From Deltaproteobacteria bacterium (GTDB taxonomy: Bacteria; Myxococcota_A; UBA796; SXON01): DNA of 41,915 nt. How positions within the stretch are numbered: the first letter of the stretch is position 1; each line of letters starts with the position of its first letter. The stretch lies in contig VGRQ01000002.1 of the NCBI GenBank assembly GCA_016875315.1, forward strand, positions 1 through 41,915, in the 5' to 3' direction. The position numbers were made by a program, and so were the translations under genes. This document shows positions 1-41,915 of this stretch, piece by piece. The notes beneath the pieces were generated by a model that saw nothing but the letters and a program-made list of their open reading frames with translations, was not told where the DNA came from and made no database searches.

Positions 1-63
1 CGGCATCGTGGGCCGCATGCGCGCGCCCGCCCACCAGCCCCGCCACGCCGCGCCGGAGGGCAC

Positions 64-1548
64 GTGAGCGTACGACAGGTGATCCCCTTCCCGGGCGCGC
101 CCGCCGACCCGGTGTCCTACATGGCCGGCCTGCGGCTCTCGGGCCGACCCGCGCTGGTGGTGGGCGGCGGTGCCGTGGCCACCCAGCGCGCCCGTGCGCT
201 CCTCGCCTCGGGCGCGGTCGTCACCGTGGTGGCCCCGCGGATCGGCGCCGAGCTGCTGGCCCGTTGGGCCGCGGGCGAGATCGTCCACCACGCGCGCCTG
301 TTTGCCCCCGCCGATCTGCATGGCATGGCCGTGGTCCTCGTCGCCATCGACGACCGCGTGGTGAGCGCGGCCATCGCCCGCTACGCCCGCCAGCGCGGCA
401 CCTGGGTGAACGTGGCCGACCGTCCCGAGCTGTGCGATTTCTACCTCCCCGCCATCCACCGCGCCGGCCCGGTGCAAGTGGCCGTCTCCGCCGACGGCGC
501 GGGCCCCGGTCTCGCCGCGCGCCTCCGCGACGAGATCCGCGACGCCCTCCCCGCCGATCTCCCCGCCGCCGTCGAGAACTTCGCCGCCCTGCGCCAGCAA
601 GTCCGGTCCGAGGAACCCGACCCGGCGATCCGCATGGCGAGGCTCGCGAAGATCGCCCGCGAGACGCCGTGGTCCACCCTTAGCGCAGGCCTCCCGCCCG
701 CACCCCTCCCCCGCGAGCGGGGGAGGGTGGCCAACGGCCGGGAGGGGGCCGGAGACTCCCCCCAAGCTCCCCTCCCCCGCGAGCGGGGGAGGGTGGCCAA
801 CGGCCGGGAGGGGGCCGAGGATCACCCCCCCGTCCTCCTCGCCAGCGCCGGTCCCGGCAACCCCCGCCTCCTCACCCTTGCCGCCCGCGACGCCCTCGCC
901 GCCGCCGACCTCGTCGTGGCCGACCGCCTCGTCCCCGCCGCGATCCTCGCCCTCGCCGGCGGCCGCGTCGTCCTCGCCGACGACAAGCACGACCCCGCCA
1001 CGGTGCCCAGCGTGCAGTCCCGCATCTACACGCTGCTCCGCGAGGCCCACGCCCGCGGGGAGCGTTGCGTGCGGCTCTGCGCGGGCGACGTGGCCATCTT
1101 CGGCCGGCTCCACGAGACGGTCGAGGCCCTGTCCCCGGTGCCGGTCGAGGTCATCCCCGGCGTGTCGGCCCTCACCGCGCCCGGCTTCCCCCTCACGGCG
1201 CGCGGCGTGGCCGACCGTTTCACCGTGGTGAGCGCCCGCGGCGCCGGGGGCTCGCCCGTGTCGCTGCCGCCCCACGATCCGCGGCAGACGCTGGTCATCT
1301 TCATGGGCGCGGGGAGCCTGCCCGCCCTGTCCAGCGCCCTGTTGTCCTTGTGCTACCCTCCCGGCGCCGCCGCGCTCGTCGTCAGCCAGGCCACCCGCCC
1401 CGGCGAGTCGCGACAGGTCGCGACGGTAGCCACGCTCGGCGATCTCGACGCCGAGGCCCCGGCGGTGATCTACGTGGGGGGAACGGCGGCGCTAGCGGGC
1501 GAGCGCGAGCAGCTTGGCGGGCGAGAACGGCAGGTCGAAGGGGGGTAG
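64..1548 (+). CDS. cysG: Siroheme synthase (precorrin-2 dehydrogenase/ferrochelatase N-domain plus uroporphyrinogen-III C-methyltransferase C-domain) with a 44-aa repeat insertion in the linker
   Basis: N-terminal Rossmann motif LVVGGGAVATQRARALLASGAVVTVVAP. C-terminal SUMT-type motifs LASAGPGNPRLLTLAARDAL, ADLVVADRLV, VRLCAGD and VIPGVSA. High GC3 in this frame. The 3' end overlaps the convergent Uma2 gene by 57 nt. Confidence 0.85.
   Translation: MSVRQVIPFPGAPADPVSYMAGLRLSGRPALVVGGGAVATQRARALLASGAVVTVVAPRIGAELLARWAAGEIVHHARLFAPADLHGMAVVLVAIDDRVVSAAIARYARQRGTWVNVADRPELCDFYLPAIHRAGPVQVAVSADGAGPGLAARLRDEIRDALPADLPAAVENFAALRQQVRSEEPDPAIRMARLAKIARETPWSTLSAGLPPAPLPRERGRVANGREGAGDSPQAPLPRERGRVANGREGAEDHPPVLLASAGPGNPRLLTLAARDALAAADLVVADRLVPAAILALAGGRVVLADDKHDPATVPSVQSRIYTLLREAHARGERCVRLCAGDVAIFGRLHETVEALSPVPVEVIPGVSALTAPGFPLTARGVADRFTVVSARGAGGSPVSLPPHDPRQTLVIFMGAGSLPALSSALLSLCYPPGAAALVVSQATRPGESRQVATVATLGDLDAEAPAVIYVGGTAALAGEREQLGGRERQVEGG
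700..831. repeat. Two tandem 66-bp units, each carrying a 10-bp-stem GC hairpin (CCCTCCCCCG-cgag-CGGGGGAGGG); REP-like element lying in frame inside cysG
   Basis: Direct reading: cccctcccccgcgagcgggggagggtggccaacggccgggagggggcc occurs at about 703-751 and again at about 769-818. It translates as APLPRERGRVANGREGA(G/E)D twice. Confidence 0.9.
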
Positions 1549-2064
1549 GGCCACTTCCGCGTCGCCGACCGCCGCAGCCACGAGCGCCGGGAGCCCGTCC
1601 CGTGCTTCCCAGACCTCGATGCTCACTGCCTCCACGTCGAACACCCACGTGTGAGCCACGCCCACGGCAGCGTAGGTCGGGAGCTTGATGGCGCGGTCAG
1701 GCTTCTGGATGTCGCGCGACAGCACCTCGCACGCCCAGTCCGGCACGCGAGGCACGGGGTTCTCGTCGAGGAAATCGAGGGGAGCCCCGCCCACGCGCCA
1801 CCCGACCAGCGTCGGCACGTACAACTTGTCGCCCGGGAGCCGGACCTCGATCTCTCGCCCGAGCCACCAGTTGCCGCCCTCGTCGATGCTGAAGGCATCG
1901 AGGCGCCGGAGGACACGCATCGCCGCGTGCGACGCCCGCGAGCCGGGGCGGCCCACCGGGCGCATCCACCCGGGTCCCAGGATCTCGCCGTGCCGCCCCT
2001 CGGGCAACGCCGCGATCTGGGCGTACAACTCGTCGTAGGTCAACAGGCGCTGGGCAGCTCCCAT
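1492..2064 (-). CDS. Uma2-family (DUF820) putative endonuclease
   Basis: Motif PDWACEVLSRDIQKPDRAIKLPTYAAVGVAHTWVFD matches the PD-(D/E)xK Uma2 signature. I prefer the internal ATG at 2064 (MGAAQRLLTYDELY) over the ORF-track start at 2115. Confidence 0.75.
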   Translation of the reverse strand: MGAAQRLLTYDELYAQIAALPEGRHGEILGPGWMRPVGRPGSRASHAAMRVLRRLDAFSIDEGGNWWLGREIEVRLPGDKLYVPTLVGWRVGGAPLDFLDENPVPRVPDWACEVLSRDIQKPDRAIKLPTYAAVGVAHTWVFDVEAVSIEVWEARDGLPALVAAAVGDAEVALPPFDLPFSPAKLLALAR

Positions 2065-2115
2065 GCCCACAGTGTACCCCTGTCGTCCCCTGCCGGTCGA
2101 CCGCAAACACCGCAC

Positions 2116-2142
2116 TCAAGTCCCGCCCGCCCTGACCGATAG
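2116..2142 (+). promoter_or_regulatory. Sigma-28 (FliA)-type promoter-like motif TCAAGTCC-N11-ACCGATAG ending 7 nt before the ATG at 2150
   Basis: It has the 8+11+8 geometry of the enterobacterial consensus TAAAGTTT-N11-GCCGATAA (5/8 and 6/8 matches). The same two 8-mers (TCAAGTCC, ACCGATAG), though not the spacer, recur upstream of fliA at 31584-31610. Confidence 0.45.
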
Positions 2143-2149
2143 CCCCCCC

Positions 2150-3580
2150 ATGGCGCTCGCCATTCTCGCCTCGCTCGCCCTCGCCGAGTCCTCGGCCACC
2201 TCCTTCGCCACCGACGCGGGCGACTGGGAGGGCGGGAGCCTCGGCGACGGGGTGCTCGTCGTGACCGAGAGCACCACGCTCGCCCTCGACCAGATGGCCA
2301 GCTTCACGCTCACCGCGCGGGTGCGCCTCGCCGACGGCGACGGCTTCTCGCTCCTGGCGGGCGAGTCGGTCTTCGACGCCGACTACACCGGCGCCGAGCG
2401 CCTCTCCCTCGACAGCGACACCGCCCCCTTCCCCGCCTCGGAGCTCGACTTCGACGCCGAGAGCACGGTGGCCGACAACCTCGCCGACCCCGACCTCGCA
2501 CGCCTCGGCGACGAGCTCTTGCTCTGTGGCACCCGCGACGGCGGCCTCGTGCTCTCGCGCGACCCGGGCGCCGACTTCGACGACTTCGCCTCGATCGTCG
2601 CCAACGCCGCCGAGCCCGACCTGCTCGTGGGCACCGAGTTGCACGTGTACTTCAGCCGCGACGGGGCGATTCACCGCGCCACCTCGGCCGACGGCGAGAG
2701 CTTCAGCGAGGACGGCGAGGTGCTGGCCCCCGGGGCGGACTTCGACTCCACCGGACTCGGCTCGCCCAGTGTCGTGATCGACGACGCGGGCACTTACCAC
2801 CTGTACTACAGCGTCCCCGCCACCGGCGCCTCCGGCTACGCCACCAGCGCCGACGGCCTCGCCTTCACCCGGATGGGCGAGCTGAGCGCCGGGAGCGACC
2901 GCCTCTGGCTGGCCGATGTCAGCTACGACAACGGCACCTTCTCGGCGCTCTACTCGATGGGCGACAGCCTCGGCCTCGCACTCGGCGGCACCGATCCCAC
3001 GCTGGCCGACGACGACACCGACATTCGCCCGCTGGTCGAGGCCGACCAGGCCTCGTGGGCCGACGATGGTTTCGGCGCCCCCACGCTCCTGTTCGACAAC
3101 GACGCCCTCTACACCTACGTGGCCGCCACCGACGAGGGCGAGGCGGTGATCGGCGAGATCGAGGGCGAGCCCGAGCCCGGCACCTGGGTGACACTCGTGC
3201 TCGACTGGGACGGCAGCAACCTTGTTGCGCGGTGGAACGACGTCGAGCTGGCCTCGTCCGCCACCGGCATCGAGTCCTTCACCTTCACCGTCGATGGTTC
3301 GCTCGAGATCGACGAGGTGGAGGTGGAGTACACCACCATTTCTGACACCGGCGTGATCGACACCGGCATCCTGGACACCGAGGACAGTGGTTTGAACGAC
3401 GACACCGGCACCCCCACCGCCCTCGACAGCGCCGACACCGGCGCCGCCTTCCCCGGCTACAACGCCGGCGAGTGGCTCGGCGACCCCGGCGGCTGCGGCT
3501 GCAACAGCACCGCGCCCAGCCCGGCGGTCTTCTCCCTCGGCTGGCTCCTCCTCCTCCGCCGCGTCCGGGGCGGCAAGTGA
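2150..3580 (+). CDS. Secreted acidic protein with beta-propeller/LamG-like regions and a MYXO-CTERM-type C-terminal sorting tail
   Basis: Short signal peptide MALAILASLALAES. Repeated motifs of the type ..G.YHLYYS.. / ..LHVYFSRDG... C-terminus GDPGGCGCNSTAPSPAVFSLGWLLLLRRVRGGK (GCGC, hydrophobic stretch, basic cluster). Confidence 0.75.
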   Translation: MALAILASLALAESSATSFATDAGDWEGGSLGDGVLVVTESTTLALDQMASFTLTARVRLADGDGFSLLAGESVFDADYTGAERLSLDSDTAPFPASELDFDAESTVADNLADPDLARLGDELLLCGTRDGGLVLSRDPGADFDDFASIVANAAEPDLLVGTELHVYFSRDGAIHRATSADGESFSEDGEVLAPGADFDSTGLGSPSVVIDDAGTYHLYYSVPATGASGYATSADGLAFTRMGELSAGSDRLWLADVSYDNGTFSALYSMGDSLGLALGGTDPTLADDDTDIRPLVEADQASWADDGFGAPTLLFDNDALYTYVAATDEGEAVIGEIEGEPEPGTWVTLVLDWDGSNLVARWNDVELASSATGIESFTFTVDGSLEIDEVEVEYTTISDTGVIDTGILDTEDSGLNDDTGTPTALDSADTGAAFPGYNAGEWLGDPGGCGCNSTAPSPAVFSLGWLLLLRRVRGGK

Positions 3581-3611
3581 GCGTCCGTCCCATCCCTCCG
3601 CCCTGGCCGCC

Positions 3612-6600
3612 ATGCTAATCTTCCTCGCCACGCGCTCGCTCGCCGCCACCCTGGAAGTGGGCACCGATTTCGCCACGATCCAGGACGCGATCGACGCCGC
3701 CGCCGACGGCGACACCATCCACGTGCCCGCCGGCACCTGGCCCGAGGCCATCGACATCACCGGCAAGTCGATCACCGTGCTCGGCGACGGCGCCGGGGTC
3801 ACCATCCTCTCCCCGGGCACTGGCGACGACGTCGTCACCATGTCGTCGTTGCGCGCCGCCACGCTCGCCGACCTCACGATCGCGCCCGCGGGCGGACGCG
3901 GGGTCGCGGTCACCGACGGGCAGCTCGCGCTCGAGTCGGTCGTCATCGACGGGGCTGGCAGCGCCAGCACCCGCGGCGGCGCCCTCTACGTCGACGGGGG
4001 CGATCTCTCGCTCAGCGACGTGATCGTCACCGGCTCGACCGCCGCCTACGGCGCGCACCTCTACGCCACCGGCGGCGCCACGGTCTCGGCCCAGAGCCTC
4101 GACCTCACCGCCGGCACCGCTGCCTACGGCGGCGCCATCTACGCCGACGACGGCTCCACCCTCGAGCTGGTCGACGTGGTGGCCTCGGCCCCCTACGCCA
4201 GCGCCCACGGCGGCTTCGCCTACCTCGACGGCGCCGACCTCGTGGCCACCGACCTCGTCGTCGACGCGCCGAGTGGCAAGAACAGCTACGGCGCCGGCTT
4301 CTACCTGTCCGGTCACGCCAGCGCCGACATCCAGAGCGCCACCATCTCCGACGCGAGCATCGCCAGCGCCGCGTCGGGCTACAGCGGCGGCGCCTTCTAC
4401 GTCCGCGATGGCTCCAGCCTCGCGCTCTCCGAGTCTACCCTCCGCGACAACGCCGCCTACCAGGGCGGCGCCATCGCGCTCTGGGAGGCGTCGTCGGCCA
4501 CGCTCGCGTCGGTGCGCTTCGACACCAACAGCGCCAGCGCCGAGGGCGGCGCCATCTACGCGGCCGACGGCTCCACCGTCGACATGGAGAACTGCGCCTT
4601 CGACCAGAACAGCGGCAGCGACGGCGGCGCGGTGTACCTCGGCGACAGCACCACGCTGCTCGACGCCGACGGCAGCTACACCGACAACGACGCCAGCCAG
4701 AGCGGCGGCGCGCTCTTCGTGGATGCGAGCGCCGAGGCGAGCTTCGACGGCAGCGCCTTCAGCTCCAACGCGGCGTCCGACCACGGTGGCGCGATCTACG
4801 CCGACGGCGACCTCGAGATCGAGGAAGCGAGCCTCGGCACCAACCGCGCCCGGCGCGGCCACGGCGGCGCCCTCTACGCCGAGGCCGACACCGAGATCGA
4901 GGCCACCGACTTCAGCGACAACAGCGCCGACCTCGGCAGCGGTGGCGCGATCTACGCCGAGGGCGACCTCGAGGCGAACGACTGTCGTTTTACCGGCAAC
5001 GAGGCCGACGAGGACGGCGGCGCGATCTACGCCGAGGACGGTGCGCTGTCGGTGTGGGAAGGCAGCTTCTTCGACAACCTCGCCGGCGCCTACGGCGGCG
5101 CCATCGCCGCCAGCGAGCCGGGCGACGTGACCCTCGCCCGGTCGTACCTGCACGGCAACGCGGCGAAGGACGGCGGCGCCATCGCGCTCCGCGAGGTCGA
5201 TACCGCCGCCACCCTGTCCAACCTGCGCGTGACCGACAACGTGGCCTCGGGCAATGGCGGCGGCCTCTACCTCGATGGCACGACAGAGCTGGAGATCCTC
5301 AACAACACTCTGGCCGGCAACGACGCCAGCCGCGACGGGGGCCACCTCTACACCACCGGCCCGCTGTCGCTGGTCAACAACATCTTCTACCGGGCGGTCG
5401 ACGGCGGCGGCGCCTACGGCACCAGCGCCTCCACCGACCGCTACTACAACCTCGCCTACGACAACGCGGGCGGCGACTGGTTGGGCTGGGACGACCCCAC
5501 CGGCACCAGCGGCAACCTCAGCACCGACCCGATGCTCGTGGCCTACACCGCAGACGGTTCCCGGGCCGACGACGACCTCTTCCTCGCCGAGGGATCTCCC
5601 TGCATCGACGCCGGTCACCCCTCGATCTTCGACCTCGATGGCACGGTGTCCGACATCGGCGCCTTCGGCGGGCCCGACGCCGACGTGGCCGACGACGACG
5701 GCGACGGCTTCTACGACAACGTGGACTGCGACGACGGCGACCCCGCGATCAACCCCTCGGAGTCCGACATCCCCTACGACGGCCTCGACAACGACTGCGA
5801 CGGCGCCGACCTCGTCGACGTCGACGGCGACGGCTACGCGGCGAGCATCAGCGGCGGCGAGGACTGCGACGACGACGACCCGGCGGTGAAGCCCGGCGCC
5901 ATCGAGACCTACTACGACGGCATCGACCAGGACTGCGACGGCGGCTCCGACTACGACAAGGACGGCGACCACCACGACGCCGACTTCATCGACGGCGGCG
6001 ACGACTGCGACGACGAGGACAACACCGTCCACGGCGCCGCCCAGGAACGCTGGTACGACGGCATCGACCAGGACTGCGACGACCGCGACGACTTCGACCG
6101 CGACAAGGACGGCTACACCTCCGCTGACTACGGCGGCGACGACTGCGACGACTTCAACGCCGACCGTTACCCCGGCCACACCGAGTGGCCCTACGACGGC
6201 ATCGACCAGGACTGCGACAACAACGACCTGGTCGACGTGGACGGCGACGGCTGGATTGCCGAGGAGGCCGGAGGCACCGACTGTAACGACGCCCAGTCCA
6301 CGGTGTACCCCGGCGCCGAGGAAGACCCGGTGGACGGCTTCGACACCGACTGCGACGGCTACTCCGAGTGGGACCGCGACGGCGACGGCTACGACGCCAC
6401 CGACTACGGCGGCGGCGACTGCGACGACTTCGACGCCGCGATCAACCCCGGCGTGTCCGAGGCCTGGTACGACGGCATCGACCAGGACTGCGACGGCCGC
6501 GACGACGACCAGGACGGCGACGGCTACCCGCTGGCGCAGGACTGCGACGACGAAGACCCGGGAACGAACCCCGGCGCCATGGAGAAGATCGACGGCCAGG

Positions 6601-7073
6601 ACAACGACTGCGACGGGTGGATCGAGACCGACGACCGCGACGGCGACGGCCTCGTCGACCTGATGGAGTGGATCCTCGGCTCCGACCCGGAAGACCCCGA
6701 CACCGACGGCGACACGATGAGCGACGGCGACGAGATCGCCGAGGGTCCCGACCGCGACGGCGACTACATCCTCGACTGCCTCGACACCGACGACGACAAC
6801 GACGGCATCGCCAGCGCCACCGAGATGAAGGCCGACCTCGACGGCGACGGGGTGTACGACACCGACGTCGACGGCGACGGCCAGCAGAACGCCCACGACA
6901 CTGACGCCGACGACGACGGCTATCTCGACCGCGACGAGGGCCAGGACGACTCCGACTACGACGGCAAGCCCGACTTCCTCGACTACCAGGGCGACTACGC
7001 GGGCGGCGGCTGCGGCCAGGGCTGGGCCGCGCTGCTGCTGCTTGCACCGCTCGCGCGGAGGGCGCGCCGGTGA
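3612..7073 (+). CDS. Large surface protein: parallel beta-helix / Pmp-type GGAIYA repeats, MopE-type Cys-rich repeats, thrombospondin-type-3 repeats and a MYXO-CTERM tail
   Basis: The N-terminal half has many GGA(I/L/V)Y(A/V) ... F..N repeats. The middle has about 8 repeats of the CDD.D..(I/V)(N/K)PGA.E..YDGIDQDCDG type, followed by D.D.DG..D..D TSP3-like repeats. The C-terminus is GGGCGQGWAALLLLAPLARRARR. Confidence 0.85.
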   Translation: MLIFLATRSLAATLEVGTDFATIQDAIDAAADGDTIHVPAGTWPEAIDITGKSITVLGDGAGVTILSPGTGDDVVTMSSLRAATLADLTIAPAGGRGVAVTDGQLALESVVIDGAGSASTRGGALYVDGGDLSLSDVIVTGSTAAYGAHLYATGGATVSAQSLDLTAGTAAYGGAIYADDGSTLELVDVVASAPYASAHGGFAYLDGADLVATDLVVDAPSGKNSYGAGFYLSGHASADIQSATISDASIASAASGYSGGAFYVRDGSSLALSESTLRDNAAYQGGAIALWEASSATLASVRFDTNSASAEGGAIYAADGSTVDMENCAFDQNSGSDGGAVYLGDSTTLLDADGSYTDNDASQSGGALFVDASAEASFDGSAFSSNAASDHGGAIYADGDLEIEEASLGTNRARRGHGGALYAEADTEIEATDFSDNSADLGSGGAIYAEGDLEANDCRFTGNEADEDGGAIYAEDGALSVWEGSFFDNLAGAYGGAIAASEPGDVTLARSYLHGNAAKDGGAIALREVDTAATLSNLRVTDNVASGNGGGLYLDGTTELEILNNTLAGNDASRDGGHLYTTGPLSLVNNIFYRAVDGGGAYGTSASTDRYYNLAYDNAGGDWLGWDDPTGTSGNLSTDPMLVAYTADGSRADDDLFLAEGSPCIDAGHPSIFDLDGTVSDIGAFGGPDADVADDDGDGFYDNVDCDDGDPAINPSESDIPYDGLDNDCDGADLVDVDGDGYAASISGGEDCDDDDPAVKPGAIETYYDGIDQDCDGGSDYDKDGDHHDADFIDGGDDCDDEDNTVHGAAQERWYDGIDQDCDDRDDFDRDKDGYTSADYGGDDCDDFNADRYPGHTEWPYDGIDQDCDNNDLVDVDGDGWIAEEAGGTDCNDAQSTVYPGAEEDPVDGFDTDCDGYSEWDRDGDGYDATDYGGGDCDDFDAAINPGVSEAWYDGIDQDCDGRDDDQDGDGYPLAQDCDDEDPGTNPGAMEKIDGQDNDCDGWIETDDRDGDGLVDLMEWILGSDPEDPDTDGDTMSDGDEIAEGPDRDGDYILDCLDTDDDNDGIASATEMKADLDGDGVYDTDVDGDGQQNAHDTDADDDGYLDRDEGQDDSDYDGKPDFLDYQGDYAGGGCGQGWAALLLLAPLARRARR

Positions 7074-8530
7074 TCCTCCTCGCCACCCTCGCCCACGCCC
7101 TCGACGCCCACGGTTTCGAGCTCTTCGGCACCACCGGCGACCCCGCCGCCTTCTCGCGCCTCGGCACCGCCTTCGCCGGCCGCAGCGGCTCCTGGGACAC
7201 GCTGATGGCCTTCGACTACGCCGACCGCCCGCTCTCCGAGGTGATGCCCTGGGGACGCGAGCCGGTGTTGTCGTCGCTCGGCACCGTCCAGTTCGCCGGC
7301 GGCTACTCCTTCGGCGGCCTCCGGCTCGACGCCGCCCTGCCCGTCCACGCCTTCGGCGAAGACCTGTCCGGTTCCTTCACGTCACTCGGCGACCTGCGCG
7401 CCGGGGTGCTCGTCCCCGCGCTGCGCGGGAAGGGCTGGATGCCCCAGGTCGCCCTGCAAGGCAACCTCTGGGCCCCCACCGGCGACGAGAGTCACTACGT
7501 GGGCAGCGCCGGGCCGCGCGCCGGGCTCCTCGCCCTGGCCGAGGTGCACCAGGGCAACATCGACATCCTCGGCATGGCCGGCCTCCAGGCCAGCTTCCCC
7601 GAGGAGGCCCGCAACCTCGACACCGGACTCGGGCCACTGGTGGGCCTCGGCGTCGGCTACAGCTGGAACGACGCGATCACCACGCAGGTGGAGTTCAGCT
7701 CCCAGTCCGACGTGGTGTCGGAGAGCTGGCCCCTGGAGGCGATGGTGTCCGGTCGGTACCGCCTGCCCCAGGGGGCCTTCGCCTCAGTCGGCGCGGCGGC
7801 CGGCCTCAACGACGGCGTGGGCGCGGCCTCGTGGCGCGCTTTCCTCTCGGTGGGCTGGACCTACACCCGGCCCGCGCCCCCGGCGCCTCCGCCCGAGATC
7901 GATCCCAACCTGGACACCGACGGCGATGGTTTCCCCGACATCGTCGACCAGTGCGACGACATGCCCGAGACCGTCGACGGCTTCGCCGACGACGACGGCT
8001 GTCCCGAGTTCGACGGCGACCAGGACGGCGTGGAGTTCGCGCGCGACGCCTGCCCGCGCGAGCCCATCCACCCCGAGCAAGACCCGCGCTACTCCGACGG
8101 CTGCCCGAAGGTGGCCGAGTGGGCAGGCGATCGCATCGTCATCACCGAGGCCATCTTCTTCCGCGAGGGCCGCGCCGAGCTGTTGCCCAGCGCCACGCCG
8201 GTGCTGGAGGCGGTGCGCGACGTGATGGTGTCACACCCGGAGATCGCCTACTTCCTCGTGGAAGGGCACACCAACACCAACGGCCCCGACGCCTACAACC
8301 TGCGCCTGTCCGACGCCCGTGCCTACGCGGTGATGGACTGGCTGGTGGGCCACGGCGTGGAGCCGAAGCGCCTCCTCTCGAAGGGTTTCGGCGAGACCCG
8401 CCTGCTCGTCCCGGAAACCGACCCGGACGCCGAGGCCATCAACCGCCGCGTGGAATTCCGCGTGGCGGCGGTGGAAGACCTGCCGGTGGATGCCCGGCAG
8501 GTGGTGGTGCCGGAGGATGTGCGGCGCTGA
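7070..8530 (+). CDS. OmpA-family outer-membrane protein with TSP3-like linker repeats
   Basis: C-terminal OmpA_C motifs: ITEAIFFREGRAELLPSATPVLEAV, FLVEGHTNTNGPDAYNLRLSDARAYAVMDWL, GFGETRLLVPE and NRRVEFRV. The linker reads TDGDGFPDIVDQCDD..DDDGCPE. The GTG start overlaps the upstream stop (GTGA). Confidence 0.85.
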   Translation: MILLATLAHALDAHGFELFGTTGDPAAFSRLGTAFAGRSGSWDTLMAFDYADRPLSEVMPWGREPVLSSLGTVQFAGGYSFGGLRLDAALPVHAFGEDLSGSFTSLGDLRAGVLVPALRGKGWMPQVALQGNLWAPTGDESHYVGSAGPRAGLLALAEVHQGNIDILGMAGLQASFPEEARNLDTGLGPLVGLGVGYSWNDAITTQVEFSSQSDVVSESWPLEAMVSGRYRLPQGAFASVGAAAGLNDGVGAASWRAFLSVGWTYTRPAPPAPPPEIDPNLDTDGDGFPDIVDQCDDMPETVDGFADDDGCPEFDGDQDGVEFARDACPREPIHPEQDPRYSDGCPKVAEWAGDRIVITEAIFFREGRAELLPSATPVLEAVRDVMVSHPEIAYFLVEGHTNTNGPDAYNLRLSDARAYAVMDWLVGHGVEPKRLLSKGFGETRLLVPETDPDAEAINRRVEFRVAAVEDLPVDARQVVVPEDVRR

Positions 8531-8539
8531 CGTGGATGG

Positions 8540-9400
8540 CTATCCTGGCGGCGGCGGCGGCGGCGGGCCGATAGGAGGAGAGCTGCCGCCCGGCGGCGGC
8601 TCACCGGGAGGGGGCGGCGGCGACGGCGGCTCACCCGGCTCCGGTTGGTTCCCGAACGCGGGGGGAGGCGTGGCGCCGGGGGCGTAGAACCCTGGGTCGA
8701 GCGGCGGCTCCGGCTCGCCGTCGATGAACTGCGGGAAGCGGAACTCCAGTTCCGGGGCGTCGGCGTTGAACCAGGTGGAGGGGAGCGGGGGGTTGATTTC
8801 GAGGCGCTGGACGTTCAGCGTTCGCCATCGCTTGGGGGCGTAGAAGTACTGGATGTGGTACAAACGACCGTTGGGCATCATCTCCAGGAACAGGTGACCG
8901 GGGAGCGAGGGGAGGCCCTGCGTCACGGGCGGCACGATCTCGCATTGACGGGGAGAATCGAGGAGCCCCAGGTCGTAGTACTCGGGGTCGCGAGCATTCC
9001 AGCGCAGGTCCGGGCTCCGGAACGCCTGCACGGCGGCCTGCACGGCCTGCACGGACTCGGGCCAGTGGGGCCAGGGGTTGGGTTGCCACCGGGGATCATC
9101 CGCTGATGTGGAGGAGATGCGTCGGGTCGCATCCCGCGTGACACCGCCTGCCGTCCAGGAGAAGCGTACACTCTGCCCCTCCACATCGACGACGACCGCG
9201 CCATCGGCCCGCACCGTGACCACGTAGCGGTCGGTGAAGTGACCACCCGCGTTCACTTCTGGATCGTAGATCCACGCTCGAAGGGTATCAAAGGATCGAA
9301 GCGCCTGCTTCAGTTCCTCCGCGCCGGTCGGGAGAGCGGCCTCGGAGGCCACCACCGTGTCGGCGGTCGTGCACGCCATCGCCATCAGGAGGGTCATCAT
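8540..9400 (-). CDS. Hypothetical lipoprotein with a proline-rich C-terminal tail
   Basis: N-terminus MMTLLMAMAC (lipobox-like). The tail is PPSPPPPPGEPPPGGSSPPIGPPPPPPPG. It starts 3 nt after the stop of the upstream giant gene, so the two are probably co-transcribed. Confidence 0.65.
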   Translation of the reverse strand: MMTLLMAMACTTADTVVASEAALPTGAEELKQALRSFDTLRAWIYDPEVNAGGHFTDRYVVTVRADGAVVVDVEGQSVRFSWTAGGVTRDATRRISSTSADDPRWQPNPWPHWPESVQAVQAAVQAFRSPDLRWNARDPEYYDLGLLDSPRQCEIVPPVTQGLPSLPGHLFLEMMPNGRLYHIQYFYAPKRWRTLNVQRLEINPPLPSTWFNADAPELEFRFPQFIDGEPEPPLDPGFYAPGATPPPAFGNQPEPGEPPSPPPPPGEPPPGGSSPPIGPPPPPPPG

Positions 9401-9403
9401 GGT

Positions 9404-12400
9404 TCACCATCCATCGCAGTTGTTGTCTGGGTCGGAAAGCGCGAGTGGCGCGGCTGCCGGGTTGTAGGAGGCATCCGAATCGTCGCAATCGGCACGCGCC
9501 GGCCAGCCATCGCCGTCGGCGTCGCCCCCGCACTCCGTGTCGCTCGGGTCGGCGCACACGAGGAAGCGACGATACGGCGACGCAGACGCCACGTCTCCGA
9601 ACCCGGCCGTGGGCATCCACCCGGGCAGCAGGTTGTCGTTGGCGAGCAGCTGCACCCGGGCTGGAAACGGATCGGCGGCGACGGCCGGATCGAGGGTGAG
9701 CGTGATGTCCACGCTGGCGGCAGAGAGCGCGTTCGGAATCGTGGTGGGGGCGCCCGCCTCGCAGCCTTCGAAGGGCGCGACGCCGGCAGTGCCATAGGCA
9801 CCGCAGTACACGAAGTAGGGAACGTTCGAGAAGCTCGGCGCGTCGATCAAACAGCCATTGGCCGTGCTGAGCTGCACCAACTGTACCTGGTCCACTGTGA
9901 GCAGGGCATCGACAGGTTCACAGGCGCCGGTGTCGAGGCAGGCGGAGGTGTCGGCCTCGGCCCGGGTCACGGCCAGGAGAGGTGTACCCTCACGATTGCC
10001 CCGCACCCACTCGGTGTAGAACGTGGGTTCTGCAAGCCAGGTGCTGATCAACTCGTCCACCGTGGCGGCCGAGCGGTTGTCGGTTCGCTCGAAGAACGCG
10101 ACGAGGTTGGCCCAGAAGCCGGGCTCGCTGCCGCCGTGCGCCCGGTAGGTCCAGTACAGTTGCATGAGGGAATAGGGCCCGAACATGTAGGCAACGCTGT
10201 CGTCGGCGCCGTCTAGCTCCATATCGTCGGCCGAGTTGGCGCAGGTGGCGGTCGCGAGCGCCAGCGCGGCGTCGTAGGGCTCATCCTGTCCCTCCGCACC
10301 ATAGGAGGAGAACACCGGCTGGTCGCCGAGGCGCATCCACGTCAACAACGTGGGCACGCCCTCCACCACCCACCTGGCGCCCGCGTCGTAGGGCGGCTGC
10401 GGCTGCACCCGGAACGCCGTCGCCTGGTGGGCAATCTCGTGTAGCGCGGTGGCCCGCGCATAGTAGAGGGGCACGCCGTCGGCATGCGCGGCCCAGGTCA
10501 CGGTGAGGCCGGGGAATGCCTCCCCGTTGGCCGAGTCGCCGACCGCCGGGTCGGTCCACGCCACCTCCTCGGCGGCGCTGCGCGCCAGCACGAGCACGTT
10601 CACCGGCGAGCCTGGCAGCGCGGCCACGGTGGCCTCCAGCCAGTCGAGGTCGGCCTGCGCCGTGCCGTCGTCGAGGAAGTCGGCGTACGCAGACGCCGGC
10701 CGGTCGATGGCCGGGTCGATCCACACCGGGAGCGAGGACGCCGACGCCGACGTTAGCGTGGTGATCCGCGAGAGCCCCTCGGCAGCGATGAGCAGCGGCA
10801 TGTGCGTGTGCGACTCGCTGCCACGCTCCAGGTTGGCGAGCCCGGAGAAGGTGGTGAGCGCCGTGTCGGGCGCGCCCGGCGCCACGCCCTGCCAACCGGC
10901 GGGGAGCGTGAAGGTGGTGGTGGGCGCGAGGTCGGTCGCCGTGCCGAGGCTGCCGGGGACGACGGGGACTGCGGCGAGGATGACCACGTCGGTGCGCTCG
11001 TCGTCCGGCGTGGCGGTGTCGTCGCCGCCCGTCTGGTAGCGACACAGCGAGGCGTCCTTTCGCTTGTTCTCGACGCAATCGGTGAACCCTCCCTCCTCCA
11101 CCGGCAAGCTCTCCCACTCCACCGCCACCTGCACGTCCATCCCCTCCGTGACGATCCTCGGCAGTCGCGCGTACACGGTCGTGAAGCCGTCGCCTGTGGG
11201 CACCTGGTAGTGCGGCTCGATCGTGTAGCTCGCCCCCGTGTCTGGGTACGTCACCACCACCTGTAGCGTGGCGATCTCGGTGGCACTCTCCGTCGCCACC
11301 AGGAAGATCGCGTCCTCCGCGAAGCACTCGCTCCCCGACGCGCACGCCACGCTGAACGCATAGGATCCGCCCACCCTCCAGGTGCTCCCGTCGTGCCCAA
11401 GGGTGGCGTTCACCGCGTGGGCGGTGAGGGTGCTTCCGGAGAGGGTGCCCTCGGTGCGCTCGAGGTTCTGGTCGCCGGCCAGCGGGTCGGCCGCGTAGGT
11501 GTACACGATATCGTCGGTCCCGCCGCCAAACAGGAACGCGGTGCGCGTGACCGGGTCGTACGCGGCGGCGCCGCCGGACACCCCACCCCACGGCTCGGAG
11601 GGCGCCCAGAGCGTGCGCGCGCCGGCCGAGGTGTCCCAGGCCGAGATGTCGGACAGCTCTCCCCAGGGGTCCTCGCCGCCCCACACCAGCACCTGCTCGT
11701 CGCCGAACCAGGTCGCGGCCGCGTAGATCCGCTGTCCGATGTCGCCCTGCCCGTCCCAGGTGCCCGCGCCCGCATCGTACACGGCCACGTTGTCCCAGCC
11801 GTCAACCAGCCCGGCGGTCGCCGAGCTGTAGGCTCGGTCGCCCTCGATCCAGTCCGAGCTCGCCTGCATGCAGAAGTTGCAGATGTCGCCGGGTGCACCA
11901 TCCGCGAACTCGCAGCGGAGCTGGTGCTGGCGCCCCCTGCCGAGATCCTGGTGCAGCGTGCCGCCGACTTGCACGAGGGAGCCGGTGCCCGAGAACGCGT
12001 GGCTGGAGAAGCTCCACCAGGGGCCGGTGACGGCGCCGGCCGCGCCGCGCCGCCCGTGGGTGCTGTCGGGGGGCACCGCAGTGCCGGCGCTGGCGCTCTC
12101 GGGGTAGCCGTCAAGGCTGGCCGCGCTCCCGTCTACCACGATGAGCGGGTCGGCCGAGGCCGTCGCGAGGTGCTCGTCGGCATCGTCGTCGAGCCCGGCC
12201 ACGACGGACCACGCCGAGCAGTCGCCCTCGCAGCCAGTGGTGCCCCCGGCGATGAGAACGTCTCCGGAGTTGGGGTCGAGACCCAGGGCGAACTCGGCCA
12301 GGCCGGCCACGTTCGCGCTGTCATAGGCCCCCGTCTCCGCGCTGCCGCCGCTCAGGCAGATGGGGTCCTCCGCGCAGGCGGGCTGGTAGTAGTCGTTGTC

Positions 12401-13117
12401 CATTTCAGTGCCATCGCAGCGGAGCGTGGCAAGGCACGGGTTGGCGCTCGCGAAGGTTTTCACGTTGGAGAGGTAGAATGTACCCGAGCTACAGAGGTCG
12501 TCGTCGCAGTCTTCATCGTGCTCGAAGATGCCCTCGCCCAGGCACTCGCCCAGGCGACCGGCCATGGCGGAGGAGTAGGCACAGGGCACCTGCCGGAAGG
12601 AACTGTTGCAGTCGAGCGAGGGCCAGTAGCCCGCGTTGCTCGGCGTCGTGTCGCCGAGGTCGCTGGCGGCGTACTCGATGCTCGGCAGGGTGGTGAGGCT
12701 CGACCAGCCCAGTCCCGACGCCAGGTCGCCCGGCTCGGCCGACCACACGCCGTCACTCGCGGCCGTGGCGGCCGCCTCGTCGAGGTAGCCGGGCGCGAAC
12801 ACGAAGCGCTCGCGGGTGGGGTCCCATGCTAGCCCACCCGAGAAGCTAGCGATCCCCGAGTTGCCGAGCGAGATCCACGGGCAGGCCCCCGTCCCGAGGT
12901 GCGTGAGGTCCAGGAGCCATTCGTCGTCGAGCACCGCGCCGCTGCTCTCGTCCACGCCGCCGTGCAACAGCACGCCCCTCTGCACCCATCGCTCGCTCCC
13001 GCCGCTGCCGAAGTCCACCGGGGACTCGACGAAGAACCACGCCATCGAGTGGTAGCGGCGAGGTTCCGGCACGGCCGACCCGCAGGCCGCCGCGTCGGCG
13101 CTCAGGTTACCGACCAC
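9404..13117 (-). CDS. Giant secreted Kelch-like / HExxH metallopeptidase-like / MopE-repeat protein (main reading frame; its natural N-terminus appears to be the out-of-frame segment 13107-13220)
   Basis: Kelch-like units (RRYHSMAWF...LLHGG...DDEWLLDL; VLVWGG...ISAWD). HExxH motif in ATALHEIAHQA. C-terminal CGGDADGDGWPARADCDDSDASYNPAA...DNNCDGW. As drawn, the frame begins MVGNLSADAAAC and has no signal peptide. Confidence 0.8.
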   Translation of the reverse strand: MVGNLSADAAACGSAVPEPRRYHSMAWFFVESPVDFGSGGSERWVQRGVLLHGGVDESSGAVLDDEWLLDLTHLGTGACPWISLGNSGIASFSGGLAWDPTRERFVFAPGYLDEAAATAASDGVWSAEPGDLASGLGWSSLTTLPSIEYAASDLGDTTPSNAGYWPSLDCNSSFRQVPCAYSSAMAGRLGECLGEGIFEHDEDCDDDLCSSGTFYLSNVKTFASANPCLATLRCDGTEMDNDYYQPACAEDPICLSGGSAETGAYDSANVAGLAEFALGLDPNSGDVLIAGGTTGCEGDCSAWSVVAGLDDDADEHLATASADPLIVVDGSAASLDGYPESASAGTAVPPDSTHGRRGAAGAVTGPWWSFSSHAFSGTGSLVQVGGTLHQDLGRGRQHQLRCEFADGAPGDICNFCMQASSDWIEGDRAYSSATAGLVDGWDNVAVYDAGAGTWDGQGDIGQRIYAAATWFGDEQVLVWGGEDPWGELSDISAWDTSAGARTLWAPSEPWGGVSGGAAAYDPVTRTAFLFGGGTDDIVYTYAADPLAGDQNLERTEGTLSGSTLTAHAVNATLGHDGSTWRVGGSYAFSVACASGSECFAEDAIFLVATESATEIATLQVVVTYPDTGASYTIEPHYQVPTGDGFTTVYARLPRIVTEGMDVQVAVEWESLPVEEGGFTDCVENKRKDASLCRYQTGGDDTATPDDERTDVVILAAVPVVPGSLGTATDLAPTTTFTLPAGWQGVAPGAPDTALTTFSGLANLERGSESHTHMPLLIAAEGLSRITTLTSASASSLPVWIDPAIDRPASAYADFLDDGTAQADLDWLEATVAALPGSPVNVLVLARSAAEEVAWTDPAVGDSANGEAFPGLTVTWAAHADGVPLYYARATALHEIAHQATAFRVQPQPPYDAGARWVVEGVPTLLTWMRLGDQPVFSSYGAEGQDEPYDAALALATATCANSADDMELDGADDSVAYMFGPYSLMQLYWTYRAHGGSEPGFWANLVAFFERTDNRSAATVDELISTWLAEPTFYTEWVRGNREGTPLLAVTRAEADTSACLDTGACEPVDALLTVDQVQLVQLSTANGCLIDAPSFSNVPYFVYCGAYGTAGVAPFEGCEAGAPTTIPNALSAASVDITLTLDPAVAADPFPARVQLLANDNLLPGWMPTAGFGDVASASPYRRFLVCADPSDTECGGDADGDGWPARADCDDSDASYNPAAAPLALSDPDNNCDGW

Positions 13118-13220
13118 GCCTCCCGAGGAACCAGCCGGGGGGGGGGGATGATCCAGTATCTACGCCGTCTTTTCCGTCTACGCCGGTACAAGCATCGAGC
13201 AGCAGCAGCCCGAAGAGCAT
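13107..13220 (-). CDS. Orphan 5' segment encoding a lipoprotein signal peptide (MLFGLLLLDAC...), separated from the giant ORF by a frameshift in a C11 tract
   Basis: SD AGGAGG lies 4 nt upstream of the ATG at 13220. Translation is MLFGLLLLDACTGVDGKDGVDTGSSPPPGWFLGRRGR*. Deleting one C from the tract fuses it to ...PPPAGSSGGVVGNLSADAAAC of the 9404-13117 frame. Confidence 0.7.
   Translation of the reverse strand: MLFGLLLLDACTGVDGKDGVDTGSSPPPGWFLGRRGR
13137..13147. repeat. Homopolymer G11 (C11 on the coding strand)
   Basis: Counted directly: ccagcc + 11 g + atg. It is one of only two runs of 8 nt or longer that I found in the window. Confidence 0.95.
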
Positions 13221-13317
13221 CACGCCTCCTGCGCCGTGGAGTGTAATCCACGGCACCGGGCGCCTGTCAAGTGCCAGGCCGGGAGGACGCGCCGAGCGCC
13301 CTCCCGCCCGGGCTTCC

Positions 13318-14868
<1,551 letters not shown>

Positions 14869-14908
14869 GCAAACCTCGGGAGAAAGAAACGCCGCCCCTC
14901 GGGACGAC

Positions 14909-14930
14909 TCCATCCGTATATCCGCATGGA
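14909..14930. promoter_or_regulatory. Imperfect 22-bp palindrome TCCATcCGtATATcCGcATGGA in the ahcY/sahR divergent intergenic region (candidate SahR operator)
   Basis: 18 of 22 positions are self-complementary, centred on ATAT. It overlaps a second dyad, CATCCG(14911-16)/CGGATG(14931-36). It lies 41 nt from the ahcY ATG and 35 nt from the regulator ATG. Confidence 0.4.
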
Positions 14931-14964
14931 CGGATGAACCGCAAGGGGGTACAGGCTCACCGCC

Positions 14965-15903
14965 ATGAACGGTAGCGTGTACGACCGTCTCAGTTGCCTC
15001 GCGGAGCCACTCCGGGTGCGCATCCTGCGCCTCCTGGAGCGCGAGGAGCTCGCCGTGGGCGAGCTTTCACGGGTGTTGCAGTCGCCGCAGCCCACCGTGA
15101 GTCGCCACCTGAAGCAGCTCGACGAGGGGGGCTGGGTGCAGCGTCGCCGGGCGGGCACCGCCGCCTACTTCCGCCTCGCGGCGCTGGGCGAGGCCGCGCC
15201 CCTGTGGTCGGTGGTGCGCGACGCGATCGACGAGGAGGAGCCTGCCGCCTTCGCCGACGACCTGCGTCGCCTCGACCGGGTGCTCGCCGCGCGCGCGGGC
15301 GACAGCGAGGCCCTGTTCCGCCGCCTCGGCGGCCAGTGGGACGCCGTGCGCCACGACCTCTTCGGCGAGGCCTTCGTGCTCCCGGCGCTGTTGTCGATGC
15401 TCCCGCCGGGCCTCGTGGTGGCCGACCTCGGCTGCGGCACCGGCGGCACCCTGCCCCTGCTCGCGCCGGTGGCGGCGCGGGTGATCGGCATCGACCGAGA
15501 GGAGGCGATGCTGGAGGTGGCGGCCTCCCGCGCCGAGGGCCTCGCCCACGTGGAGCTTCGCCGCGGCCAGCTCCACGCGCTGCCCCTCGCCCCGGCCGAG
15601 ATCGACGTGGCGCTGTGCCAGCTCGTCTTGCACCACGTGGCCGATCTGTCCCCGGTGTTCGCCGAGTTTCGCCGCGTGCTCCGCCCGGGCGGGCGGGTGG
15701 TGGTGCTCGACATGGTGGAGCACGACCGCGAGGACTACCGCAGCACGATGGGGCACCAGCACCTCGGGTTCAGCCGGGGTGCGCTCGAGTCCCTCGCTCG
15801 CGGCGCTGGACTGTCGCTCGCGAGCTACCGGGCGCTGCCGGTCGACCCGGCGGCGCTGGGGCCGGGGTTGTTCGTGGGTGTGGCCACGCGCGGAACGACG
15901 TAG
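14965..15903 (+). CDS. sahR: ArsR-family wHTH fused to a SAM-dependent methyltransferase-like domain (SahR-type regulator of the SAM/SAH cycle)
   Basis: N-terminal ArsR HTH ([41 protein letters not shown]). C-terminal class-I MTase motif I ([10 protein letters not shown]) and motif [11 protein letters not shown]. It is divergent from ahcY, which is the known SahR genomic context. Confidence 0.7.
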
Positions 15904-16120
15904 GCGCGGGGCGACCGGTGGGTTGTCACGTGGCCGCGGTCGCTCGCGTCGATGTCGGACAGGGCCCCGTCAGGCACCCCTTGACAGCGATCGAGCGGGG
16001 GAGATGCTTGCCCGCAGCGCTGGCCGCTTCCCCGCGGCCGTCGCGAGGGACGGCTACGCGCGCTTGCCGGAGTCGCCTTTTTTCGGGCGTGTGCCCCTGG
16101 AGCCGCAGTGTCCCGCCCGG

Positions 16121-16140
16121 GTTTGGCACTTGTTTGGCAC
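16121..16140. promoter_or_regulatory. Direct repeat GTTTGGCAC x2 (11-bp register) upstream of the antitoxin gene; candidate TA operator
   Basis: gtttggcacttgtttggcac read directly. It sits about 55 nt upstream of the antitoxin ATG. Confidence 0.3.
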
Positions 16141-16195
16141 GAAAGTCGGTGCTATCGTCAGTACCCTCCTTGGACTGAACTTGCCGACCCTGAAG

Positions 16196-16471
16196 ATGAG
16201 CGAGGACTTGCGCCCGCTGACCGACCTGAAGTCCGAGGCCGGGGACATCGTGGGCCAGGTCGAGCGGACTGGCCGGCCCGTGGTGATCACCCGGCACGGC
16301 CGCGGTGTCGCCGTGATCCTCTCGCTAGCGGCGTTCGAGGAAATGCAGGCCCGCATGGAGACCGGCGACCTCCGTCGCGCCCTGGCCGAGGGGGAGGAAG
16401 ACGTGCGCGCGGGTCGCCTGCTGACCCACGCCGAGGTCGCCAGCCGGCACGGTCGGGCCGCGCGTGGGTGA
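16196..16471 (+). CDS. Type II antitoxin, Phd/YefM family
   Basis: LRPLTDLKSEAGDIVGQVERTGRPVVITRHGRGVAVILSLAAFEEMQ is the typical Phd/YefM N-domain. It overlaps the toxin start by 8 nt. Confidence 0.75.
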   Translation: MSEDLRPLTDLKSEAGDIVGQVERTGRPVVITRHGRGVAVILSLAAFEEMQARMETGDLRRALAEGEEDVRAGRLLTHAEVASRHGRAARG

Positions 16472-16787
16472 CCTGCGGGTCGAGGTCCTGTGGACCGAGC
16501 GTGCCGCGCGCGACCTGGGCCGTGCCATTGGTTTCGCCGAGGAGCGGGGCCAACGCGCGGCGGATCGCGTGGCCCGACAGGTCCTGGAGCGGGTGGATCT
16601 CCTCGCGTCCCAGCCCGAGCTAGGCTCGCCGGTCGAACTGGACGCGGAGCCGACTCTCTATCGCAGGCTGGTGGCGGGCCCGTACTCGGTCTACTACCGG
16701 GTGGCAAGGGGGGTCGAGGTCACCGAGGTGATCGTGGTTCGCGTGTGGCACTCGTCGAGGGACCCGGCCACGCTCGTGCTCGAGTAG
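16464..16787 (+). CDS. Type II toxin, ParE/RelE family
   Basis: 107 aa. The C-terminal part, YRRLVAGPYSVYYRVARGVEVTEVIVVRVWHSSRDP, is typical of ParE/RelE. It is translationally coupled to the antitoxin gene. Confidence 0.8.
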   Translation: MGDLRVEVLWTERAARDLGRAIGFAEERGQRAADRVARQVLERVDLLASQPELGSPVELDAEPTLYRRLVAGPYSVYYRVARGVEVTEVIVVRVWHSSRDPATLVLE

Positions 16788-16952
16788 GAGGCGAGCTTCG
16801 AGGGGGCCGGGCGCGTGCCAGATAGCCAGGTGACTCCGGCAAGCGCGTTGCAGTCCCTCGCGACAGGCGCGGGGCAGCCGCCCGAAACCTCGGAGGTGGA
16901 CCGGGGGACCGCCTTTGCCGCTTGCGCGCGACCGCGCGCCCCCGTCGGCGCG

Positions 16953-17699
16953 CTACCCCATCCAAGCCCCGCCGTTGACATCGATCCCCTGCCCGGTGAC
17001 ACACGAGGCCGCGGGCGACATCAACCACGCCACCACCCCGGCGATCTCGTCGGGGGTGCCCATCCGCCCGAGGGGAACGGCGCTCATCGCCCGGCGGTGG
17101 GCCTCCTCGCGGCTCACGCCCATCGCCTGGGCCATGCCCTCGATGCCCGACCAGGCCATGTCGGTGTCCACCCAGCCGGGGCAGATGGCGTTCACCAGCA
17201 CCCCCTGCGGCGCCAGTTCCAGCGCCATCGCGCGGGTGAGCCCGAGCAGGGCCGCCTTCGACGCGCAGTAGCCGGTGTAGCCGGGCACGCCGAAGCGGGC
17301 GAGCACGCTCGCGATCACGATGAAGTAGCGCCGGTCGGGGCCGGGCGCGAGGTGGCGCTCGGCGGCGCGCAGCGTGTTGTAGGCGCCGGTGAGGTTGGTG
17401 GCCACGATCTCGTCGAAGCGGTCGCCCTCGCCGGGGGCGTTGGCCCCGCCGATGCCGGCGGCGGCCACCACCGCGAACACCGGCCCGTTCACCTCCGCGG
17501 CCTGCGCGAAGGCAGCGTTGACCGCGGCACGATCCGACACGTCGCAAGGCAGGCCGAGCACGCCGTCGAGACCGGCCAGCAACTCCGCCCGGCGAGCGAG
17601 ACCGGTCACCTTCGCGCCATCGGCGACCATCCTGAGGGCAATGGCGCGGCCGATACCGCTGGAAGCGCCGGTGACGAGCACGTGGGGGGCAGTAGACAA
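16953..17699 (-). CDS. Short-chain dehydrogenase/reductase (FabG-like)
   Basis: TGASSGIGRAIA cofactor motif, catalytic YCASKAAL, and LVNAICPGWVDTDM. Confidence 0.9.
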   Translation of the reverse strand: MSTAPHVLVTGASSGIGRAIALRMVADGAKVTGLARRAELLAGLDGVLGLPCDVSDRAAVNAAFAQAAEVNGPVFAVVAAAGIGGANAPGEGDRFDEIVATNLTGAYNTLRAAERHLAPGPDRRYFIVIASVLARFGVPGYTGYCASKAALLGLTRAMALELAPQGVLVNAICPGWVDTDMAWSGIEGMAQAMGVSREEAHRRAMSAVPLGRMGTPDEIAGVVAWLMSPAASCVTGQGIDVNGGAWMG

Positions 17700-17746
17700 G
17701 GAGGCTCCGCGGGGGACGGCGCCTTATCGGGGTCGTGCTCGCCGAC

Positions 17747-17764
17747 CACGCGAAACCCGCGCGA
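17747..17764. repeat. 18-bp sequence CCACGCGAAACCCGCGCG (copy 1; contains a CGCG-aaacc-CGCG hairpin)
   Basis: An identical 18-mer recurs at 21880-21897. The two copies bracket the S8 protease/paralog module. Confidence 0.8.
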
Positions 17765-17776
17765 CCGACGGCCACG

Positions 17777-18664
17777 CTACCAGTCGGGCGCCTGCCAGAT
17801 CGGGTCGGCGCAGTTGACACGACGCACGATCTCGATGGTGTACCTGGCGGTGCCCACGGTGGGCTGCATGGCGTACTCCACCTGGAGCAGCCGGTGGTCG
17901 TAGGTGCCGTCCTCGCCGAAGTCGGCCTTGGTGTCAATACGGCAGGTCCGGTAGGTCCACAGGTCGTCCGTGGCGTGGGAGCCGACGGCGAAGGGGATGC
18001 TCCAGTCGTAGTCACCGTCGTCACTGGCGAATCGGTAGACCTCGAGCGTGCGCGCGAGGTCGAAGAACGCCGACCGGTCGGCAGGTATCGCTGTCACCGT
18101 CCAGAGGGGGTCGATCGTTCGCACGCCGGAATCCGACTCGAAGAGACTGCCCACGTCGGCCATCTGCGAGAACACGGTGCACCTTGGGACGCGGAAGGCA
18201 CGCCTGGTGCTCTCGGTGCGGTCCCAGATCACGTCGATCCAACGTGGATCGGTTGTGTCGGTCGAGTCGTAGAGCTCGGCATCCGCTCCGACGCCCCTCT
18301 CGAAGATCGCGAGCGCGTCTGTCTCGGAGTCCGCGCACCACACACCGTCATCCCTCAGGAGCCCCGGCGCATACCACACGGACGTCGGCTCGCCGAATCG
18401 CCACAACCAGTCCGGGGCCTGCGTGTTGCCGTCGAGCCACTCGGTGTAGTACCGGCTCGCCCAGCCGGCGCAGAACGCCTCGTCGCTGATGCTCGGAGCG
18501 CACTGTGGCAGGCCGTCGTCGTCGAACTGCACGCTGGCGTAGGGCAACTCGCTGGCCACCGAGTCTGTTCCCGACGAGTCGGCTTGGCAGGCAAGAAGAT
18601 GGACAAGGAAGCCCGCACGCGCGTCCAGTGACGGCCACCTGCCCCGTCGGATGATGACTACCAA
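17777..18664 (-). CDS. Hypothetical Cys-containing lipoprotein, paralog 2 of a tandem pair
   Basis: The C-terminal 78 aa are identical to the upstream paralog except for one substitution (R/K). The proposed TTG start at 18664 gives MVVIIRRGRWPSLDARAGFLVHLLAC. No ATG or GTG is available after the upstream stop, so the start is uncertain. Confidence 0.6.
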   Translation of the reverse strand: MVVIIRRGRWPSLDARAGFLVHLLACQADSSGTDSVASELPYASVQFDDDGLPQCAPSISDEAFCAGWASRYYTEWLDGNTQAPDWLWRFGEPTSVWYAPGLLRDDGVWCADSETDALAIFERGVGADAELYDSTDTTDPRWIDVIWDRTESTRRAFRVPRCTVFSQMADVGSLFESDSGVRTIDPLWTVTAIPADRSAFFDLARTLEVYRFASDDGDYDWSIPFAVGSHATDDLWTYRTCRIDTKADFGEDGTYDHRLLQVEYAMQPTVGTARYTIEIVRRVNCADPIWQAPDW

Positions 18665-19503
18665 TCTGGCGCCTGCCAGATCGGGTCGGCGCAGTTGACG
18701 CGACGCACGATCTCGATGGTGTACTTGGCGGTGCCCACGGTGGGCTGCATGGCGTACTCCACCTGGAGCAGCCGGTGGTCGTAGGTGCCGTCCTCGCCGA
18801 AGTCGGCCTTGGTGTCGATCCGGCAGGTCCGGTAGGTCCACAGGTCGTCCGTGGCGTGGGAGCCCACAGCGAAGGGGATGCTCCAGTCGTAGAAGCCGTC
18901 GGATGCGACGCGGCGATAAACCTCCAACACTCGGGCAACGTCGAAGAACGACTCCCGGCTCGCCGGAACGGTGGCGTACGTCCAGAGCGGATCGATGGTG
19001 CGCGCCCCAGACTCGGCCTCGAAGAGCCGACCGACGTCGTACATCTGCGAGAAGACACTGCAGCGAGGGACACGAAACACGTTCCAGGACACCTCGGTCT
19101 GGCCGAAGATCAGGTCAATCCAACGGGGATCCGATGAATCAGTCGAGTCGAAATACTCCGCGGACCCCGGCCAGATTCTGCTGAACACGGCGAAGGCCTC
19201 TTCGTCGGTGTCGGCACACCACGCGCCGTCGTCCTCCACCCCGCCAGCGGAGAACCACACCATCGGCGGATCATCGAATCGAGTCAACCAGTCGGGAGAC
19301 ATCGGACTCCCCTCAACCCATCCGGTGTAGTAGCGGCTGGCCCACCCTGCGCAGAACGCCTCGTCGCTGATGCTCGCCGCGCACTCCGGCAGGCCGTCGT
19401 CGTCGAACTGCACGCTGGCGTAGGGCAACTCGCTGGCCACCGAGTCTGTTCCCGACGAACCGGCGTGGCAGGCGAGAAGATACACCGTCACCAGGGAGGT
19501 CAC
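18658..19503 (-). CDS. Hypothetical Cys-containing lipoprotein, paralog 1 of a tandem pair
   Basis: The GTG at 19503 overlaps the protease stop (GTGA) and gives (M)TSLVTVYLLAC. Conserved blocks are SSGTDSVASELPYASVQFDDDGLP.CA.SISDEAFCAGWASRYYT and YDWSIPFAVGSHATDDLWTYRTCRIDTKADFGEDGTYDHRLLQVEYAMQPTVGTA.YTIEIVRRVNCADPIWQAPDW. Confidence 0.6.
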   Translation of the reverse strand: MTSLVTVYLLACHAGSSGTDSVASELPYASVQFDDDGLPECAASISDEAFCAGWASRYYTGWVEGSPMSPDWLTRFDDPPMVWFSAGGVEDDGAWCADTDEEAFAVFSRIWPGSAEYFDSTDSSDPRWIDLIFGQTEVSWNVFRVPRCSVFSQMYDVGRLFEAESGARTIDPLWTYATVPASRESFFDVARVLEVYRRVASDGFYDWSIPFAVGSHATDDLWTYRTCRIDTKADFGEDGTYDHRLLQVEYAMQPTVGTAKYTIEIVRRVNCADPIWQAPDW

Positions 19504-21728
19504 GGGCACGCCAGGACCGCCCCCACGGCGTCCAGGTAGCGCCCGCCATCCACTTCTCCGCTGATGTCTTCGGCGGGACTGGAATCCGCCCCACTCAGTA
19601 GCGCATCGGCGAGATCGGCGCCCGTCGCCATTGACGACGGGCACTGTGCGTAGACCAGCCCGGCAACACCACCCACCACGGCAGCTGCCGCAGACGTCGC
19701 GCCAGTCCAGTCACGGATATCCGGATTCCACTTGGCGTACCCATTGGCGGAGGTCCCGGTTCCAACTGATGGCATGCCCGCGAGGAGCGCGTCGGCCCCG
19801 GTGGTAGCGTCGTACGTCCTGTATAGGTAGCCCGGAGCACCGAGTTCCATGCTCCCCGTTCCGTGACTTGATGCGTGCTCGGTGGGTCCTGCATACGCGG
19901 TGTCGTTCCACCGGCCCGTCATCACGCCCGTCGCAGCGGCGTAGTCAATCCCCGTGGCCATCACATTGACGGTGTTCGTGGCCTGATTGTCGGCAGGCAG
20001 GCAGTAGATGCCGATGTCGTCGCAGTCGAGGTCCCAGTTCCCGGCCGCAGTGACGAAGACGATGTCGGGAAAACTCTCGAACTCCGATGTGATCTTATCG
20101 ATCATCGCCTCCTCCTCGGTCTCGCTGACCTCGTACGCACCGGCGTATTCCATCACGATCACGTTCGCGCCGTTCTGATAGAGGTAGTCGATGGCCGCCA
20201 GGTAGGCGGCGAGATCGTACGCCCCGCACTCCTCGTTACCGCTGAGCCGGGCCTCCATGATCCGGGCGCCGCCCATCACACCGGCGCCGTTCCGCGCGTT
20301 GTCCCACTCCATCGCCACCAGGCCCGCCGTCTGCGTGCCGTGGTGAGCCCCATCTGCGGGGTACGACTCGTTGTCCAGATCAGTCGCACCCTCGTCGAGC
20401 TCGCATAGGCCGGTGTCCTTGTTCTCCGTCCAGCGCAGGATCACCCGCGCCCCCAGGATGTCGTCCACAACGCCGTTGCCGTCGTCGTCCGTGCCGTCAG
20501 CAAAGGCTTCCGCCAAATCGCCGCCCTGGTATTGGCCGTCATCAAACGGTACCGACGCCTCGTCATAGAGCGAGTCATCGAGCGTGATTCCCGTCGCCGC
20601 CTGGAGGTCGGCGAGCGCGGCGGCGAGCGCGCTGGCGCTCGACGGGTTGTTGAGGTCGTTGAGCGTGAAGACGCCGTCGCCGTCGAGATCGAACACGTCG
20701 ACGAAGCTGCTCGTGCCGATGTCGGGAAGCTCCCCCTCGTTCACCCACAGGTTGTTCACCAGGTCCGGGTGGTTGTAGTCGATCCCGGTGTCTACGAAGC
20801 CCACGATCACCTCGCGGCTACCCTCCGCCGCGTAGAGGTCCCAGGCGTCCTCCACGCCGATGTCCGCGAGGAAGGCGGCCTCGGCATCGACGTAGTAGGG
20901 GTCGTCGTGGAGTGTGGCATCGTGCCCCGCTGGCCGGAGAAGCGGGTCGAGGGTGGCGAAGGCGACGAGCGGCGAGGCGCGATATTGGACGAGCTTCGCG
21001 AGGATACCGCCCCAGTCCGTACCCGCGAACTCGAGCACGCGCAGGCCGGTCTGCCGCGACATCACCTCCCGCGCGCCCGTGGCCACCTCCCAGCTTTCCA
21101 CCTCCGCGGCCGTGGCCTCTGGGTCGAAGCGGACGAGGAGCCGCCGCTCGTGGAACTCGAAGCGCGCGGGCTCGGCCACGAGCTGCGCGTCGAGTTCGGT
21201 GTCGACCGCCACGACCGAAGCGCCCACGGCGACATCGGAGTCGGGCTCGGTGTCGAGCACGAGTTGCAGACCGGTACGCCCGCCCGGGGTGATGACCGGC
21301 AGGCTCCCCTCGGGCAAGAACCGGACGACGGCCGAGCCGGCGGCCGCCTGCAGCGAGGGCCCGAAGAGGATGGGAAAGCTACCGCCAGGCGCCTCCGCCA
21401 GCCCGGCGCTGACGCCCACTCGCACGTCCTGCACCTGCCCGGGCGGGAGCCAATACTGACCGGCAAAGCGCGGGAACTCCCCGGTGACCGCGTAGAACCA
21501 CACCGGCACTGGCCCGGTGGCGACCGTGAGGTACTCGGGCGGTTGCAGCTGCCCGTTGACCAGGCGCCGGTGCCTCACCTTGATCTCGTCGATGAAGACG
21601 CGCAGCTTGCTCGCGCCCGAGAAGGCGCCCGATGTCGCGTGCTCCAGCTTCAAGTTCAGGACCAGAAGGCCATCGGTGGGCGGATCCGGGACGATCGACG
21701 GCTCCTCCACGATACAGCCGGCGGCCAA
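19500..21728 (-). CDS. Subtilisin-like serine protease (peptidase S8). The lipoprotein signal peptide and the SD+ATG lie upstream (to 21808) but out of frame.
   Basis: Catalytic boxes VGFVDTGIDYNHPDL (Asp), HGTQTAGLVA (His), TAAGN (oxyanion Asn) and GATSAAAAVVGGVAGL (Ser). In-frame upstream codons encode ...HHSRRLWLATGLLAAGC with no start codon. Confidence 0.85.
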   Translation of the reverse strand: MAAGCIVEEPSIVPDPPTDGLLVLNLKLEHATSGAFSGASKLRVFIDEIKVRHRRLVNGQLQPPEYLTVATGPVPVWFYAVTGEFPRFAGQYWLPPGQVQDVRVGVSAGLAEAPGGSFPILFGPSLQAAAGSAVVRFLPEGSLPVITPGGRTGLQLVLDTEPDSDVAVGASVVAVDTELDAQLVAEPARFEFHERRLLVRFDPEATAAEVESWEVATGAREVMSRQTGLRVLEFAGTDWGGILAKLVQYRASPLVAFATLDPLLRPAGHDATLHDDPYYVDAEAAFLADIGVEDAWDLYAAEGSREVIVGFVDTGIDYNHPDLVNNLWVNEGELPDIGTSSFVDVFDLDGDGVFTLNDLNNPSSASALAAALADLQAATGITLDDSLYDEASVPFDDGQYQGGDLAEAFADGTDDDGNGVVDDILGARVILRWTENKDTGLCELDEGATDLDNESYPADGAHHGTQTAGLVAMEWDNARNGAGVMGGARIMEARLSGNEECGAYDLAAYLAAIDYLYQNGANVIVMEYAGAYEVSETEEEAMIDKITSEFESFPDIVFVTAAGNWDLDCDDIGIYCLPADNQATNTVNVMATGIDYAAATGVMTGRWNDTAYAGPTEHASSHGTGSMELGAPGYLYRTYDATTGADALLAGMPSVGTGTSANGYAKWNPDIRDWTGATSAAAAVVGGVAGLVYAQCPSSMATGADLADALLSGADSSPAEDISGEVDGGRYLDAVGAVLACP

Positions 21729-21754
21729 GAGGCCAGTCGCGAGCCAAAGGCGTC

Positions 21755-21796
21755 GTGAGTGGTGGGTGCCGGGTGCCGGGTGCCGGGTGCCGGGTG
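21755..21796. repeat. Heptanucleotide tandem repeat: (CCGGGTG)x4 perfect, preceded by the degenerate copies GTGAGTG and GTGGGTG (coding-strand unit CACCCGG)
   Basis: Read directly: gtgagtg gtgggtg ccgggtg ccgggtg ccgggtg ccgggtg. Confidence 0.95.
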
Positions 21797-21879
21797 AAAG
21801 TACATCATCTCGCCCTCAGTGCAAGCTCATCGTACTGCGCTCAGGCGTCAGCCGCAAGTACGCTCTGCATCCTTCGCCC

Positions 21880-21897
21880 TTCACCCACGCCACGCGA
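21880..21897. repeat. 18-bp sequence CCACGCGAAACCCGCGCG (copy 2)
   Basis: Identical to 17747-17764. It lies in the divergent intergenic region between the S8 protease and the sulfatase-like gene. Confidence 0.8.
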
Positions 21898-21937
21898 AAC
21901 CCGCGCGGTCGTAGCCCAGGCCCGCTAGGCTCGCGCC

Positions 21938-23344
21938 GTGCTGCTCACCATGCTCGCCTGCGACCCCGAGCCCCCCGAGGGCTGCGCCTTCTCGTCGATG
22001 GCCACGGCGCCGGAGTCCGCCAGCACCTGCCCCGCCGACGCGGGCGACTACGACCCGGTGGCGATGGGCCCGGCGCCGCTGGTGGTGATGTTCACCGTCG
22101 ACACGCTCAATCGCGCCTACCTCGACGGTCGCCACCCGGACTGGGACATCACCCCCCGGCTCGACGCCTTCTTCGCCGAGTCGGCGTACCTGCCCGAGGT
22201 GGTGTCCGTCCGCAGCCTCACCGGCGTGGCGCTCAGTTCCCTGCTCACCGGCCGCTACCCGCGGGCGCACGGCGTGCGCGACCACGCCGAGCAGGTGGGC
22301 ACCACCATCGAGACCCTCCCCGAGCACCTCGCCTCGGGCGGCTACGCCACCCGCGCCTTCATCTCCAACCAGTGCTGGGTGATCGACGGCAAGGTCGACG
22401 AGCTCACCTGCCGATGGAACCGGCAGGACGAGTCCGAACAGGATCTCAAGGACGAGGAGCTGGTCACGAGCTTCACCCGCGCGCTGGACCAGCTGAGCGG
22501 ACCCACTTTCCTCTGGATTCACCTCGTGGATCCCCACACGCCCTACGACGCGCGCGAGCCCTACTACGACACATTCCACCCCGAGCCCCCGGCCGGCGAC
22601 TTCGACCCGGGGGTGGAGGGTGCGCTCGCCGACGTCAACCTCGGGGAGCGCAGCATCACCCCGGAGGAGCACGCGCAGGTGGAGGCGGCCTACGCCTCGC
22701 AGGTGGCGCTGGTCGACGCCCAGTTCGGCGAGGTGCTCGACGCGCTGTCGTCGCGGGGCCTCGACGACGCGATTGTCGTCTTTGGCGCCGACCATGGCGA
22801 GGAACTGGGCCTGCACAGCCACTACTACTGGCATTCTTGCTCCACCTTCAACGCGTCGCTCATGCTGAGCTTCGCCATCCGTGCTCCCGGGCGCCTCGCG
22901 GGCGGCGCGGTGATGGCGAGCCCGGTGTCGAGCACCGACATCGCGCCCACCGTTGCCGAGCTGGCGGGCCTGCCGTGGGACAACGACATCGACGGCACCT
23001 CGCTGGTCGGCGACTTCCGCGCCTGCCGCGAGCCCACGCGACCGGCCTACTTCGAGCGCGCCACCGAGGCGGCCGGCATGGTGGTGGAGGGCCACAAGCT
23101 GGTGCTCGAGCCCGAGGGCTGGACCAGCGCCTGCGAGCCCTACACCGACGACATCCCCTACGTGATGGCCCGGGAACAGCTCTACGACATCGAGTCCGAC
23201 CCCGACGAGTGTACCAACCTGGCCGAGGATGAACCCGCGATGTTCAGCGAACTACGTGGACAACTCTGCGACTGGGTGCTCGCCACGCCCTGGGTGGCCA
23301 CCAACAACGAGCGAAACCCGGTGGTCCGCGCCTGCGGGGGCTGA
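21938..23344 (+). CDS. Sulfatase-like / alkaline-phosphatase-superfamily lipoprotein (no canonical C/S-x-P-x-R motif)
   Basis: MLLTMLAC lipobox. Metal-site motif VVMFTVDTLN. SLLTGRYPRAHGV is the sulfatase signature II-like region. WIHLVDPHTPYD and FGADHGEELG are also present. Confidence 0.75.
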   Translation: MLLTMLACDPEPPEGCAFSSMATAPESASTCPADAGDYDPVAMGPAPLVVMFTVDTLNRAYLDGRHPDWDITPRLDAFFAESAYLPEVVSVRSLTGVALSSLLTGRYPRAHGVRDHAEQVGTTIETLPEHLASGGYATRAFISNQCWVIDGKVDELTCRWNRQDESEQDLKDEELVTSFTRALDQLSGPTFLWIHLVDPHTPYDAREPYYDTFHPEPPAGDFDPGVEGALADVNLGERSITPEEHAQVEAAYASQVALVDAQFGEVLDALSSRGLDDAIVVFGADHGEELGLHSHYYWHSCSTFNASLMLSFAIRAPGRLAGGAVMASPVSSTDIAPTVAELAGLPWDNDIDGTSLVGDFRACREPTRPAYFERATEAAGMVVEGHKLVLEPEGWTSACEPYTDDIPYVMAREQLYDIESDPDECTNLAEDEPAMFSELRGQLCDWVLATPWVATNNERNPVVRACGG

Positions 23345-23367
23345 GATCGCGAGATAGCGCCGCGGCC

Positions 23368-23868
23368 ATGCAAATCGCCGCCGCCACCGTCGTCGCCTTC
23401 GACTACACCCTCACCGACGGCGATGGCGCCGTCATCGACCAGTCGCCCCCGGGCGAGCCGCTGAGCTACCTCCATGGTGCCGGCAACATCGTCCCCGGCC
23501 TGGAGCGCCAGCTCGAGGGCCTCGTCGTGGGCGACGCGCGCACCTGCGTGGTGCCACCGAACGAGGGCTACGGCCTCGCCACCAACCAGGGCATCCGCGT
23601 GCCCCACGCCGAGTTCCCCGGCGAGATGGAACCCCAGGTGGGCATGGCGGTGGGCGCCACCGGTCCCGACGGCAAGACGGTCCCCCTGTTCATCAAGGGC
23701 GTGACCGACGAGGAAGTTTTCCTCTCCTTCGACCACCCGCTCGCCGGGGTCACGCTCCACTTCGCGGTGGCCATCCGCTCGATCCGGGCCGCCACCGACG
23801 AGGAGCTGGCTCACGGCCACCCGCACGGCCCGGGCGGCGGTCACCACCATGGTCACGACCACGGGTAG
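23368..23868 (+). CDS. slyD: FKBP-type peptidyl-prolyl isomerase with a His-rich tail
   Basis: VVAFDYTLTDGDGAVIDQS...PLSYLHGAGNIVPGLERQLEGLVVGD...FDHPLAGVTLHF, followed by the tail HGHPHGPGGGHHHGHDHG. Confidence 0.9.
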   Translation: MQIAAATVVAFDYTLTDGDGAVIDQSPPGEPLSYLHGAGNIVPGLERQLEGLVVGDARTCVVPPNEGYGLATNQGIRVPHAEFPGEMEPQVGMAVGATGPDGKTVPLFIKGVTDEEVFLSFDHPLAGVTLHFAVAIRSIRAATDEELAHGHPHGPGGGHHHGHDHG

Positions 23869-24951
23869 TCAGTCCTCGGCCCACTGCCCGCCGGTGAGCC
23901 CCGAGTCCCAGCTCCCGATGCCGAGGTAAGCGAGGTTGAGGTAGCCACGCGAGGCGTCGACCGCCGCCTCCCAGCTGATCTCGGTGTCGATGACACCCTT
24001 GAACAACTTCAGGCGGAACAGGCGCACTTCGAGCCCGGTCGTACCGTGGAGGCGGCCGGAAGCCAGCGCCGTGCGCGTGGGCTCGAAGTAGCTGCCCGCC
24101 CGCACCCGCAGGCGCCGGGGGACGGCCTCCACCTCGAAGCCCAGGTGGGGTGTCACGGTGAGGTTCTTGCCCCGGCGAACGCCCTCGCCCTCGAGGGCGG
24201 TCTCCAGCGCGTAGCCATCCTCCACGGCGCCGTCGATGGTGAGATCGCCGGCCACGCGCACCGGGCGAGGGGGCGCGTGCTCGGCGTCGGTCCAGCCCAC
24301 GCCGAGCGCGAGGTGCCAGGGCATCACCGCCGCCTCGATGGGGTAGGGGCTGCCGCCCTCGGTGGGCACGGCGCGCACCTCGGAGCGGAAGGTGCCGCCG
24401 AGGTTCCAGCCGTCCCACAGTCGCGACGCGAGCACCCCCACCTCGCCGCCCTGCCCGGTCCAGTCGAGCGTGTTGCCGTCGCGCTCCCCGTGGACCGCGA
24501 GCGCGCGAGCGCCGAGCGCCACCGCCACCTTGCCGTCGTCGTAGCTCCCCCCGGCAGCGAGGTGTCCCTCGGTGACGTTGATGAGCGCGCTGCCGAAGCG
24601 GTATTCCAGCCCCGAGTACACCAGTCCCCCGCCGAAGTTGCGCCAGAAGCCGGCCACCCCGAGGTTGGCCATGCCGCCGGTCTTCGGCCCCACCTCGCCC
24701 AGGTTGGCCACGTCTGTCGCTTTCTCCGGGCCGAGCGCCAGCTGAGTGAACGCGAGTGACACTCCCCAGGTGCGCGTCTGCTCGATGCGGCGGTTCACCG
24801 GCGCGGCCGGGTTGAAGAAGGTGCCGTTGGCGCCGCGGGCGAAGCCGAGCCCGGCGCCGCCCATGGCGGTGATCTCGGCCGGGGCGAGCACCACCAGCCG
24901 GGTGGTGTCGATCACCGGCTCGGCGGCGAGGGCGAGGGAGAAGAGCAGCAC
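23869..24951 (-). CDS. Hypothetical outer-membrane beta-barrel-like protein
   Basis: Short signal peptide MLLFSLALAAEP. Alternating hydrophobic/Gly-rich strands. High GC3. No family recognised by eye. Confidence 0.55.
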   Translation of the reverse strand: MLLFSLALAAEPVIDTTRLVVLAPAEITAMGGAGLGFARGANGTFFNPAAPVNRRIEQTRTWGVSLAFTQLALGPEKATDVANLGEVGPKTGGMANLGVAGFWRNFGGGLVYSGLEYRFGSALINVTEGHLAAGGSYDDGKVAVALGARALAVHGERDGNTLDWTGQGGEVGVLASRLWDGWNLGGTFRSEVRAVPTEGGSPYPIEAAVMPWHLALGVGWTDAEHAPPRPVRVAGDLTIDGAVEDGYALETALEGEGVRRGKNLTVTPHLGFEVEAVPRRLRVRAGSYFEPTRTALASGRLHGTTGLEVRLFRLKLFKGVIDTEISWEAAVDASRGYLNLAYLGIGSWDSGLTGGQWAED

Positions 24952-25000
24952 CGGGGGGGAGGTATCCGCGCCGCGGCGAACTGTCGGCTATGCTACGGCC

Positions 25001-25165
25001 ATGCCCATCAGCCCCGAGGAACTCGCCCGACGCCTGGAGGAGGCGGTGCGCGTGCGCCGGAAGCTCCGCGAGGCCACCCGGGCGCTCCAGGCGGCGGGCG
25101 ACGCCATCCGGAAGCAGCGTGAAGCCGAGCCTCGACGACCCGATCCAGCTCGCGATCCTCGCTGA
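25001..25165 (+). CDS. Small charged/coiled-coil ORF (54 aa) overlapping the start of the nucleotidyltransferase-like gene
   Basis: MPISPEELARRLEEAVRVRRKLREATRALQAAGDAIRKQREAEP... Its first ~75 nt include a 45-bp block duplicated exactly at 28706-28750. It may instead be the frameshifted 5' part of the next gene. Confidence 0.3.
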   Translation: MPISPEELARRLEEAVRVRRKLREATRALQAAGDAIRKQREAEPRRPDPARDPR

Positions 25166-25703
25166 GCGGGCCCTGCGCGGCCGGCCGCACGGTCTCTACG
25201 GGGGACTGGCGCTGGCGGTCTACGGCGAGCCCCGGGAAACGCGCGACGCCGACGTGGCCGTGCTTGACTGCGCGCCCGACACCGTCACGCGCGAACTCGG
25301 CGCGCTGGGCATCGAGACGACCGTGAGCTTCAACGGCGTGCCCTTCGGCGGACTGCTGATCAGTCGCGTGGTGGTGTACTCCGAGGCGCGCGAGGGCCTG
25401 AACACCCTGGATCTCGTGCAGCCCGCCGACGCCGAGTACGGGCGGCGAGCACTCGCGCGAACAGTCACGGCCCCGCTCGCGGGCGAGCCCGTGTCGATCG
25501 TCAGCCCCGAGGACTTCGTGATCCTCAAGCTCCTCTCCACGCGCGATCGCGACCTCGAAGATGCGGCCTGCGTACACAATCGCTGTCGCGACATCCTCGA
25601 CCACCGACTCGTCGCCGCCGAGGTGACCCTCCTCGACGCCGCCCTGCCGGGGCTGGGTCTCGCGGCCAAACACGCGCGTTGCGTGGTGCTAGCGGGCAGC
25701 TGA
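25119..25703 (+). CDS. Minimal nucleotidyltransferase-fold protein (MNT/DUF-like)
   Basis: YGGLALAVYGEPRETRDADVAVL fits the hG[GS]-x9-13-Dh[DE]h NTase motif. I chose the GTG start at 25119 because the upstream part of ORF 24990 is Arg/Ser/Pro-rich junk. Confidence 0.5.
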   Translation: MKPSLDDPIQLAILAERALRGRPHGLYGGLALAVYGEPRETRDADVAVLDCAPDTVTRELGALGIETTVSFNGVPFGGLLISRVVVYSEAREGLNTLDLVQPADAEYGRRALARTVTAPLAGEPVSIVSPEDFVILKLLSTRDRDLEDAACVHNRCRDILDHRLVAAEVTLLDAALPGLGLAAKHARCVVLAGS

Positions 25704-25734
25704 CCCGCGCGAGGCCGAGCTGCCGAGGAATCGC

Positions 25735-25803
25735 AAATGTCAAGAAAATGTCAATTGCCCCCCCCCCCGGGGATTGACGGACCGTCGCGACGCGCAGTAC
25801 TCT
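25735..25803 (+). promoter_or_regulatory. AT-rich promoter region: AAATGTCAA x2 (11-bp register), C11 tract, then TTGACG-18 nt-TACTCT
   Basis: aaatgtcaagaaaatgtcaattg + c11 + ggggattgacgg ...(18 nt)... tactct. AAGGAG SD lies 7 nt before the ATG at 25829. TCAAT/ATTGA inverted arms flank the tract. Confidence 0.45.
25758..25768. repeat. Homopolymer C11 immediately upstream of the putative -35 box
   Basis: Counted directly (tcaattg + 11 c + gggg). Confidence 0.95.
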
Positions 25804-25828
25804 CACGTCGCGACCAAGGAGTCTCGTC

Positions 25829-26353
25829 ATGAAGAACTGGACAGGAATGAACGTGTTCCAGTGGGAACACTCTCGGCGGTGGGATCTCGCCCCCGGTGCC
25901 AACGAGTTCGTGCGAGCCGAGGGCGCGCTGATGCTCCCCGGCTTCGTCACCCTCAGCGTGTTCTTCCGCCGCGCCTCGCAGACCGCGAGCACCGTCGAGC
26001 TGGCGCTGTGGACGGCCCCGCTCTACACTCGCCCCCTCGACGAGGACAACTTCACCAACAACCCCGGCCAGTACCTCTTGCCGCTCACCCTCCAGCCGGC
26101 CACCGGCCTGCAGATGACGGGCACCGGCGCGCAGGTGTTCGGCGCCCGCCTCCAGCCGGAGCAGGCGGTGGGGTCGCTGATCTTCTGGCAGCTCAAGAAC
26201 ACCGGAGGCGCCCAGTCGGTGATCGTGGGCGACATCTACGTGGTGCCCAACCACGCGGGGAGCATGATGCTCACCGACGTCCGCCGGACGATCGACGCGG
26301 GCAGCGGGCCGAGTCACGGCAACCTGGCCCGCGCCTCGTTGCGGCAGGGGTAG
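25829..26353 (+). CDS. Hypothetical protein (174 aa), first gene of the cassette
   Basis: Strong SD (AAGGAG) and good GC3. No signal peptide. No family recognised by eye. Confidence 0.6.
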   Translation: MKNWTGMNVFQWEHSRRWDLAPGANEFVRAEGALMLPGFVTLSVFFRRASQTASTVELALWTAPLYTRPLDEDNFTNNPGQYLLPLTLQPATGLQMTGTGAQVFGARLQPEQAVGSLIFWQLKNTGGAQSVIVGDIYVVPNHAGSMMLTDVRRTIDAGSGPSHGNLARASLRQG

Positions 26354-26356
26354 CCG

Positions 26357-26758
26357 GTGGCGTGGGTGGAGCGACCAGCCCGCGACGACCTCGAGCGCGC
26401 GGTCGGGTACGTCCAGTACGTGGCCGCCGAGCAGATGGACGGCCGCGACGCGATCGTGTTCCGGCTGGAAGAGTACGGCGGGCTCGGGCAGATCACCCGC
26501 ACGGGCGAGCGCGCCTACGACTCCACGTCGAGAAAATACGCCATCTACCTCGATGTCGGCACCACGGTCGCCCTCGCCCAGCTCCAGCTCCTGCGCGACG
26601 CGATGGTGCATGGCTACGTGGTGGCCCTGTACTTCCTCGACGACACCGACGACAGCGGGCGCGACGACCCCACGGGCTTCAGGTTCGCCTACGAGGTGAT
26701 GGTGGTGCCCGTCACGCTCGACGAGGAGCTGGTCACGGAGGGGAGTTTTCCGTGGTAG
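26357..26758 (+). CDS. Hypothetical protein (133 aa)
   Basis: GTG start 3 nt after the upstream stop. Coding-like GC3. No family recognised by eye. Confidence 0.5.
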   Translation: MAWVERPARDDLERAVGYVQYVAAEQMDGRDAIVFRLEEYGGLGQITRTGERAYDSTSRKYAIYLDVGTTVALAQLQLLRDAMVHGYVVALYFLDDTDDSGRDDPTGFRFAYEVMVVPVTLDEELVTEGSFPW

Positions 26759-26792
26759 CGCTTGAGGATGCGGCGCGCCGCCGAGCGAACAC

Positions 26793-27737
26793 ATGAGTGT
26801 CACACTTCGGATGCGGCATTGGTACCTTGTGGACGAGCGGGATCAACACCCCTGGGCCGACGCCGGCGTGGGTGACGGGTGGATGCTCGACCCGCTAGCA
26901 CAACTCCCAACACCCGAGGAGAGAATAGCGAAATACCATCAGCAGGCCGCCGACATCTGGTCCGCACAGGGAATCCGGCTCGTCGTGGCTAGCGTGCTTC
27001 CATTCCCGTTCCCCACGCTGGACGTGTCGGCGGAAGATGAACAGTGCCTTGGCAGTTGGCTCTGGCGACGGGACCAGCAGCACATCGATGTCTTCTGGGT
27101 CGGATCTCGAGGCAGCACCGGCACAGGGCTCGGGGTGGCCCTGCTCTCTCGCTACGAGTTCAGCGAGGCCGGCAGCCAGAGAGCTCCTGACGGAACGCTG
27201 ACTGAGATCGCTGCGGGATGGCGCGAGCAGTGTGCGCTCGTGGTGGCCAGTGGCCGAAATCCTGCGCTCGCGGGAAAATACCACGTACCGGCAACAGAAC
27301 TGTGCGGGATTGTGCTGGCTCACGAGCTGGGCCACCTCCTTGGACTACCCCACGTGCTGTCTTCCGGTGAAGGAGACGAGGAGTTTCAAGCGGCGGCCCT
27401 CGACCCGTTCCCGAACGACATCCCAACCGCGGGCACGCGAGCCGAAGACCTGAACGTGATGACGTACTGGTCCGTGGCCCACGCCCCAGATTTGGGCGAG
27501 GGGGAGCCAACGCCCGAGCAGATTAGGGTCACGCGTTCCCAACGATTGCGCTCGCTGGCTACAACTGCACGCCGAACGAACTTCTACTTCCACGTGAGCA
27601 CGCTGAGCGAAATCATCGAAGCGACGAATCGGAGCACCGGACACGCGGAAGTCGTTGCCGAGGTGAGGTCACTCGGGTTCCACAACCCGACTTTTACTCC
27701 CTGCTTCCTCGCGGAGCTCTATGCCGCTGTTGGGTGA
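26793..27737 (+). CDS. Cytoplasmic metzincin-like zinc metalloprotease (HExxHxxGxxH)
   Basis: IVLAHELGHLLGLPH is the extended metzincin zinc-binding motif, and a candidate Met-turn (NVMTYW) lies 38 residues after its last His. There is no signal peptide. GC and GC3 are visibly lower, with rare codons (AGA, ATA, AGG, CTA, TTG). Confidence 0.7.
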   Translation: MSVTLRMRHWYLVDERDQHPWADAGVGDGWMLDPLAQLPTPEERIAKYHQQAADIWSAQGIRLVVASVLPFPFPTLDVSAEDEQCLGSWLWRRDQQHIDVFWVGSRGSTGTGLGVALLSRYEFSEAGSQRAPDGTLTEIAAGWREQCALVVASGRNPALAGKYHVPATELCGIVLAHELGHLLGLPHVLSSGEGDEEFQAAALDPFPNDIPTAGTRAEDLNVMTYWSVAHAPDLGEGEPTPEQIRVTRSQRLRSLATTARRTNFYFHVSTLSEIIEATNRSTGHAEVVAEVRSLGFHNPTFTPCFLAELYAAVG

Positions 27738-28335
27738 GCCAACTACTGAGGACCAGCCTGAGGCAGGCGACCACCTGTCCTTCCGAGTGGGCGCGGGCGC
27801 GGGAGTCTGCCTCCAGCCTGAACGAACCGCGTTTGCCGACGGTTACGATTGGAGTCAGGCGGCCGCTGTGGTCGGCTGCGGCCAGCTCGATCTCGCCATC
27901 GAGGCTGGCCGCTGGGCCGCCGGACTCCACGCCACGGCCGCGCCGTGGAGCCTCTCCGAGCCACTGATGGTAGGCATCGCCGTGGAGCGAGCCCTCGCGT
28001 GGCCTCCCCCCGGGCCCCTTGATGCCGCCGTCACTTTGCGGTACGGGGTGCTGGCGAGCACCTACCAGGCCGGGTCGTGGGCCACCTGGGTCGTTCCCGT
28101 CGACGAGCCGCCCACCGCCGAAATCATCGAGAACTATGCTGAAGTCGGCGGGGAGGTGAGATGGAGGATCGCACCGGGGGTACGCGCCAACGCCGGGTTG
28201 CATCTCGGGCTCGTGGTCACGGCACCCCAGCCCTACGTGACCGCCAGCGACGCGGGCGAGACGGCCTCGCGCTGGGCATTCAGCCCCTCGGGGCGGGGTT
28301 CCGTCGGGCTGCAATGTCTGATTCCCGTTCGTTGA
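27721..28335 (+). CDS. Hypothetical protein (204 aa), distant paralog of 28819-29427
   Basis: It overlaps the metzincin 3' end by 17 nt. GC3 is high in this frame. It shares patches with the downstream protein (SEPLMVGIAVE vs SAGLMVGATHE; GLHLGLVV vs GLGLATVV). Confidence 0.45.
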   Translation: MPLLGEPTTEDQPEAGDHLSFRVGAGAGVCLQPERTAFADGYDWSQAAAVVGCGQLDLAIEAGRWAAGLHATAAPWSLSEPLMVGIAVERALAWPPPGPLDAAVTLRYGVLASTYQAGSWATWVVPVDEPPTAEIIENYAEVGGEVRWRIAPGVRANAGLHLGLVVTAPQPYVTASDAGETASRWAFSPSGRGSVGLQCLIPVR

Positions 28336-28379
28336 TGGTGATGGGCGGGCAAGCTAGCCTTCTCGCCTCCTGCGACTTC

Positions 28380-28470
28380 GCCGAGCGCCACCGCCACCTT
28401 GTCGTCGTGGTAACTCCCCCCGGCGGCGAGGGCGAGGGCAACGATCACGGAGGGGGAGGTATCCGCGCCC
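28380..28470 (-). pseudogene. Remnant of a paralog of the 23869-24951 beta-barrel gene (5' end with an internal deletion)
   Basis: 28380-28431 matches 24511-24562 (4 mismatches in 52). The sequence then jumps to homology with 24921-24975. The junction lies in the microhomology CGGC(A/G)GCGAGG. Confidence 0.6.
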
Positions 28471-28478
28471 CGCCCACG

Positions 28479-28665
28479 TTCGCGGCGGCAAGTCAAGGGG
28501 ACCGCCGGGTCCGGCCGAGCTACCGCCGCGGAACGCGGCTTTCACGGCGGCAAGTCAAGGGGACTGCCGGGTCCGGCCGAGTTGCCGCCGCAGAACGCGG
28601 CTTTCGCGGCGGCAAGTCAACGGCACCGAGAGGTCCGGTCGAGTTGCCGCCGCGCCACGCGGCGC
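28479..28665. repeat. Three tandem copies of a 62-bp unit (GGCGGCAAGTCAAGGGGACCGCCGGGTCCGGCCGAGCTACCGCCGCGGAACGCGGCTTTCAC)
   Basis: ggcggcaagtcaa starts at 28484, 28546 and 28608, an exact 62-bp period. Each unit has internal hairpins (GGCGG...CCGCC; GCCGCG-gaa-CGCGGC). The third copy is the most diverged. Confidence 0.85.
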
Positions 28666-28705
28666 CGCCGGGGTCCCCGCCTGCGCACGAGTCCGCCGGG
28701 CGAGT

Positions 28706-28750
28706 CGCCTGGAGGAGGCGGTGCGCGTGCGCCGGAAGCTCCGCGAGGCC
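28706..28750. repeat. 45-bp perfect duplicate of 25031-25075 (5' coding part of the small ORF at 25001)
   Basis: cgcctggaggaggcggtgcgcgtgcgccggaagctccgcgaggcc is identical at both sites. Confidence 0.9.
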
Positions 28751-28818
28751 GAGAGTCGACGACCCTAGGGGCACCTGACCCTCAACTTCCCCCATCCCGG
28801 GGATACCGAGCCACCTCC

Positions 28819-29427
28819 ATGTCGCCCTCGACCGACCTCGCCGCCGAGTCGCCCGACCAGCCACGCGCCGTCGCCCGCCCGGGATGCTCCGTCGAAGCAG
28901 GCGGCTGGTTTCCCACCGAGGGGGTCCTGACCATCGGGGGTGAGAGGTGGCACCGCGCCGCCGACCCCGCCGTCGTGGCCGGCCTGCGCGTGCAACTCGA
29001 CCTCGATCCCTCCGGCCTGTCGATCTCAGCGGCGGCAAGGCGGACGCTGACCCTCGTGGCCGACGCGGACTGGACGGTCGTGGCCGGGCTCGGTGGTGAC
29101 CTCGTGCAGCGCGGGCCCTTCGGCCTCTCGGCGGGACTCATGGTGGGCGCAACCCACGAGACCTGGCAGACGGCGATACCCGTCGCGCTGTTAGTGGAAA
29201 ACCCTGCGCCCACCTACGCGAGTTGGCTGCCGCTGGCCGAAGGCTGGGTCACGCTTGCCTGGCCGCGGCAGTCCGTGTTCCAGGGCGTCGCCCGAGGCGG
29301 CCTCGGCCTGGCCACGGTGGTCGACGTTGGCGACGAGTGGTCCTCGGGGTGGAGCGCCCTGCTGGTACCGGGGGCGGCGTTCACCCTTGGCGTCAACTAC
29401 GTCGCCGGACACCGGCGCCTGCCCTGA
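28819..29427 (+). CDS. Hypothetical protein (202 aa), distant paralog of 27721-28335
   Basis: I use the internal ATG of ORF 28582 because the upstream part runs through the 62-bp repeats and is Arg/Pro junk. The frame has coding-like GC3. Confidence 0.5.
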   Translation: MSPSTDLAAESPDQPRAVARPGCSVEAGGWFPTEGVLTIGGERWHRAADPAVVAGLRVQLDLDPSGLSISAAARRTLTLVADADWTVVAGLGGDLVQRGPFGLSAGLMVGATHETWQTAIPVALLVENPAPTYASWLPLAEGWVTLAWPRQSVFQGVARGGLGLATVVDVGDEWSSGWSALLVPGAAFTLGVNYVAGHRRLP

Positions 29428-29458
29428 GCCGCGGCGCCGTTCCCGAGCACGACTAGCC

Positions 29459-29485
29459 CTCAACTTCCCCCCGCGCTGACCGATA
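29459..29485 (+). promoter_or_regulatory. Sigma-28-type motif TCAACTTC-N11-ACCGATAC ending 9 nt before the flhA ATG
   Basis: Same 8+11+8 geometry as the sites at 2116 and 31584. No SD lies between it and the ATG at 29495. Confidence 0.45.
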
Positions 29486-29494
29486 CCCCCGGCG

Positions 29495-31603
29495 ATGGCC
29501 TCCGCCTCCGCCGCCCGTCCCGCCGCCGTGCCCTTCGCGGGCATCCGCGCCAACGCGGACGCCCTGCTCGCCCTCGGCGTGTTCGCCGTGGTGGCGATCA
29601 TGATGGTGCCCCTGCCGCCCATCGTGCTCGACCTCATGCTGGCCGGCAGCATCACCCTCTCGCTGCTCGTCTTCCTCGTCGCCATCTACACGCGCCGGCC
29701 CGTCGAGTTCAGCGTGTTCCCCACGGTGTTGCTCGTCACCACCGTGTTTCGCCTCTCGCTCAACGTGGCGAGCACCCGGCTCATTCTCACCCACGGCTCC
29801 GAGGGCACCCACGCCGCCGGGCACGTGATCGAGGCGGTGGGCAACTTCCTCATCGGCGGCAACGCGCTCGTCGGCTTCATCGTCTTCTGCATCCTGGTGA
29901 CCATCAACTTCATGGTGGTGACCAAGGGCGCCGGGCGCGTGGCCGAGGTGGCAGCGCGCTTCACCCTCGACGCGATGCCGGGCAAGCAGATGGCGGTCGA
30001 CGCCGAGCTCAACGCCGGCCTCATCGACGAGAAGACCGCCAAGCGTCGCCGCGCCGAGGTGGCCCGCGAGGCCGACTTCTACGGCGCGATGGACGGTGCC
30101 AGCAAGTTCATCAAGGGCGACGCGATCGCCGCGATCATCATCACCCTCATCAACATCGTGGGTGGCATCATCATCGGCGTGGTGATGGACGACCTCGACG
30201 TCGTCACCGCGCTGTCAAACTACACCATCCTCACCATCGGCGACGGCCTCGCCTCGCAGTTCCCGGCGCTCATCACCTCCGCCGCCGCCGGCATGCTCGT
30301 CACCCGCGTCAACGACGTGGAGGACAACACCCTCGACAACCAGATCGGCCACCAGCTCCTCGGCAACCCGCGGGTGATCGCCATCCTCGCGGTGCTGGCA
30401 AGCTTCTTCGTGTTCGTCCCCGGCTTGCGACTGGTGTTCGCCATCATCGCCGTGGCCCTCGGCGCCCTCGCCTACGCGCTCCGCAACCAGGCGCCGGTGG
30501 CCAGCGCGGCGGCCGACGACGCACCGGCCGCCCCCGCCGAGACCCCCATCGAAGACCTGCTCAAGGTCGACCCGGTGGTGATCGAGCTGGGCCTCGACCT
30601 GCTGTACCTCGGCGACGAGCAGAAGGGGGGCCAGCTGGTGCAGCGCATCCAGCAGCTTCGCCGCCAGGTGGCCAGCGACCTCGGCCTCGTGCTCCCCACC
30701 TTCCGCCTGCGCGACAACGTGCGCCTCGGCGCCGGGCAATACCGCATCCTCTTGCGCGGGGAGACCATCGGGCAGGGAAACGTGGTGTCGCGACAGAACC
30801 TCGCCCTCGACCCCGGGACGGCCACCGCGCCGCTGAAGGGCACCGAGGGCAAGGACCCGGTGTTTGGTATGAAGGGCTACTGGGTGCCCGACGCGATGCG
30901 CCTCAAGGCGCAGTCGCTCGGCTACACCGTGGTCGACGTGCCCACCGTGCTCACGACGCACCTCGACGACCTCGTGAAGCGCCACGCCCACGAGCTGTTC
31001 GGCCGCCAGAACCTCGCCGACGCGCTGGAACGGGTGTCGCAGTCCAACCCCAAGCTCGTCGAGGAGCTCACGCCCGATCCGCTCCCCCGCAGCGCCGTGC
31101 TGCGCGTGTTCCGCAACCTCATCGCCGAGGGCGTGGGCGTGCGCGACACGCAGGGCATCCTCGAGGCGCTCTCCGAGTTCGCCCCCCGGACGCGTGACCC
31201 CGACGTGCTCACCGAGTTCGTCCGCGCCCGCCTCGCCCGCGCCGTGACCGCCCGCTTCACCGGCGACGACGGCGTGCTCCGCTACATCGGCCTCGCCGCC
31301 GACGCGGAAGACGCGGTGAGCCGTGGCCTCCAGGGCAACGACGGCGGCGCGATGTCCTTGGTGCTCGACCCCGACACCACCCGCAAGCTCTTCGCGGCGC
31401 TGCGCCACCAGGTGGAGTCCTACTCGGGCCCCGGGGAGGTGGTGCTGCTCGTGCCGCCGCTGGCGCGCGGGCCGATGCGGCGGCTCATCGAGAAGGCGCT
31501 GCCGCGGGTGCCGGTGATGTCGCCGAGCGAGATCGTCCCCGGCACCGGGCTGGAGCGCGCCGGCGAGTTGTCGCTGCGGCCGCTCAAGTCCGCCGCGTCC
31601 TGA
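29495..31603 (+). CDS. flhA: Flagellar export-gate protein FlhA
   Basis: Full-length match to the FlhA/SctV family (MMVPLPPIVLDLMLAGSITLSLLVFLVAIY, FPTVLLVTTVFRLSLNVASTRLIL, FTLDAMPGKQMAVDAELNAG, FYGAMDGASKFIKGDAIA). The adjacent fliA/flg genes support the flagellar assignment. Confidence 0.95.
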   Translation: MASASAARPAAVPFAGIRANADALLALGVFAVVAIMMVPLPPIVLDLMLAGSITLSLLVFLVAIYTRRPVEFSVFPTVLLVTTVFRLSLNVASTRLILTHGSEGTHAAGHVIEAVGNFLIGGNALVGFIVFCILVTINFMVVTKGAGRVAEVAARFTLDAMPGKQMAVDAELNAGLIDEKTAKRRRAEVAREADFYGAMDGASKFIKGDAIAAIIITLINIVGGIIIGVVMDDLDVVTALSNYTILTIGDGLASQFPALITSAAAGMLVTRVNDVEDNTLDNQIGHQLLGNPRVIAILAVLASFFVFVPGLRLVFAIIAVALGALAYALRNQAPVASAAADDAPAAPAETPIEDLLKVDPVVIELGLDLLYLGDEQKGGQLVQRIQQLRRQVASDLGLVLPTFRLRDNVRLGAGQYRILLRGETIGQGNVVSRQNLALDPGTATAPLKGTEGKDPVFGMKGYWVPDAMRLKAQSLGYTVVDVPTVLTTHLDDLVKRHAHELFGRQNLADALERVSQSNPKLVEELTPDPLPRSAVLRVFRNLIAEGVGVRDTQGILEALSEFAPRTRDPDVLTEFVRARLARAVTARFTGDDGVLRYIGLAADAEDAVSRGLQGNDGGAMSLVLDPDTTRKLFAALRHQVESYSGPGEVVLLVPPLARGPMRRLIEKALPRVPVMSPSEIVPGTGLERAGELSLRPLKSAAS

Positions 31604-31610
31604 CCGATAG
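31584..31610 (+). promoter_or_regulatory. Sigma-28-type motif TCAAGTCC-N11-ACCGATAG upstream of fliA (inside the flhA 3' end)
   Basis: Read directly. GGAGG SD at 31630-31634 and GTG start at 31643 follow. Confidence 0.5.
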
Positions 31611-31642
31611 CGAGACCGAACAGGAACCCGGAGGCCACCCCC

Positions 31643-32419
31643 GTGATCCGCGCCTACGCGAAAAACGCTGAACGCAGGGTAGAGGGCATGACCAAGGAGG
31701 AGGCCTGCGCCGCCTTCGGGCCGAAGATCCTCGCCATCGCCCGCCGGGTGTACACGCAGGTGCGCGACGACGCCGGGGTGGGCCTCGACGACCTCGTGAG
31801 CTTCGGGGTGCTCGGGCTGCTCGAGGCCTTCGATCGCTACACCGAGGGCCACGGCATCGAGTTCCCCACCTTCGCCGAGTACCGCATCCGGGGCGCGATG
31901 CTCGACGCGCTCCGCACCATGGACACCTTCACGCGCCGCCGCCGCGACACCGCGCGCAAGCTCAAGGCTGCGACCGAGAAGGCCCGCGAGGGCGCCGGCC
32001 GCGAGCCCACCGCCACCGAGATCGCCCGCGCCATGGGCGCGAGCCTCGAGGAGTACTGGCTCGCCTGCGACATCGCCACGCCGGTGTCGCTGGTGCCCAT
32101 GGAAGAGCAGCTCGACACCGACGGCCACATCCGCACCGCGCTCACCGCGCCGAGCCACAGCGAGCTGCCGAGCCACATGGTGGCGGAGGAGCTTCGCGGC
32201 GCCCTGCGCAACGCCATCGCCGCGCTGCCCGAGCGGGAACGCCAGGTGACGATGCTCTACTACGGTCGCGACATGAACCTCGCCGAGATCGGGGCCACGC
32301 TGGGGGTCACCCCCTCCCGCGTGTGTCAAGTGCTCTCGATGGCGCGCGGCAAGCTGAAGGCGGCGCTCGCGGAGCTGGTGGACGGCGAGACCTTCGACGC
32401 GATGAGGGCCTCCGGATGA
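31643..32419 (+). CDS. fliA: Flagellar sigma factor sigma-28
   Basis: Region 2 (LVSFGVLGLLEAFDRYTEGHGIEFPTFAEYRIRGAMLDALR) and region 4 (LPERERQVTMLYYGRDMNLAEIGATLGVTPSRVCQVLSMA). Confidence 0.9.
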   Translation: MIRAYAKNAERRVEGMTKEEACAAFGPKILAIARRVYTQVRDDAGVGLDDLVSFGVLGLLEAFDRYTEGHGIEFPTFAEYRIRGAMLDALRTMDTFTRRRRDTARKLKAATEKAREGAGREPTATEIARAMGASLEEYWLACDIATPVSLVPMEEQLDTDGHIRTALTAPSHSELPSHMVAEELRGALRNAIAALPERERQVTMLYYGRDMNLAEIGATLGVTPSRVCQVLSMARGKLKAALAELVDGETFDAMRASG

Positions 32420-33087
32420 AAGACATCTACATCGCACTCTCCGGCGCCACCGCCGCCTGGAACCAGCTCTCCGGCATCGCCAACAACGTGGCCAACGCCC
32501 GGACGCAGGGCTACCGCGAGGGCCGCGCCACCTTCGCCCTCGCCGAGGACGGCGGCGGGCACTACGCCCAGTCCGGCCAGGGCGCCTACTCCACCGCCGA
32601 CGGCGCGCTGGAGAACGACGGCATCGACACCCACCTCGCCCTGCGGGGCGACGGCTTCTTCGCCCTGCAGGACGGCACCTACACCCGCGACGGCAGCTTC
32701 CAGCTCGACGCCGAGGGCACGCTGGTGAGCGGCGACGGCGTGCCGGTGATGGTGGAAGGGGGCCCGCTCCAGTTGCAGCCCGGCGAGACCCTCGCCGTGG
32801 GACCGGACGGCACGGTGAAAGGCTCCCGCTCCGGCGACCTGGGCAAGATCGACATCGTGAGCCTGACCGGACCCGCGCCGCTCGGCGGCAATCGCTGGGC
32901 CGGCAGCGCCGGCGAGACCCCGGAGGGCACGAGCGTGGTGCAAGGCGCGCTCGAGGGCAGCAACGTCGATGCCATGCGCGGCATGGTGGAGATGATGGAA
33001 GCCAGCCGCTTCTTCGAGGCCCAGCAGAAGGCCATCCAGGCTAGTGACGAACTCCACCAGCGGCTCAACCGCATCGGGGGCAGCTAA
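32416..33087 (+). CDS. flgF: Flagellar basal-body rod protein FlgF
   Basis: N-terminal rod motif IYIALSGATAAWNQLSGIANNVANARTQGY. C-terminus VEMMEASRFFEAQQKAIQASDE. ATGA overlap with fliA. Confidence 0.8.
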   Translation: MKDIYIALSGATAAWNQLSGIANNVANARTQGYREGRATFALAEDGGGHYAQSGQGAYSTADGALENDGIDTHLALRGDGFFALQDGTYTRDGSFQLDAEGTLVSGDGVPVMVEGGPLQLQPGETLAVGPDGTVKGSRSGDLGKIDIVSLTGPAPLGGNRWAGSAGETPEGTSVVQGALEGSNVDAMRGMVEMMEASRFFEAQQKAIQASDELHQRLNRIGGS

Positions 33088-33863
33088 TGCGTGCGCTCTA
33101 CACCGCGGCCACCGGCATGCGGGCCTTCCAGACCAAGATCGACAACATCGCCAACAACCTGTCGAACGCGAACACCACCGGCTACAAGAAGGTGCGCGAG
33201 TCTTTCGAAGACCTCGTCTACCAGAAAGTGGGCTTCCAGGGCGGCGAGGAGGGCGCGAGCACGCCCAACCCGATGCAGGTGGGCTCCGGCGTGCGGCTCC
33301 AGGGGCTCGTGCGCGACATGAGCATGGGCGCGGTGAGTGTCACCAACAACTCCACCGACATGGTGATCGACGGCCCGGGCTTCTTCGTGGTGGAAACGCC
33401 GTCCGGGGAGGAACGTTTCACCCGCGACGGGCACCTCCGCGTGGATGGCGAGGGCAACCTCGTCACCCAGGGCGGCGACCGCCTCGCCCCCGGGATCACC
33501 GTGCCGAGCGGCTACTCGCTCGTCGTTGGCTCCGACGGCAACGTGACCGCCACCGCGCCGGACGCCTCGGAAACGGTCACCCTCGGCACCATCGAGCTGG
33601 CGATGTTCGCCAACCCCGGCGGGCTCGAGGCCGCTGGCAGCAACCTCTTCCGCGCCACCGAGGCGAGCGGCGAGGCCCAGCGCACCACCCCCGGCGAGGA
33701 CGGCGCGGGCGGCATCGTCCAGGGGGCGCTCGAGGGCAGCAACGTCGACGTGGCCGAGGAACTGGTGGGCATGATCACCGCGCAGCGCAGCTACGAGCTG
33801 TCGTCGAAGGTGATCCAGGCCGCCGACGAGATGATGCAGACCACGGTCAACCTGAGGCGGTGA
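33087..33863 (+). CDS. flgG: Flagellar distal rod protein FlgG
   Basis: MRALYTAATGMRAFQTKIDNIANNLSNANTTGYKK ... MITAQRSYELSSKVIQAADEMMQTTVNL. Confidence 0.95.
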   Translation: MRALYTAATGMRAFQTKIDNIANNLSNANTTGYKKVRESFEDLVYQKVGFQGGEEGASTPNPMQVGSGVRLQGLVRDMSMGAVSVTNNSTDMVIDGPGFFVVETPSGEERFTRDGHLRVDGEGNLVTQGGDRLAPGITVPSGYSLVVGSDGNVTATAPDASETVTLGTIELAMFANPGGLEAAGSNLFRATEASGEAQRTTPGEDGAGGIVQGALEGSNVDVAEELVGMITAQRSYELSSKVIQAADEMMQTTVNLRR

Positions 33864-34528
33864 TGCGTAGCTCTGCCGCCGATCTCTTCCCCATCCTCGT
33901 GCTCGCCGGGGCCTGCGCGCCCACGCCGGCCGAGGCGGTGGAGCCCAGCGTCGCCATCGGCGCGGCGGTGGCGGAGCGACTCGGGATCGGCGCGGCCGAC
34001 GTGGAAGTGGGCAAGGTGGACATCAGCGGCCCCGGCGACCTCGACTGGACGGTCGAGCTGCCGCGCTACGGGACCGTCACCGGTCGAGTGCCGGTGACAC
34101 TGAGCGCGTCGAGCGAGGGCCACCCCGTCCGGTTCCGGGTGACGGTCCCCGTCGATGCCTGGCTCAGCGTCCCCGTGGCCCAGTCCGACACCCTCCCCGG
34201 CCACGACCTCGTGCTGGGCACGGCGCGCGTCCGCGCCACCATCCTCGGCGCCGAGAAGCCGGTGGACCCCGCGCTCCAGTGGGAAGCGTCCACCACCCTC
34301 GCCCGGGGACAGCCGGTCACCACGCTCCGCGCCCGCCTCGCGCCCAGCGCCCGCGAGGGCGCCAGTGTCACGCTGATGGCCACGCGCGGGGCGGTCACCA
34401 TCCGCGCCCCGGGGCGCCTCGAGGGCGATGCCTTCGAGGGGCAGCCGGTGGCGGTCACCAACCTTGCAACCAAGACCATGCAGTCCGGCACCTACCGGGG
34501 CGGCATGGTGATCCTAGGGGGTTCCTGA
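33863..34528 (+). CDS. flgA: Flagellar P-ring assembly chaperone FlgA (SAF-domain type)
   Basis: Position between flgG and flgH, signal peptide, and the C-terminal motif GQPVAVTNLATKTMQSGTYRGGMVILG typical of FlgA. TGATG coupling on both sides. Confidence 0.75.
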   Translation: MRSSAADLFPILVLAGACAPTPAEAVEPSVAIGAAVAERLGIGAADVEVGKVDISGPGDLDWTVELPRYGTVTGRVPVTLSASSEGHPVRFRVTVPVDAWLSVPVAQSDTLPGHDLVLGTARVRATILGAEKPVDPALQWEASTTLARGQPVTTLRARLAPSAREGASVTLMATRGAVTIRAPGRLEGDAFEGQPVAVTNLATKTMQSGTYRGGMVILGGS

Positions 34529-35202
34529 TGTCAATCCTCTTCCTCATCGCGTGTGCCGCGACCGGCGCCAACTCGGCGGGGGCCGCGCCCCCGGTGCCCC
34601 CGGAGATGCTCGCCATGCAGGCGCCCGCGCCCGCGCCGCCCCCGGGCAGCCTGTACAGCGACGTGGGCGGCCGCGCCCTCATCGGCATGGACAACAACGC
34701 CCGTCGCGTGGGCGACCTCGTGACCGTCCTGGTGAACGAGGCCGACAGCACCAGCATGAGCGCCAACACGGCGCTGTCGCGCAGCTCGAGCACCAACGCG
34801 GAGATCTCCGCGCTGTTCGGCCTTCGCCGCATGATCCTCGACGCCAACCCCAACATGGGCGGCACCCTCGGCCTCGGCGGCAGCAGTGGCAGCCAGACCA
34901 CGGGCGACGGGGAAACGTCACGCCAGGGCAGCCTCAGCGCCGTGCTCACCTGCAAGATCACGCAGGTATTGCCCAACGGCAACCTTCAGATCTGGGGACA
35001 GAAGGAAATCCGCGTGAACGGGGAGATCCAGTACCTCACGCTCACCGGCGAGATCCGCCCCCGCGACCTGCGCCTCGACAACACCGTGCAGAGCTCGTTG
35101 ATCTTCGGTTCCAAGGTGGAGTTCACCGGCCAGGGCGACCTCGCCAGCCAGCAGCGCCAGGGCTGGGGCACCGCGGTGACCAACGCCATCTGGCCGTTCT
35201 AA
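34528..35202 (+). CDS. flgH: Flagellar L-ring lipoprotein FlgH
   Basis: MSILFLIAC lipobox. GSLYSD...RRVGDLVTVLVNE...NGNLQIWGQKEIRVNGEIQYLTLTGEIRPRDL...S are FlgH hallmarks. Confidence 0.9.
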   Translation: MSILFLIACAATGANSAGAAPPVPPEMLAMQAPAPAPPPGSLYSDVGGRALIGMDNNARRVGDLVTVLVNEADSTSMSANTALSRSSSTNAEISALFGLRRMILDANPNMGGTLGLGGSSGSQTTGDGETSRQGSLSAVLTCKITQVLPNGNLQIWGQKEIRVNGEIQYLTLTGEIRPRDLRLDNTVQSSLIFGSKVEFTGQGDLASQQRQGWGTAVTNAIWPF

Positions 35203-35210
35203 CTTAGTTC

Positions 35211-35237
35211 CCTTCGCCCCGCACCGCGGGGAGAAGG
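35211..35237 (+). terminator. GC-rich hairpin CCTTCGCCCCGC-acc-GCGGGGAGAAGG just after flgH; REP-like, related in architecture to the units inside cysG
   Basis: 12-bp stem with one mismatch. It is followed by GGTGCCCGGAGGGCGG, which resembles GGTGGCCAACGGCCGGGAGGGGGCC of the cysG units. There is no T-run. Confidence 0.4.
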
Positions 35238-35280
35238 TGCCCGGAGGGCGGATGAGGGGTGCCCGCAATAACGTCCCCCG

Positions 35281-36240
35281 ATGCTCCTCCTGCTCGCCTG
35301 CGTCACCGCCGACAACGGCGCCGACCCGCTCGTCGACGACACCGCCACGCCGCCGGGCGGCGACACCGCCGCCGAGATGGGCGGCGCCGACCCGCTCAGC
35401 CTCGCCGCCGAGGTGAGCGAGGCCGAGATCCTCGCCACCATCACCGACCTCGCCGCGCTCGGCACCCGCCACTCGTACAGCGAGGGCGACGAGCTGGCCG
35501 CCGCGTACCTCGTGGATCGGCTCGAGGCCTACGGCCTCGTGGTCGACCAGCTCCCCTTCGAGATCGACGAGGGGGTCACTGGGCTGAACCTCGTGGCCCG
35601 CAAGGAGGGCGTGGAGTCGCCGAGTGTCGTCTACGCCTTCTCGGCCCACTACGACAGCACCAGCGACGACCCGCTGGTGAGCGCCCCCGGCGCCGACGAC
35701 AACGCCTCCGGGGTGGCCGCCGTGCTGGAGGCGGCGCGCATCCTGTCCAGTCGCGACACGCGGGCCTCGGCGTGGTTCGTGCTCACCGCCGGCGAGGAAC
35801 AAGGCGCGCTCGGCTCGCTGGCGCTGGCCGAGGCCTGGCAAGACGAGGGCGCCGATATCCGGGGCGTCATCGCCCCCGACATGATGGCCTACTGGCCGCT
35901 CGGCGACGGCGACGCCTTCGACATCCTCGGCGACGAGGCCAGCGAGCCCCTGGTCAACGACATGGCGCGCGTGGCCGACGAGCTGGGCGTGGCCAACAAG
36001 ACGTGGATCGAGCACCGTTACTGCTACGGCGACGACCACACCTACTACCAGGACGCCGGCTTCCCCGCGATCTCGCCGATGGATTGCGTGGAGGCCCACA
36101 ACGTGCGCGACTCCGGCGAGGACACGCCGCACTACCACAAGACCACCGACACGGTCGACACCCTGTACCTGCCCTTCACCGCCCGGGTGACGCAGGTGAC
36201 GACGGTCACCTTCGCCGGCTGGGTGGGGCTGGCGGAGTAG
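35281..36240 (+). CDS. M28-family zinc aminopeptidase lipoprotein
   Basis: MLLLLAC. Motifs FSAHYDS, GADDNASGVAAVLE and TAGEEQGALGS are the M28 metal ligand blocks. Confidence 0.85.
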   Translation: MLLLLACVTADNGADPLVDDTATPPGGDTAAEMGGADPLSLAAEVSEAEILATITDLAALGTRHSYSEGDELAAAYLVDRLEAYGLVVDQLPFEIDEGVTGLNLVARKEGVESPSVVYAFSAHYDSTSDDPLVSAPGADDNASGVAAVLEAARILSSRDTRASAWFVLTAGEEQGALGSLALAEAWQDEGADIRGVIAPDMMAYWPLGDGDAFDILGDEASEPLVNDMARVADELGVANKTWIEHRYCYGDDHTYYQDAGFPAISPMDCVEAHNVRDSGEDTPHYHKTTDTVDTLYLPFTARVTQVTTVTFAGWVGLAE

Positions 36241-36243
36241 CCG

Positions 36244-38235
36244 GTGTTTCCCTACCACGACTTCCTCCCCCCCACCCTGCTCGACGCGCTCCACGGCGCC
36301 GCCGAGCCCGTCCCCGGCGTGGACGGCCTCCGCGTGGCCCCCGGGCTCCAGTCGGAGTTTCCCCGGCTACAAAACGCCGACGTGCTGGCCCTCGTGGTGT
36401 CGGTCTACAACGAGGTGGCCGCCGAGCTCGCGGCCGTCTTGCGCCAGCGGGAACTCGACCGCGCCTTCGTCGACGCGGGCACGCTCGAACTCGTTGCCGC
36501 GAACGCGGGGATTGCGATCGAGAGCCCGGCCTACCGGACGGTGATCGGCGAGCGCGACGCCCGCAGCCGCGTGGTCGTGGGTCCCGGCCCCGGCGTGGCG
36601 TTGCCCGCCCCGGTCACGGTGCCCGCCGCCCTCCAGGGCCCCCAGGTGACCCTCTTCGGCCCGCCCGACTCGGCGCGCATGGCCATCAACGCGATGAACG
36701 CGCTGCACCGCGTGCGACCAGGGGAGCCCGCCATCGTCGCGGAGCTCGTCGACAGCTCCGGTGCCGTTCCCCGGTGGGGCGCCGACAGTGAAGACAGCAA
36801 GACCCCCCTCGCCCGCGACCTGCTCGCCGCCAGCGAGAACCTCGCGCGCTGCATCGACGGCACCCTGGAGGTCCGCGACGGCGCGCGCCACTACACGCTC
36901 GCGCCCCACCAGCGATCCATCCCCATCAAGCGCGTGGCCGGCCTCGCCCTGCCCGACGGCAGCCACCTGTTCAACCGGGAGCCCCTCCCCCTGCACCTCG
37001 TGGAGCTGGTGCAACACGCCGCGTTGAACCGGGATCGTCCCGAGGCGCTGGTGTACTACATTCCCAAGCTGGAGAACGAGGAAGAAGCGGCCTACCTCGC
37101 GAGCCTGCTCGCCTGCACCGAGCGCCACCTCGGGCTCCCGGCCGGCACCATCCGCGTGCTCCTCGTCTTCGAGAACCCGAGGGCGATCTTCCGCATCCGC
37201 GAGATGGCGACGGCGCTGCACCCGTGGTTTCTCGGGGGCAGTCTCGGCTGGCACGACTTCCTCGCCTCCACGGCGCGACTGTTCAAGAACGACCCCGGCT
37301 ACCGCATCCCGGTGAAGGCCGACCCCAACATCGTGATTCGCAACATCCGCGAGTCGCATCGCATCCTCGTGCGCGACCTCGGGCCGATGGGCGCGCTCAA
37401 GATCGGGGGAATGTACGGGGTGTTGCCCACCGAGGGCGACCCGGCCTCGTACGCGGTGTCGATCGTCGGATTCGTGCGCGACGTGACCACCCAGCTCAAG
37501 CGCGGCCTCGACGGCTACTGGGTGGCTCACCCCGACTTCGTCCGCATCGGCATCGCGCTGGTCGAGGCCTGGCGCCAGGGCCCCGCCATGGTCGACGCGC
37601 TCGTACGCGCGCTGGTGCCGGCCGAGGAGGTAGACCGTTGCCTCGCCTTCGTGCACGCCCCCGACCCGCCCGGGCTCGACGAGGCCGATCCCCGCTACCC
37701 GCGCGCCGTGCTCGCCGCCGAGCGAGGCGCCTCCGAGGTGATCGCCAACGACCACCCCGACGAGGTGCGCTACAACTTGTTCCAGGCGCTGCAATACCTC
37801 TGCGACTGGCTCGCCGGGCGCGGCTGCGTGGCGCTCCCCGCCACGATGAAAGACGCCTCGGGCCAGCCGGTGTTCGTGCGGGTGATGGACGACCTCGCCA
37901 CCACCGAGCGCAGCCGCTGGGAGCTCTGGGCCGAGGTGCACCACGGGCGGGTGCCCGTCGCCACCCTCGACCGCCTGCTCGCCGAGGAGCTGGCCTTCAT
38001 CCGCGAGGGCCGTTCGACCGACACCAAGCGCACGCAGGTGGCCTGGCACCCCACGTGGTCGCCCATCGCCGCGCGGCTGCTACGCGCGATGGTGGTGACG
38101 GAAGACCCCCCCGAGTTCGTGACCCAGCTTCTCCTGCCCTTCGCGCAGCCGATGATCCGCGACGCCGCCGATCCCTGGGCCAGGGCGCGCCGGCTCTGCC
38201 CCGGGCTGTACGACTGGATGGAGATCCCCGTGTAG
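36244..38235 (+). CDS. Divergent malate-synthase-family (TIM-barrel, CitE/HpcH-related) protein
   Basis: [12 protein letters not shown] resembles [41 protein letters not shown] resembles [40 protein letters not shown] resembles [21 protein letters not shown] resembles MGGMAAQIP (AceB sequences compared from memory). Confidence 0.6.
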   Translation: [663 protein letters not shown]

Positions 38236-38262
38236 AATGCGCCCCCCTTCCCGCGAGCGCGC

Positions 38263-41200
38263 ATGAGCTTCCTCCTCCTCTTGTCCCTGGGTTGCCGCGA
38301 GACCGGCGAGACCAAGTTCGTCACCGACCGCGATGAAGACGGCGTCTCCGAAGACGACGATTGCAACGACGAGGACGCCAGCATCGGCCTCCCCGGCACC
38401 TACTACGTAGACTACGATCACGACGGCTACGGCGACGACAGCACCGCCGAGAGCTACTGCGAGCGCCCCGCCGGCTACTCCGAGGTGGGCGGCGACTGCG
38501 ACGACCTGGTGGCCGAGGTGTACCCCGGCGCCGAGGACACCTGCGACGGCCTCGACAACGACTGCGACGGAACCATCGACAACGGCGCCACCGCCACGAT
38601 GTACTACGTGGACGCCGACCAGGACGGCTACGGCGACGACGCCAGCACCGTGTACGACTGCACCCAGCCCGAGGGCACCGCCACCGTGGGCGGCGACTGC
38701 AACGACGCCGACGCCGCCTACAACCCAGGCGCCAGCGAGAGCGACTGCGCCGACCCCAACGACTACAACTGCGACGGCTCGGTGGGCTACGACGACGCCG
38801 ACGGCGACGGCTACGCCGCCTGCGAGGAGTGCGACGATGGCAGCGCCGCCGTCAACCCCGCCGCCGAGGAGAGCTGCAACGACGTGGACGACGACTGCGA
38901 CGGCCTCGTCGACGACGCCGACGACACGGTGAACGGCACCCTCACCTGGTACCGCGACCTCGACGGCGACAGCTACGGCGACGCCACCACCTCCACCGCC
39001 GCCTGCGACCAGCCCGAGGGCTACGGCAGCGACAACACCGACTGCGACGACACCCGCGCCGACGTGAACCCGGCGGCCTCGGAGGTGTGCAACGACCTCG
39101 ACGACGACTGCGACAGCCTCGTGGACGACGCCGACGACAGCCTCGACACCAGCACGGCCAGCACCTGGTACGTTGATGCCGACAGCGACGGCTACGGCAG
39201 CGACAGCAGCACGCTCCTGGCCTGCAACCAGCCCGGTGGCACCAGCACCCTCGCCGGCGACTGCGACGACGCCGACGCCGCCTACAACCCCGGCGCGCTC
39301 GAGGACGACTGCACCGACCCCAGCGACTACAACTGCGACGGCTCGGTGGGCTACGACGACGCCGATGGCGACGGCTACGCCGCCTGCGAGGAGTGCGACG
39401 ACGGCAACGCCGCCAACAACCCGGCCGCCACCGAGAGCTGCGACGGCGCCGACAACGACTGCGACGGCACCGTGGACGAGGACGACGCCAGCGACGCGCT
39501 GACCTGGTACGCCGACGCCGATGGCGACGGCTACGGGGATGATACATCCACCACCGAGGCTTGCTCCGCGCCTTCGGGATACTTGGCCGACAACAACGAC
39601 TGTGATGATACAAACGCCGATGTGTCGCCAGCCGAGGTGGAGCTGTGCAATGGCCTCGACGACGACTGCGACGGCACGGTCGACGAGGACGACGCGGGCG
39701 ACAGCGCCACCTGGTACGCCGACGCCGACGGCGACGGCTTCGGCAACGCGGCGAGCAGCGTGGAGTCCTGCGCCGCGCCCAGCGGCTACGTCAGCGACAG
39801 CGAGGACTGCGATGATACTTCCGCCGATGTATCACCCGGCGATATCGAGGTTTGTAACGACATCGACGATGACTGCGATGGCACCGTCGACGAGGACAGC
39901 GCCGCCGACGCCAGCACCTGGTACGCCGACAGCGACGGCGATGGCTATGGCAACGCGGCGAGCACCACCGTCGCCTGCGACGCGCCCGCTGGCTACCTCG
40001 CCGACGACAGCGACTGCGATGATACTTCAGCCGATGTATCACCCGCCGGGACTGAGCTTTGTAACGGCATCGACGACGACTGCGACGGGAGCACCGACGA
40101 GGACAGCGCCGCCGACGCGAGCACCTGGTATGCCGACAGCGACGGCGATGGCTACGGCAACGCCGCCGCCACCGCGGAGGCCTGCAGCGCCCCGGCCGGG
40201 CACGTGGCCGACGACAGCGACTGCGATGATACTTCCGCCGATGTATCACCCGCCGGGACTGAGCTTTGTAACGGCATCGACGACGACTGCGACAGCAGCG
40301 TGGACGAGGGCGTGGAGACCACCTACTACCGCGACGCCGACGGCGACAGCTACGGCAACGCCGCGGTCACCGACGACGCCTGCTCGGCTCCCAGCGGCTA
40401 CGTCAGCGACGACACCGACTGCGACGACAGCGACGCCACCAGCTACCCGGGGGCGGTCGAGAGCTACGACGGCGCCGACAACGACTGCGATGGCACCGTG
40501 GACGACACCCCTTGGAGCGGCACCGGGGCCGACGGCAGCCTCAGCGTGTCGACCAGCACCACCGTCAACGAGAGCTGGGCGGTCACCGGGATCTCGGGAG
40601 CCGTCGTCACCGTGGACGGCAGCCCGGGCCTCGCCGAGGGCGACGAGGTGTTCGTCATCAACATGCACGGCAGCGACAGCGCCTACACCAACGTCGGCAA
40701 CTACGAGTTCGCGTGGGTGAACTCGGTGTCGGGGAGCAACATCACGCTCGCCGCCTCGCTGTCCACCACCTTCGGGCAGAGCAGCAACGCCGACCTGACC
40801 GACCAGGCCGTCCAGGTGGTGCGCGTGCCCCAGTACACCGACGTGACGGTGAGCAGCGGCGGCTCGATCACCGCCGAGGCGTGGGACGGCGAGACCGGTG
40901 GCGTGCTCGCCTTCCGCGCCACCGGCGTGGTGACGGTGGCCAGCGGCGGGAACCTCAACGCCGACGAGATGGGCTACTGGGCAGGCGAGACCGGCACCGC
41001 CTACAACAACGATGCCTTCCAGGGCGAGTCCTACGCCGGCGAGGGCGACGGGAACTTGCCCCCGTCGGGCGGCTACTACGGCAACTGGGCCGCAGGGTAC
41101 TACCAGAACAACTACGGGGGCGGCGGCGCGATGATCACCGGCGGCGGCGGCAACTACGGCGGCGGCGCCTCGGCCGGCGCGAGCTGGACCGGGGGTAGCT

Positions 41201-41676
41201 ACCCGGCGGCCGAGGCCGGCGACACCTACGGCGACGCGGCGCTGGCCGACCTGTTCATGGGCTCGGGCGGCGCCGGCGTGTGGTACGGCAGCAGCTACCC
41301 CGGCCCCGGCGGCGACGGCGCCGGCATCGTGTTCGTGGCCGCCAACGAGATCGTGGCCAGCGACAGCGCCGCGATCAGCGCCATCGGCGGCACCACCACG
41401 CGCTGGGCCACCGGCACCTGGACCTACGGGGCCGGCGGCGGCGCGGGCGGGAGCATCTGGCTCCTCGCCGACACGCTGACCCTCGGCAGCGCCAGCGTGG
41501 ATGCGACGGGCGGCTTTGGCGAAGACACCCACATCCGCGTGGGCGGCGACGGCGGCTACGGGCGGGTGCGCCTGGACTACAACACGCTCAACGGGTACGA
41601 CTACGGGAGCGGGGGCGACACCACCGAGCAGGCCACCGCCAGCGAGCCCGACGCGGGACACGCCGAGACGCCCTAG
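38263..41676 (+). CDS. Giant lipoprotein with about 14 MopE-type Cys-rich repeats and a C-terminal Gly-rich beta-helix-like domain
   Basis: MSFLLLLSLGC lipobox. Repeats of the type (W/Y)Y.D.DGDGYG......C..P.GY.....DCDD..A.V.P.A.E.CN(G/D).DDDCDG.VDE. The C-terminal 400 aa contain GGGG/GGNYGGG stretches. Confidence 0.85.
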   Translation: MSFLLLLSLGCRETGETKFVTDRDEDGVSEDDDCNDEDASIGLPGTYYVDYDHDGYGDDSTAESYCERPAGYSEVGGDCDDLVAEVYPGAEDTCDGLDNDCDGTIDNGATATMYYVDADQDGYGDDASTVYDCTQPEGTATVGGDCNDADAAYNPGASESDCADPNDYNCDGSVGYDDADGDGYAACEECDDGSAAVNPAAEESCNDVDDDCDGLVDDADDTVNGTLTWYRDLDGDSYGDATTSTAACDQPEGYGSDNTDCDDTRADVNPAASEVCNDLDDDCDSLVDDADDSLDTSTASTWYVDADSDGYGSDSSTLLACNQPGGTSTLAGDCDDADAAYNPGALEDDCTDPSDYNCDGSVGYDDADGDGYAACEECDDGNAANNPAATESCDGADNDCDGTVDEDDASDALTWYADADGDGYGDDTSTTEACSAPSGYLADNNDCDDTNADVSPAEVELCNGLDDDCDGTVDEDDAGDSATWYADADGDGFGNAASSVESCAAPSGYVSDSEDCDDTSADVSPGDIEVCNDIDDDCDGTVDEDSAADASTWYADSDGDGYGNAASTTVACDAPAGYLADDSDCDDTSADVSPAGTELCNGIDDDCDGSTDEDSAADASTWYADSDGDGYGNAAATAEACSAPAGHVADDSDCDDTSADVSPAGTELCNGIDDDCDSSVDEGVETTYYRDADGDSYGNAAVTDDACSAPSGYVSDDTDCDDSDATSYPGAVESYDGADNDCDGTVDDTPWSGTGADGSLSVSTSTTVNESWAVTGISGAVVTVDGSPGLAEGDEVFVINMHGSDSAYTNVGNYEFAWVNSVSGSNITLAASLSTTFGQSSNADLTDQAVQVVRVPQYTDVTVSSGGSITAEAWDGETGGVLAFRATGVVTVASGGNLNADEMGYWAGETGTAYNNDAFQGESYAGEGDGNLPPSGGYYGNWAAGYYQNNYGGGGAMITGGGGNYGGGASAGASWTGGSYPAAEAGDTYGDAALADLFMGSGGAGVWYGSSYPGPGGDGAGIVFVAANEIVASDSAAISAIGGTTTRWATGTWTYGAGGGAGGSIWLLADTLTLGSASVDATGGFGEDTHIRVGGDGGYGRVRLDYNTLNGYDYGSGGDTTEQATASEPDAGHAETP

Positions 41677-41740
41677 CCCAGGGTGTGCCACAACGCCCGG
41701 AAGTGGCGGCCTAGTCGTTAGATAAAACACTGGGTAAACA

Positions 41741-41914
41741 TCAGTAGTTTGTCGCTAACGACCCCACTACGAACGACGAACCCATGGGTAGGAGTTCCAC
41801 CACGCGCGTGGCTCGCTGCCGCTGAAGGCCGGCGACAAGCTCGCGGAGCACCCAGAACGCGGTGTCGTACCAGCCCATCAGCATGTGCAGGGCGGGCGTG
41901 CGGCTCAGCGCCCA
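41741..41914 (-). CDS. 3' end of an unidentified gene (partial; continues beyond the window)
   Basis: Open to the window edge. Very high GC3 in this frame (WALSRTPALHMLMGWYDTAFWVLRELVAGLQRQ...). No family recognised by eye. Confidence 0.4.
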   Translation of the reverse strand, partial: WALSRTPALHMLMGWYDTAFWVLRELVAGLQRQRATRVVELLPMGSSFVVGSLATNY

Positions 41915-41915
41915 G

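Follow-up and report, generated by a model that had tools for sequence, protein, structure and literature searches.

Homopolymeric tract behind the lipobox cysteine as a probable translational phase-variation switch in a family of giant surface lipoprotein operons of uncultured 'Deltaproteobacteria'

Simple-repeat contingency loci are a textbook trait of host-adapted pathogens (Neisseria, Haemophilus, Campylobacter, Helicobacter, Bordetella), and a search of the full-text literature returned hardly any reports of phase variation at homopolymers in environmental bacteria that are free-living and uncultured. The poly-G tract of Neisseria pilC sits in the region encoding the signal peptide. Repeats in leader-peptide codons also toggle the frame between export signal and mature protein in Neisseria Opa (CTCTT pentamer) and in OipA, HopZ and SabA of Helicobacter pylori (CT repeats); the poly-C tract of the Bordetella fim promoter acts through transcriptional phase variation; and the 7C tract of Mycobacterium tuberculosis glpK, a poly-C in a high-GC genome, produces reversible frameshift ON/OFF variants of a conserved gene. 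The closest described systems for the locus analysed here are pilC1/pilC2 and NalP of Neisseria, in which a G/C homopolymer (9-20 nt) in the 5' part of the coding sequence for a surface protein switches translation by 1-nt changes, many sequenced alleles are OFF, and NalP is also a protease-type lipoprotein with poly-C in its ORF (PMC5953494). The cut-off for phase variability used in Neisseria is G>=9, nalP being listed as C(9-13) and pilC as G(9-20) (PMC5953494); by these values, the tract lengths of 8-14 nt found in the family described below fall within what is regarded as phase-variable there.

The window (the whole stretch of 41,915 nucleotides that was analysed, 70.5% GC) carries such a gene on its minus strand. 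A Shine-Dalgarno AGGAGG (13225..13230) is followed by four nucleotides (cgtg) and the ATG (13220-13218), an arrangement that is the same in an ortholog 81% identical to the window gene. This ATG opens a leader ORF (13107..13220, minus strand, OFF configuration) whose translation, MLFGLLLLDACTGVDGKDGVDTGSSPPPGWFLGRRGR, starts with MLFGLLLLDAC and comprises the signal peptide, the lipobox Cys encoded at 13190-13188, the first part of the tether and a 9-codon out-of-frame tail ending at a TAA (13109-13107). Direct reading places the homopolymer proposed as the hypermutable switch, C11 (G11 on the plus strand), at 13137..13147 of the minus strand, in the 5' coding region, 24 codons past the ATG. 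The region encoding the mature protein (9404..13136, minus strand) is read in frame +1 with respect to that ATG; the ORF called there (9404-13117) has 1237 codons and begins at a GTG (13117), and its frame is shut by a TAG (13162-13160) four codons ahead of C11. With C11 the locus encodes a 37-aa leader and a main ORF lacking an export signal; removal of one C (C10) gives an unbroken 1271-aa product (...DTGSSPPPAGSSGGVVGNLS...), and C13 likewise fuses leader and main ORF (1272 aa). On this reading of the frames, the window copy is in the predicted OFF state, and the ON state would require C10 or C13.

Re-reading and translation bore out every sequence statement of the original prediction on the Shine-Dalgarno and ATG, the signal peptide, C11, the frames, the stop, the TAG and the fusion obtained with C10. 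Its assignment of a lipoprotein signal peptide stands in part: the Shine-Dalgarno, the ATG and the Cys are present and the signals of the relatives are canonical (MNRTAPLLVALLVGC, MRWTLPLLVAC, MGRLVFLFMLSC, ...LLAAC, ...ALSGC), but the lipobox of the window copy is atypical under the criterion of a basic n-region plus [LVI][ASTVI][GAS]C, having no K/R and an Asp at -2. The fused N-terminus of the window protein is homologous to the in-frame N-termini of the relatives. Directly upstream of the Shine-Dalgarno, the centroid structure contains a 10-bp hairpin/palindrome (GUGCCGUGGA-UUACAC-UCCACGGCGC; 13231..13256, minus strand) that is kept in the ortholog, where the lone stem substitution changes C-G to a U-G wobble and preserves pairing. 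A TTGACA hexamer (13270-13265, minus strand) is -35-like only, and a strict scan found no sigma-70 promoter. There was no match to an Rfam family within 12800-13500 and the leader RNA folded no better than shuffles (z +1.45), results that give no support to a frameshift-stimulating structure or a riboswitch in the leader.

The gene belongs to a family of about 39 clusters among 1.8 billion representatives, hosted by high-GC 'Deltaproteobacteria' MAGs, with at least one member from freshwater plankton (Lake Biwa). A G/C run of 8-14 nt occupies the same short linker behind the lipobox Cys in eight of ten distinct family members, a ninth having a heptanucleotide repeat, and the tract site always follows the lipobox Cys and precedes the conserved 'C..VP..R.FH.MAWFF' domain. 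The sequences of the relatives come from Illumina-based assemblies; the LBMAGs were obtained by MiSeq sequencing and metaSPAdes assembly (10.1101/655167). Homopolymer length calls at >=10 nt are error-prone even on Illumina, and some of the following ON/OFF assignments could be one off: C11, OFF (+1), in the window gene; C10+TCC, OFF (-1), in the 81% identical ortholog (the same in four contigs: one ENA assembly, an NCBI MAG contig and two Logan runs); C14, ON, in the Lake Biwa LBMAG42 gene; G8, OFF, in a paralog from the F1-120 MAG; G11, ON, in a short paralog; G10, ON, in the P0007 gene; G11, OFF, in P0042, a 77% ortholog of P0007; and C11, OFF in four samples, in the P0011 gene. P0037 has no tract and its Gly6 is written in mixed codons; P0005 carries a heptanucleotide CGCACGC repeat in its signal-peptide codons. 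Frame relations 0, +1 and -1 are all present in the family, and the same genes are also found as in-frame alleles.

Tract length in the family varies between samples: near-identical alleles read G11 (ON) or G12 (OFF) in one gene and C14 (ON) or C13 (OFF) in a second, and the heptamer of P0005 has 4.7 or 7.7 copies, its flanks being otherwise 100% identical. The length polymorphism seen in these sequences is that of three other family genes and not of the window gene, for which C11 is the sole allele known, found in both assemblies available. Consensus length was constant across runs for two genes (C10 in two Logan runs and two further assemblies, C11 in four samples), indicating that switching at those two genes is not fast enough to shift the consensus. 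Database proteins starting at 'MAWFF' were considered as possible OFF alleles, a reading that was rejected on finding the DNA of P0007 in frame with its signal peptide; protein N-termini alone are, from this case, unreliable for ON/OFF calls.

Homopolymers of 8-10 nt are absent from the window and those of 11 nt number exactly two, against 0.14 C11/G11 matches expected from dinucleotide shuffles (two reached in 1 of 100 shuffles). In the non-redundant related loci, 140.6 kb in all, G/C runs of >=8 nt number 12, and 8 of them sit in the family linker (about 150 nt; binomial P ~8e-14). As a codon control, a Pro7 run in a neighbouring gene is written as six CCG plus one CCA, Gly runs use GGC, and GGG makes up 14% of Gly codons; the tract is not a by-product of codon usage.

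Domain calls were taken from profile searches instead of structure prediction, the AlphaFold2 model of the 1200-aa ORF (7-sequence alignment) having a mean pLDDT of 39.7. These searches suggest for the window protein a beta-rich, Kelch-like region at the N-terminus, then an M1-like gluzincin domain and, at the C-terminus, a MopE-like motif. The gluzincin motif HEIAHQ...E was located by translation at 10441-10361 and the Cys-rich MopE-like motif at 9490-9407 (both minus strand). HEIAHQ-x20-E is invariant in the family (criterion: a Glu ligand 18-25 residues past HExxH) and WxxEG comes 21 residues past HExxH. The profile matches PDB 6a8z, a zinc metalloprotease (E=1e-6, spanning the beta-domain and the catalytic helices), and also ERAP1 (4e-4) and aminopeptidase N (APN). 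HExxH and WxxEG are what the window protein has in common with the M1/gluzincin peptidases (6a8z, ERAP1, aminopeptidase N); unlike these, it adds modules resembling Kelch and MopE and a putative lipoprotein anchor. The GxMEN exopeptidase motif of true M1 aminopeptidases was not seen by eye, and Pfam Peptidase_M1 has no match in the window protein and matches 1 of 20 family members. The Kelch, HExxH and MopE assignments of the original prediction hold at family level, Kelch_4 being found in 15 of 20 members (3e-10) and MopE in 6 of 20 (7.6e-7), but less well for the window protein itself, which has no Pfam Kelch match and reaches MopE (PF11617) with E=0.0097, under the gathering score; the profile searches also gave matches to Kelch proteins and to the MopE structure PDB 2vov (E=3e-4).

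A partner lipoprotein gene (8540..9400, minus strand; 286 aa, Pro-rich C-terminus) follows directly. Its ATG at 9400 lies 3 nt past the TGA (9406-9404) of the main ORF, a junction noted in the original prediction and confirmed here, and homologs of this conserved, tightly abutting partner are found 3-15 nt downstream of the family gene in all relatives, including the short paralog. From this spacing, the partner is probably translationally coupled to the main ORF and co-silenced with it when OFF.

Together these data make it likely that C11 is a genuine, selected, hypermutable homopolymer and that the gene is a translational phase-variation (contingency) locus, which would operate by slipped-strand mispairing. 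Mispairing during replication would alter tract length by 1 nt per event, presumably at high rates; the tract occupying the flexible-tether codons right after the lipobox Cys, each change would join or unjoin the Shine-Dalgarno, ATG and signal peptide and the mature protein of about 1,240 residues. In the ON state (C10/C13) a lipoprotein exposed at the surface or in the periplasm, with a Kelch-like propeller, an M1-like zinc-peptidase domain and a MopE-like Cys-rich motif, would be made; in the OFF state (C11) ribosomes would halt after 37 codons and the Cys-rich body would not be exported, and the adjoining partner gene would probably be silenced too, by loss of translational coupling and polarity. 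The benefit may be bet-hedging with respect to a surface protein that is costly or vulnerable, for instance one used as a phage receptor.

The original prediction had offered a homopolymer indel error as the alternative to a phase-variable tract, the real length being C10 in an ordinary, intact lipoprotein gene. Homopolymers of >=10 nt are a classic miscall site and a single-base change does restore the 1271-aa ORF. An independent Logan assembly of SRR7985589 gives the identical C11, which counts against an error; the modal length of the window tract rests on these two assemblies, most likely made from the same read set, as an exact-protein look-up (Met-start version, P0046) matched SRR7985589 only. 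The comparison with orthologs, the check that had been called for, disfavours it and favours a genuine tract, with homologous runs of varied lengths and frames: five more family genes or alleles are out of frame, one of them at G8, which short reads resolve easily, and close orthologs differ in frame (+1 and -1). Even with a miscall here, the family-wide conservation and the departure from codon usage would still mark a selected hypermutable site, and we regard an error as quite unlikely. That the frameshift is a fixed inactivating mutation in a decaying pseudogene, the tract being incidental, would fit a gene out of frame both here and in its closest relative, and is extremely improbable. The main ORF compared with the 81% identical ortholog gives dS 0.68, dN 0.12 and dN/dS 0.18, with no indel or stop over the 1237 aligned codons (3.7 kb) in either lineage, which points to purifying selection on a functional ORF; the break falls at the same tract in both lineages but in different frames, the leader/5' region is more conserved than the ORF (94% nucleotide identity versus 80%), and in-frame alleles are present in the family. 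The pseudogene was rejected on selection, the intact ORF and the frame differences. Considered with the family tracts, their enrichment and the codon controls, the dN/dS indicates that the repeat is held by selection while the ORF stays intact.

Under programmed recoding, full-length protein would come from 'OFF' DNA either because RNA polymerase slips on the C/G run or because ribosomes shift by +1 on CCC_CCC_CCC_CC, the latter through a tRNA-Pro slippage that is sensitive to EF-P and m1G37; the length of the tract would then tune expression and not switch it. Slippage by +1 is known at CCC-N and GGG-N codons, four of the five out-of-frame genes need a +1 shift (tract one base too long), and in several samples the consensus allele is out of frame, yet the ORF is under purifying selection. 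Four of five does not, however, differ significantly from 50:50, and transcriptional slippage is documented mainly at A/T runs. No stimulatory structure stands out in the leader, where folding and the Rfam search gave the results described above. At conserved recoding sites the frame relation is fixed, but 0, +1 and -1 all occur here among orthologs and in-frame alleles of the same genes; frameshifting in a fixed direction was rejected on the finding of all three relations, and recoding as the explanation of the locus is unlikely. Low-level leakiness may coexist with phase variation. A combined possibility, in which 'OFF' alleles such as C11 still give some full-length lipoprotein through +1 tRNA-Pro/tRNA-Gly slippage on CCC/GGG or RNA-polymerase stuttering, and tract length and translational state (EF-P, tRNA m1G37) jointly set the level of the surface protease operon, is unlikely but would, if true, explain the dominance of out-of-frame alleles in nature despite strong purifying selection on the ORF.

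The phase-variation mechanism favoured here is already known; the family and its ecological setting are new. The window protein has no sequence or fold kinship with PilC or NalP, and the family host is a free-living, uncultured freshwater 'Deltaproteobacteria' member of about 70% GC instead of a host-restricted pathogen; unlike in pilC/NalP, the window tract falls within the tether that follows the lipobox Cys, and the family alternates poly-C (Pro) and poly-G (Gly). The CGCACGC repeat of P0005 resembles the leader repeats of Opa and of OipA/HopZ/SabA, although the unit is mono- or heptanucleotide in this family (a homopolymer in the window gene) and the proteins and organisms are unrelated. 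Compared with glpK, a cytoplasmic metabolic enzyme with a short mid-gene tract, the family tracts are longer, conserved in the family and placed at the signal-peptide boundary. Such switches would be carried by giant surface lipoprotein operons across an entire family, with ON and OFF alleles coexisting in public metagenomes, and the tract offers a concrete marker, countable in reads, for bet-hedging in natural plankton, e.g. where a surface protease is under pressure from phages or grazers. For annotation, the tract serves as a warning: gene callers truncate such genes or assign false N-termini, and several database entries begin in the wrong frame or at a Met inside the protein.

The other C11 of the window (25758..25768, plus strand) had been taken as a second case affecting a secreted protease, a claim that fails: this run is intergenic and promoter-proximal, upstream of a gene starting at ATG 25829, and splits no ORF. 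It lies between the AATGTCAA direct repeat, putative activator sites, and a TTGACG -35-like hexamer of another operon, a position resembling that of the poly-C in the Bordetella fim promoter, in contrast to the translational mechanism proposed for the lipoprotein gene. This separate locus is of a related kind, a candidate for phase variation at the level of transcription, with a candidate promoter role.

The sequence elements given by the original prediction for the minus-strand lipoprotein gene of the window are all as claimed. A Shine-Dalgarno AGGAGG (13230-13225) lies four bases ahead of the leader ATG (13220); the leader translates as MLFGLLLLDACTGVDGKDGVDTGSSPPPGWFLGRRGR up to its stop codon (13109-13107), and its three Pro codons are held in an uninterrupted C11 run (13137-13147; G11 on the plus strand). 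The main ORF (1237 codons, minus strand, 9404-13117) is in the +1 frame relative to the leader, is blocked by a TAG (13162-13160) four codons 5' of the tract and, as called, begins at a GTG without an export signal; removing one C gives an unbroken 1271-aa protein. The partner lipoprotein gene (8540-9400) starts 3 nt past the main-ORF TGA, again as predicted. An independent Logan assembly of SRR7985589 contains the gene with C11 and identical flanks.

The family is small: three matches were found in a word-indexed search of 5.8 billion proteins, and 39 clusters by an exhaustive phmmer search of 1.84 billion representatives. The alignment has a constant architecture, in which a short lipoprotein signal peptide ending in Cys is followed by a low-complexity tether of 20-45 residues and a conserved domain (C-x-x-x-P-x-x-R-x-(F/Y)-H-x-M-A-W-F-F). 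Among the 10 distinct genes whose DNA was retrieved, eight have 8 nt or more of uninterrupted G or C in the same short linker and the run lengths vary, contrary to the tract-free orthologs and invariant length that would have spoken against the original prediction. The tract leaves the signal peptide out of frame with the main ORF (OFF) in the window gene (C11, needs +1), in its closest relative, an 81% ortholog from the MAG F1-120-MAGs226 (C10 then TCC, needs -1; identical in four contigs: one ENA assembly, the NCBI MAG contig and two Logan runs), in a paralog of the F1-120 MAG (G8, immediately 3' of MLHLIALYAC-SGV), in the P0011 gene (C11, four samples) and in the P0042 gene (G11), a 77% ortholog of P0007. 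The two parts are joined in one frame (ON) in the Lake Biwa LBMAG42 gene (C14), a 284-aa short paralog (G11) and the P0007 gene (G10), as well as in two genes without the tract: P0037, whose Gly6 is coded ggc ggt ggt ggc ggt gga, and P0005, which is homopolymer-free. All three frame relations were thus found. P0037 has a G9 about 100 nt 5' of its start, in a divergent intergenic region (locus L015, 210-218).

Tract length also differs between samples, and alleles with differing N-termini share 90%-identity clusters. For the short paralog, one metagenome gives G11 (ON), and ERZ27257034 and SRR8894379 give G12 (OFF); gene calling of the G12 allele starts wrongly at MATKIRAETT, in a different frame. 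For the LBMAG42 gene, the MAG carries C14 and DRR333386 carries C13 (OFF), the latter with the canonical lipobox MLVLALLAAC. Counted as distinct homopolymer alleles (n = 10), three are ON and seven OFF, which is as expected of a tract drifting among lengths. P0005 carries a heptanucleotide repeat, CGCACGC, in the n-region codons of its signal peptide (P0050; L022 2503-2535, L026). Two samples, whose flanks are otherwise 100% identical, differ in copy number (4.7 and 7.7), and the 21 nt between them leave both in frame. The repeat is a putative Opa-like switch in a homopolymer-free member. Counting it, a slippage-prone 5' repeat is present in nine of the ten members (eight homopolymers and this heptamer). 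In the deposited LBMAG42 contig (L005, ~10025-10030) the lipobox Cys codon is TGG (Trp, MLVLAVLGAW), and in the >90% identical DRR333386 allele (L025) it is TGC (LLAAC), either a strain variant or a consensus error. Public gene calls for P0007, P0011, P0052, P0054 and P0049 often begin at an internal Met (MAWFF...) or in the wrong frame (wrong-frame database starts in the family: MATKIRAETT..., MLELRGVDAG...); the tract breaks or shifts the frame, and in P0007 an in-frame signal peptide was simply overlooked by the gene caller.

In the window (70.5% GC), homopolymers of 8-10 nt are absent and those of 11 nt number exactly two; dinucleotide shuffling predicts 0.14 G/C runs of 11 nt, and two or more were reached in 1 of 100 shuffles. 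Across non-redundant loci totalling 140.6 kb, only 12 G/C runs reach 8 nt or more. The linkers (~150 nt each) account for 1.07% of that sequence and contain eight of the 12 (binomial P ~8e-14). Codon usage does not explain the tract: a Pro7 run of the neighbouring gene is coded CCGx6+CCA, Gly runs are GGC and GGG accounts for only 14% of Gly codons. Since the repeat varies across the family between poly-C (Pro) and poly-G (Gly), and in one paralog lies on the opposite side of the conserved KDTG motif, these comparisons point to selection acting on the DNA repeat rather than on the encoded amino acids.

The main ORF aligns with the 81% ortholog over 1237 codons with no indels (dS 0.68, dN 0.12, dN/dS 0.18), and promoter, 5'-UTR and leader are 94% identical, compared with 80% for the ORF; these values exclude a decaying pseudogene. 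Directly 5' of the Shine-Dalgarno is a 10-bp hairpin or palindrome (minus strand, 13231-13256; GUGCCGUGGA / UCCACGGCGC, loop UUACAC), kept in the 81% ortholog with a lone stem substitution (C-G to U-G wobble) that preserves pairing. Rfam gave no match for the hairpin, whose role may be that of an operator or a 5'-UTR element.

Classical slipped-strand translational phase variation is the best-supported reading. A length-variable tract is well placed in the tether past the lipobox Cys, since this segment would tolerate the gain or loss of a single Pro or Gly. In frame (C10 or C13 at the window gene), the signal peptide would take the protein to the envelope; out of frame (C11), translation would stop after 37 codons and, because the main frame has no start bearing an export signal, OFF would leave no exported protein at all. 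The partner gene would likely be silenced also, via lost translational coupling and polarity. Programmed frameshifting in a fixed direction is disfavoured, as the frame relation is not conserved among family genes; OFF alleles may be leaky at a low level through +1 slippage of tRNA-Pro/tRNA-Gly or RNA-polymerase stuttering. Pure sequencing error, the other origin considered in the original prediction, is unlikely as a full explanation: a one-base miscall of the window tract itself is possible, but two assemblies agree on C11, the G8 tract is likewise out of frame, and the relatives come from Illumina-type assemblies (MiSeq and metaSPAdes for the LBMAGs; 10.1101/655167).

Pfam returned for the window protein only MopE, below threshold (E=0.0097); among 20 family members, Kelch_4 was matched in 15 and MopE in six. 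The 20-member profile searched against PDB matched a putative zinc metalloprotease (6a8z, E=1e-6, aligned via HELAHQW...WLSEG), ERAP1 and aminopeptidase N (~4e-4), Methylococcus MopE (2vov, 3e-4) and Kelch proteins (4e-3 and weaker). HEIAHQ-x20-E (window 10441-10361) is invariant across the family; no GxMEN motif was seen by eye, so the domain is called M1-like and not a true M1 member, and the AF2 model was too poor for use. From these matches the protein is described as a putative lipoprotein whose parts resemble a Kelch propeller, an M1 gluzincin domain and, at the C-terminus, a MopE motif. The partner lipoprotein gene (255-297 aa) lies 3-15 nt downstream in every relative with a complete downstream gene, the short paralog included. 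Partner genes have an in-frame C8 in L007 (10425-10432; GAC CCC CCC CTG, coding the conserved DPPLP motif) and a C8 at 4185-4192 in L016 (gene 3866-4255); the window partner has NPPLP at this position and no run of 7 or more. Several lipoproteins of the lineage have unusually short signal peptides of 10-11 residues without a basic residue: MMTLLMAMAC (window 9371-9400), MLFGLLLLDAC (window 13188-13220, the family gene, with Asp at lipobox position -2), MLHLIALYAC (L007 5952-5981) and MLFLLLHLSAC (L014 ~2417-2450). At the 81% ortholog locus (L001 7897-9594), a 291-aa gene and a PhdYeFM/ParE toxin-antitoxin pair lie between the partner and OmpA-family genes, an insertion absent from the window (8530-8540); PIN/RHH toxin-antitoxin pairs flank family loci in L017 and L022.

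Opa and the H. pylori proteins OipA and HopZ have repeats within leader-peptide codons. The Neisseria surface-protein genes pilC and nalP, the latter encoding a lipoprotein protease, carry G/C tracts of 9-20 nt within their 5' coding regions (PMC5953494). The window family has the same design, known from several pathogens; new here are the protein family and its hosts, uncultured high-GC 'Deltaproteobacteria' MAGs, including at least one of free-living freshwater plankton (Lake Biwa; 10.1101/655167). In our literature search, homopolymer phase variation was essentially unreported for uncultured free-living high-GC 'Deltaproteobacteria'.

The second C11 (25758-25768; context 25720-25831), which the original prediction counted as a second such case, is intergenic and splits no ORF. 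On one side is a direct repeat, AATGTCAA-GA-AAATGTCAA, that is AT-rich against the 70% GC of the genome; on the other are promoter-like hexamers (TTGACG...TACTCT), upstream of a gene with ATG at 25829 (GC3 0.94); the next gene (26793-27737) has a metzincin-like motif, HELGHLLGLPH. This tract looks like a transcriptional phase-variation or spacing tract. Elsewhere in the window, a C7 run (2143-2149) abuts, at the expected Shine-Dalgarno position, the ATG of a gene starting MALAILASLALAESSATS... (signal-peptide-like). L001 has an intergenic T12 (105-116; 70% GC genome) near a MarR/methyltransferase gene upstream of ahcY. L009 comes from an unrelated Deltaproteobacteria MAG and encodes another MopE-repeat lipoprotein (MRYLLPLLALSFFAC...), in whose gene a C8 (3295-3302) lies in frame about 20 codons past the lipobox Cys; the same locus has repeated intergenic elements with G9 runs (2315-2454, 8734-8742).

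Follow-up and report, generated by a model that had tools for sequence, protein, structure and literature searches.

Opposite grouping of the ends and centre of tandem lipoprotein paralogs behind an S8 protease gene indicates partial gene conversion

The window, by which we mean the whole stretch of 41,915 nucleotides that was analyzed, contained a gene for an S8 subtilase lipoprotein followed by 2 tandem paralogous lipoprotein genes, which we refer to as B (adjacent to the protease gene) and A. The features of this cassette and its borders were as follows:

21890..21907, minus strand: upstream copy of the 18-bp direct repeat CGCGCGGGTTTCGCGTGG, at the junction of the sulfatase and S8 genes
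19500..21808, minus strand: S8 subtilase lipoprotein gene, with an ATG at 21808 and a 742-aa open reading frame at 19500-21728
21764..21796, minus strand: heptanucleotide repeat, reading (CACCCGG)x4 then CACCCAC on the gene strand
18658..19503, minus strand: paralog B, a 281-aa lipoprotein precursor (VTSLVTVYLLAC...) with a GTG start
17777..18664, minus strand: paralog A, 295 aa from a TTG that overlaps the stop of B by 7 nt, with an LLAC lipobox
17746..17763, minus strand: downstream copy of the 18-bp direct repeat CGCGCGGGTTTCGCGTGG, at the junction of paralog A and the SDR gene

The S8-B-A cassette was thus flanked by 18-bp direct repeats. The stop codon of the S8 gene overlapped the start of B in the tetranucleotide GTGA (19503-19500), and the stop of B overlapped the TTG start of A in the sequence TTGGTAG (18664-18658), which confirmed the overlapping lipoprotein paralogs behind a protease gene described in the original prediction; the arrangement is operon-like. 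The TTG was the sole canonical in-frame start between the stop of B and the lipobox of A, and the public gene call for A (P0003) begins downstream of the lipobox. An L-L-A-C lipobox was present in both proteins, and a lipobox-type motif with a Cys residue was identified in nearly all members of the family. The signal peptide of B was very short, with 11 residues ahead of the Cys and no Lys or Arg, and signal peptides across the family were 8 to 13 residues long; in L008, an in-frame stop codon located upstream excluded a longer signal. The N-terminus of A was rich in Arg and newly recruited. Only about 4 codons before the Cys were homologous to B, and most of the signal peptide of A was therefore recruited from outside the duplicated homology.

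The genes flanking the cassette differed from those in 2 sister genomes by only about 10% to 15%. It was also noted that the SDR gene had been relocated in this region and that a gene with MopE repeats was absent. A Logan contig from run SRR7985589 was 100% identical to the window. Neither Rfam nor tRNA scans of the window returned a hit, and a scan for promoter and terminator consensus sequences in positions 16800 to 22100 was uninformative in this DNA of 70% GC.

The S8 gene encoded, in order from the ATG, the heptamer repeat, a signal peptide with a lipobox (..RRLWLATGLLAAGC), a DUF4382-like β-sandwich, a prodomain with the topology β-α-β-β-α-β and a catalytic domain with the D/H/S residues. 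The prodomain accordingly followed the lipid-anchored N-domain and preceded the catalytic domain. The protein matched Pfam PF00082 with 80.9 bits against a cut-off of 21.8, its model matched subtilases in Foldseek (E=1e-13), and the D(T)G, HGT, and TSAA motifs were kept in 8 S8 orthologs. A search for an autotransporter domain gave no Pfam match, and the model stopped at the catalytic domain, without a C-terminal β-barrel.

The ATG of the assembled S8 gene was out of frame with the 742-aa reading frame because of the heptanucleotide repeat, whose 7-nt units separate the ATG from the signal peptide. When the number of units was varied in a simulation, 3 or 6 units gave an S8 reading frame of 764 or 771 aa, whereas 4, 5, or 7 units gave truncated products. 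The window contained 5 units (OFF), as did L001 (5 units, OFF), and L002 contained 3 (ON). Furthermore, the S8 genes in L005 and L006 differed by a poly-C tract of 11 versus 12 residues, with 2,150 identical flanking nucleotides. Different 5' repeats were identified in 4 S8 lineages (CACCCRG in 5, 5, and 3 units, GTGTTCC in 4 units, poly-C of 11 or 12 and poly-C of 10), and frame-shifting repeats were enriched at the 5' ends of the S8 genes (P=2.5e-10; P=5e-7 when counted per lineage). This pattern of repeats suggests a phase-variable envelope cassette, which is predicted to be OFF in the assembled sequence.

The proteins A and B are members of a very rare lipoprotein family that has no name, no Pfam entry and no structural match. 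Only 14 clusters, represented by 13 representatives plus P0016, were identified among about 15 billion proteins, and in the same search space the nearest relative of A, apart from B and the ortholog cluster, was at most about 39% identical. Family members are about 270 aa long and have a short lipoprotein signal and 6 conserved Cys residues. Scanning A and B with Pfam, NCBIfam, and PADLOC gave no real match; a hit to Proteasome_A_N in the domain scans was a chance match of 10 residues below the threshold. A profile search of the PDB sequences found nothing for the family, and a metagenome scan with a narrow family alignment returned only the already known contig and no further close relatives. 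The AlphaFold2 model of B had a pLDDT of 80 and a pTM of 0.80, with residues 1-28 below a pLDDT of 50. Foldseek searches with this model against the PDB and BFVD gave no significant match (best E of 0.02-0.05, TM of 0.3 or less), and weak matches to PsbP-, Mog1-, and BamC-like folds, with TM values of 0.3 or less, were set aside. The claim that the proteins belong to no recognizable family was thereby upheld in Pfam, NCBIfam, the PDB, and Foldseek.

An S8 gene of the lipoprotein type was located directly upstream of the family gene in 10 of the 12 loci, mostly with a stop/start overlap, and was not adjacent in the remaining 2. The proposed link to an S8 protease thus extends to distant relatives. 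Regarding single-copy orthologous loci with no S8 link, which had been raised as a finding that would speak against the proposal, the first part was observed and the second was not: the closest orthologous loci were single-copy yet S8-linked, so that the S8 association stands.

Paralogs A and B could be aligned without gaps at an exact offset of 881 nt, as had been claimed, and there were no indels from the lipobox Cys to the stop codon in A, B, or the orthologs in both sister genomes. The aligned pair was divided into the following segments:

19323..19481, minus strand: 5' homogenized tract, copy in B (partner in A, 18442-18600)
18442..18600, minus strand: 5' homogenized tract, copy in A (partner in B, 19323-19481), dS 0.31
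18011..18441, minus strand: unconverted centre of A (partner in B, 18892-19322), 64% nucleotide and 56% amino acid identity, dS about 1.3, dN/dS 0.27
18661..18891, minus strand: 3' homogenized tract, copy in B (partner in A, 17780-18010)
17780..18010, minus strand: 3' homogenized tract, copy in A (partner in B, 18661-18891), 96.5% identity, dS 0.15

We counted 10 differences in 237 nt at the 3' end (17777-18013 versus 18658-18894) and 10 in 136 nt in the 5' block (18445-18580 versus 19325-19460), whereas the centre (18014-18444) contained 156 differences in 431 nt, corresponding to 63.8% nucleotide identity. The mosaic itself was thus as described in the original prediction, but the recount replaced the reported 8 differences per block with 10 in each. 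The protein identity of the centre, 80 of 143 residues or 56%, fell within the expected range of 55% to 60%. The longest identical run was 91 nt. Rather than being uniform, the divergence changed at discrete breakpoints: a two-breakpoint maximum chi-square test gave a value of 117, with breaks at 18442 and 18010 in A (19323 and 18891 in B), and none of 300 permutations reached as high. In a Sawyer-type test, concordant runs of 16 and 11 polymorphic sites were found, neither of which was matched in 10,000 permutations (empirical P<1e-4 each). The 5' homogenized tract spanned the lipobox, a disordered tether, and the first 2 conserved Cys residues, and the 3' tract coded for a C-terminal β-sheet of 4 strands in the predicted structure of B. 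Paralog A retained an intact reading frame and 6 of 6 Cys residues along with its divergent centre.

Each of the 2 sister genomes contained a single, B-like copy. Both its position and its centre identified B as the ortholog of this gene, and A as the extra copy. We used the 2 orthologs, which are close to each other, as the outgroup (O), and rooted the centre by distances and a neighbor-joining tree of the family. The informative sites supporting A=B|O, B=O|A, and A=O|B numbered 16, 2, and 7 in the 5' block, 22, 93, and 32 in the centre, and 10, 2, and 2 in the 3' block. The flanks hence grouped A with B (26 versus 4 sites) and the centre grouped B with the orthologs (93 versus 22 sites), with a Fisher P value of 9e-12. 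The same reversal was seen when only silent sites were considered, at which A=B|O and B=O|A were supported by 13 and 1 sites in the flanks versus 5 and 15 in the centre. The dS values between A and B were 0.31, 1.34, and 0.15 in the 5' block, centre, and 3' block, whereas those between B and the orthologs were 0.79, 0.87-1.13, and 0.34-0.48. Since the flanks and the centre group in opposite ways relative to the orthologs, at silent sites as well, these sequence comparisons indicate that the ends of A and B were homogenized by gene conversion after an older tandem duplication. The low dS of the 3' block between the orthologs as well (0.34-0.48 versus about 1) means that extra constraint or exchange between lineages may also contribute there. 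L003 and L009 also carry tandem pairs, which are older, and a search for conversion tracts in them was negative.

We consider it probable that the locus as a whole is explained by an old tandem duplication and later conversion of the ends, combined with a putative role of A and B as partners of the S8 protease and putative ON/OFF switching. Gene B would be ancestral, and A would have arisen through an 881-bp tandem duplication whose left edge falls some 4 codons before the lipobox Cys. An edge this close to the lipobox would have given A a new TTG start within the last codons of B and a new N-terminus for its signal peptide. The silent divergence of the centre is saturated and B groups there with the orthologs, which dates the duplication to the split from the sister genomes or earlier, although the saturation also makes its age relative to speciation approximate. 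Later intragenomic conversion between the adjacent copies would then have overwritten a 5' tract of about 160 nt and a 3' tract of about 230 nt; the dS values of 0.31 versus 0.15 make the 5' tract appear older, or else partly re-diverged. The centre may have been spared because the copies had by then diverged too far there to recombine, because their functional difference was maintained, or for both reasons. At the protein level, A and B would be stoichiometric envelope partners of the S8 lipoprotein protease, produced by translational coupling. We favor a role as membrane-anchored regulators or holders of the catalytic domain, given that the prodomain lies between the anchor and the catalytic domain, where self-processing would cut the catalytic domain loose. 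A slipped-strand change in the heptamer at the start of the S8 gene would toggle the whole S8-B-A operon ON or OFF.

Alternatively, the tandem duplication could be recent and postdate the split from the sister genomes, with the centre of A subsequently exchanged for a divergent foreign allele, in which case the ends would be young rather than converted. This scenario likewise places A with B in the flanks and A outside in the centre, and the region is prone to rearrangement, as seen from the relocated SDR gene, the 18-bp direct repeats and the absent MopE-repeat gene. We nevertheless regard it as unlikely, since it requires 2 precise in-frame crossovers with foreign DNA, for which the about 15 billion proteins provided no donor (nothing nearer to A than about 39% besides B and the ortholog cluster), and since the unequal silent divergence of the flanks, 0.31 versus 0.15, is unexpected from a single duplication.

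A mosaic produced without any recombination, either by far stronger purifying selection on the ends or by diversifying selection on the centre, is in our view very improbable. The C-terminal 77 residues were at least 95% conserved between the orthologs and dS was lower there too, in agreement with constraint on that end. However, the nucleotide identity between B and the ortholog was no higher in the 5' block (0.80) than in the centre (0.79-0.81), and in the disordered tether (residues 12-26 of B) A and B shared 87% identity, compared with only 40% for B and the ortholog. Even conservation across the 3 segments in distant family members (0.30, 0.30, and 0.32) further implies that differential constraint cannot explain the mosaic. 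As to diversifying selection, dN/dS between A and B was 0.27 overall, and pN/pS was at most 0.6 in every sliding window of 30 codons, well short of 1. The substitution spectrum between A and B showed no adenine bias, which also led us to reject a diversity-generating retroelement target. A selective origin is largely refuted by the incongruence at silent sites, which were homogenized along with the tether. Of the 2 causes suggested in the original prediction, conversion of the flanks was thus supported, whereas diversifying selection on a central surface was not; the centre is simply old, saturated at a dS of about 1.3, and under purifying selection.

The window is a metagenomic contig, and an independent short-k assembly (L017), 100% identical to the window, breaks off inside the shared 5' block, as expected of a true repeat, but an artefactual tandem joining of 2 strain or species variants of one gene is scarcely credible given that the centres differ by 36% of their nucleotides, far above the about 10% to 15% that separates the flanking genes from the sister genomes, that the longest identical run is only 91 nt, that both junctions (end of B to start of A, and end of A to the SDR gene) are unique sequence and that chance is unlikely to have left an in-frame TTG and an intact lipobox at the junction.

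Conversion of the ends together with a putatively switchable protease gene resembles some known systems. The babA/babB(/babC) genes of Helicobacter pylori undergo intragenomic gene conversion among outer-membrane paralogs, and slipped-strand changes in a 5' repeat switch one of the genes in and out of frame (PMC4552749). Both conversion between paralogs and a slippery 5' repeat are thus shared with the cassette, but the repeat is here located in the upstream protease gene and not in the paralog itself. The Bab proteins are β-barrel outer-membrane adhesins encoded at dispersed loci in a host-adapted pathogen, whereas A and B are small lipoproteins with 6 Cys residues, encoded in strict tandem behind a protease gene in uncultured environmental bacteria, and there is no sequence or fold relationship between them. 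NalP of Neisseria meningitidis is an N-terminally lipid-anchored S8 protease, phase-variable through slipped-strand mispairing in a coding-region poly-C tract, the state of which alters the display of other surface lipoproteins (PMC5472700). In contrast to the S8 protein described here, which has a DUF4382-like N-domain, an internal prodomain and no barrel, NalP is an autotransporter with a C-terminal β-barrel, and its substrates are not encoded by overlapping downstream genes as A and B are.

Another lipidated subtilisin-like surface protease is SphB1 of Bordetella. In Myxococcus xanthus, the subtilisin-like protease PopC is co-transcribed with PopD, a small inhibitor that binds and controls it. 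The grouping of an S8 protease gene with genes for small partners is similar to S8-B-A, but both PopC and PopD reside in the cytoplasm until secretion and are not known to be lipoproteins, and no homology of A and B to any annotated protein was found. Concerted evolution is known from tufA/tufB, where conversion keeps tracts of the paralogs closer to each other than to their orthologs; conversion in A and B was instead partial, leaving a mosaic with sharp breakpoints.

The mosaic provides a clean and statistically strong example of partial conversion between tandem paralogs, and shows which parts of an uncharacterized protein can diverge freely. The context outweighs the mosaic, however: an undescribed, rare lipoprotein family is nearly always coupled to a lipid-anchored S8 protease, with frame-shifting repeats in several lineages, and the S8 protein and A/B are a concrete candidate pair of protease and partner. 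If this is correct, they would represent a new family of protease partners with a fold unmatched in the PDB. Repeat-based ON/OFF switching and conversion between paralogs form the classic toolkit of host-adapted pathogens such as Neisseria, Helicobacter, and Haemophilus. We tentatively propose, as a possibility somewhat short of even, that uncultured, free-living Gram-negative bacteria of high GC content carry the S8-lipoprotein cassette as a genuine contingency locus, in which an envelope protease and 1 or 2 partner lipoproteins are switched stochastically by repeats of at least 4 independent origins (2 heptamers and 2 poly-C tracts) at one shared site in the protease gene. The cassette, with its flanking 18-bp direct repeats, would be positionally mobile, and its partner gene would duplicate recurrently and be remodeled by conversion. 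Phase and antigenic variation of the kind known from pathogens would then reach into environmental lineages, where it might, for instance, help cells to evade recognition by phages or predators, and switching of an environmental envelope protease cassette would suggest bet-hedging against phages, predators, and competitors in natural communities.

The 2 tandem paralogous lipoprotein genes, here called A and B, follow the gene for a subtilase of the S8 family in a 3-gene cassette:

19500-21728, minus strand: S8 protease ORF, the first of 3 head-to-tail genes
18658-19503, minus strand: paralog B, with a GTG start overlapping the S8 stop codon as GTGA
17777-18664, minus strand: paralog A, with a TTG start and a 7-nt overlap with the B stop codon

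Both overlaps were present in the sequence as originally predicted, and comparing the sequence with itself, ungapped and shifted by 881 nt, reproduced the proposed register, with 2 high-identity blocks and a diverged center. The ends were indeed near-identical, but the earlier count of 8 differences in each was too low: exact counts gave 10 differences in 237 nt for the 3′ block (17777-18013) and 10 in 136 nt for the 5′ block (18445-18580). The center between them contained 156 differences in 431 nt, corresponding to a protein identity of 56%. The mosaic structure was confirmed by 2 permutation tests. A two-breakpoint maximum chi-square test placed the breaks at positions 18442 and 18010 in A, with a value reached in 0 of 300 permutations, and a Sawyer-type test on condensed polymorphic sites identified concordant runs of 16 and 11 (empirical P < 1e-4 each).

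The related genomes L001 (GCA_040960315.1) and L002 (a MAG with the label Proteobacteria bacterium) contained the same neighborhood with a single lipoprotein gene after S8, and A, B and these 2 orthologs aligned without gaps from the lipobox cysteine to the stop codon.

Nucleotide identities in the 3 segments of the alignment
5′ block: A-B 91.5%, B-ortholog 80-81%
Center: A-B 64%, B-ortholog 79-81%
3′ block: A-B 96.5%, B-ortholog 89-91%

The numbers of parsimony-informative sites that grouped A with B, B with the orthologs, and A with the orthologs, in that order, were 16, 2 and 7 in the 5′ block, 22, 93 and 32 in the center, and 10, 2 and 2 in the 3′ block. The grouping thus flipped between the flanks and the center (Fisher P = 9e-12), and did so also at third positions where the amino acid was unchanged (flanks, 13 vs. 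1; center, 5 vs. 15). The Nei-Gojobori dS values for the 5′ block, center and 3′ block were 0.31, 1.34 and 0.15 between A and B, and 0.79, 0.87-1.13 and 0.34-0.48 between B and the orthologs. The lipid-anchor tether, which is predicted to be disordered, was 87% identical between A and B, and only 40% identical between B and its ortholog. Distant family members were equally similar to B in the 3 segments (identities of 0.30, 0.30 and 0.32). Taken together, the site groupings, silent sites, dS values, tether and even family-wide conservation exclude differential constraint as the cause of the mosaic, and indicate an older duplication, with both ends later homogenized by gene conversion, once the lineage had split from L001 and L002. 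Gene conversion of the flanks was one of 2 explanations offered in the original prediction. The other, diversifying selection on the center, left no sign, since dN/dS in the center was 0.27 and pN/pS did not exceed 0.6 in any 30-codon window.

A recent duplication followed by replacement of the center of A from an outside source is improbable, given that no donor was found in the databases and that the differing ages of the 2 flanks fit poorly with such a scenario. It is also unlikely that the tandem pair is an assembly artefact: both junctions consisted of unique sequence, the longest identical run between A and B was only 91 nt, and an independent assembly of run SRR7985589 was 100% identical over 5.6 kb and ended exactly within the shared 5′ block, as a genuine repeat would cause. 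Retroelement-type mutagenesis was not indicated, as the substitution spectrum lacked an adenine bias. The mosaic is well explained by gene conversion, in itself an ordinary mechanism.

The homology between A and B extended from about 4 codons upstream of the lipobox cysteine to shortly past the stop codon, and the original start was therefore lost from copy A. Most of its signal-peptide region (MVVIIRRGRWPSLDARAGF...) derives from outside the duplicated homology, and the sole canonical in-frame start is the TTG within the last codons of B. Since A has retained an open frame, the lipobox, all 6 cysteines and a signature of purifying selection, it most likely is an expressed, functional gene. 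In the public gene call, A begins past the lipobox, which would make the product cytoplasmic; this start is less likely to be correct than the TTG.

The lipoprotein family is very rare and previously undescribed. When 5.8 billion clusters were searched by word index, nothing beyond A, B and a single ortholog cluster was matched; an exhaustive profile search, run against representatives of about 15 billion proteins, identified 13 clusters, and a further search added the protein P0016. The members are 245-290 amino acids long, with a very short hydrophobic stretch ending at the lipobox cysteine and 6 additional invariant or nearly invariant cysteines (C41, C51, C96, C148, C227 and C271 in B), a pattern that suggests 3 disulfides and an extracytoplasmic location. 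The AlphaFold2 model of B was confident (pLDDT 80, pTM 0.80), with an alpha/beta part in the middle, between a disordered tether and a C-terminal four-strand antiparallel sheet. That the proteins belong to no recognizable family was borne out: A and B had no match in Pfam, NCBIfam, PADLOC or PDB sequences, and Foldseek found no significant neighbor of the B model in PDB or BFVD. Unusually short lipoprotein signals, with 8-13 residues before the cysteine and frequently no basic residue, were observed in the family members P0004-P0016 and at L008 454, L009 about 5183, window 13220 and L001 10880; examples are MSMITLVLAAAC, MTLLWLVMGC, MLFGLLLLDAC and MLLMLALLGC. At L008, an in-frame stop upstream excludes a longer signal peptide.

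Like A and B, the S8 protease is a lipoprotein, with the following parts in order:

Part 1: signal peptide with lipobox
Part 2: all-beta N-domain (weak DUF4382 match in an ortholog, E=1.4e-4; PF14321 in the remote homolog P0027)
Part 3: beta-alpha-beta-beta-alpha-beta prodomain (weak Fervidolysin_NPro-like match in an ortholog, E=5.5e-3)
Part 4: disordered linker
Part 5: catalytic domain (Asp/His/Ser conserved; acidic insert rich in DxDxDG)

Foldseek alignments of the prodomain reached across pro-subtilases. The acidic insert is about 130 amino acids long, and its DxDxDG-type motifs resemble calcium-binding sites, which we interpret as possible calcium binding. A conserved Cys-Pro closes the S8 proteins of the subfamily (window 19500-19512 and orthologs). 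The prodomain separates the lipid-anchored N-domain from the catalytic domain, so that autoprocessing would release the latter from the lipid anchor. Given how tightly their translation is coupled to that of the protease, their compact, disulfide-rich fold and their own lipid anchor, A and B may act as its partners in the envelope, as anchor/regulator or inhibitor-like subunits; a role as substrates is the somewhat less likely alternative.

In the window, the ATG at 21808 is followed by (CACCCGG)x4-CACCCAC (21764-21796, minus strand) and the signal peptide (...SRRLWLATGLLAAGC). Translation from this ATG is not in the frame of the S8 ORF and meets a stop after 50 codons (OFF). In a frame simulation, 3 or 6 units gave an intact lipoprotein precursor of 764 or 771 amino acids. 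Repeats were also present in related loci:

L001 7696-7742: 5 CACCCAG units, out of frame, OFF
L002 7686-7718: 3 units, in frame, ON (MTYFHPAPSTQRSRRGLFATVVFAAGC...)
L003/4 (L003 7641-7668): unrelated heptamer (GTGTTCC)x4, itself holding candidate GTG starts
L005 2357-2378: C11 after ATG, out of frame
L006 181-203: C12 after ATG, out of frame
L016 1183-1289: C10 just past the signal peptide, in frame

L005 and L006 did not differ in the 150 nt before and the 2,000 nt after the C tract, and in both a tract of C10 or C13 would restore the frame. The S8 5′ ends in 4 lineages thus contained 2 different heptamers and 2 poly-C tracts, the repeat copy number varying among close relatives; homopolymer lengths in assemblies may be wrong, heptamer counts are unlikely to be. 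These 5′ ends (1.8 kb) held 6 of the 12 frame-shifting repeats in 144 kb of non-redundant loci (P=2.5e-10), or 4 of 7 when counted per lineage (P=5e-7). The pattern has the signature of slipped-strand phase variation of S8, which would have evolved convergently. It is similar to NalP of Neisseria, a lipidated S8 protease switched by a poly-C tract (PMC5472700), and the combination of a paralog mosaic and a repeat resembles babA/babB of Helicobacter (PMC4552749). In L012 (about 185-260), the S8 signal peptide (MNRFLTIVFFLAGC) and the mature part were in different frames, although no obvious repeat was present, and in L014 (3723-6013) the S8 gene consisted of 2 overlapping ORFs with no repeat at the split; either pseudogenes or errors in sequencing may account for both cases.

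Another candidate contingency gene was located at window 9404-13220 (minus strand), where a C11 tract (13137-13147) follows MLFGLLLLDAC, a short lipoprotein signal, before the frame stops. A tract of C10 or C13 would join the signal to a 1237-aa ORF, giving a lipoprotein of 1271/1272 amino acids; the ORF had no match in Pfam. An intergenic C11 at window 25758-25768, directly upstream of a -35-like TTGACG ahead of a gene with ATG at 25829, has a homologous tract of length 10 in L002 (953-962), and may be a promoter-level length switch or noise.

A survey of the related loci extended the link to the protease. A same-subfamily S8 gene was located directly upstream in the window, L001, L002, L003/4, L005-7, L011, L012, L014, L015 and L016, mostly with a 4- to 13-nt overlap at the junction; the exceptions were L008, with a lone lipoprotein gene, and L009/L010, where a tandem pair has no S8 gene next to it. 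Two copies were found in the window, L003/4 and L009/10, and one in L001, L002, L005-7, L008 and L015, and hence the lipoprotein gene behind the protease is recurrently duplicated. The copies in the L003/4 and L009/10 pairs were only 31% identical, with no conversion tracts identified, and represent an older duplication that defines 2 clades in the family.

An exact 18-bp direct repeat (CGCGCGGGTTTCGCGTGG) flanks the S8-B-A cassette at window 17746-17763 and 21890-21907, and a single related copy is located between the sulfatase and SDR genes in L001 and L002 (L001 6792-7623). The SDR gene is upstream of S8 in these genomes and downstream of the lipoprotein genes in the window; either the cassette or the SDR block has relocated. 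A short microhomology, GGTCGCG, was observed at the junction. In L001, the lipoprotein gene is followed by a gene for a 1293-aa MopE-repeat lipoprotein (10880-14761), which is missing from the window and replaced by a Phd/YefM-ParE toxin-antitoxin pair (15904-16952; ParE 16464-16787). Such a pair is located past the AdoHcy hydrolase gene in L001, in inverted orientation (18094-18530). In L016, the S8-lipoprotein pair has a serine recombinase (resolvase) gene directly upstream on the opposite strand (312-926), which may have a bearing on the mobility or inversion of the cassette.

What makes these findings of interest is their setting in uncultured environmental bacteria, where a lipid-anchored S8 protease and a putative partner lipoprotein form a conserved pair. 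The pair combines putative convergent repeat switches, recurrent duplication of the partner, and signs of cassette mobility.

Follow-up and report, generated by a model that had tools for sequence, protein, structure and literature searches.

A tract of 7-bp tandem repeats between the start codon and the signal peptide of a subtilase gene is, with good confidence, a hypermutable simple-sequence repeat that switches a lipid-anchored S8 protease by translational phase variation (a contingency locus). The gene lies on the minus strand of the stretch of DNA analysed here, 41,915 nt in its whole length and referred to below as the window, which has a GC content of 70.5%. Since 7 is not a multiple of 3, each unit gained or lost shifts the ATG frame relative to that of the signal peptide and the protease, bringing the two into or out of register. 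One copy number in three would yield a full-length pre-lipoprotein, and the others a short dead-end peptide. Gain and loss of units would occur by slipped-strand mispairing at replication. Such a slipped-strand ON/OFF switch had been proposed in an earlier note made from the window sequence, and it is supported by an ortholog that is found with 3, 4, 5, and 6 units, the frame status of which tracks the unit number.

The start region was read directly on the minus strand and consists of a GAGGG Shine-Dalgarno sequence, ATGATG, a TACTTT spacer, four perfect CACCCGG units, and two degenerate units, all located where the earlier note had placed them (Table 1). The repeat falls within the coding sequence for the n-region of the signal peptide, after the ATG and before the RR/hydrophobic/lipobox segment. 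Its four perfect copies of a 7-nt unit stand near the 5' end of the open reading frame. Tandem Repeats Finder lists no second perfect period-7 array in the 41.9 kb. The run with period 7 extends over 33 nt, whereas in 300 simulated windows (order-2 Markov) none was longer than 21 nt; the length of the array is far above chance.

Table 1. Coordinates of the switch region, the protease gene, and its partner genes in the window.
Feature	Position	Strand	Remarks
TGA closing the protease frame upstream	21818-21816	-	
Shine-Dalgarno GAGGG	21817-21813	-	4 nt (CGAG) 5' of the ATG; read directly
ATGATG	21808-21803	-	ON-register start codon at 21808-21806; matched by the ATG of P0002 and P0035 in the alignment
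Four perfect CACCCGG units	21796-21769	-	slippage-prone tract; read directly
Period-7 array	21764..21796		4.7 copies, 100% matches (Tandem Repeats Finder)
Degenerate unit CACCCAC	21768-21762	-	aligned with the fifth unit of the 5-copy ortholog allele
Degenerate unit CACTCAC	21761-21755	-	
Putative lipoprotein signal peptide HHSRRLWLATGLLAAGC	21714..21764	-	protease frame, out of frame with the ATG
Lipobox Cys codon	21716-21714	-	Cys position conserved across the protease family
Dead-end ORF from the ATG, 50 codons	21656..21808	-	present 4-unit register; TGA 21658-21656
Protease-frame ORF from TTG 21728, 742 aa	19500..21728	-	
Mature S8 protease (subtilase), predicted lipoprotein	19500..21716	-	beta-sandwich, prodomain-like unit, catalytic domain
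Partner A, 281 aa, probable lipoprotein (MTSLVTVYLLAC)	18658-19503	-	GTG start overlaps the protease TGA (GTGA)
Partner B, 295 aa	17777-18664	-	TTG start overlaps the partner A stop

The two frames that meet at the repeat behave as had been described. Past its upstream TGA the protease frame has no ATG, GTG, or TTG until the TTG at 21728, upstream of which it reads ..GTHHSRRLWLATGLLAAGC; the same frame includes SRRLWLATGLLAAGCIVEEPS. The frame of the ATG starts MMYFHPAPGTR and, as claimed, comes to its stop after some 50 codons. The distance from the ATG to TTG 21728 is 80 nt. In-silico editing of the tract gave a fusion of 764, 771, or 778 aa with 2, 5, or 8 perfect units, e.g. with the N-terminus MMYFHPAPGTRHPAPGTHHSRRLWLATGLLAAGC..., and the 50-aa ORF with the 4 units observed; the expectation that gaining one unit or losing two would restore the fusion is thus confirmed, and 8 units would do the same. 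Counted together, the four perfect units and one degenerate unit of the window place it in a 5-unit OFF register, and it aligns base for base with a 5-unit allele of the ortholog (L087). The sole known read set for the window, SRR7985589, shows 4 units in both of its assemblies, and the Logan assembly of this run (L002) is 100% identical to window positions 19429-25060, the repeat included. A scan of positions 21600-22000 for promoters and terminators found nothing, and the sigma-70 consensus may not apply to this organism.

A protein search recovered the window's own gene call (P0001, 736 aa), which starts after the lipobox, and an ortholog, P0002 (764 aa; MAG GCA_005778355.1), which is 85% identical to the window protease. 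The N-terminus of P0002, MTYFHPAPSTQRSRR...AAGC, has the same ATG in frame with the signal peptide. Written out, its N-terminal sequence is MTYFHPAPSTQRSRRGLFATVVFAAGC or MTYFHPAPSTQRSRRGLFATVVFAAGCIQEEPS. The fusion of MMYFHPAP to the signal peptide that had been predicted for an ON register of the window is therefore what P0002 is; both P0002 and a second protein, P0035, open with MTYFHPAP... joined to the signal peptide. Between the two species, the DNA is conserved from the Shine-Dalgarno sequence onward (GAGGGCG-GATGA-GTACTTTCACCC), and the spacing of that sequence to the ATG is the same in the ortholog and the window. The Shine-Dalgarno sequence, the ATG, and the YFHPAP peptide are conserved, and in ON alleles they are in frame with the signal peptide. 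The ON alleles of the ortholog establish the predicted ATG-to-signal-peptide fusion. In comparison with the (CACCCAG)x3 of the ortholog, the (CACCCGG)x4 plus CACCCAC of the window is longer by 14 nt.

The 90% cluster of the ortholog comprises four proteins, of 764, 771, 730, and 730 aa. P0035 (771 aa) has one additional HPAPSTQ relative to P0002, which corresponds to 3 units, and the gene calls of P0033 and P0034 (730 aa each) begin only after the lipobox. At the DNA level the corresponding alleles can be sorted by frame. In-frame alleles include those with 3 CACCCAG units (L001, SXON, GCA_005778355.1; ATG-to-Cys distance 78 nt) and with 6 units (L085, ERZ27257035; 99 nt). Out-of-frame alleles include those with 4 units (L086, ERZ27257034; 85 nt) and with 5 units (L087, GCA_040960315.1; 92 nt). 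L085 and L086 have 0 mismatches in 5207 bp and differ solely by a 14-nt gap in the repeat; L085 and L001 have 0 mismatches in 5221 bp and differ solely by a 21-nt gap in the repeat. L087 is from a 93.9%-identical strain. Comparison with related genomes, which the earlier note had suggested, accordingly finds a copy number that is not fixed, with 0 mismatches in the 5.2-kb flanks for three of the four assemblies. Unit number toggles between the full-length and the short frame in the natural alleles of the ortholog as it does in the edited window sequences. At least two changes in the repeat against zero substitutions at about 5200 flanking sites suggest a mutation rate in the tract that is higher by orders of magnitude than in the sequence around it. 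The ENA contigs of the ortholog are k141 MEGAHIT contigs; arrays of 21-42 nt fit inside single k-mers of that size, which, from the logic of the assembler, rules out a miscount by graph collapse. Whether the ortholog assemblies represent independent samples or re-assemblies of overlapping data, several alleles are present in the reads.

The protease gene is intact in OFF alleles and carries the mark of constraint. Between the window and the ortholog, dN/dS is 0.13 for the mature protease (dS 0.65; 738 codons), 0.15 for partner A, and 0.17 for the adjoining sulfatase, which served as control gene. Between the OFF allele L087 and the ON allele L085, dN/dS of the protease is 0.04, from 64 synonymous and 9 non-synonymous differences. 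Catalytic residues are invariant throughout. By these comparisons the OFF alleles are maintained genes under purifying selection. The array itself seems to be kept up as well. Its perfect units are all CACCCGG in the window and all CACCCAG in the sister species, despite a dS of 0.65, at which a neutral 33-nt stretch would lose its periodicity; the arrays are thus probably kept homogeneous, in a form of concerted evolution, by ongoing expansion and contraction and/or by selection.

The window consensus is out of frame, and other explanations of this have to be weighed. It is quite unlikely that the count is an assembly error, i.e. that the true window allele has 5 perfect units (40 nt, in frame) which were collapsed to 4 by a small-k de Bruijn assembler. 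By our own reasoning, the exact length of the perfect array, 33 nt, is the collapse expected of a 40-nt period-7 array in a k=31-33 graph, and since Logan contigs are built at k=31, the match between L002 and the window does not count as wholly independent evidence. However, two different assemblies of SRR7985589 agree on the count, and the Logan contig crosses the array unbroken. The OFF alleles of the ortholog (4 and 5 units) moreover come from assemblies in which the array could not collapse, namely k141 MEGAHIT contigs and a separate MAG. Even a miscount would leave the locus a variable repeat switch, caught ON.

A permanent frameshift, by which the gene is a pseudogene in the window lineage and the repeat is merely where the break occurred, likewise has a low probability. 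Such decay is at odds with a dN/dS of 0.13 over 738 codons at dS 0.65, a value like those of the adjoining genes, with catalytic residues that remain intact, with a repeat that is still perfect and homogenised, and with ON and OFF alleles on identical backgrounds in the sister species. These observations are set against the out-of-frame consensus itself, the non-repeat frameshifts at two family loci (L007 and L013), and the tendency of 70.5% GC to keep long ORFs open by chance. Very improbable is a third reading, in which the protease is made in the present register and the repeat gates nothing, whether through programmed -1 frameshifting in the repeat or through initiation at TTG 21728. The protease frame is indeed -1 relative to the ATG, but the X XXY YYZ slippery heptamer is absent from the tract. 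A structured RNA or frameshift stimulator was rejected, as there is no Rfam match in the window and the repeat region folds no better than its shuffles (z = -0.03). TTG 21728 is the first canonical in-frame start, yet it has no Shine-Dalgarno sequence, and its product, MAAGC..., fails the lipobox/signal pattern and would have no export signal; with no other candidate before it, an alternative in-frame start was also rejected. The conserved ATG and Shine-Dalgarno sequence and the in-frame fusion in ON alleles point to the ATG as the start, as the phase-variation reading supposes.

The product under the control of the switch is a member of the S8 family. PF00082 (E = 1.5e-22) is the sole Pfam domain found in the protease, and D342, H492, N614, and S708, i.e. 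the catalytic triad and the oxyanion Asn, show no variation within the family. The restored ON N-terminus ...HHSRRLWLATGLLAAGC and 14 other family N-termini match a PROSITE-type lipobox pattern; this pattern is matched neither by the product of TTG 21728 nor by the OFF peptide. The ON product is, from its N-terminal signal, a predicted lipoprotein. The AF2 model of the protease has a mean pLDDT of 67.8 with well-defined cores. It begins with a disordered N-terminus, followed by a beta-sandwich (residues ~49-213), a prodomain-like unit of beta-alpha-beta-beta-alpha-beta order (221-291), and the S8 catalytic domain. The top fold matches in the PDB are subtilases, several with prodomains, and include deseasin MCP-01, SUB1, fervidolysin, and pro-Tk-SP (E down to 8e-11). 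For the N-terminal domain, Pfam gave weak matches only: DUF4382 at 7e-4 in one member and the Fervidolysin prodomain at 0.08.

Downstream of the protease lie partner genes A and B, which are 74%-identical paralogs. That these two genes are translationally coupled to the protease had been claimed, and the overlapping start and stop codons bear this out at the level of sequence. The ortholog locus has one partner copy only. Every family locus has one or two partner homologs (25-40% identity) downstream of the protease, which makes the unit a conserved protease-plus-partner cassette. The majority of these homologs open with a short hydrophobic stretch terminating in Cys. The partner protein gave no Pfam match above noise, no PDB sequence match, and only 3 homologs by word search, and its AF2 model has a pLDDT of 38.9.

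A search of 1.84 billion proteins for the N-terminal domain specific to this protease family yielded just 18 representatives. Roughly one in two full-length gene calls of the family starts at or after the lipobox and is without a signal peptide. Homologs that are 30-45% identical bear unrelated repeats (poly-C, GTGTTCC) at the equivalent position, with lengths that vary between assemblies. The P0004 locus (L003/L004), displaying ATG-CGTTTCTG-poly-C and then ..SQFAWLMLAGC, has C11 in one contig and C12 in the other, the sole difference between them in 4690 bp; ON would require 7, 10, or 13 C, and both are OFF. P0009 (L011), displaying ATG..poly-C, has C8 with ON at 7 or 10, and is OFF. P0003 (L008), displaying poly-C just 3' of the lipobox, has C10 and is in frame. 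The P0005 locus (L005/L006), displaying GGAGG followed by GTGTTCC (TGTTCCG) units, has 6 versus 4 of these on a background that is ~99.9% identical. In P0005 the GTG that is optimally spaced from GGAGG requires 2, 5, or 8 units to be in frame; the start assignment and the ON copy number are uncertain because a constant in-frame GTG sits downstream of the array. Repeat-free members of the family, i.e. P0006, P0008/P0036, P0010, P0161, P0162, P0168, and P0170, have ordinary in-frame lipoprotein signals.

Repeat polymorphism among near-identical genomes is found in the ortholog (3, 4, and 6 units) and in two homologs. Altogether the repeat-bearing consensus sequences are OFF in 6 cases and ON in 3, which fits the 1-in-3 expectation; selection for loss would fit too. 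L007, where signal peptide and protease are in different frames, and L013, which has a shift near codon 82, indicate that plain inactivation or assembly error also happens in this family. The presence of different repeats at one site is, as far as can be read from sequence, a case of convergence within a tiny protease family. A scan of a genome collection with the family alignment found the ortholog contig as the only true member, the other 70 loci being distant S8 proteases. Likewise, a metagenome scan with the N-terminal-domain alignment returned the same ortholog contig and a 5'-truncated 32% relative (L084) only, with no new 5' ends.

Several consequences may be expected of a switch placed in this way. 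The HPAPGTR or HPAPSTQ encoded by the repeat would be cleaved off with the signal peptide, leaving the mature enzyme unaltered by copy number. As the partner start codons overlap the preceding stops, translation of the partners would fall with that of the protease, and the repeat could gate a three-gene surface module; the OFF state would lower partner expression through lost translational coupling or through polarity. Switching may be frequent, reversible, and adaptive, as bet-hedging of a surface structure. With only 4 perfect units, fewer than at many classical contingency loci, the switching rate of the window tract may be modest.

Repeats are also present elsewhere in the window. Three long simple repeats are located at gene 5' ends or promoters within the 42 kb, and C11 tracts stand at 13137-13147 and 25758-25768. 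A second and third long homopolymer in gene 5' regions of the window hint at a wider phasome. For the second candidate, a 1237-aa gene, a cluster look-up for alleles gave the window contig only. It can be proposed tentatively, at somewhat less than even chances, that lipoprotein and surface genes switched by repeats form a multi-locus phasome in this uncultured, apparently free-living, high-GC lineage, and that the protease cassette has acquired different repeats (7-mers, poly-C) at one site repeatedly and independently. If true, this would be a non-pathogen counterpart of the contingency-gene systems of Neisseria, Haemophilus, and Campylobacter.

To our knowledge, nearly all documented cases of simple-repeat phase variation come from pathogens or commensals of hosts. 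A 2025 review counts phase variation outside these groups among the gaps in knowledge, names database bias as a possible explanation, and expects ocean and soil bacteria to supply examples (PMC11868660). Searches of an open-access paper library turned up no account of repeat-based switching in Myxococcus or other Myxococcota, in agreement with the lack of precedent mentioned in the earlier note. The term Myxococcota-like used there is plausible but approximate: the closest named AhcY relatives are MAGs of Deltaproteobacteria/Myxococcota, at about 80-82% identity. The mechanism itself is a classical contingency-locus design and not surprising; its setting here is nevertheless outside the usual host association. 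The locus provides a well-evidenced case from uncultured environmental metagenomes, with natural ON and OFF alleles on identical backgrounds, and repeat-based switching of this kind can be read straight from public metagenome assemblies. It flags the protease/partner-lipoprotein surface module as one that is beneficial when expressed only part of the time. Possible reasons for part-time expression include exposure to phage or predators, a costly public good, and NalP-like surface remodelling. A warning also follows for annotation: truncated gene calls (736 and 730 aa) that are without the signal peptide mask both the localisation and the switch.

Among known systems, the Opa proteins of Neisseria carry CTCTT repeats in the leader-peptide coding region and vary at about 1e-3 per cell per generation (PMC3960869). 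The likeness to the window locus is in the design, i.e. a repeat with a unit that is not a multiple of three in the 5' leader-coding region, where unit changes shift the frame ON or OFF (PMC3960869), and repeat-encoded residues that lie within the cleaved leader and leave the mature protein unchanged. Unlike the window locus, opa genes encode an outer-membrane adhesin with a beta-barrel, belong to a host-restricted pathogen, and have many more units; the window locus encodes a predicted lipoprotein S8 protease, has a 7-nt unit in 3-6 copies, and belongs to an uncultured environmental lineage. In PilC1/PilC2 of Neisseria gonorrhoeae a poly-G tract lies in the signal-peptide-coding region (Jonsson 1991, as summarised in PMC13190605). 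PilC shows, as proposed for the window locus, slipped-strand translational phase variation inside a signal-peptide-coding region, with the difference that the PilC repeat is a homopolymer and that the product is a pilus tip adhesin, not a protease, with a non-lipoprotein signal peptide.

NalP of Neisseria meningitidis has a coding poly-C tract and is ON at 7, 10, or 13 C (PMC3723659; PMC5472700). It too is a lipid-anchored S8/subtilisin-like protease switched by a coding-region repeat, and its 7/10/13 periodicity recurs in the poly-C homologs of the window protease family. NalP has known substrates and carries the C-terminal beta-barrel of an autotransporter. The window protease differs from it in its N-terminal beta-sandwich, in the conserved partner-lipoprotein gene, and in its 7-nt repeat. 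No autotransporter domain was found in the window protease by Pfam and no barrel in the AF2 model, the chain ending ~25 residues past S8. The window protease thus works like NalP, yet is not a NalP-type autotransporter, and NalP is the functionally closest known system.

In a 42%-identical homolog of the protease (loci L003 and L004), the ATG is separated from the lipoprotein signal by a poly-C tract whose length, C11 in L003 versus C12 in L004, is the sole difference between the two sequences over 4690 bp. Both lengths leave the signal out of the ATG frame, the ON register being 7, 10 or 13. A 43%-identical homolog (L005 and L006) carries instead a GTGTTCC repeat immediately 3' of GGAGG, with 6 units in L005 versus 4 in L006 on a background that is about 99.9% identical between the two assemblies. 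GTG start codons are contained within the repeat unit, and the optimally spaced GTG is in frame at 2, 5 or 8 units only. These otherwise near-identical assemblies are also separated by an 81-bp insertion or deletion located downstream of the protease-partner cassette (at about 7026 in L005). At two more 5' ends of the family the tract is again poly-C. In homolog locus L011, C8 directly follows an ATG (2840-2847) and is out of frame with ..AWLFAGLLSGC, which would be ON at 7 or 10. In L008, the in-frame C10 at 1280-1289 encodes SPPPH immediately after the lipobox of its protein, P0003. Positions of the remaining repeats are tabulated.

Repeats and an associated reading frame in the window and at loci of protease homologs
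Feature	Source	Position	Strand	Size	Remark
Poly-C	L003	2368-2378		C11	ENA assembly
Poly-C	L004	192-203		C12	Logan assembly
GTGTTCC repeat	L005	2849-2894		6 units	
GTGTTCC repeat	L006	2863-2894		4 units	
C11 tract	window	13137-13147	minus	C11	after signal encoded from ATG 13220
ORF	window	9404-13117		1237 aa	frame differs from ATG 13220; C-terminal MopE-like Cys motif
C11 tract	window	25758-25768	plus	C11	ATG 25829 lies some 60 nt downstream
Tandem repeat	window	703-829		66 bp x 1.9	93% matches
Tandem repeat	window	28479-28663		62 bp x 3.0	86% matches
Tandem repeat	window	39443-40424		207 bp x 4.8	within large Asp/Cys-rich ORF

Frameshifts outside any repeat are found at two loci of the protease family, L007 and L013. 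The signal peptide MNRFLTIVFFLAGC and the protease of L007 (170-260) lie in different frames, and in L013 (about 3960-3990) the frame shifts at approximately codon 82, with ..LDIVHRYL(stop) versus IYEDD... These frameshifts could reflect pseudogenes, assembly errors or something else.

The minus-strand C11 tract of the window, together with the 1237-aa ORF, is a possible second switch. Reading from ATG 13220 gives MLFGLLLLDAC TGVDGKDGVDTGSS and then the tract; fusion of this signal to the ORF would need C10 or C13, and the window has C11. The signal is short, has Asp at position -2 and does not match the strict lipobox pattern. No further alleles of the 1237-aa gene were found in its protein cluster. 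Very short signals lacking a charged n-region are present in many putative lipoproteins of the window's lineage, e.g. MTSLVTVYLLAC, MLLMLALLAC, MIMLPLLLAC and MPMILLFAC, the loci concerned being window 19503 and 13220, L001 (the sister-species contig) 13171, and the partner genes in L003, L005 and L007. Three of these signals were tested, those of partner A, partner B and 13220, and each has a single position that does not fit the standard lipobox pattern.

The plus-strand C11 tract adjoins promoter-like hexamers (TTGACG..TACTCT) and is possibly a promoter-located repeat. ATG 25829 has the Shine-Dalgarno sequence AAGGAG, and a GC3 of 0.91 marks its frame as the real coding frame; the ORF ends after 174 aa and the high-GC3 frame runs on to about 26796. 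On the sister-species contig, a G10 tract (3268-3277), which reads as C10 on the strand of the gene, precedes a 168-aa gene by about 78 nt, with flhA adjacent.

Gene order around the protease differs between the two species. In the ortholog locus the SDR gene lies upstream of the protease, whereas the window has it at 16953-17699, downstream of partner B. The partner gene, a single copy in the sister species (L001 12292-13137), is a tandem duplicate (A and B) in the window (17777-19503). Partners A and B are nearly identical over their C-terminal ~80 residues, which suggests gene conversion.

Follow-up and report, generated by a model that had tools for sequence, protein, structure and literature searches.

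A length-variable poly-C tract as a probable promoter switch of a rare mobile gene cassette in a GC-rich deltaproteobacterium

Genes of the cassette and their genomic setting

The DNA analysed here (the window) is a stretch of 41,915 nt from a Deltaproteobacteria bacterium (GTDB lineage Myxococcota_A; assembly GCA_016875315.1, contig VGRQ01000002.1). It has a GC content of ~70% and carries flhA, fliA, flgF, flgG and flgH, together with proteins rich in the MopE metal-binding motif, the latter suggesting a Myxococcota-like origin. Rfam and tRNA scans of the window returned nothing. Upstream of flhA lies a cassette of four genes, A to D (25734-28335), whose core of gene A, gene B (1 to 3 paralogous copies in other cassettes) and the metzincin-like protease gene C is common to the related loci of other genomes, which are denoted below by L numbers.

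Gene A (25829-26353, plus strand) encodes a 174-residue protein of a very rare family, predicted to form a jelly-roll beta-sandwich, with nine homologues among 5.8 billion proteins and six representatives among 1.84 billion. Its AlphaFold2 model (pLDDT 72.6) reaches TM-scores of at most 0.46 to capsid, ephrin-receptor and meprin MAM-like domains and is best described as a predicted generic jelly roll; no relatives of gene A were found on viral contigs. The product of gene B (26357-26758, plus strand; 133 residues) contains the conserved motif YLDxGTxVALAQLQLLRDA, and its single-sequence structure model was set aside as too poor for use (pLDDT 51). Gene C (26793-27737, plus strand) encodes a 314-residue metzincin-like zinc protease with the motif HELGHLLGLPH (HExxHxxGxxH), which shares ~33% identity over ~100 residues with gene C of close relatives; a homology search with gene C returned only itself. 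This weak metzincin signal is the sole family match of the cassette in Pfam, PHROGs, PADLOC and NCBIfam, where gene A had no match, and a PDB sequence search for cassette function was similarly without a match. Gene D (27721-28335, plus strand; 204 residues) is a variable fourth gene, unrelated to the Cys-rich lipoprotein at that position in L002, L003 and L005.

The window cassette is a mosaic (26475-28335). Its ~90% nucleotide identity to L002 and L005 stops within gene B, at ~26474, and third-position GC is about 0.93-0.94 in genes A and B and 0.44-0.84 in genes C and D. In the window, distant or unrelated versions have replaced genes C and D. Separately, codon 4 of gene A in the L005-type strain is TGA (MKN*TG...; L005 8010-8012, also L018-L022); the gene is called there from Met7, giving a product of 168 or 166 residues, and may be inactive or truncated.

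The cassette occupies three different flagellar-cluster sites in three genomes whose flanks are about 87-91% identical. While the window cassette sits upstream of flhA, that of L005 (7842-10343) lies within the 3'-terminal part of flhA, between the copies of a 12-bp direct repeat (CTTTCGCTGCGC), and terminates on the right in a degraded piece of the 5' part of flhA (75% identity). The cassette of L002 (5855-8204) is found between flgH and an M28 peptidase gene. No recombinase encoded in the cassette was found. Cassette neighbours include toxin-antitoxin or Abi-like genes, with relaxase and Mu-like transposase genes in L012. In the window, the left neighbour is an AbiEii/DUF6036-like nucleotidyltransferase ORF (24990-25703) with weak Pfam matches. 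Its first ~40 codons are Arg-rich and appear out of frame, and a short ORF from 25002 (MPISPEELARRLEEAVRVRRKLREA...) overlaps it; the region is possibly a small antitoxin-like gene followed by the AbiEii/DUF6036-like nucleotidyltransferase gene.

Other repeats surround the window cassette. A perfect 45-nt direct repeat (25031-25075 and 28706-28750, 3,675 bp apart) brackets the nucleotidyltransferase gene and the cassette, which suggests duplication or recombination at insertion; the Logan contig L001 ends inside both repeat copies. Degenerate copies (85-92%) of left-flank genes lie around the cassette (24510-24975 versus 28379-28472), and between the cassette and the left-flank remnant are three tandem, internally palindromic units of 62 nt (28479-28664) that are 82-92% identical and REP- or MITE-like.

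The predicted promoter of gene A and its conservation

The DNA immediately upstream of gene A (25735-25829) reads AAATGTCAA-ga-AAATGTCAA-ttg-C11-GGGGA-TTGACG-(18 nt)-TACTCT-(12 nt)-AAGGAG-(7 nt)-ATG, and each of these elements was found where the original prediction from the sequence had placed it. Two details of that prediction needed correction. Its 18-nt gap holds when counted from the hexamer TTGACG, while after the 8-mer ATTGACGG, as first written, the gap is 17 nt; and the region, which had been called the only AT-rich stretch in the window, actually ranks second by 40-mer (23/40 A+T), behind 41719-41758 (26/40).

The two AAATGTCAA direct repeats (25735-25743 and 25746-25754, plus strand) are 11 bp apart from start to start. 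This TGTCAA repeat pair forms the left edge of a conserved mobile module of promoter plus cassette: similarity to the window begins at 25734-25738, the first 9-mer, and to the left of that repeat the four orthologous loci compared below have no related sequence. The pair is a candidate activator site, for a head-to-tail dimer, or alternatively a candidate UP-like A/T-rich element. The C11 homopolymer (25758-25768, plus strand) is pure, starts 3 nt 3' of the tandem repeats and ends 5 nt 5' of the -35, setting a repeats-to-35 distance of 19 bp in the window. The predicted -35 hexamer TTGACG (25774-25779, plus strand) is followed after 18 nt by the predicted -10 hexamer TACTCT (25798-25803, plus strand) and then by a Shine-Dalgarno sequence, AAGGAG (25816-25821, plus strand), which stands 7 nt before the ATG at 25829 and is kept in L002 and L005. 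Two CGTCGCGAC 9-mers (25783-25791 and 25806-25814, plus strand), which contain the palindrome GTCGCGAC, bracket the predicted -10 and are a possible operator, e.g. for a repressor; both copies are present in L002, and L005 has the downstream copy only.

A scan for E. coli-type promoters and terminators across 25000-26500 called nothing, because TACTCT, a weak -10 by E. coli standards, shares only 3/6 positions with TATAAT. As the -10 is too weak for such a scan, the promoter assignment rests on conservation. Four other promoter readings considered by eye, namely sigma-54 (-24/-12), sigma-28, a leftward promoter using two reversed TTGACA sequences and a -35 inside the repeats, were rejected since none had a plausible second element or gene to serve.

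To assess conservation, we retrieved the DNA around gene A homologues and aligned four orthologous promoters, those of the window, L002, L005 and L003, with gene A protein identities to the window (BLAST) of 95%, 93% and 77% for the last three. As the original prediction required, the repeats recur in L002, L005 and L003, together with pure poly-C tracts of different length and in the same element order. L002 has TGTCAA twice, C12, TTGACA and TACTTT, with 20 nt from repeats to -35 and 25 nt from -10 to start codon; the latter distance is also 25 nt in the window. L005 has TGTCAA twice, C10, TTGACT and TACACT (17 and 25 nt, respectively), and L003 has TTGTCAC/TTATCAC, C10, TTGACG and TACTCT (20 and 22 nt). 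The -35/-10 spacer is 18 nt long in 4/4 orthologues and its sequence is divergent, which is the footprint expected of a real -35/-10 pair. A similar repeat pair, TTGTCAC/TTATCTC, is also present in the more distant homologue L017, of 46% GC.

Because this module accompanies the cassette at each of its three locations, the promoter is autonomous and belongs to the cassette. TGTCAA-N5-TGTCAA has a single exact occurrence in the window, and allowing up to 2 mismatches gives 3 matches against 0.52 expected. The strongest argument against a chance arrangement comes from conservation and length variation across genomes. No regulon of TGTCAA-N5-TGTCAA sites was found beyond the cassette promoters, and no candidate regulator gene linked to the cassette was found in the window.

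Length variation of the tract and recurrence of regulatory repeats

Five L005-type assemblies from different samples or assemblers were reached through protein cluster members (GCA_005778355.1, ENA ERZ27257034, GCA_005792815.1, Logan SRR8894379 and GCA_005801925.1). Pairwise global alignment over ~3,507 bp revealed no substitution and no other indel, the assemblies differing solely in the tract, which has 10, 10, 11, 11 and 12 C residues. Tract length is thus not invariant: the polymorphism among near-identical genomes that is expected of a contingency locus is present, and between species the tract ranges from 10 to 12. The window and the independent Logan contig L001 both have C11, and both of the L003-type assemblies compared have C10, so that not every comparison reveals variation. 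The locus also has an uninterrupted, slippable repeat of the length typical of contingency loci (~9 or more G/C; C11 here and C10-C12 in the orthologues), and this repeat lies next to promoter elements that are themselves inferred from conservation.

Repeats are also present in more distant gene A homologues (about 45-59% identity), but at different regulatory positions. In L013 (TTGACG-C11-a-cctcggg-TACCGT) and L010 (TTGACG-aaaacttc-G10-TAACGT) the tract lies inside a -35/-10 spacer, of 19 and 18 nt respectively. In L011 a G14 run (452-465) is situated within a sigma-factor-like gene (48-578; ...RDLLGGGGEDD...), whose product ends in a sigma-70 region-4-like helix-turn-helix and which immediately precedes a homologous cassette; this G14 would be a translational switch in a candidate cassette regulator. 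A tandem heptamer, AGCTCTC, is present in 3-4 or more copies ~100 nt upstream of the gene A homologue in L015 (1-30) and L016 (about 66-98), the number in L015 being a lower bound as the contig end cuts the array. No long repeat was found at the homologous loci L008, L012 and L014. The -10 elements of distant homologues include TACCGT, TAACGT and TACAAT, and in L014 an A-rich block abuts the -35. Judging from these loci, the gene family has acquired regulatory repeats repeatedly and independently.

Such repeats are otherwise scarce in these genomes. The window contains no homopolymers of 8-10 nt, yet two of 11 nt, and its C or G runs of at least 7 nt number 7 against ~38 expected from base composition. 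Across all loci, homopolymers of at least 10 nt number 7 in 2,186 nt of upstream regions versus 1 in 100,154 nt elsewhere, that single case being the other C11 of the window. When the four orthologous tracts are treated as one event, repeats have been gained independently at least four times in a set of about nine lineages, at a background rate of roughly 0.002 per 200 nt. We estimate that such recurrent gain is far beyond chance, on the order of 1e-9.

The original prediction had further pointed to a second C11 tract and a heptamer repeat as unlikely coincidences. Both are real and occupy expression-critical positions, each in the 5' part of a coding sequence for a predicted lipoprotein. The other C11 (13137-13147, reading as C on the minus strand) comes just after a lipoprotein-like signal peptide, MLFGLLLLDAC, in a coding region that begins at the ATG at 13220 and precedes the ORF at 9404-13117 (minus strand). 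With C10 or C13 the signal peptide would be joined in frame to this 1237-aa ORF, while at 11 C translation stops after a few codons. The arrangement resembles a translational phase-variation switch caught in its off position, unless the homopolymer length is an error; a homology search with the N-terminus of the 1237-aa ORF found no in-frame alleles. The heptamer GGGTGCC (4.7 copies, 21764-21796) falls within the 5' part of the sequence coding for an S8 peptidase lipoprotein (19500-21728, minus strand). The window allele has its ATG in a different frame from the signal peptide RRLWLATGLLAAGC, while L005 (about 1170-1190) has 2.7 copies (GGGTGCT) in frame (MTYFHPAPSTQRSRRGLFATVVFAAGC...), with the lipobox FAAGC intact. 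The suspicion that this is not coincidence is thus borne out: three repeat switches fall within 42 kb, two of them apparently off, and the two that change reading frame indicate that the lineage uses such switches.

Mode of action, alternatives and relation to known systems

We consider it probable that the C11 tract is a hypermutable repeat in the mobile cassette's own promoter, whose length changes the spacing and phase of an upstream site and hence transcription. The core promoter would be of the sigma-70 type (TTGACN, 18 nt, TACnnT), with the poly-C tract filling the gap between this core and the TGTCA(A/C) repeat pair, whose halves lie one helical turn apart. Slipped-strand mispairing during replication would add or remove C residues, and each such step would shift the upstream site by 1 bp and rotate it by ~34 degrees relative to RNA polymerase, changing the contact between polymerase and its upstream-site partner accordingly. 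This partner may be a head-to-tail dimeric activator, for example a response regulator of the OmpR/PhoB type, or alternatively the alpha subunits of polymerase on a UP-like A/T-rich element, as in the sabA system discussed below. The head-to-tail period of 10-11 bp and the preservation of the motif across very different hosts favour an OmpR/PhoB-type factor. Because a C-tract, unlike one of A or T, is not expected to bend DNA, its length would act through spacing and phase alone. The outcome would be a switch or a rheostat, with the cassette transcribed at different levels across the cells of a population. For the kind of element and its hypermutability, the original proposal of promoter-spacing phase variation is thus supported, by the conservation of the orthologues and by length variation, and from these we infer an effect of tract length on cassette transcription. 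Two outcomes that the proposal had named as refuting it, absence of the repeats from orthologous promoters and an invariant tract, did not occur.

A tract that is hypermutable but neutral would also vary in length, as a tolerated spacer in a constitutive promoter that simply drifts. Consistent with such drift, the 18-nt core spacing of the window group is untouched by tract length, and the lengths are confined to the narrow range of 10-12. An unselected pure homopolymer should nonetheless decay, whereas this one is uninterrupted in four lineages with flanks that differ by 10-25%, in genomes whose 100 kb of sequence is otherwise almost devoid of homopolymers of at least 10 nt. Furthermore, the family independently gained repeats in a regulator gene and at a place where length cannot be indifferent, the -35/-10 spacer. 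We therefore regard neutrality as unlikely.

A reading of the TGTCAA repeats and tract as the terminal recognition sequence of the cassette for recombination or transposition, with no regulatory role and a promoter that merely adjoins them, is less probable still. The exact start of cross-genome similarity at the first repeat, the three different cassette sites in closely related genomes and the 12-bp direct repeat flanking the L005 insertion would all fit a terminal sequence. At the right ends, however, which are heterogeneous and carry remnants of earlier flanks, no matching repeat was seen; the cassette is without a recombinase; the L005 insertion begins 66 bp left of the repeats; and in L013 and L010 the tract is inside the promoter spacer.

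That the homopolymer or its length is a sequencing or assembly artefact, which the original prediction had asked to be excluded, we hold to be very improbable. Long G/C homopolymers are error-prone, and one L003-type assembly, L023, has 3.5x coverage and scattered errors elsewhere. The length differences between assemblies could partly reflect consensus-calling noise from short reads at a long homopolymer, but such noise is insufficient as an explanation because the tract is conserved across species and is the sole variable site in 3.5 kb among five assemblies. At least four species-level lineages, which come from unrelated studies and were put together by unrelated assemblers, also have the tract at one position, and random error would neither single out one regulatory site nor reappear in distant homologues. 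An artefact is accordingly excluded as regards the existence of the tract, while its exact length in any single assembly remains uncertain. Conservation across genomes, length variation in identical assemblies and the repeats of distant homologues together identify the tract, as far as comparison of sequences can, as a genuine hypermutable repeat. Equally improbable is a hairpin or cruciform across the tract, as had also been suggested, serving as a terminator of the upstream gene or a structural operator: the GTCAAT/ATTGAC and CCCC/GGGG arms (TCAAT/ATTGA in the original reading) exist, and inverted TGTCAA/TTGACA is also seen in L002 and L005, but this inverted relation is trivial, since the reverse complement of TGTCAA is simply the -35 consensus, the folding energy is no better than that of shuffles (z = -1.24; 24/200 fold equally well), no T-run follows the arms, no terminator was called and the upstream gene differs in each genome. 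Folding of the 5' leader was likewise no better than that of shuffles.

Variation of a promoter-proximal repeat has precedents with which the proposed spacing switch can be compared. In Helicobacter pylori sabA, a T-tract next to the -35 varies in length between isolates and acts as a rheostat, slippage changing the alignment of the core with upstream elements and giving a multiphasic output through contacts of the RNA polymerase alpha subunit, without a trans-acting factor (PMC4081817). The layout found here is of the same type, with a homopolymer directly upstream of the -35 that separates the core from upstream A/T-rich elements, the 9-mers being the A/T-rich part (23/40 A+T in 70% GC DNA). 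The two differ in that the sabA tract is T (or A), stands in an AT-rich genome and affects curvature, whereas ours is C in 70% GC DNA, and in that the upstream element here is an exact 9-mer pair, more like a transcription-factor site than A-boxes. In Neisseria meningitidis nadA, the copy number of a TAAA repeat alters the spacing between distal sites and the core, producing low, medium and high states (PMC2791445). Here too a repeat upstream of the -35 sets the spacing of distal sites to the core promoter, although the nadA repeat is a tetranucleotide that contributes to an IHF site and has NadR operators on its flanks, while ours is a homopolymer.

The analogy originally drawn was with the Bordetella fim promoters, where a C-stretch at fim2, fim3 and fimX of B. 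pertussis and B. bronchiseptica varies in length from strain to strain, in correlation with transcript level, and the working model has a response regulator in control (PMC1891110). What the systems share is an accessory gene of a GC-rich bacterium whose promoter contains a variable poly-C tract of about 10-15 nt. It does not extend to position: the tract found here is upstream of TTGACG, with -35 and -10 fixed at 18 nt, so it does not correspond to a fim-type C-stretch. That stretch reportedly lies between the BvgA site and the -10 of promoters with a 'fim box' and no good -35, whereas our locus has a near-consensus -35 downstream of the tract and no fim box. The fim analogy is therefore loose, because the tract is upstream of a good -35 and not between an activator site and the -10, and sabA and nadA are closer in layout. 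L013 and L010, with the tract inside the spacer, are closer to fim and to Neisseria opc and porA than the window group is.

The repeat pair also invites comparison with a Pho box, which has the form CTGTCAT-N4-CTGTCAT. Both consist of two head-to-tail half-sites that contain TGTCA, with the 10-11 bp period of OmpR/PhoB-type sites, a geometry used by dimers of winged-helix response regulators. Classical Pho boxes overlap or replace the -35, however, while the present site is centred ~30 bp upstream of a good -35, and we treat the resemblance as a lead only.

Repeat-driven phase variation is a textbook strategy of host-adapted pathogens (Neisseria, Haemophilus, Helicobacter, Campylobacter, Bordetella), and a literature search gave no instance of it from myxobacteria or comparable GC-rich environmental lineages. 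The kind of switch is already known; new are its host and its cargo, and also the fact that a single rare gene family has recruited repeats convergently. In its widest form the interpretation is tentative, and we put it forward as a possibility on which we would place rather less than even weight: that a rare mobile module has repeatedly and independently recruited switches (upstream of the -35, in the spacer and in a sigma-like gene), in an uncultured lineage of flagellated, GC-rich environmental hosts, probably Myxococcota-like, with at least three of them in 42 kb. If this is true, contingency-locus bet-hedging, described almost only in host-adapted pathogens, would be used systematically by free-living bacteria. 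A single variable site in an otherwise invariant 3.5 kb, together with the convergent repeats, marks the cassette as under fluctuating selection. This selection would be strong if the interpretation holds, as for an envelope or secreted factor that phages or prey target, or for a costly defence module, and the neighbouring toxin-antitoxin, Abi-like and mobile-element genes fit a defence-island setting. The cassette is thus a good target for functional work. More generally, promoter switches can be found and validated from public metagenome assemblies without cultures.

A final observation concerns the other promoters of the window. The sequence CTGACCGATA lies just upstream of three start codons, including those of flhA and fliA (2132-2141, 29476-29485 and 31600-31609), and CCCTCAACTTCC precedes CTGACCGATA or a variant of it at flhA and at the ORF starting near 28819 (28778-28810). 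Sigma-28 (FliA) promoters have the form TAAA-N15-GCCGATAA, which the CCCTCAACTTCC/CTGACCGATA sites resemble. The same motif also follows the cassette in L002 and L005.

Follow-up and report, generated by a model that had tools for sequence, protein, structure and literature searches.

The window, meaning the whole 41,915-nt stretch of DNA analysed here, carries a compact gene cassette in which a zinc protease of the metzincin type, encoded by gene C, follows two genes for putative binding proteins, A and B, and precedes a variable fourth gene, D. Comparison among loci supports A, B and C as a real, conserved, mobile, non-housekeeping and rare gene set. As a function for it we tentatively prefer, at somewhat less than even confidence, a mobile, phase-variable protease effector that is accompanied by cognate inhibitor or immunity proteins.

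Gene layout and composition

The four genes lie on the same strand.

25829-26353, + strand: gene A, 174 aa, predicted jelly-roll protein
26357-26758, + strand: gene B, 133 aa, GTG start, 3 nt past the A stop
26793-27737, + strand: gene C, 314 aa, leaderless metzincin
27721-28335, + strand: gene D, 204 aa, beta-rich orphan

The open reading frames and the spacing given in the first-pass annotation, with gaps of 3 nt between A and B and 34 nt between B and C and an overlap of 17 nt between C and D, agree with these coordinates. Moreover, the reading frames of A-D are exactly those where third-position GC (GC3) peaks.

The cassette as a whole had been called low in GC. This description suits C, with 62.8% GC and a GC3 of 0.71, and less so D, which is intermediate (69.6% GC, GC3 of 0.79 in its best frame), but it does not suit A and B, which have 68-69% GC, GC3 values of 0.94 and 0.93, respectively, and host-like codon usage. 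For comparison, GC3 in the window is 0.97 for flhA and 0.92 for the FKBP gene. Thus C alone among the four genes is clearly atypical, with A/T-ending codons making up 29% of its codons versus 3-8% in A, B, flhA and the FKBP gene. GC3 is lower in C than in A at all seven loci measured.

Searches of Pfam, NCBIfam, PHROGs and PADLOC with A-D and their neighbours gave only sub-threshold matches, which were metzincins for C and DUF6036/AbiEii for the upstream gene. None of the four proteins matches a known housekeeping family in these databases; such a match would have spoken against the cassette as first described.

The predicted promoter carries a simple repeat of variable length

The region upstream of A was read by sequence and by alignment with three other cassette loci (L001, L008 and L003).

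25738-25828, + strand: conserved promoter and leader of the cassette
25738-25754, + strand: direct repeat TGTCAAG-N4-TGTCAA
25758-25768, + strand: C11 tract
25774-25779, + strand: -35-like TTGACG, followed by an 18-nt spacer
25798-25803, + strand: -10-like TACTCT
25816-25821, + strand: ribosome-binding site AAGGAG, 7 nt 5′ of the A ATG

Conservation across the window and these three loci extends to the direct repeat, the C tract, the elements TTGAC and GTAC, and the ribosome-binding site, and nucleotide similarity to the sister cassettes begins at 25734-25738. Because a generic sigma-70 scan of the promoter region found no site, the promoter as such, like its -35 and -10 elements, is one that we infer from the sequence.

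The C11 tract is present where it had been reported, and tracts of at least 9 nt occur only twice in the 42-kb window. At the same promoter position, the tract is C11 in the window, C12 in L001, and C10 in both L008 and L003. Promoters of distant loci carry unrelated simple repeats, as L013 has G10 within the -35/-10 spacer and L006 has (CT)13 upstream of A. A promoter simple repeat with length polymorphism between close relatives is one mark of a phase-variable locus, so the earlier suggestion of switchable expression gains comparative support, and the operon is probably phase-variable.

Gene C encodes a leaderless metzincin

C contains both of the sequence elements that characterise metzincins, the HExxHxxGxxH/D motif and a downstream Met-turn.

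27321-27353, + strand: zinc motif HELGHLLGLPH, residues 177-187 of C
27453-27470, + strand: Met-turn NVMTYW, including N221 and M223 of C

In an alignment of 16 family members, E178, H181, G184, H187, N221 and M223 are invariant, and H177 is found in 15 of the 16, with Q in the other. The zinc motif, and the Met-turn that had been noted as possible only, are thereby substantiated as near-invariant features. A profile of the C family aligns to the SLMSYW Met-turn region of serralysin (HMMER, E = 7e-4), the closest solved relative, with the similarity confined to about 70 residues around the active site.

In Pfam, C stays below the gathering thresholds of Reprolysin_5 (22.8 bits vs 27), Peptidase_M10 (15.7 vs 24) and M43 (15.0 vs 23), and the weak matches of the family are scattered over the Reprolysin_2/3/4/5, M10, M43 and M66 models. 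A word-indexed homologue search with C returned C alone. The family surfaced through a full HMMER scan of 1.84 billion representatives, with only about 12 true clusters of 277-329 aa, whose members share the C-terminal tail F[HY]AAW[LM]G. An exact-sequence look-up of the window protein found no record. On this sequence evidence, C belongs to what appears to be a new small metzincin family. Our search of the literature on metzincins in anti-phage defence, and on Reprolysin_5, found nothing relevant.

The maximum of N-terminal hydrophobicity is 0.26 in C versus at least 1.9 in true lipoproteins, which upholds the earlier view that C has no signal peptide. A cryptic upstream start with a signal peptide was considered and rejected because an in-frame stop sits nine codons 5′ of the ATG; homologues also align from residue 3-5 onward. 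Sec, Tat and lipobox signals are all absent from C, as are RTX (GGxGxD) repeats. No N-terminal hydrophobic region is found in B, C or their homologues, and A, B and C are almost Cys-free and lack a leader.

Genes A and B encode a predicted jelly-roll and a predicted acidic OB-fold

The nine homologues of A have identities of 45-95%, and A is under purifying selection with dN/dS of 0.04-0.29. In its AlphaFold model (pLDDT 72.6, pTM 0.72), A is an eight-strand beta-sandwich with a disordered C-terminal tail, and thus it models as a jelly-roll protein. It has no match in Pfam, PHROG, NCBIfam or PADLOC. Foldseek against PDB and BFVD gave generic jelly-roll matches only, with query-normalised TM of 0.2-0.46, to viral capsids, the meprin MAM domain, the ephrin-receptor ligand-binding domain and carbohydrate-binding modules. 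A capsid or virus-like identity was rejected, as no match is specific, the family is on no viral contig and the context is non-viral.

B has 11 homologues with the invariant helix motif LDVGTTVALAQLQLLRDA, and occurs in one to three copies per locus elsewhere, with three paralogues in L002. Its AlphaFold model (pLDDT 77.5) has the topology b1-b2-b3-helix(69-85)-b4-b5 of an OB-fold, and no element of it is better conserved across the family than the long central helix. The Foldseek matches are to AB5-toxin B subunits (PltB, SubB, ArtB and pertussis toxin, probability of 0.96-1.0) and SSB/PriB OB-folds, which score equally, at query-normalised TM of 0.37-0.51. No potempin and no TIMP is among the top 50. 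The B family is uniformly acidic (median pI of 4.3, median net charge of -11), which argues against nucleic-acid binding and for protein binding. For this reason an SSB-like DNA-binding role was rejected, and B is best described as a protein that models as a strongly acidic OB-fold.

Neither A nor B had a significant match in profile searches against PDB sequences. Fold comparison, which had been proposed for all four proteins, provided a predicted fold for A and for B but no specific family.

Gene D occupies a slot held elsewhere by an exported lipoprotein

D has a GGAG 6 nt 5′ of its ATG and no signal peptide, and searches of Pfam, NCBIfam, PHROGs and PADLOC found no family for it. It was compared with the D proteins of other loci, including that of L006, and with a neighbouring 203-aa ORF, and showed no similarity; it was thus rejected as a paralogue of the latter or as a homologue of L006 D.

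At seven of nine loci (L001, L003, L005, L008, L002, L004 and L014), the gene coupled to C encodes an exported Cys-rich lipoprotein, with a signal peptide followed by Cys and with 9-17 Cys in total, and most of these genes overlap the C stop. In L002, a joint inversion of C and the lipoprotein gene sets the two apart from A and B. A tblastn search found no remnant of Cys-rich D in the window. D is thus, by sequence comparison, unique to the window among the loci compared and fills the slot that the lipoprotein holds elsewhere. The four-gene unit first proposed is accordingly reduced to A, B and C, which are conserved together, with D as a variable fourth outside the conserved system.

In co-transcribed metzincin-inhibitor modules of the potempin and Inh/AprI type, the partner of the protease is expected to be exported, as a periplasmic protein or a lipoprotein. 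In the window both B and D lack leaders, while such an exported partner is present at the seven other loci. A small partner gene that adjoins the protease gene in the same orientation is found in the window, and this arrangement recurs across loci.

The cassette is mobile and its C-D part has been swapped

The order of A, then B in one to three copies, then C is found at each of the 11 independent loci that are long enough for the comparison, although the C family has only about 12 loci in all and co-occurrence statistics are thin. The co-occurrence looked for after the first-pass annotation is hence seen for A, B and C, D being the exception. Genome and metagenome scans added only two and five loci, respectively, and the cassette is absent from PLSDB plasmids and IMG/VR.

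The position of the cassette differs among three sister genomes, being between the 360-aa gene and flhA (window), between flhA and fliA (L008), and between flgH and an M28 peptidase gene (L001). Other cassettes are on plasmid- or element-like contigs with DnaB, ParA, a resolvase, a relaxase-like gene and a transposase.

The A-B region is 83% identical in nucleotides to the sister genomes. Compared with L001, protein identity is 95% for A and 64% for B, but C is 33% identical over 97 aa and D is unrelated, and the nucleotide similarity ends about 20 nt before the B stop. From these alignments, the C-D module of the window is swapped relative to the sister genomes. The foreign origin first ascribed to the protease gene thus finds support once refined, in that the C-D part appears exchanged but A and B stayed.

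The flagellar genes noted earlier do adjoin the cassette in the window. No defence island is apparent around it there: nearby genes encode a sulfatase, an FKBP, flagellar proteins, an M28 peptidase and malate synthase. The neighbours are of the housekeeping kind in L001, L008, L003 and L006 as well, and are toxin-antitoxin-like or mobile-element genes in L014, L004, L005 and L002. The upstream nucleotidyltransferase-like gene, to which the first-pass annotation drew attention, is present with its sub-threshold DUF6036 and AbiEii matches, but it is not linked to the cassette at other loci.

A possible protease effector with its own binding proteins

In the reading that we tentatively prefer, the operon would be a self-contained unit, with C as a protease effector that its cognate binding proteins keep under control. 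B would be a cytoplasmic inhibitor or chaperone of C, by analogy with the OB-fold metzincin inhibitors potempins and N-TIMP, and A would be a subunit that gives specificity by binding proteins or glycans. The gene coupled to C would provide a second, envelope-side inhibitor or immunity factor, which is a lipoprotein at most loci and the 204-aa orphan in the window. As with an effector-immunity pair, lineages would trade C and D but keep A and B constant, and slippage of the promoter simple repeat would toggle expression. All functional assignments here are what we infer, including that B inhibits C, that D confers immunity, what C targets and where it goes, and that expression switches ON and OFF.

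Known operons offer partial parallels. In Tannerella forsythia, the KLIKK peptidases karilysin and mirolysin are co-transcribed with an adjacent inhibitor gene of 98-132 aa, and potempins are all lipoproteins, some of which are five-stranded OB-folds (PMC9890683). The cassette is similar in having an OB-fold protein (111-153 aa) directly upstream of a metzincin, with a small lipoprotein coupled at most loci. On the other hand, C lacks both the signal peptide and the C-terminal domain for type IX secretion that are found in KLIKK peptidases. The potempin OB-fold is itself a lipoprotein, whereas B is leaderless and the lipoprotein D is separate and Cys-rich. The cassette also adds a jelly-roll protein, and no sequence similarity was detected.

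Serralysin loci (aprA-aprI/inh-aprDEF; PMC3034196) likewise combine a metzincin without an N-terminal signal peptide with an inhibitor gene, and C shares with serralysin the zinc motif and a Met-turn of the SxMSYW type. Unlike serralysins (M10B), C has no RTX repeats and is not accompanied by type I secretion genes, and the partners of the two are unrelated. At the loci examined, no genes for type I secretion (ABC, MFP, OMP) were found, and no secretion genes are linked at any locus.

Several observations count against the preferred reading. C has no recognisable export signal, which leaves its meeting with an exported D unexplained. D of the window is not an exported lipoprotein, so that the argument for immunity rests on other loci. 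The type of B was retained when C was swapped, which is unexpected for a highly specific inhibitor, and the Foldseek matches of B are led by toxin B subunits and SSBs, with low TM, rather than by potempins or TIMPs.

Other readings of the cassette

The first-pass annotation had suggested either an abortive-infection or a toxin-immunity module. The latter, as a protease with its inhibitor, would fit the comparative data better, because an exported, disulfide-rich lipoprotein is coupled to C at seven of nine loci; such a consistently linked protein is ill-suited to a purely cytoplasmic mechanism. We regard as unlikely, while giving it real weight, an abortive-infection, anti-phage or anti-plasmid system in which C would be a cytoplasmic effector kept inactive until A and/or B sense an invader component. 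Activated C would then cleave an essential host or phage protein, and D would be an accessory or superinfection-exclusion lipoprotein. Such a system agrees with the leaderless and Cys-poor A, B and C, which are plausibly cytoplasmic, and with the module being cargo of mobile elements. Toxin-antitoxin-like neighbours are frequent, including the AbiEii/DUF6036-like nucleotidyltransferase in the window, an RHH and PIN-like pair in L014, DUF3368 and HTH-M78 genes in L004, and Uma2 in L005. The patchy distribution, quick relocation and phase-variable-like promoters of the module are common traits of defence genes, too. Among protease-based abortive-infection systems, Lit of e14 is a cytoplasmic zinc metalloprotease encoded by an accessory gene on a mobile element, and the system would parallel it, but Lit, a single-gene system, lies outside the metzincins, and A-D match no PADLOC model. 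Indeed, PADLOC-DB v2 gave no match for A-D at E ≤ 1, and none for the 16 C-family members at E ≤ 0.1 except one chance Csn2 match (E = 0.054). The housekeeping surroundings of the window, L001, L008, L003 and L006 and the absence from IMG/VR and PLSDB also weigh against it.

A multi-subunit secreted toxin or bacteriocin seems quite improbable to us. B would form a ring like the AB5 B pentamer, with its paralogues giving hetero-oligomers; the C-terminal tail of C would dock in the ring like an A2 linker, A would be a lectin-like module, D would be producer immunity, and release would be Sec-independent, by lysis or vesicles. The best Foldseek matches of B, its conserved central helix, the three paralogues in L002, the conserved extreme C-terminus of C and the resemblance of D to an exported immunity protein all suit this scheme, and an AB5 toxin with a metzincin A subunit beside an OB-fold partner does exist, EcxAB/CfxAB (PMC11610972). 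However, AB5 subunits are Sec-exported and assembled in the periplasm (PMC11610972), while A, B and C lack leaders. In addition, the gene order of B then C is reversed and the extra A has no AB5 counterpart, the fold match is weak with SSB-type OB-folds scoring just as well, and profile searches against PDB sequences detected no similarity to solved toxin subunits. Less probable still is a flagellum-linked function in this lineage, such as a protease exported through, or acting on, the flagellar type III apparatus. In three sister genomes (the window, L008 and L001) the cassette lies among the genes of the flagellar cluster, and flagellar export needs no Sec leaders, but eight other loci have no flagellar neighbours and the cassette has its own conserved promoter. 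Leftover duplicated flanks in the window, which holds a fragment of the 360-aa gene, and in L008, which holds a copy of the flhA 5′ region, point instead to local duplication and deletion that keep the cassette nearby. We give hardly any credence to chance adjacency of unrelated or spurious ORFs, of which high-GC DNA yields many long ones, or to ordinary housekeeping genes. Codon-position GC marks the called frames, A-B-C order is conserved in 11 loci, A is under purifying selection and no housekeeping family is matched, so this reading is already contradicted for A, B and C; it could apply to the orphan D alone.

A bolder proposal, which we consider doubtful, is that A, B and C build a Sec-independent protease machine of an unrecognised type, in which the leaderless metzincin would be bound to an oligomer of the acidic OB-fold protein and to a jelly-roll subunit for recognition. 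Slippage of the promoter repeat would switch this machine, and exchangeable genes for lipoprotein immunity would travel with it. Its role would be that of a toxin complex of a new class, interbacterial or predatory, or else that of a protease-based abortive-infection system not seen before. None of its components falls into a family described so far.

If the preferred reading is true, a metzincin would work without a classical secretion signal under the control of a cytoplasmic OB-fold partner and an exchangeable envelope lipoprotein. The protease-inhibitor operon theme of serralysin-Inh and KLIKK-potempin would extend to a mobile, phase-variable module of uncultivated high-GC bacteria, and the catalogue of protein families would gain the new metzincin family as well as A, B and the D lipoproteins, three families that are uncharacterised. 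The cassette would also be a compact, testable case of module swapping in the effector-immunity style. In either role, weapon or anti-phage system, it would offer a protease scaffold that is new and might yield new and specific inhibitors of metzincins.

A segmental duplication flanks the cassette

A duplication had been described as bracketing the cassette. It is real, and it encloses the nucleotidyltransferase gene besides A-D.

24510-25075, no strand assigned: left copy, with the 5′ part of the minus-strand 360-aa gene, an intergenic region and the start of a small ORF
28379-28750, no strand assigned: right copy, degenerate, with an internal deletion
28479-28664: three tandem 62-nt hairpin repeats that interrupt the right copy

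The matching segments are 24510-24562 with 28379-28431, 24921-24975 with 28421-28472, and 25031-25075 with 28706-28750, the last being 100% identical over 45 nt. The left copy is syntenic with 3-1828 of L001 and 2254-3426 of L008. The tandem 62-nt repeat is unique in the window, and it folds more stably than shuffled sequence (z = -3.3).

Gene layout and conservation

The four consecutive genes of the cassette were recovered at exactly the coordinates, gaps and overlap reported in the first-pass annotation, whose observations were largely right.

Genes of the cassette
25829-26353, + strand, gene A, 174 aa
26357-26758, + strand, gene B, 133 aa, GTG start
26793-27737, + strand, gene C, 314 aa, metzincin-type zinc protease
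27721-28335, + strand, gene D, 204 aa

The intergenic gaps are 3 nt (A-B) and 34 nt (B-C), and the C and D frames share a 17-nt overlap. The GC content of the window is 70.5%. Third-position GC (GC3) is maximal in exactly these four frames, so all four genes are probably coding. The public gene call of C (P0001) begins at 26883, 30 codons downstream of 26793, and yields 284 aa. The 314-aa form is the better call, because homologues align from its residue 3-5 onward.

Homologues are few: nine for A, eleven for B and, for C, about a dozen cluster representatives among 1.84 billion proteins. When profiles of the three families were run against all fetched loci, the order A, B (1-3 copies), C was found in all 11 distinct testable loci (the window, L001-L006, L008, L010, L014 and L015). 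Three shorter contigs, ending after A or B, were outside this count. The cassette family is rare: scans of genomes and metagenomes gave two and five loci, respectively, and IMG/VR and PLSDB had none.

The fourth gene is not conserved. D of the window resembles neither the fourth genes of other loci nor the adjoining 203-aa ORF. In five loci (L001, L002, L003, L005 and L008), C is directly followed by a gene for a 118-136-aa protein whose signal peptide ends in Cys and which contains 15-17 Cys residues, and the five lipoproteins align as one family. A second family, with a canonical lipobox (LAGC, LAAC) and 9-10 Cys, lies between B and C in L004 and L014. In most cases the C-linked exported-protein gene overlaps the C stop codon. 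By their sequences, these Cys-rich proteins are built for an oxidising envelope, unlike the leaderless, nearly Cys-free A, B and C. In L002, C and its linked Cys-rich gene are jointly inverted away from A and B, which marks C-D as one unit and A-B as another. Thus, what stands of the four-gene system proposed earlier is a conserved A-B-C module with a variable partner of C, rather than the four genes as listed.

Protein families

C is classed as a metzincin by its zinc motif HELGHLLGLPH (27321-27353) and Met-turn NVMTYW (27453-27470). No Pfam model of a metzincin family reaches its threshold with C. The solved structure closest to its profile is serralysin (E = 7e-4), matching in the zinc motif and an SxMSYW Met-turn; RTX repeats were not found in C. 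Its extreme C-terminus is conserved as F[HY]AAW[LM]G.

The lack of a signal peptide in C, noted earlier, holds. The N-terminus has no hydrophobic core (score 0.26 versus at least 1.9 in real lipoproteins), and a hidden leader further upstream is ruled out by an in-frame stop 9 codons 5′ of the ATG and by homologue alignments that begin at residue 3-5.

A is predicted to form an eight-strand jelly-roll (pLDDT 72.6) with only generic structural neighbours, and is under purifying selection (dN/dS 0.04-0.29). The model of B is a canonical OB-fold (pLDDT 77.5) with an invariant central helix, LDVGTTVALAQLQLLRDA; structurally, B is nearest to AB5-toxin B subunits and SSB/PriB proteins (TM 0.37-0.51). 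The B family is acidic throughout, with a median pI of 4.3 and a median net charge of -11, which speaks against DNA as a ligand and in favour of protein. A, B, C and D have no match in PADLOC, PHROGs or NCBIfam.

Exchange and relocation of the cassette

The cassette had been described as low in GC and foreign in origin. This description fits C clearly (62.8% GC, GC3 0.71, 29% A/T-ending codons versus 3-8% in A, B, flhA and the FKBP gene) and D in part (GC3 0.79), but not the host-like A (GC3 0.94) and B (0.93), which are comparable to flhA (0.97). GC3 is lower in C than in A in 7/7 loci measured, so low GC belongs to the C family and to its history of exchange rather than to the window locus alone.

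The foreign origin can accordingly be narrowed to an exchange of C-D. Compared with L001 and L008, the window retains the promoter, A and B, which are 83% identical in nucleotide sequence, whereas its C differs (33% identity over 97 aa) and its D is unrelated. The breakpoint lies ~20 nt upstream of the B stop codon.

In three sister genomes, whose flanks are 89-95% identical, the cassette occupies a different intergenic position of the same flagellar cluster each time.

Cassette sites in the sister genomes
Window, 24952-29494, between flhA and the 360-aa gene (minus strand, upstream of the cassette)
L008 ('Proteobacteria bacterium' MAG), 5855-8427, between flhA and fliA
L001, 7856-10245, between flgH and an M28 peptidase gene

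The adjacent flagellar block and the bracketing duplication reported earlier are both present. In the window, the sites occupied in L008 and L001 are empty, and the cassette flanks carry leftover fragments of the 360-aa gene and of a small ORF. In L008, a 75% copy of the flhA 5′ region directly follows the cassette (L001 2101-2224 matches L008 8169-8286). These duplicated remnants suggest that the cassette moved through local duplication and deletion and not through a transposase. Two further copies lie on plasmid- or element-like contigs, one with DnaB, ParA, a resolvase and an HTH-M78 gene (L004), the other with Replic_Relax, a transposase and a PD-(D/E)XK nuclease (L002).

Promoter region

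The 95 nt 5′ of A are conserved in four loci, in the order TGTCAAG-N4-TGTCAA, C tract, TTGAC, ~18-nt spacer, TACTCT and AAGGAG. The C tract is C11, C12, C10 and C10 long; that of the window, described earlier as C11, is confirmed at 25758-25768. Unrelated simple repeats lie 5′ of A in distant loci: G10 within the -35/-10 spacer of a TTGACG...TAACGT promoter (L013, about 853-862), (CT)13 (L006, about 2105-2130) and C7 (L002, about 7939-7945). Repeat-bearing promoters therefore recur across the family. As the 42-kb window holds only two homopolymers of at least 9 nt, repeat-mediated switching is plausible as a recurrent feature of the cassette.

Possible functions

We tentatively consider the cassette a self-contained unit of a protease effector and its cognate binding proteins, the likeliest of the readings considered, which we hold possible though short of probable. 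B would be a cytoplasmic inhibitor or chaperone of C, and A a binding or specificity subunit, while the C-linked lipoprotein would act as an envelope-side inhibitor or immunity factor exchanged along with C. By analogy, each part has real precedent. The potempins, lipoprotein inhibitors of 98-132 aa with an OB-fold or beta-barrel, have genes that adjoin those of metzincins and are co-transcribed with them (PMC9890683); B, too, is an OB-fold protein encoded beside C. Serralysin loci combine a metzincin lacking a leader with an inhibitor gene (PMC3034196); C is likewise leaderless but lacks the RTX repeats of serralysins. In EcxAB, a metzincin is paired with an OB-fold partner (PMC11610972). Against the effector-inhibitor model, C has no export route, D of the window is not exported, and B is unchanged although C was swapped. 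The module is a variation on the metzincin-plus-inhibitor theme, made of otherwise undescribed families.

An abortive-infection or defence system, as suggested earlier, would suit the leaderless A-B-C core, its carriage as mobile cargo, the TA-like neighbours and the putatively switchable promoter, but we consider it unlikely: neither PADLOC nor a defence-island context supports it, and it leaves the exported lipoprotein unexplained. Still less likely is an AB5-like or bacteriocin-like complex, to which the fold matches of B, its multiple paralogues and the conserved C-terminal tail of C would point, but whose expected Sec leader is lacking. A flagellum-linked role, suggested by location in the flagellar cluster of the three sister genomes, is very improbable given eight loci without flagellar neighbours, and mere chance adjacency of the genes, contradicted for A, B and C, is hardly credible.

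Other features of the loci

The nucleotidyltransferase-like gene noted upstream of the cassette is present as a weak DUF6036/AbiEii-like match, and is absent from the sister genomes and all other cassette loci. A 54-aa helical small ORF (MPISPEELARRLEEAVRVRRKLREA...) ends within its start, and the two, in the region 25001-25703, resemble an antitoxin-toxin pair. Downstream of the cassette, at 28706-28767, the small ORF recurs as a partial copy (RLEEAVRVRRKLREAESRRP, then a stop). TA-like or nuclease-like genes often flank the cassette elsewhere.

TA-like or nuclease-like neighbours
L014, 2943-3559, RHH-like 72-aa gene and PIN-like 136-aa gene
L004, 11928-12293, DUF3368
L005, 2407-2979, Uma2

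Between the duplication scar and flhA lies a beta-rich 203-aa orphan ORF (28816-29427, GC3 ~0.86), which has no family match and is absent from L001 and L008. The contig of L003/L007 (CAYHRZ010000343.1) is titled 'uncultured Klebsiella sp.', yet has 70% GC, and its A is 78% identical to that of the window; this taxonomic name is almost certainly an error.

A terminator-like hairpin with a T-rich stretch behind it (27673-27690, in the 3′ end of C, ~30 nt before the D start codon) could attenuate D expression. One such site is within chance expectation (1.3 expected). The other long homopolymer of the window (13137-13147, G11 on the + strand, C11 on the - strand) precedes a 1237-aa gene on the minus strand (9404-13117), ~20 nt ahead of its GTG start. 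This gene carries a weak MopE-like motif and may be a second phase-variable one. Inside the degenerate right flank copy, three tandem 62-nt units (28479-28664), 82-100% identical and each a long hairpin, occur once in the window and fold more stably than shuffled sequence (z = -3.3); they could represent a REP-like element or an array of terminators.
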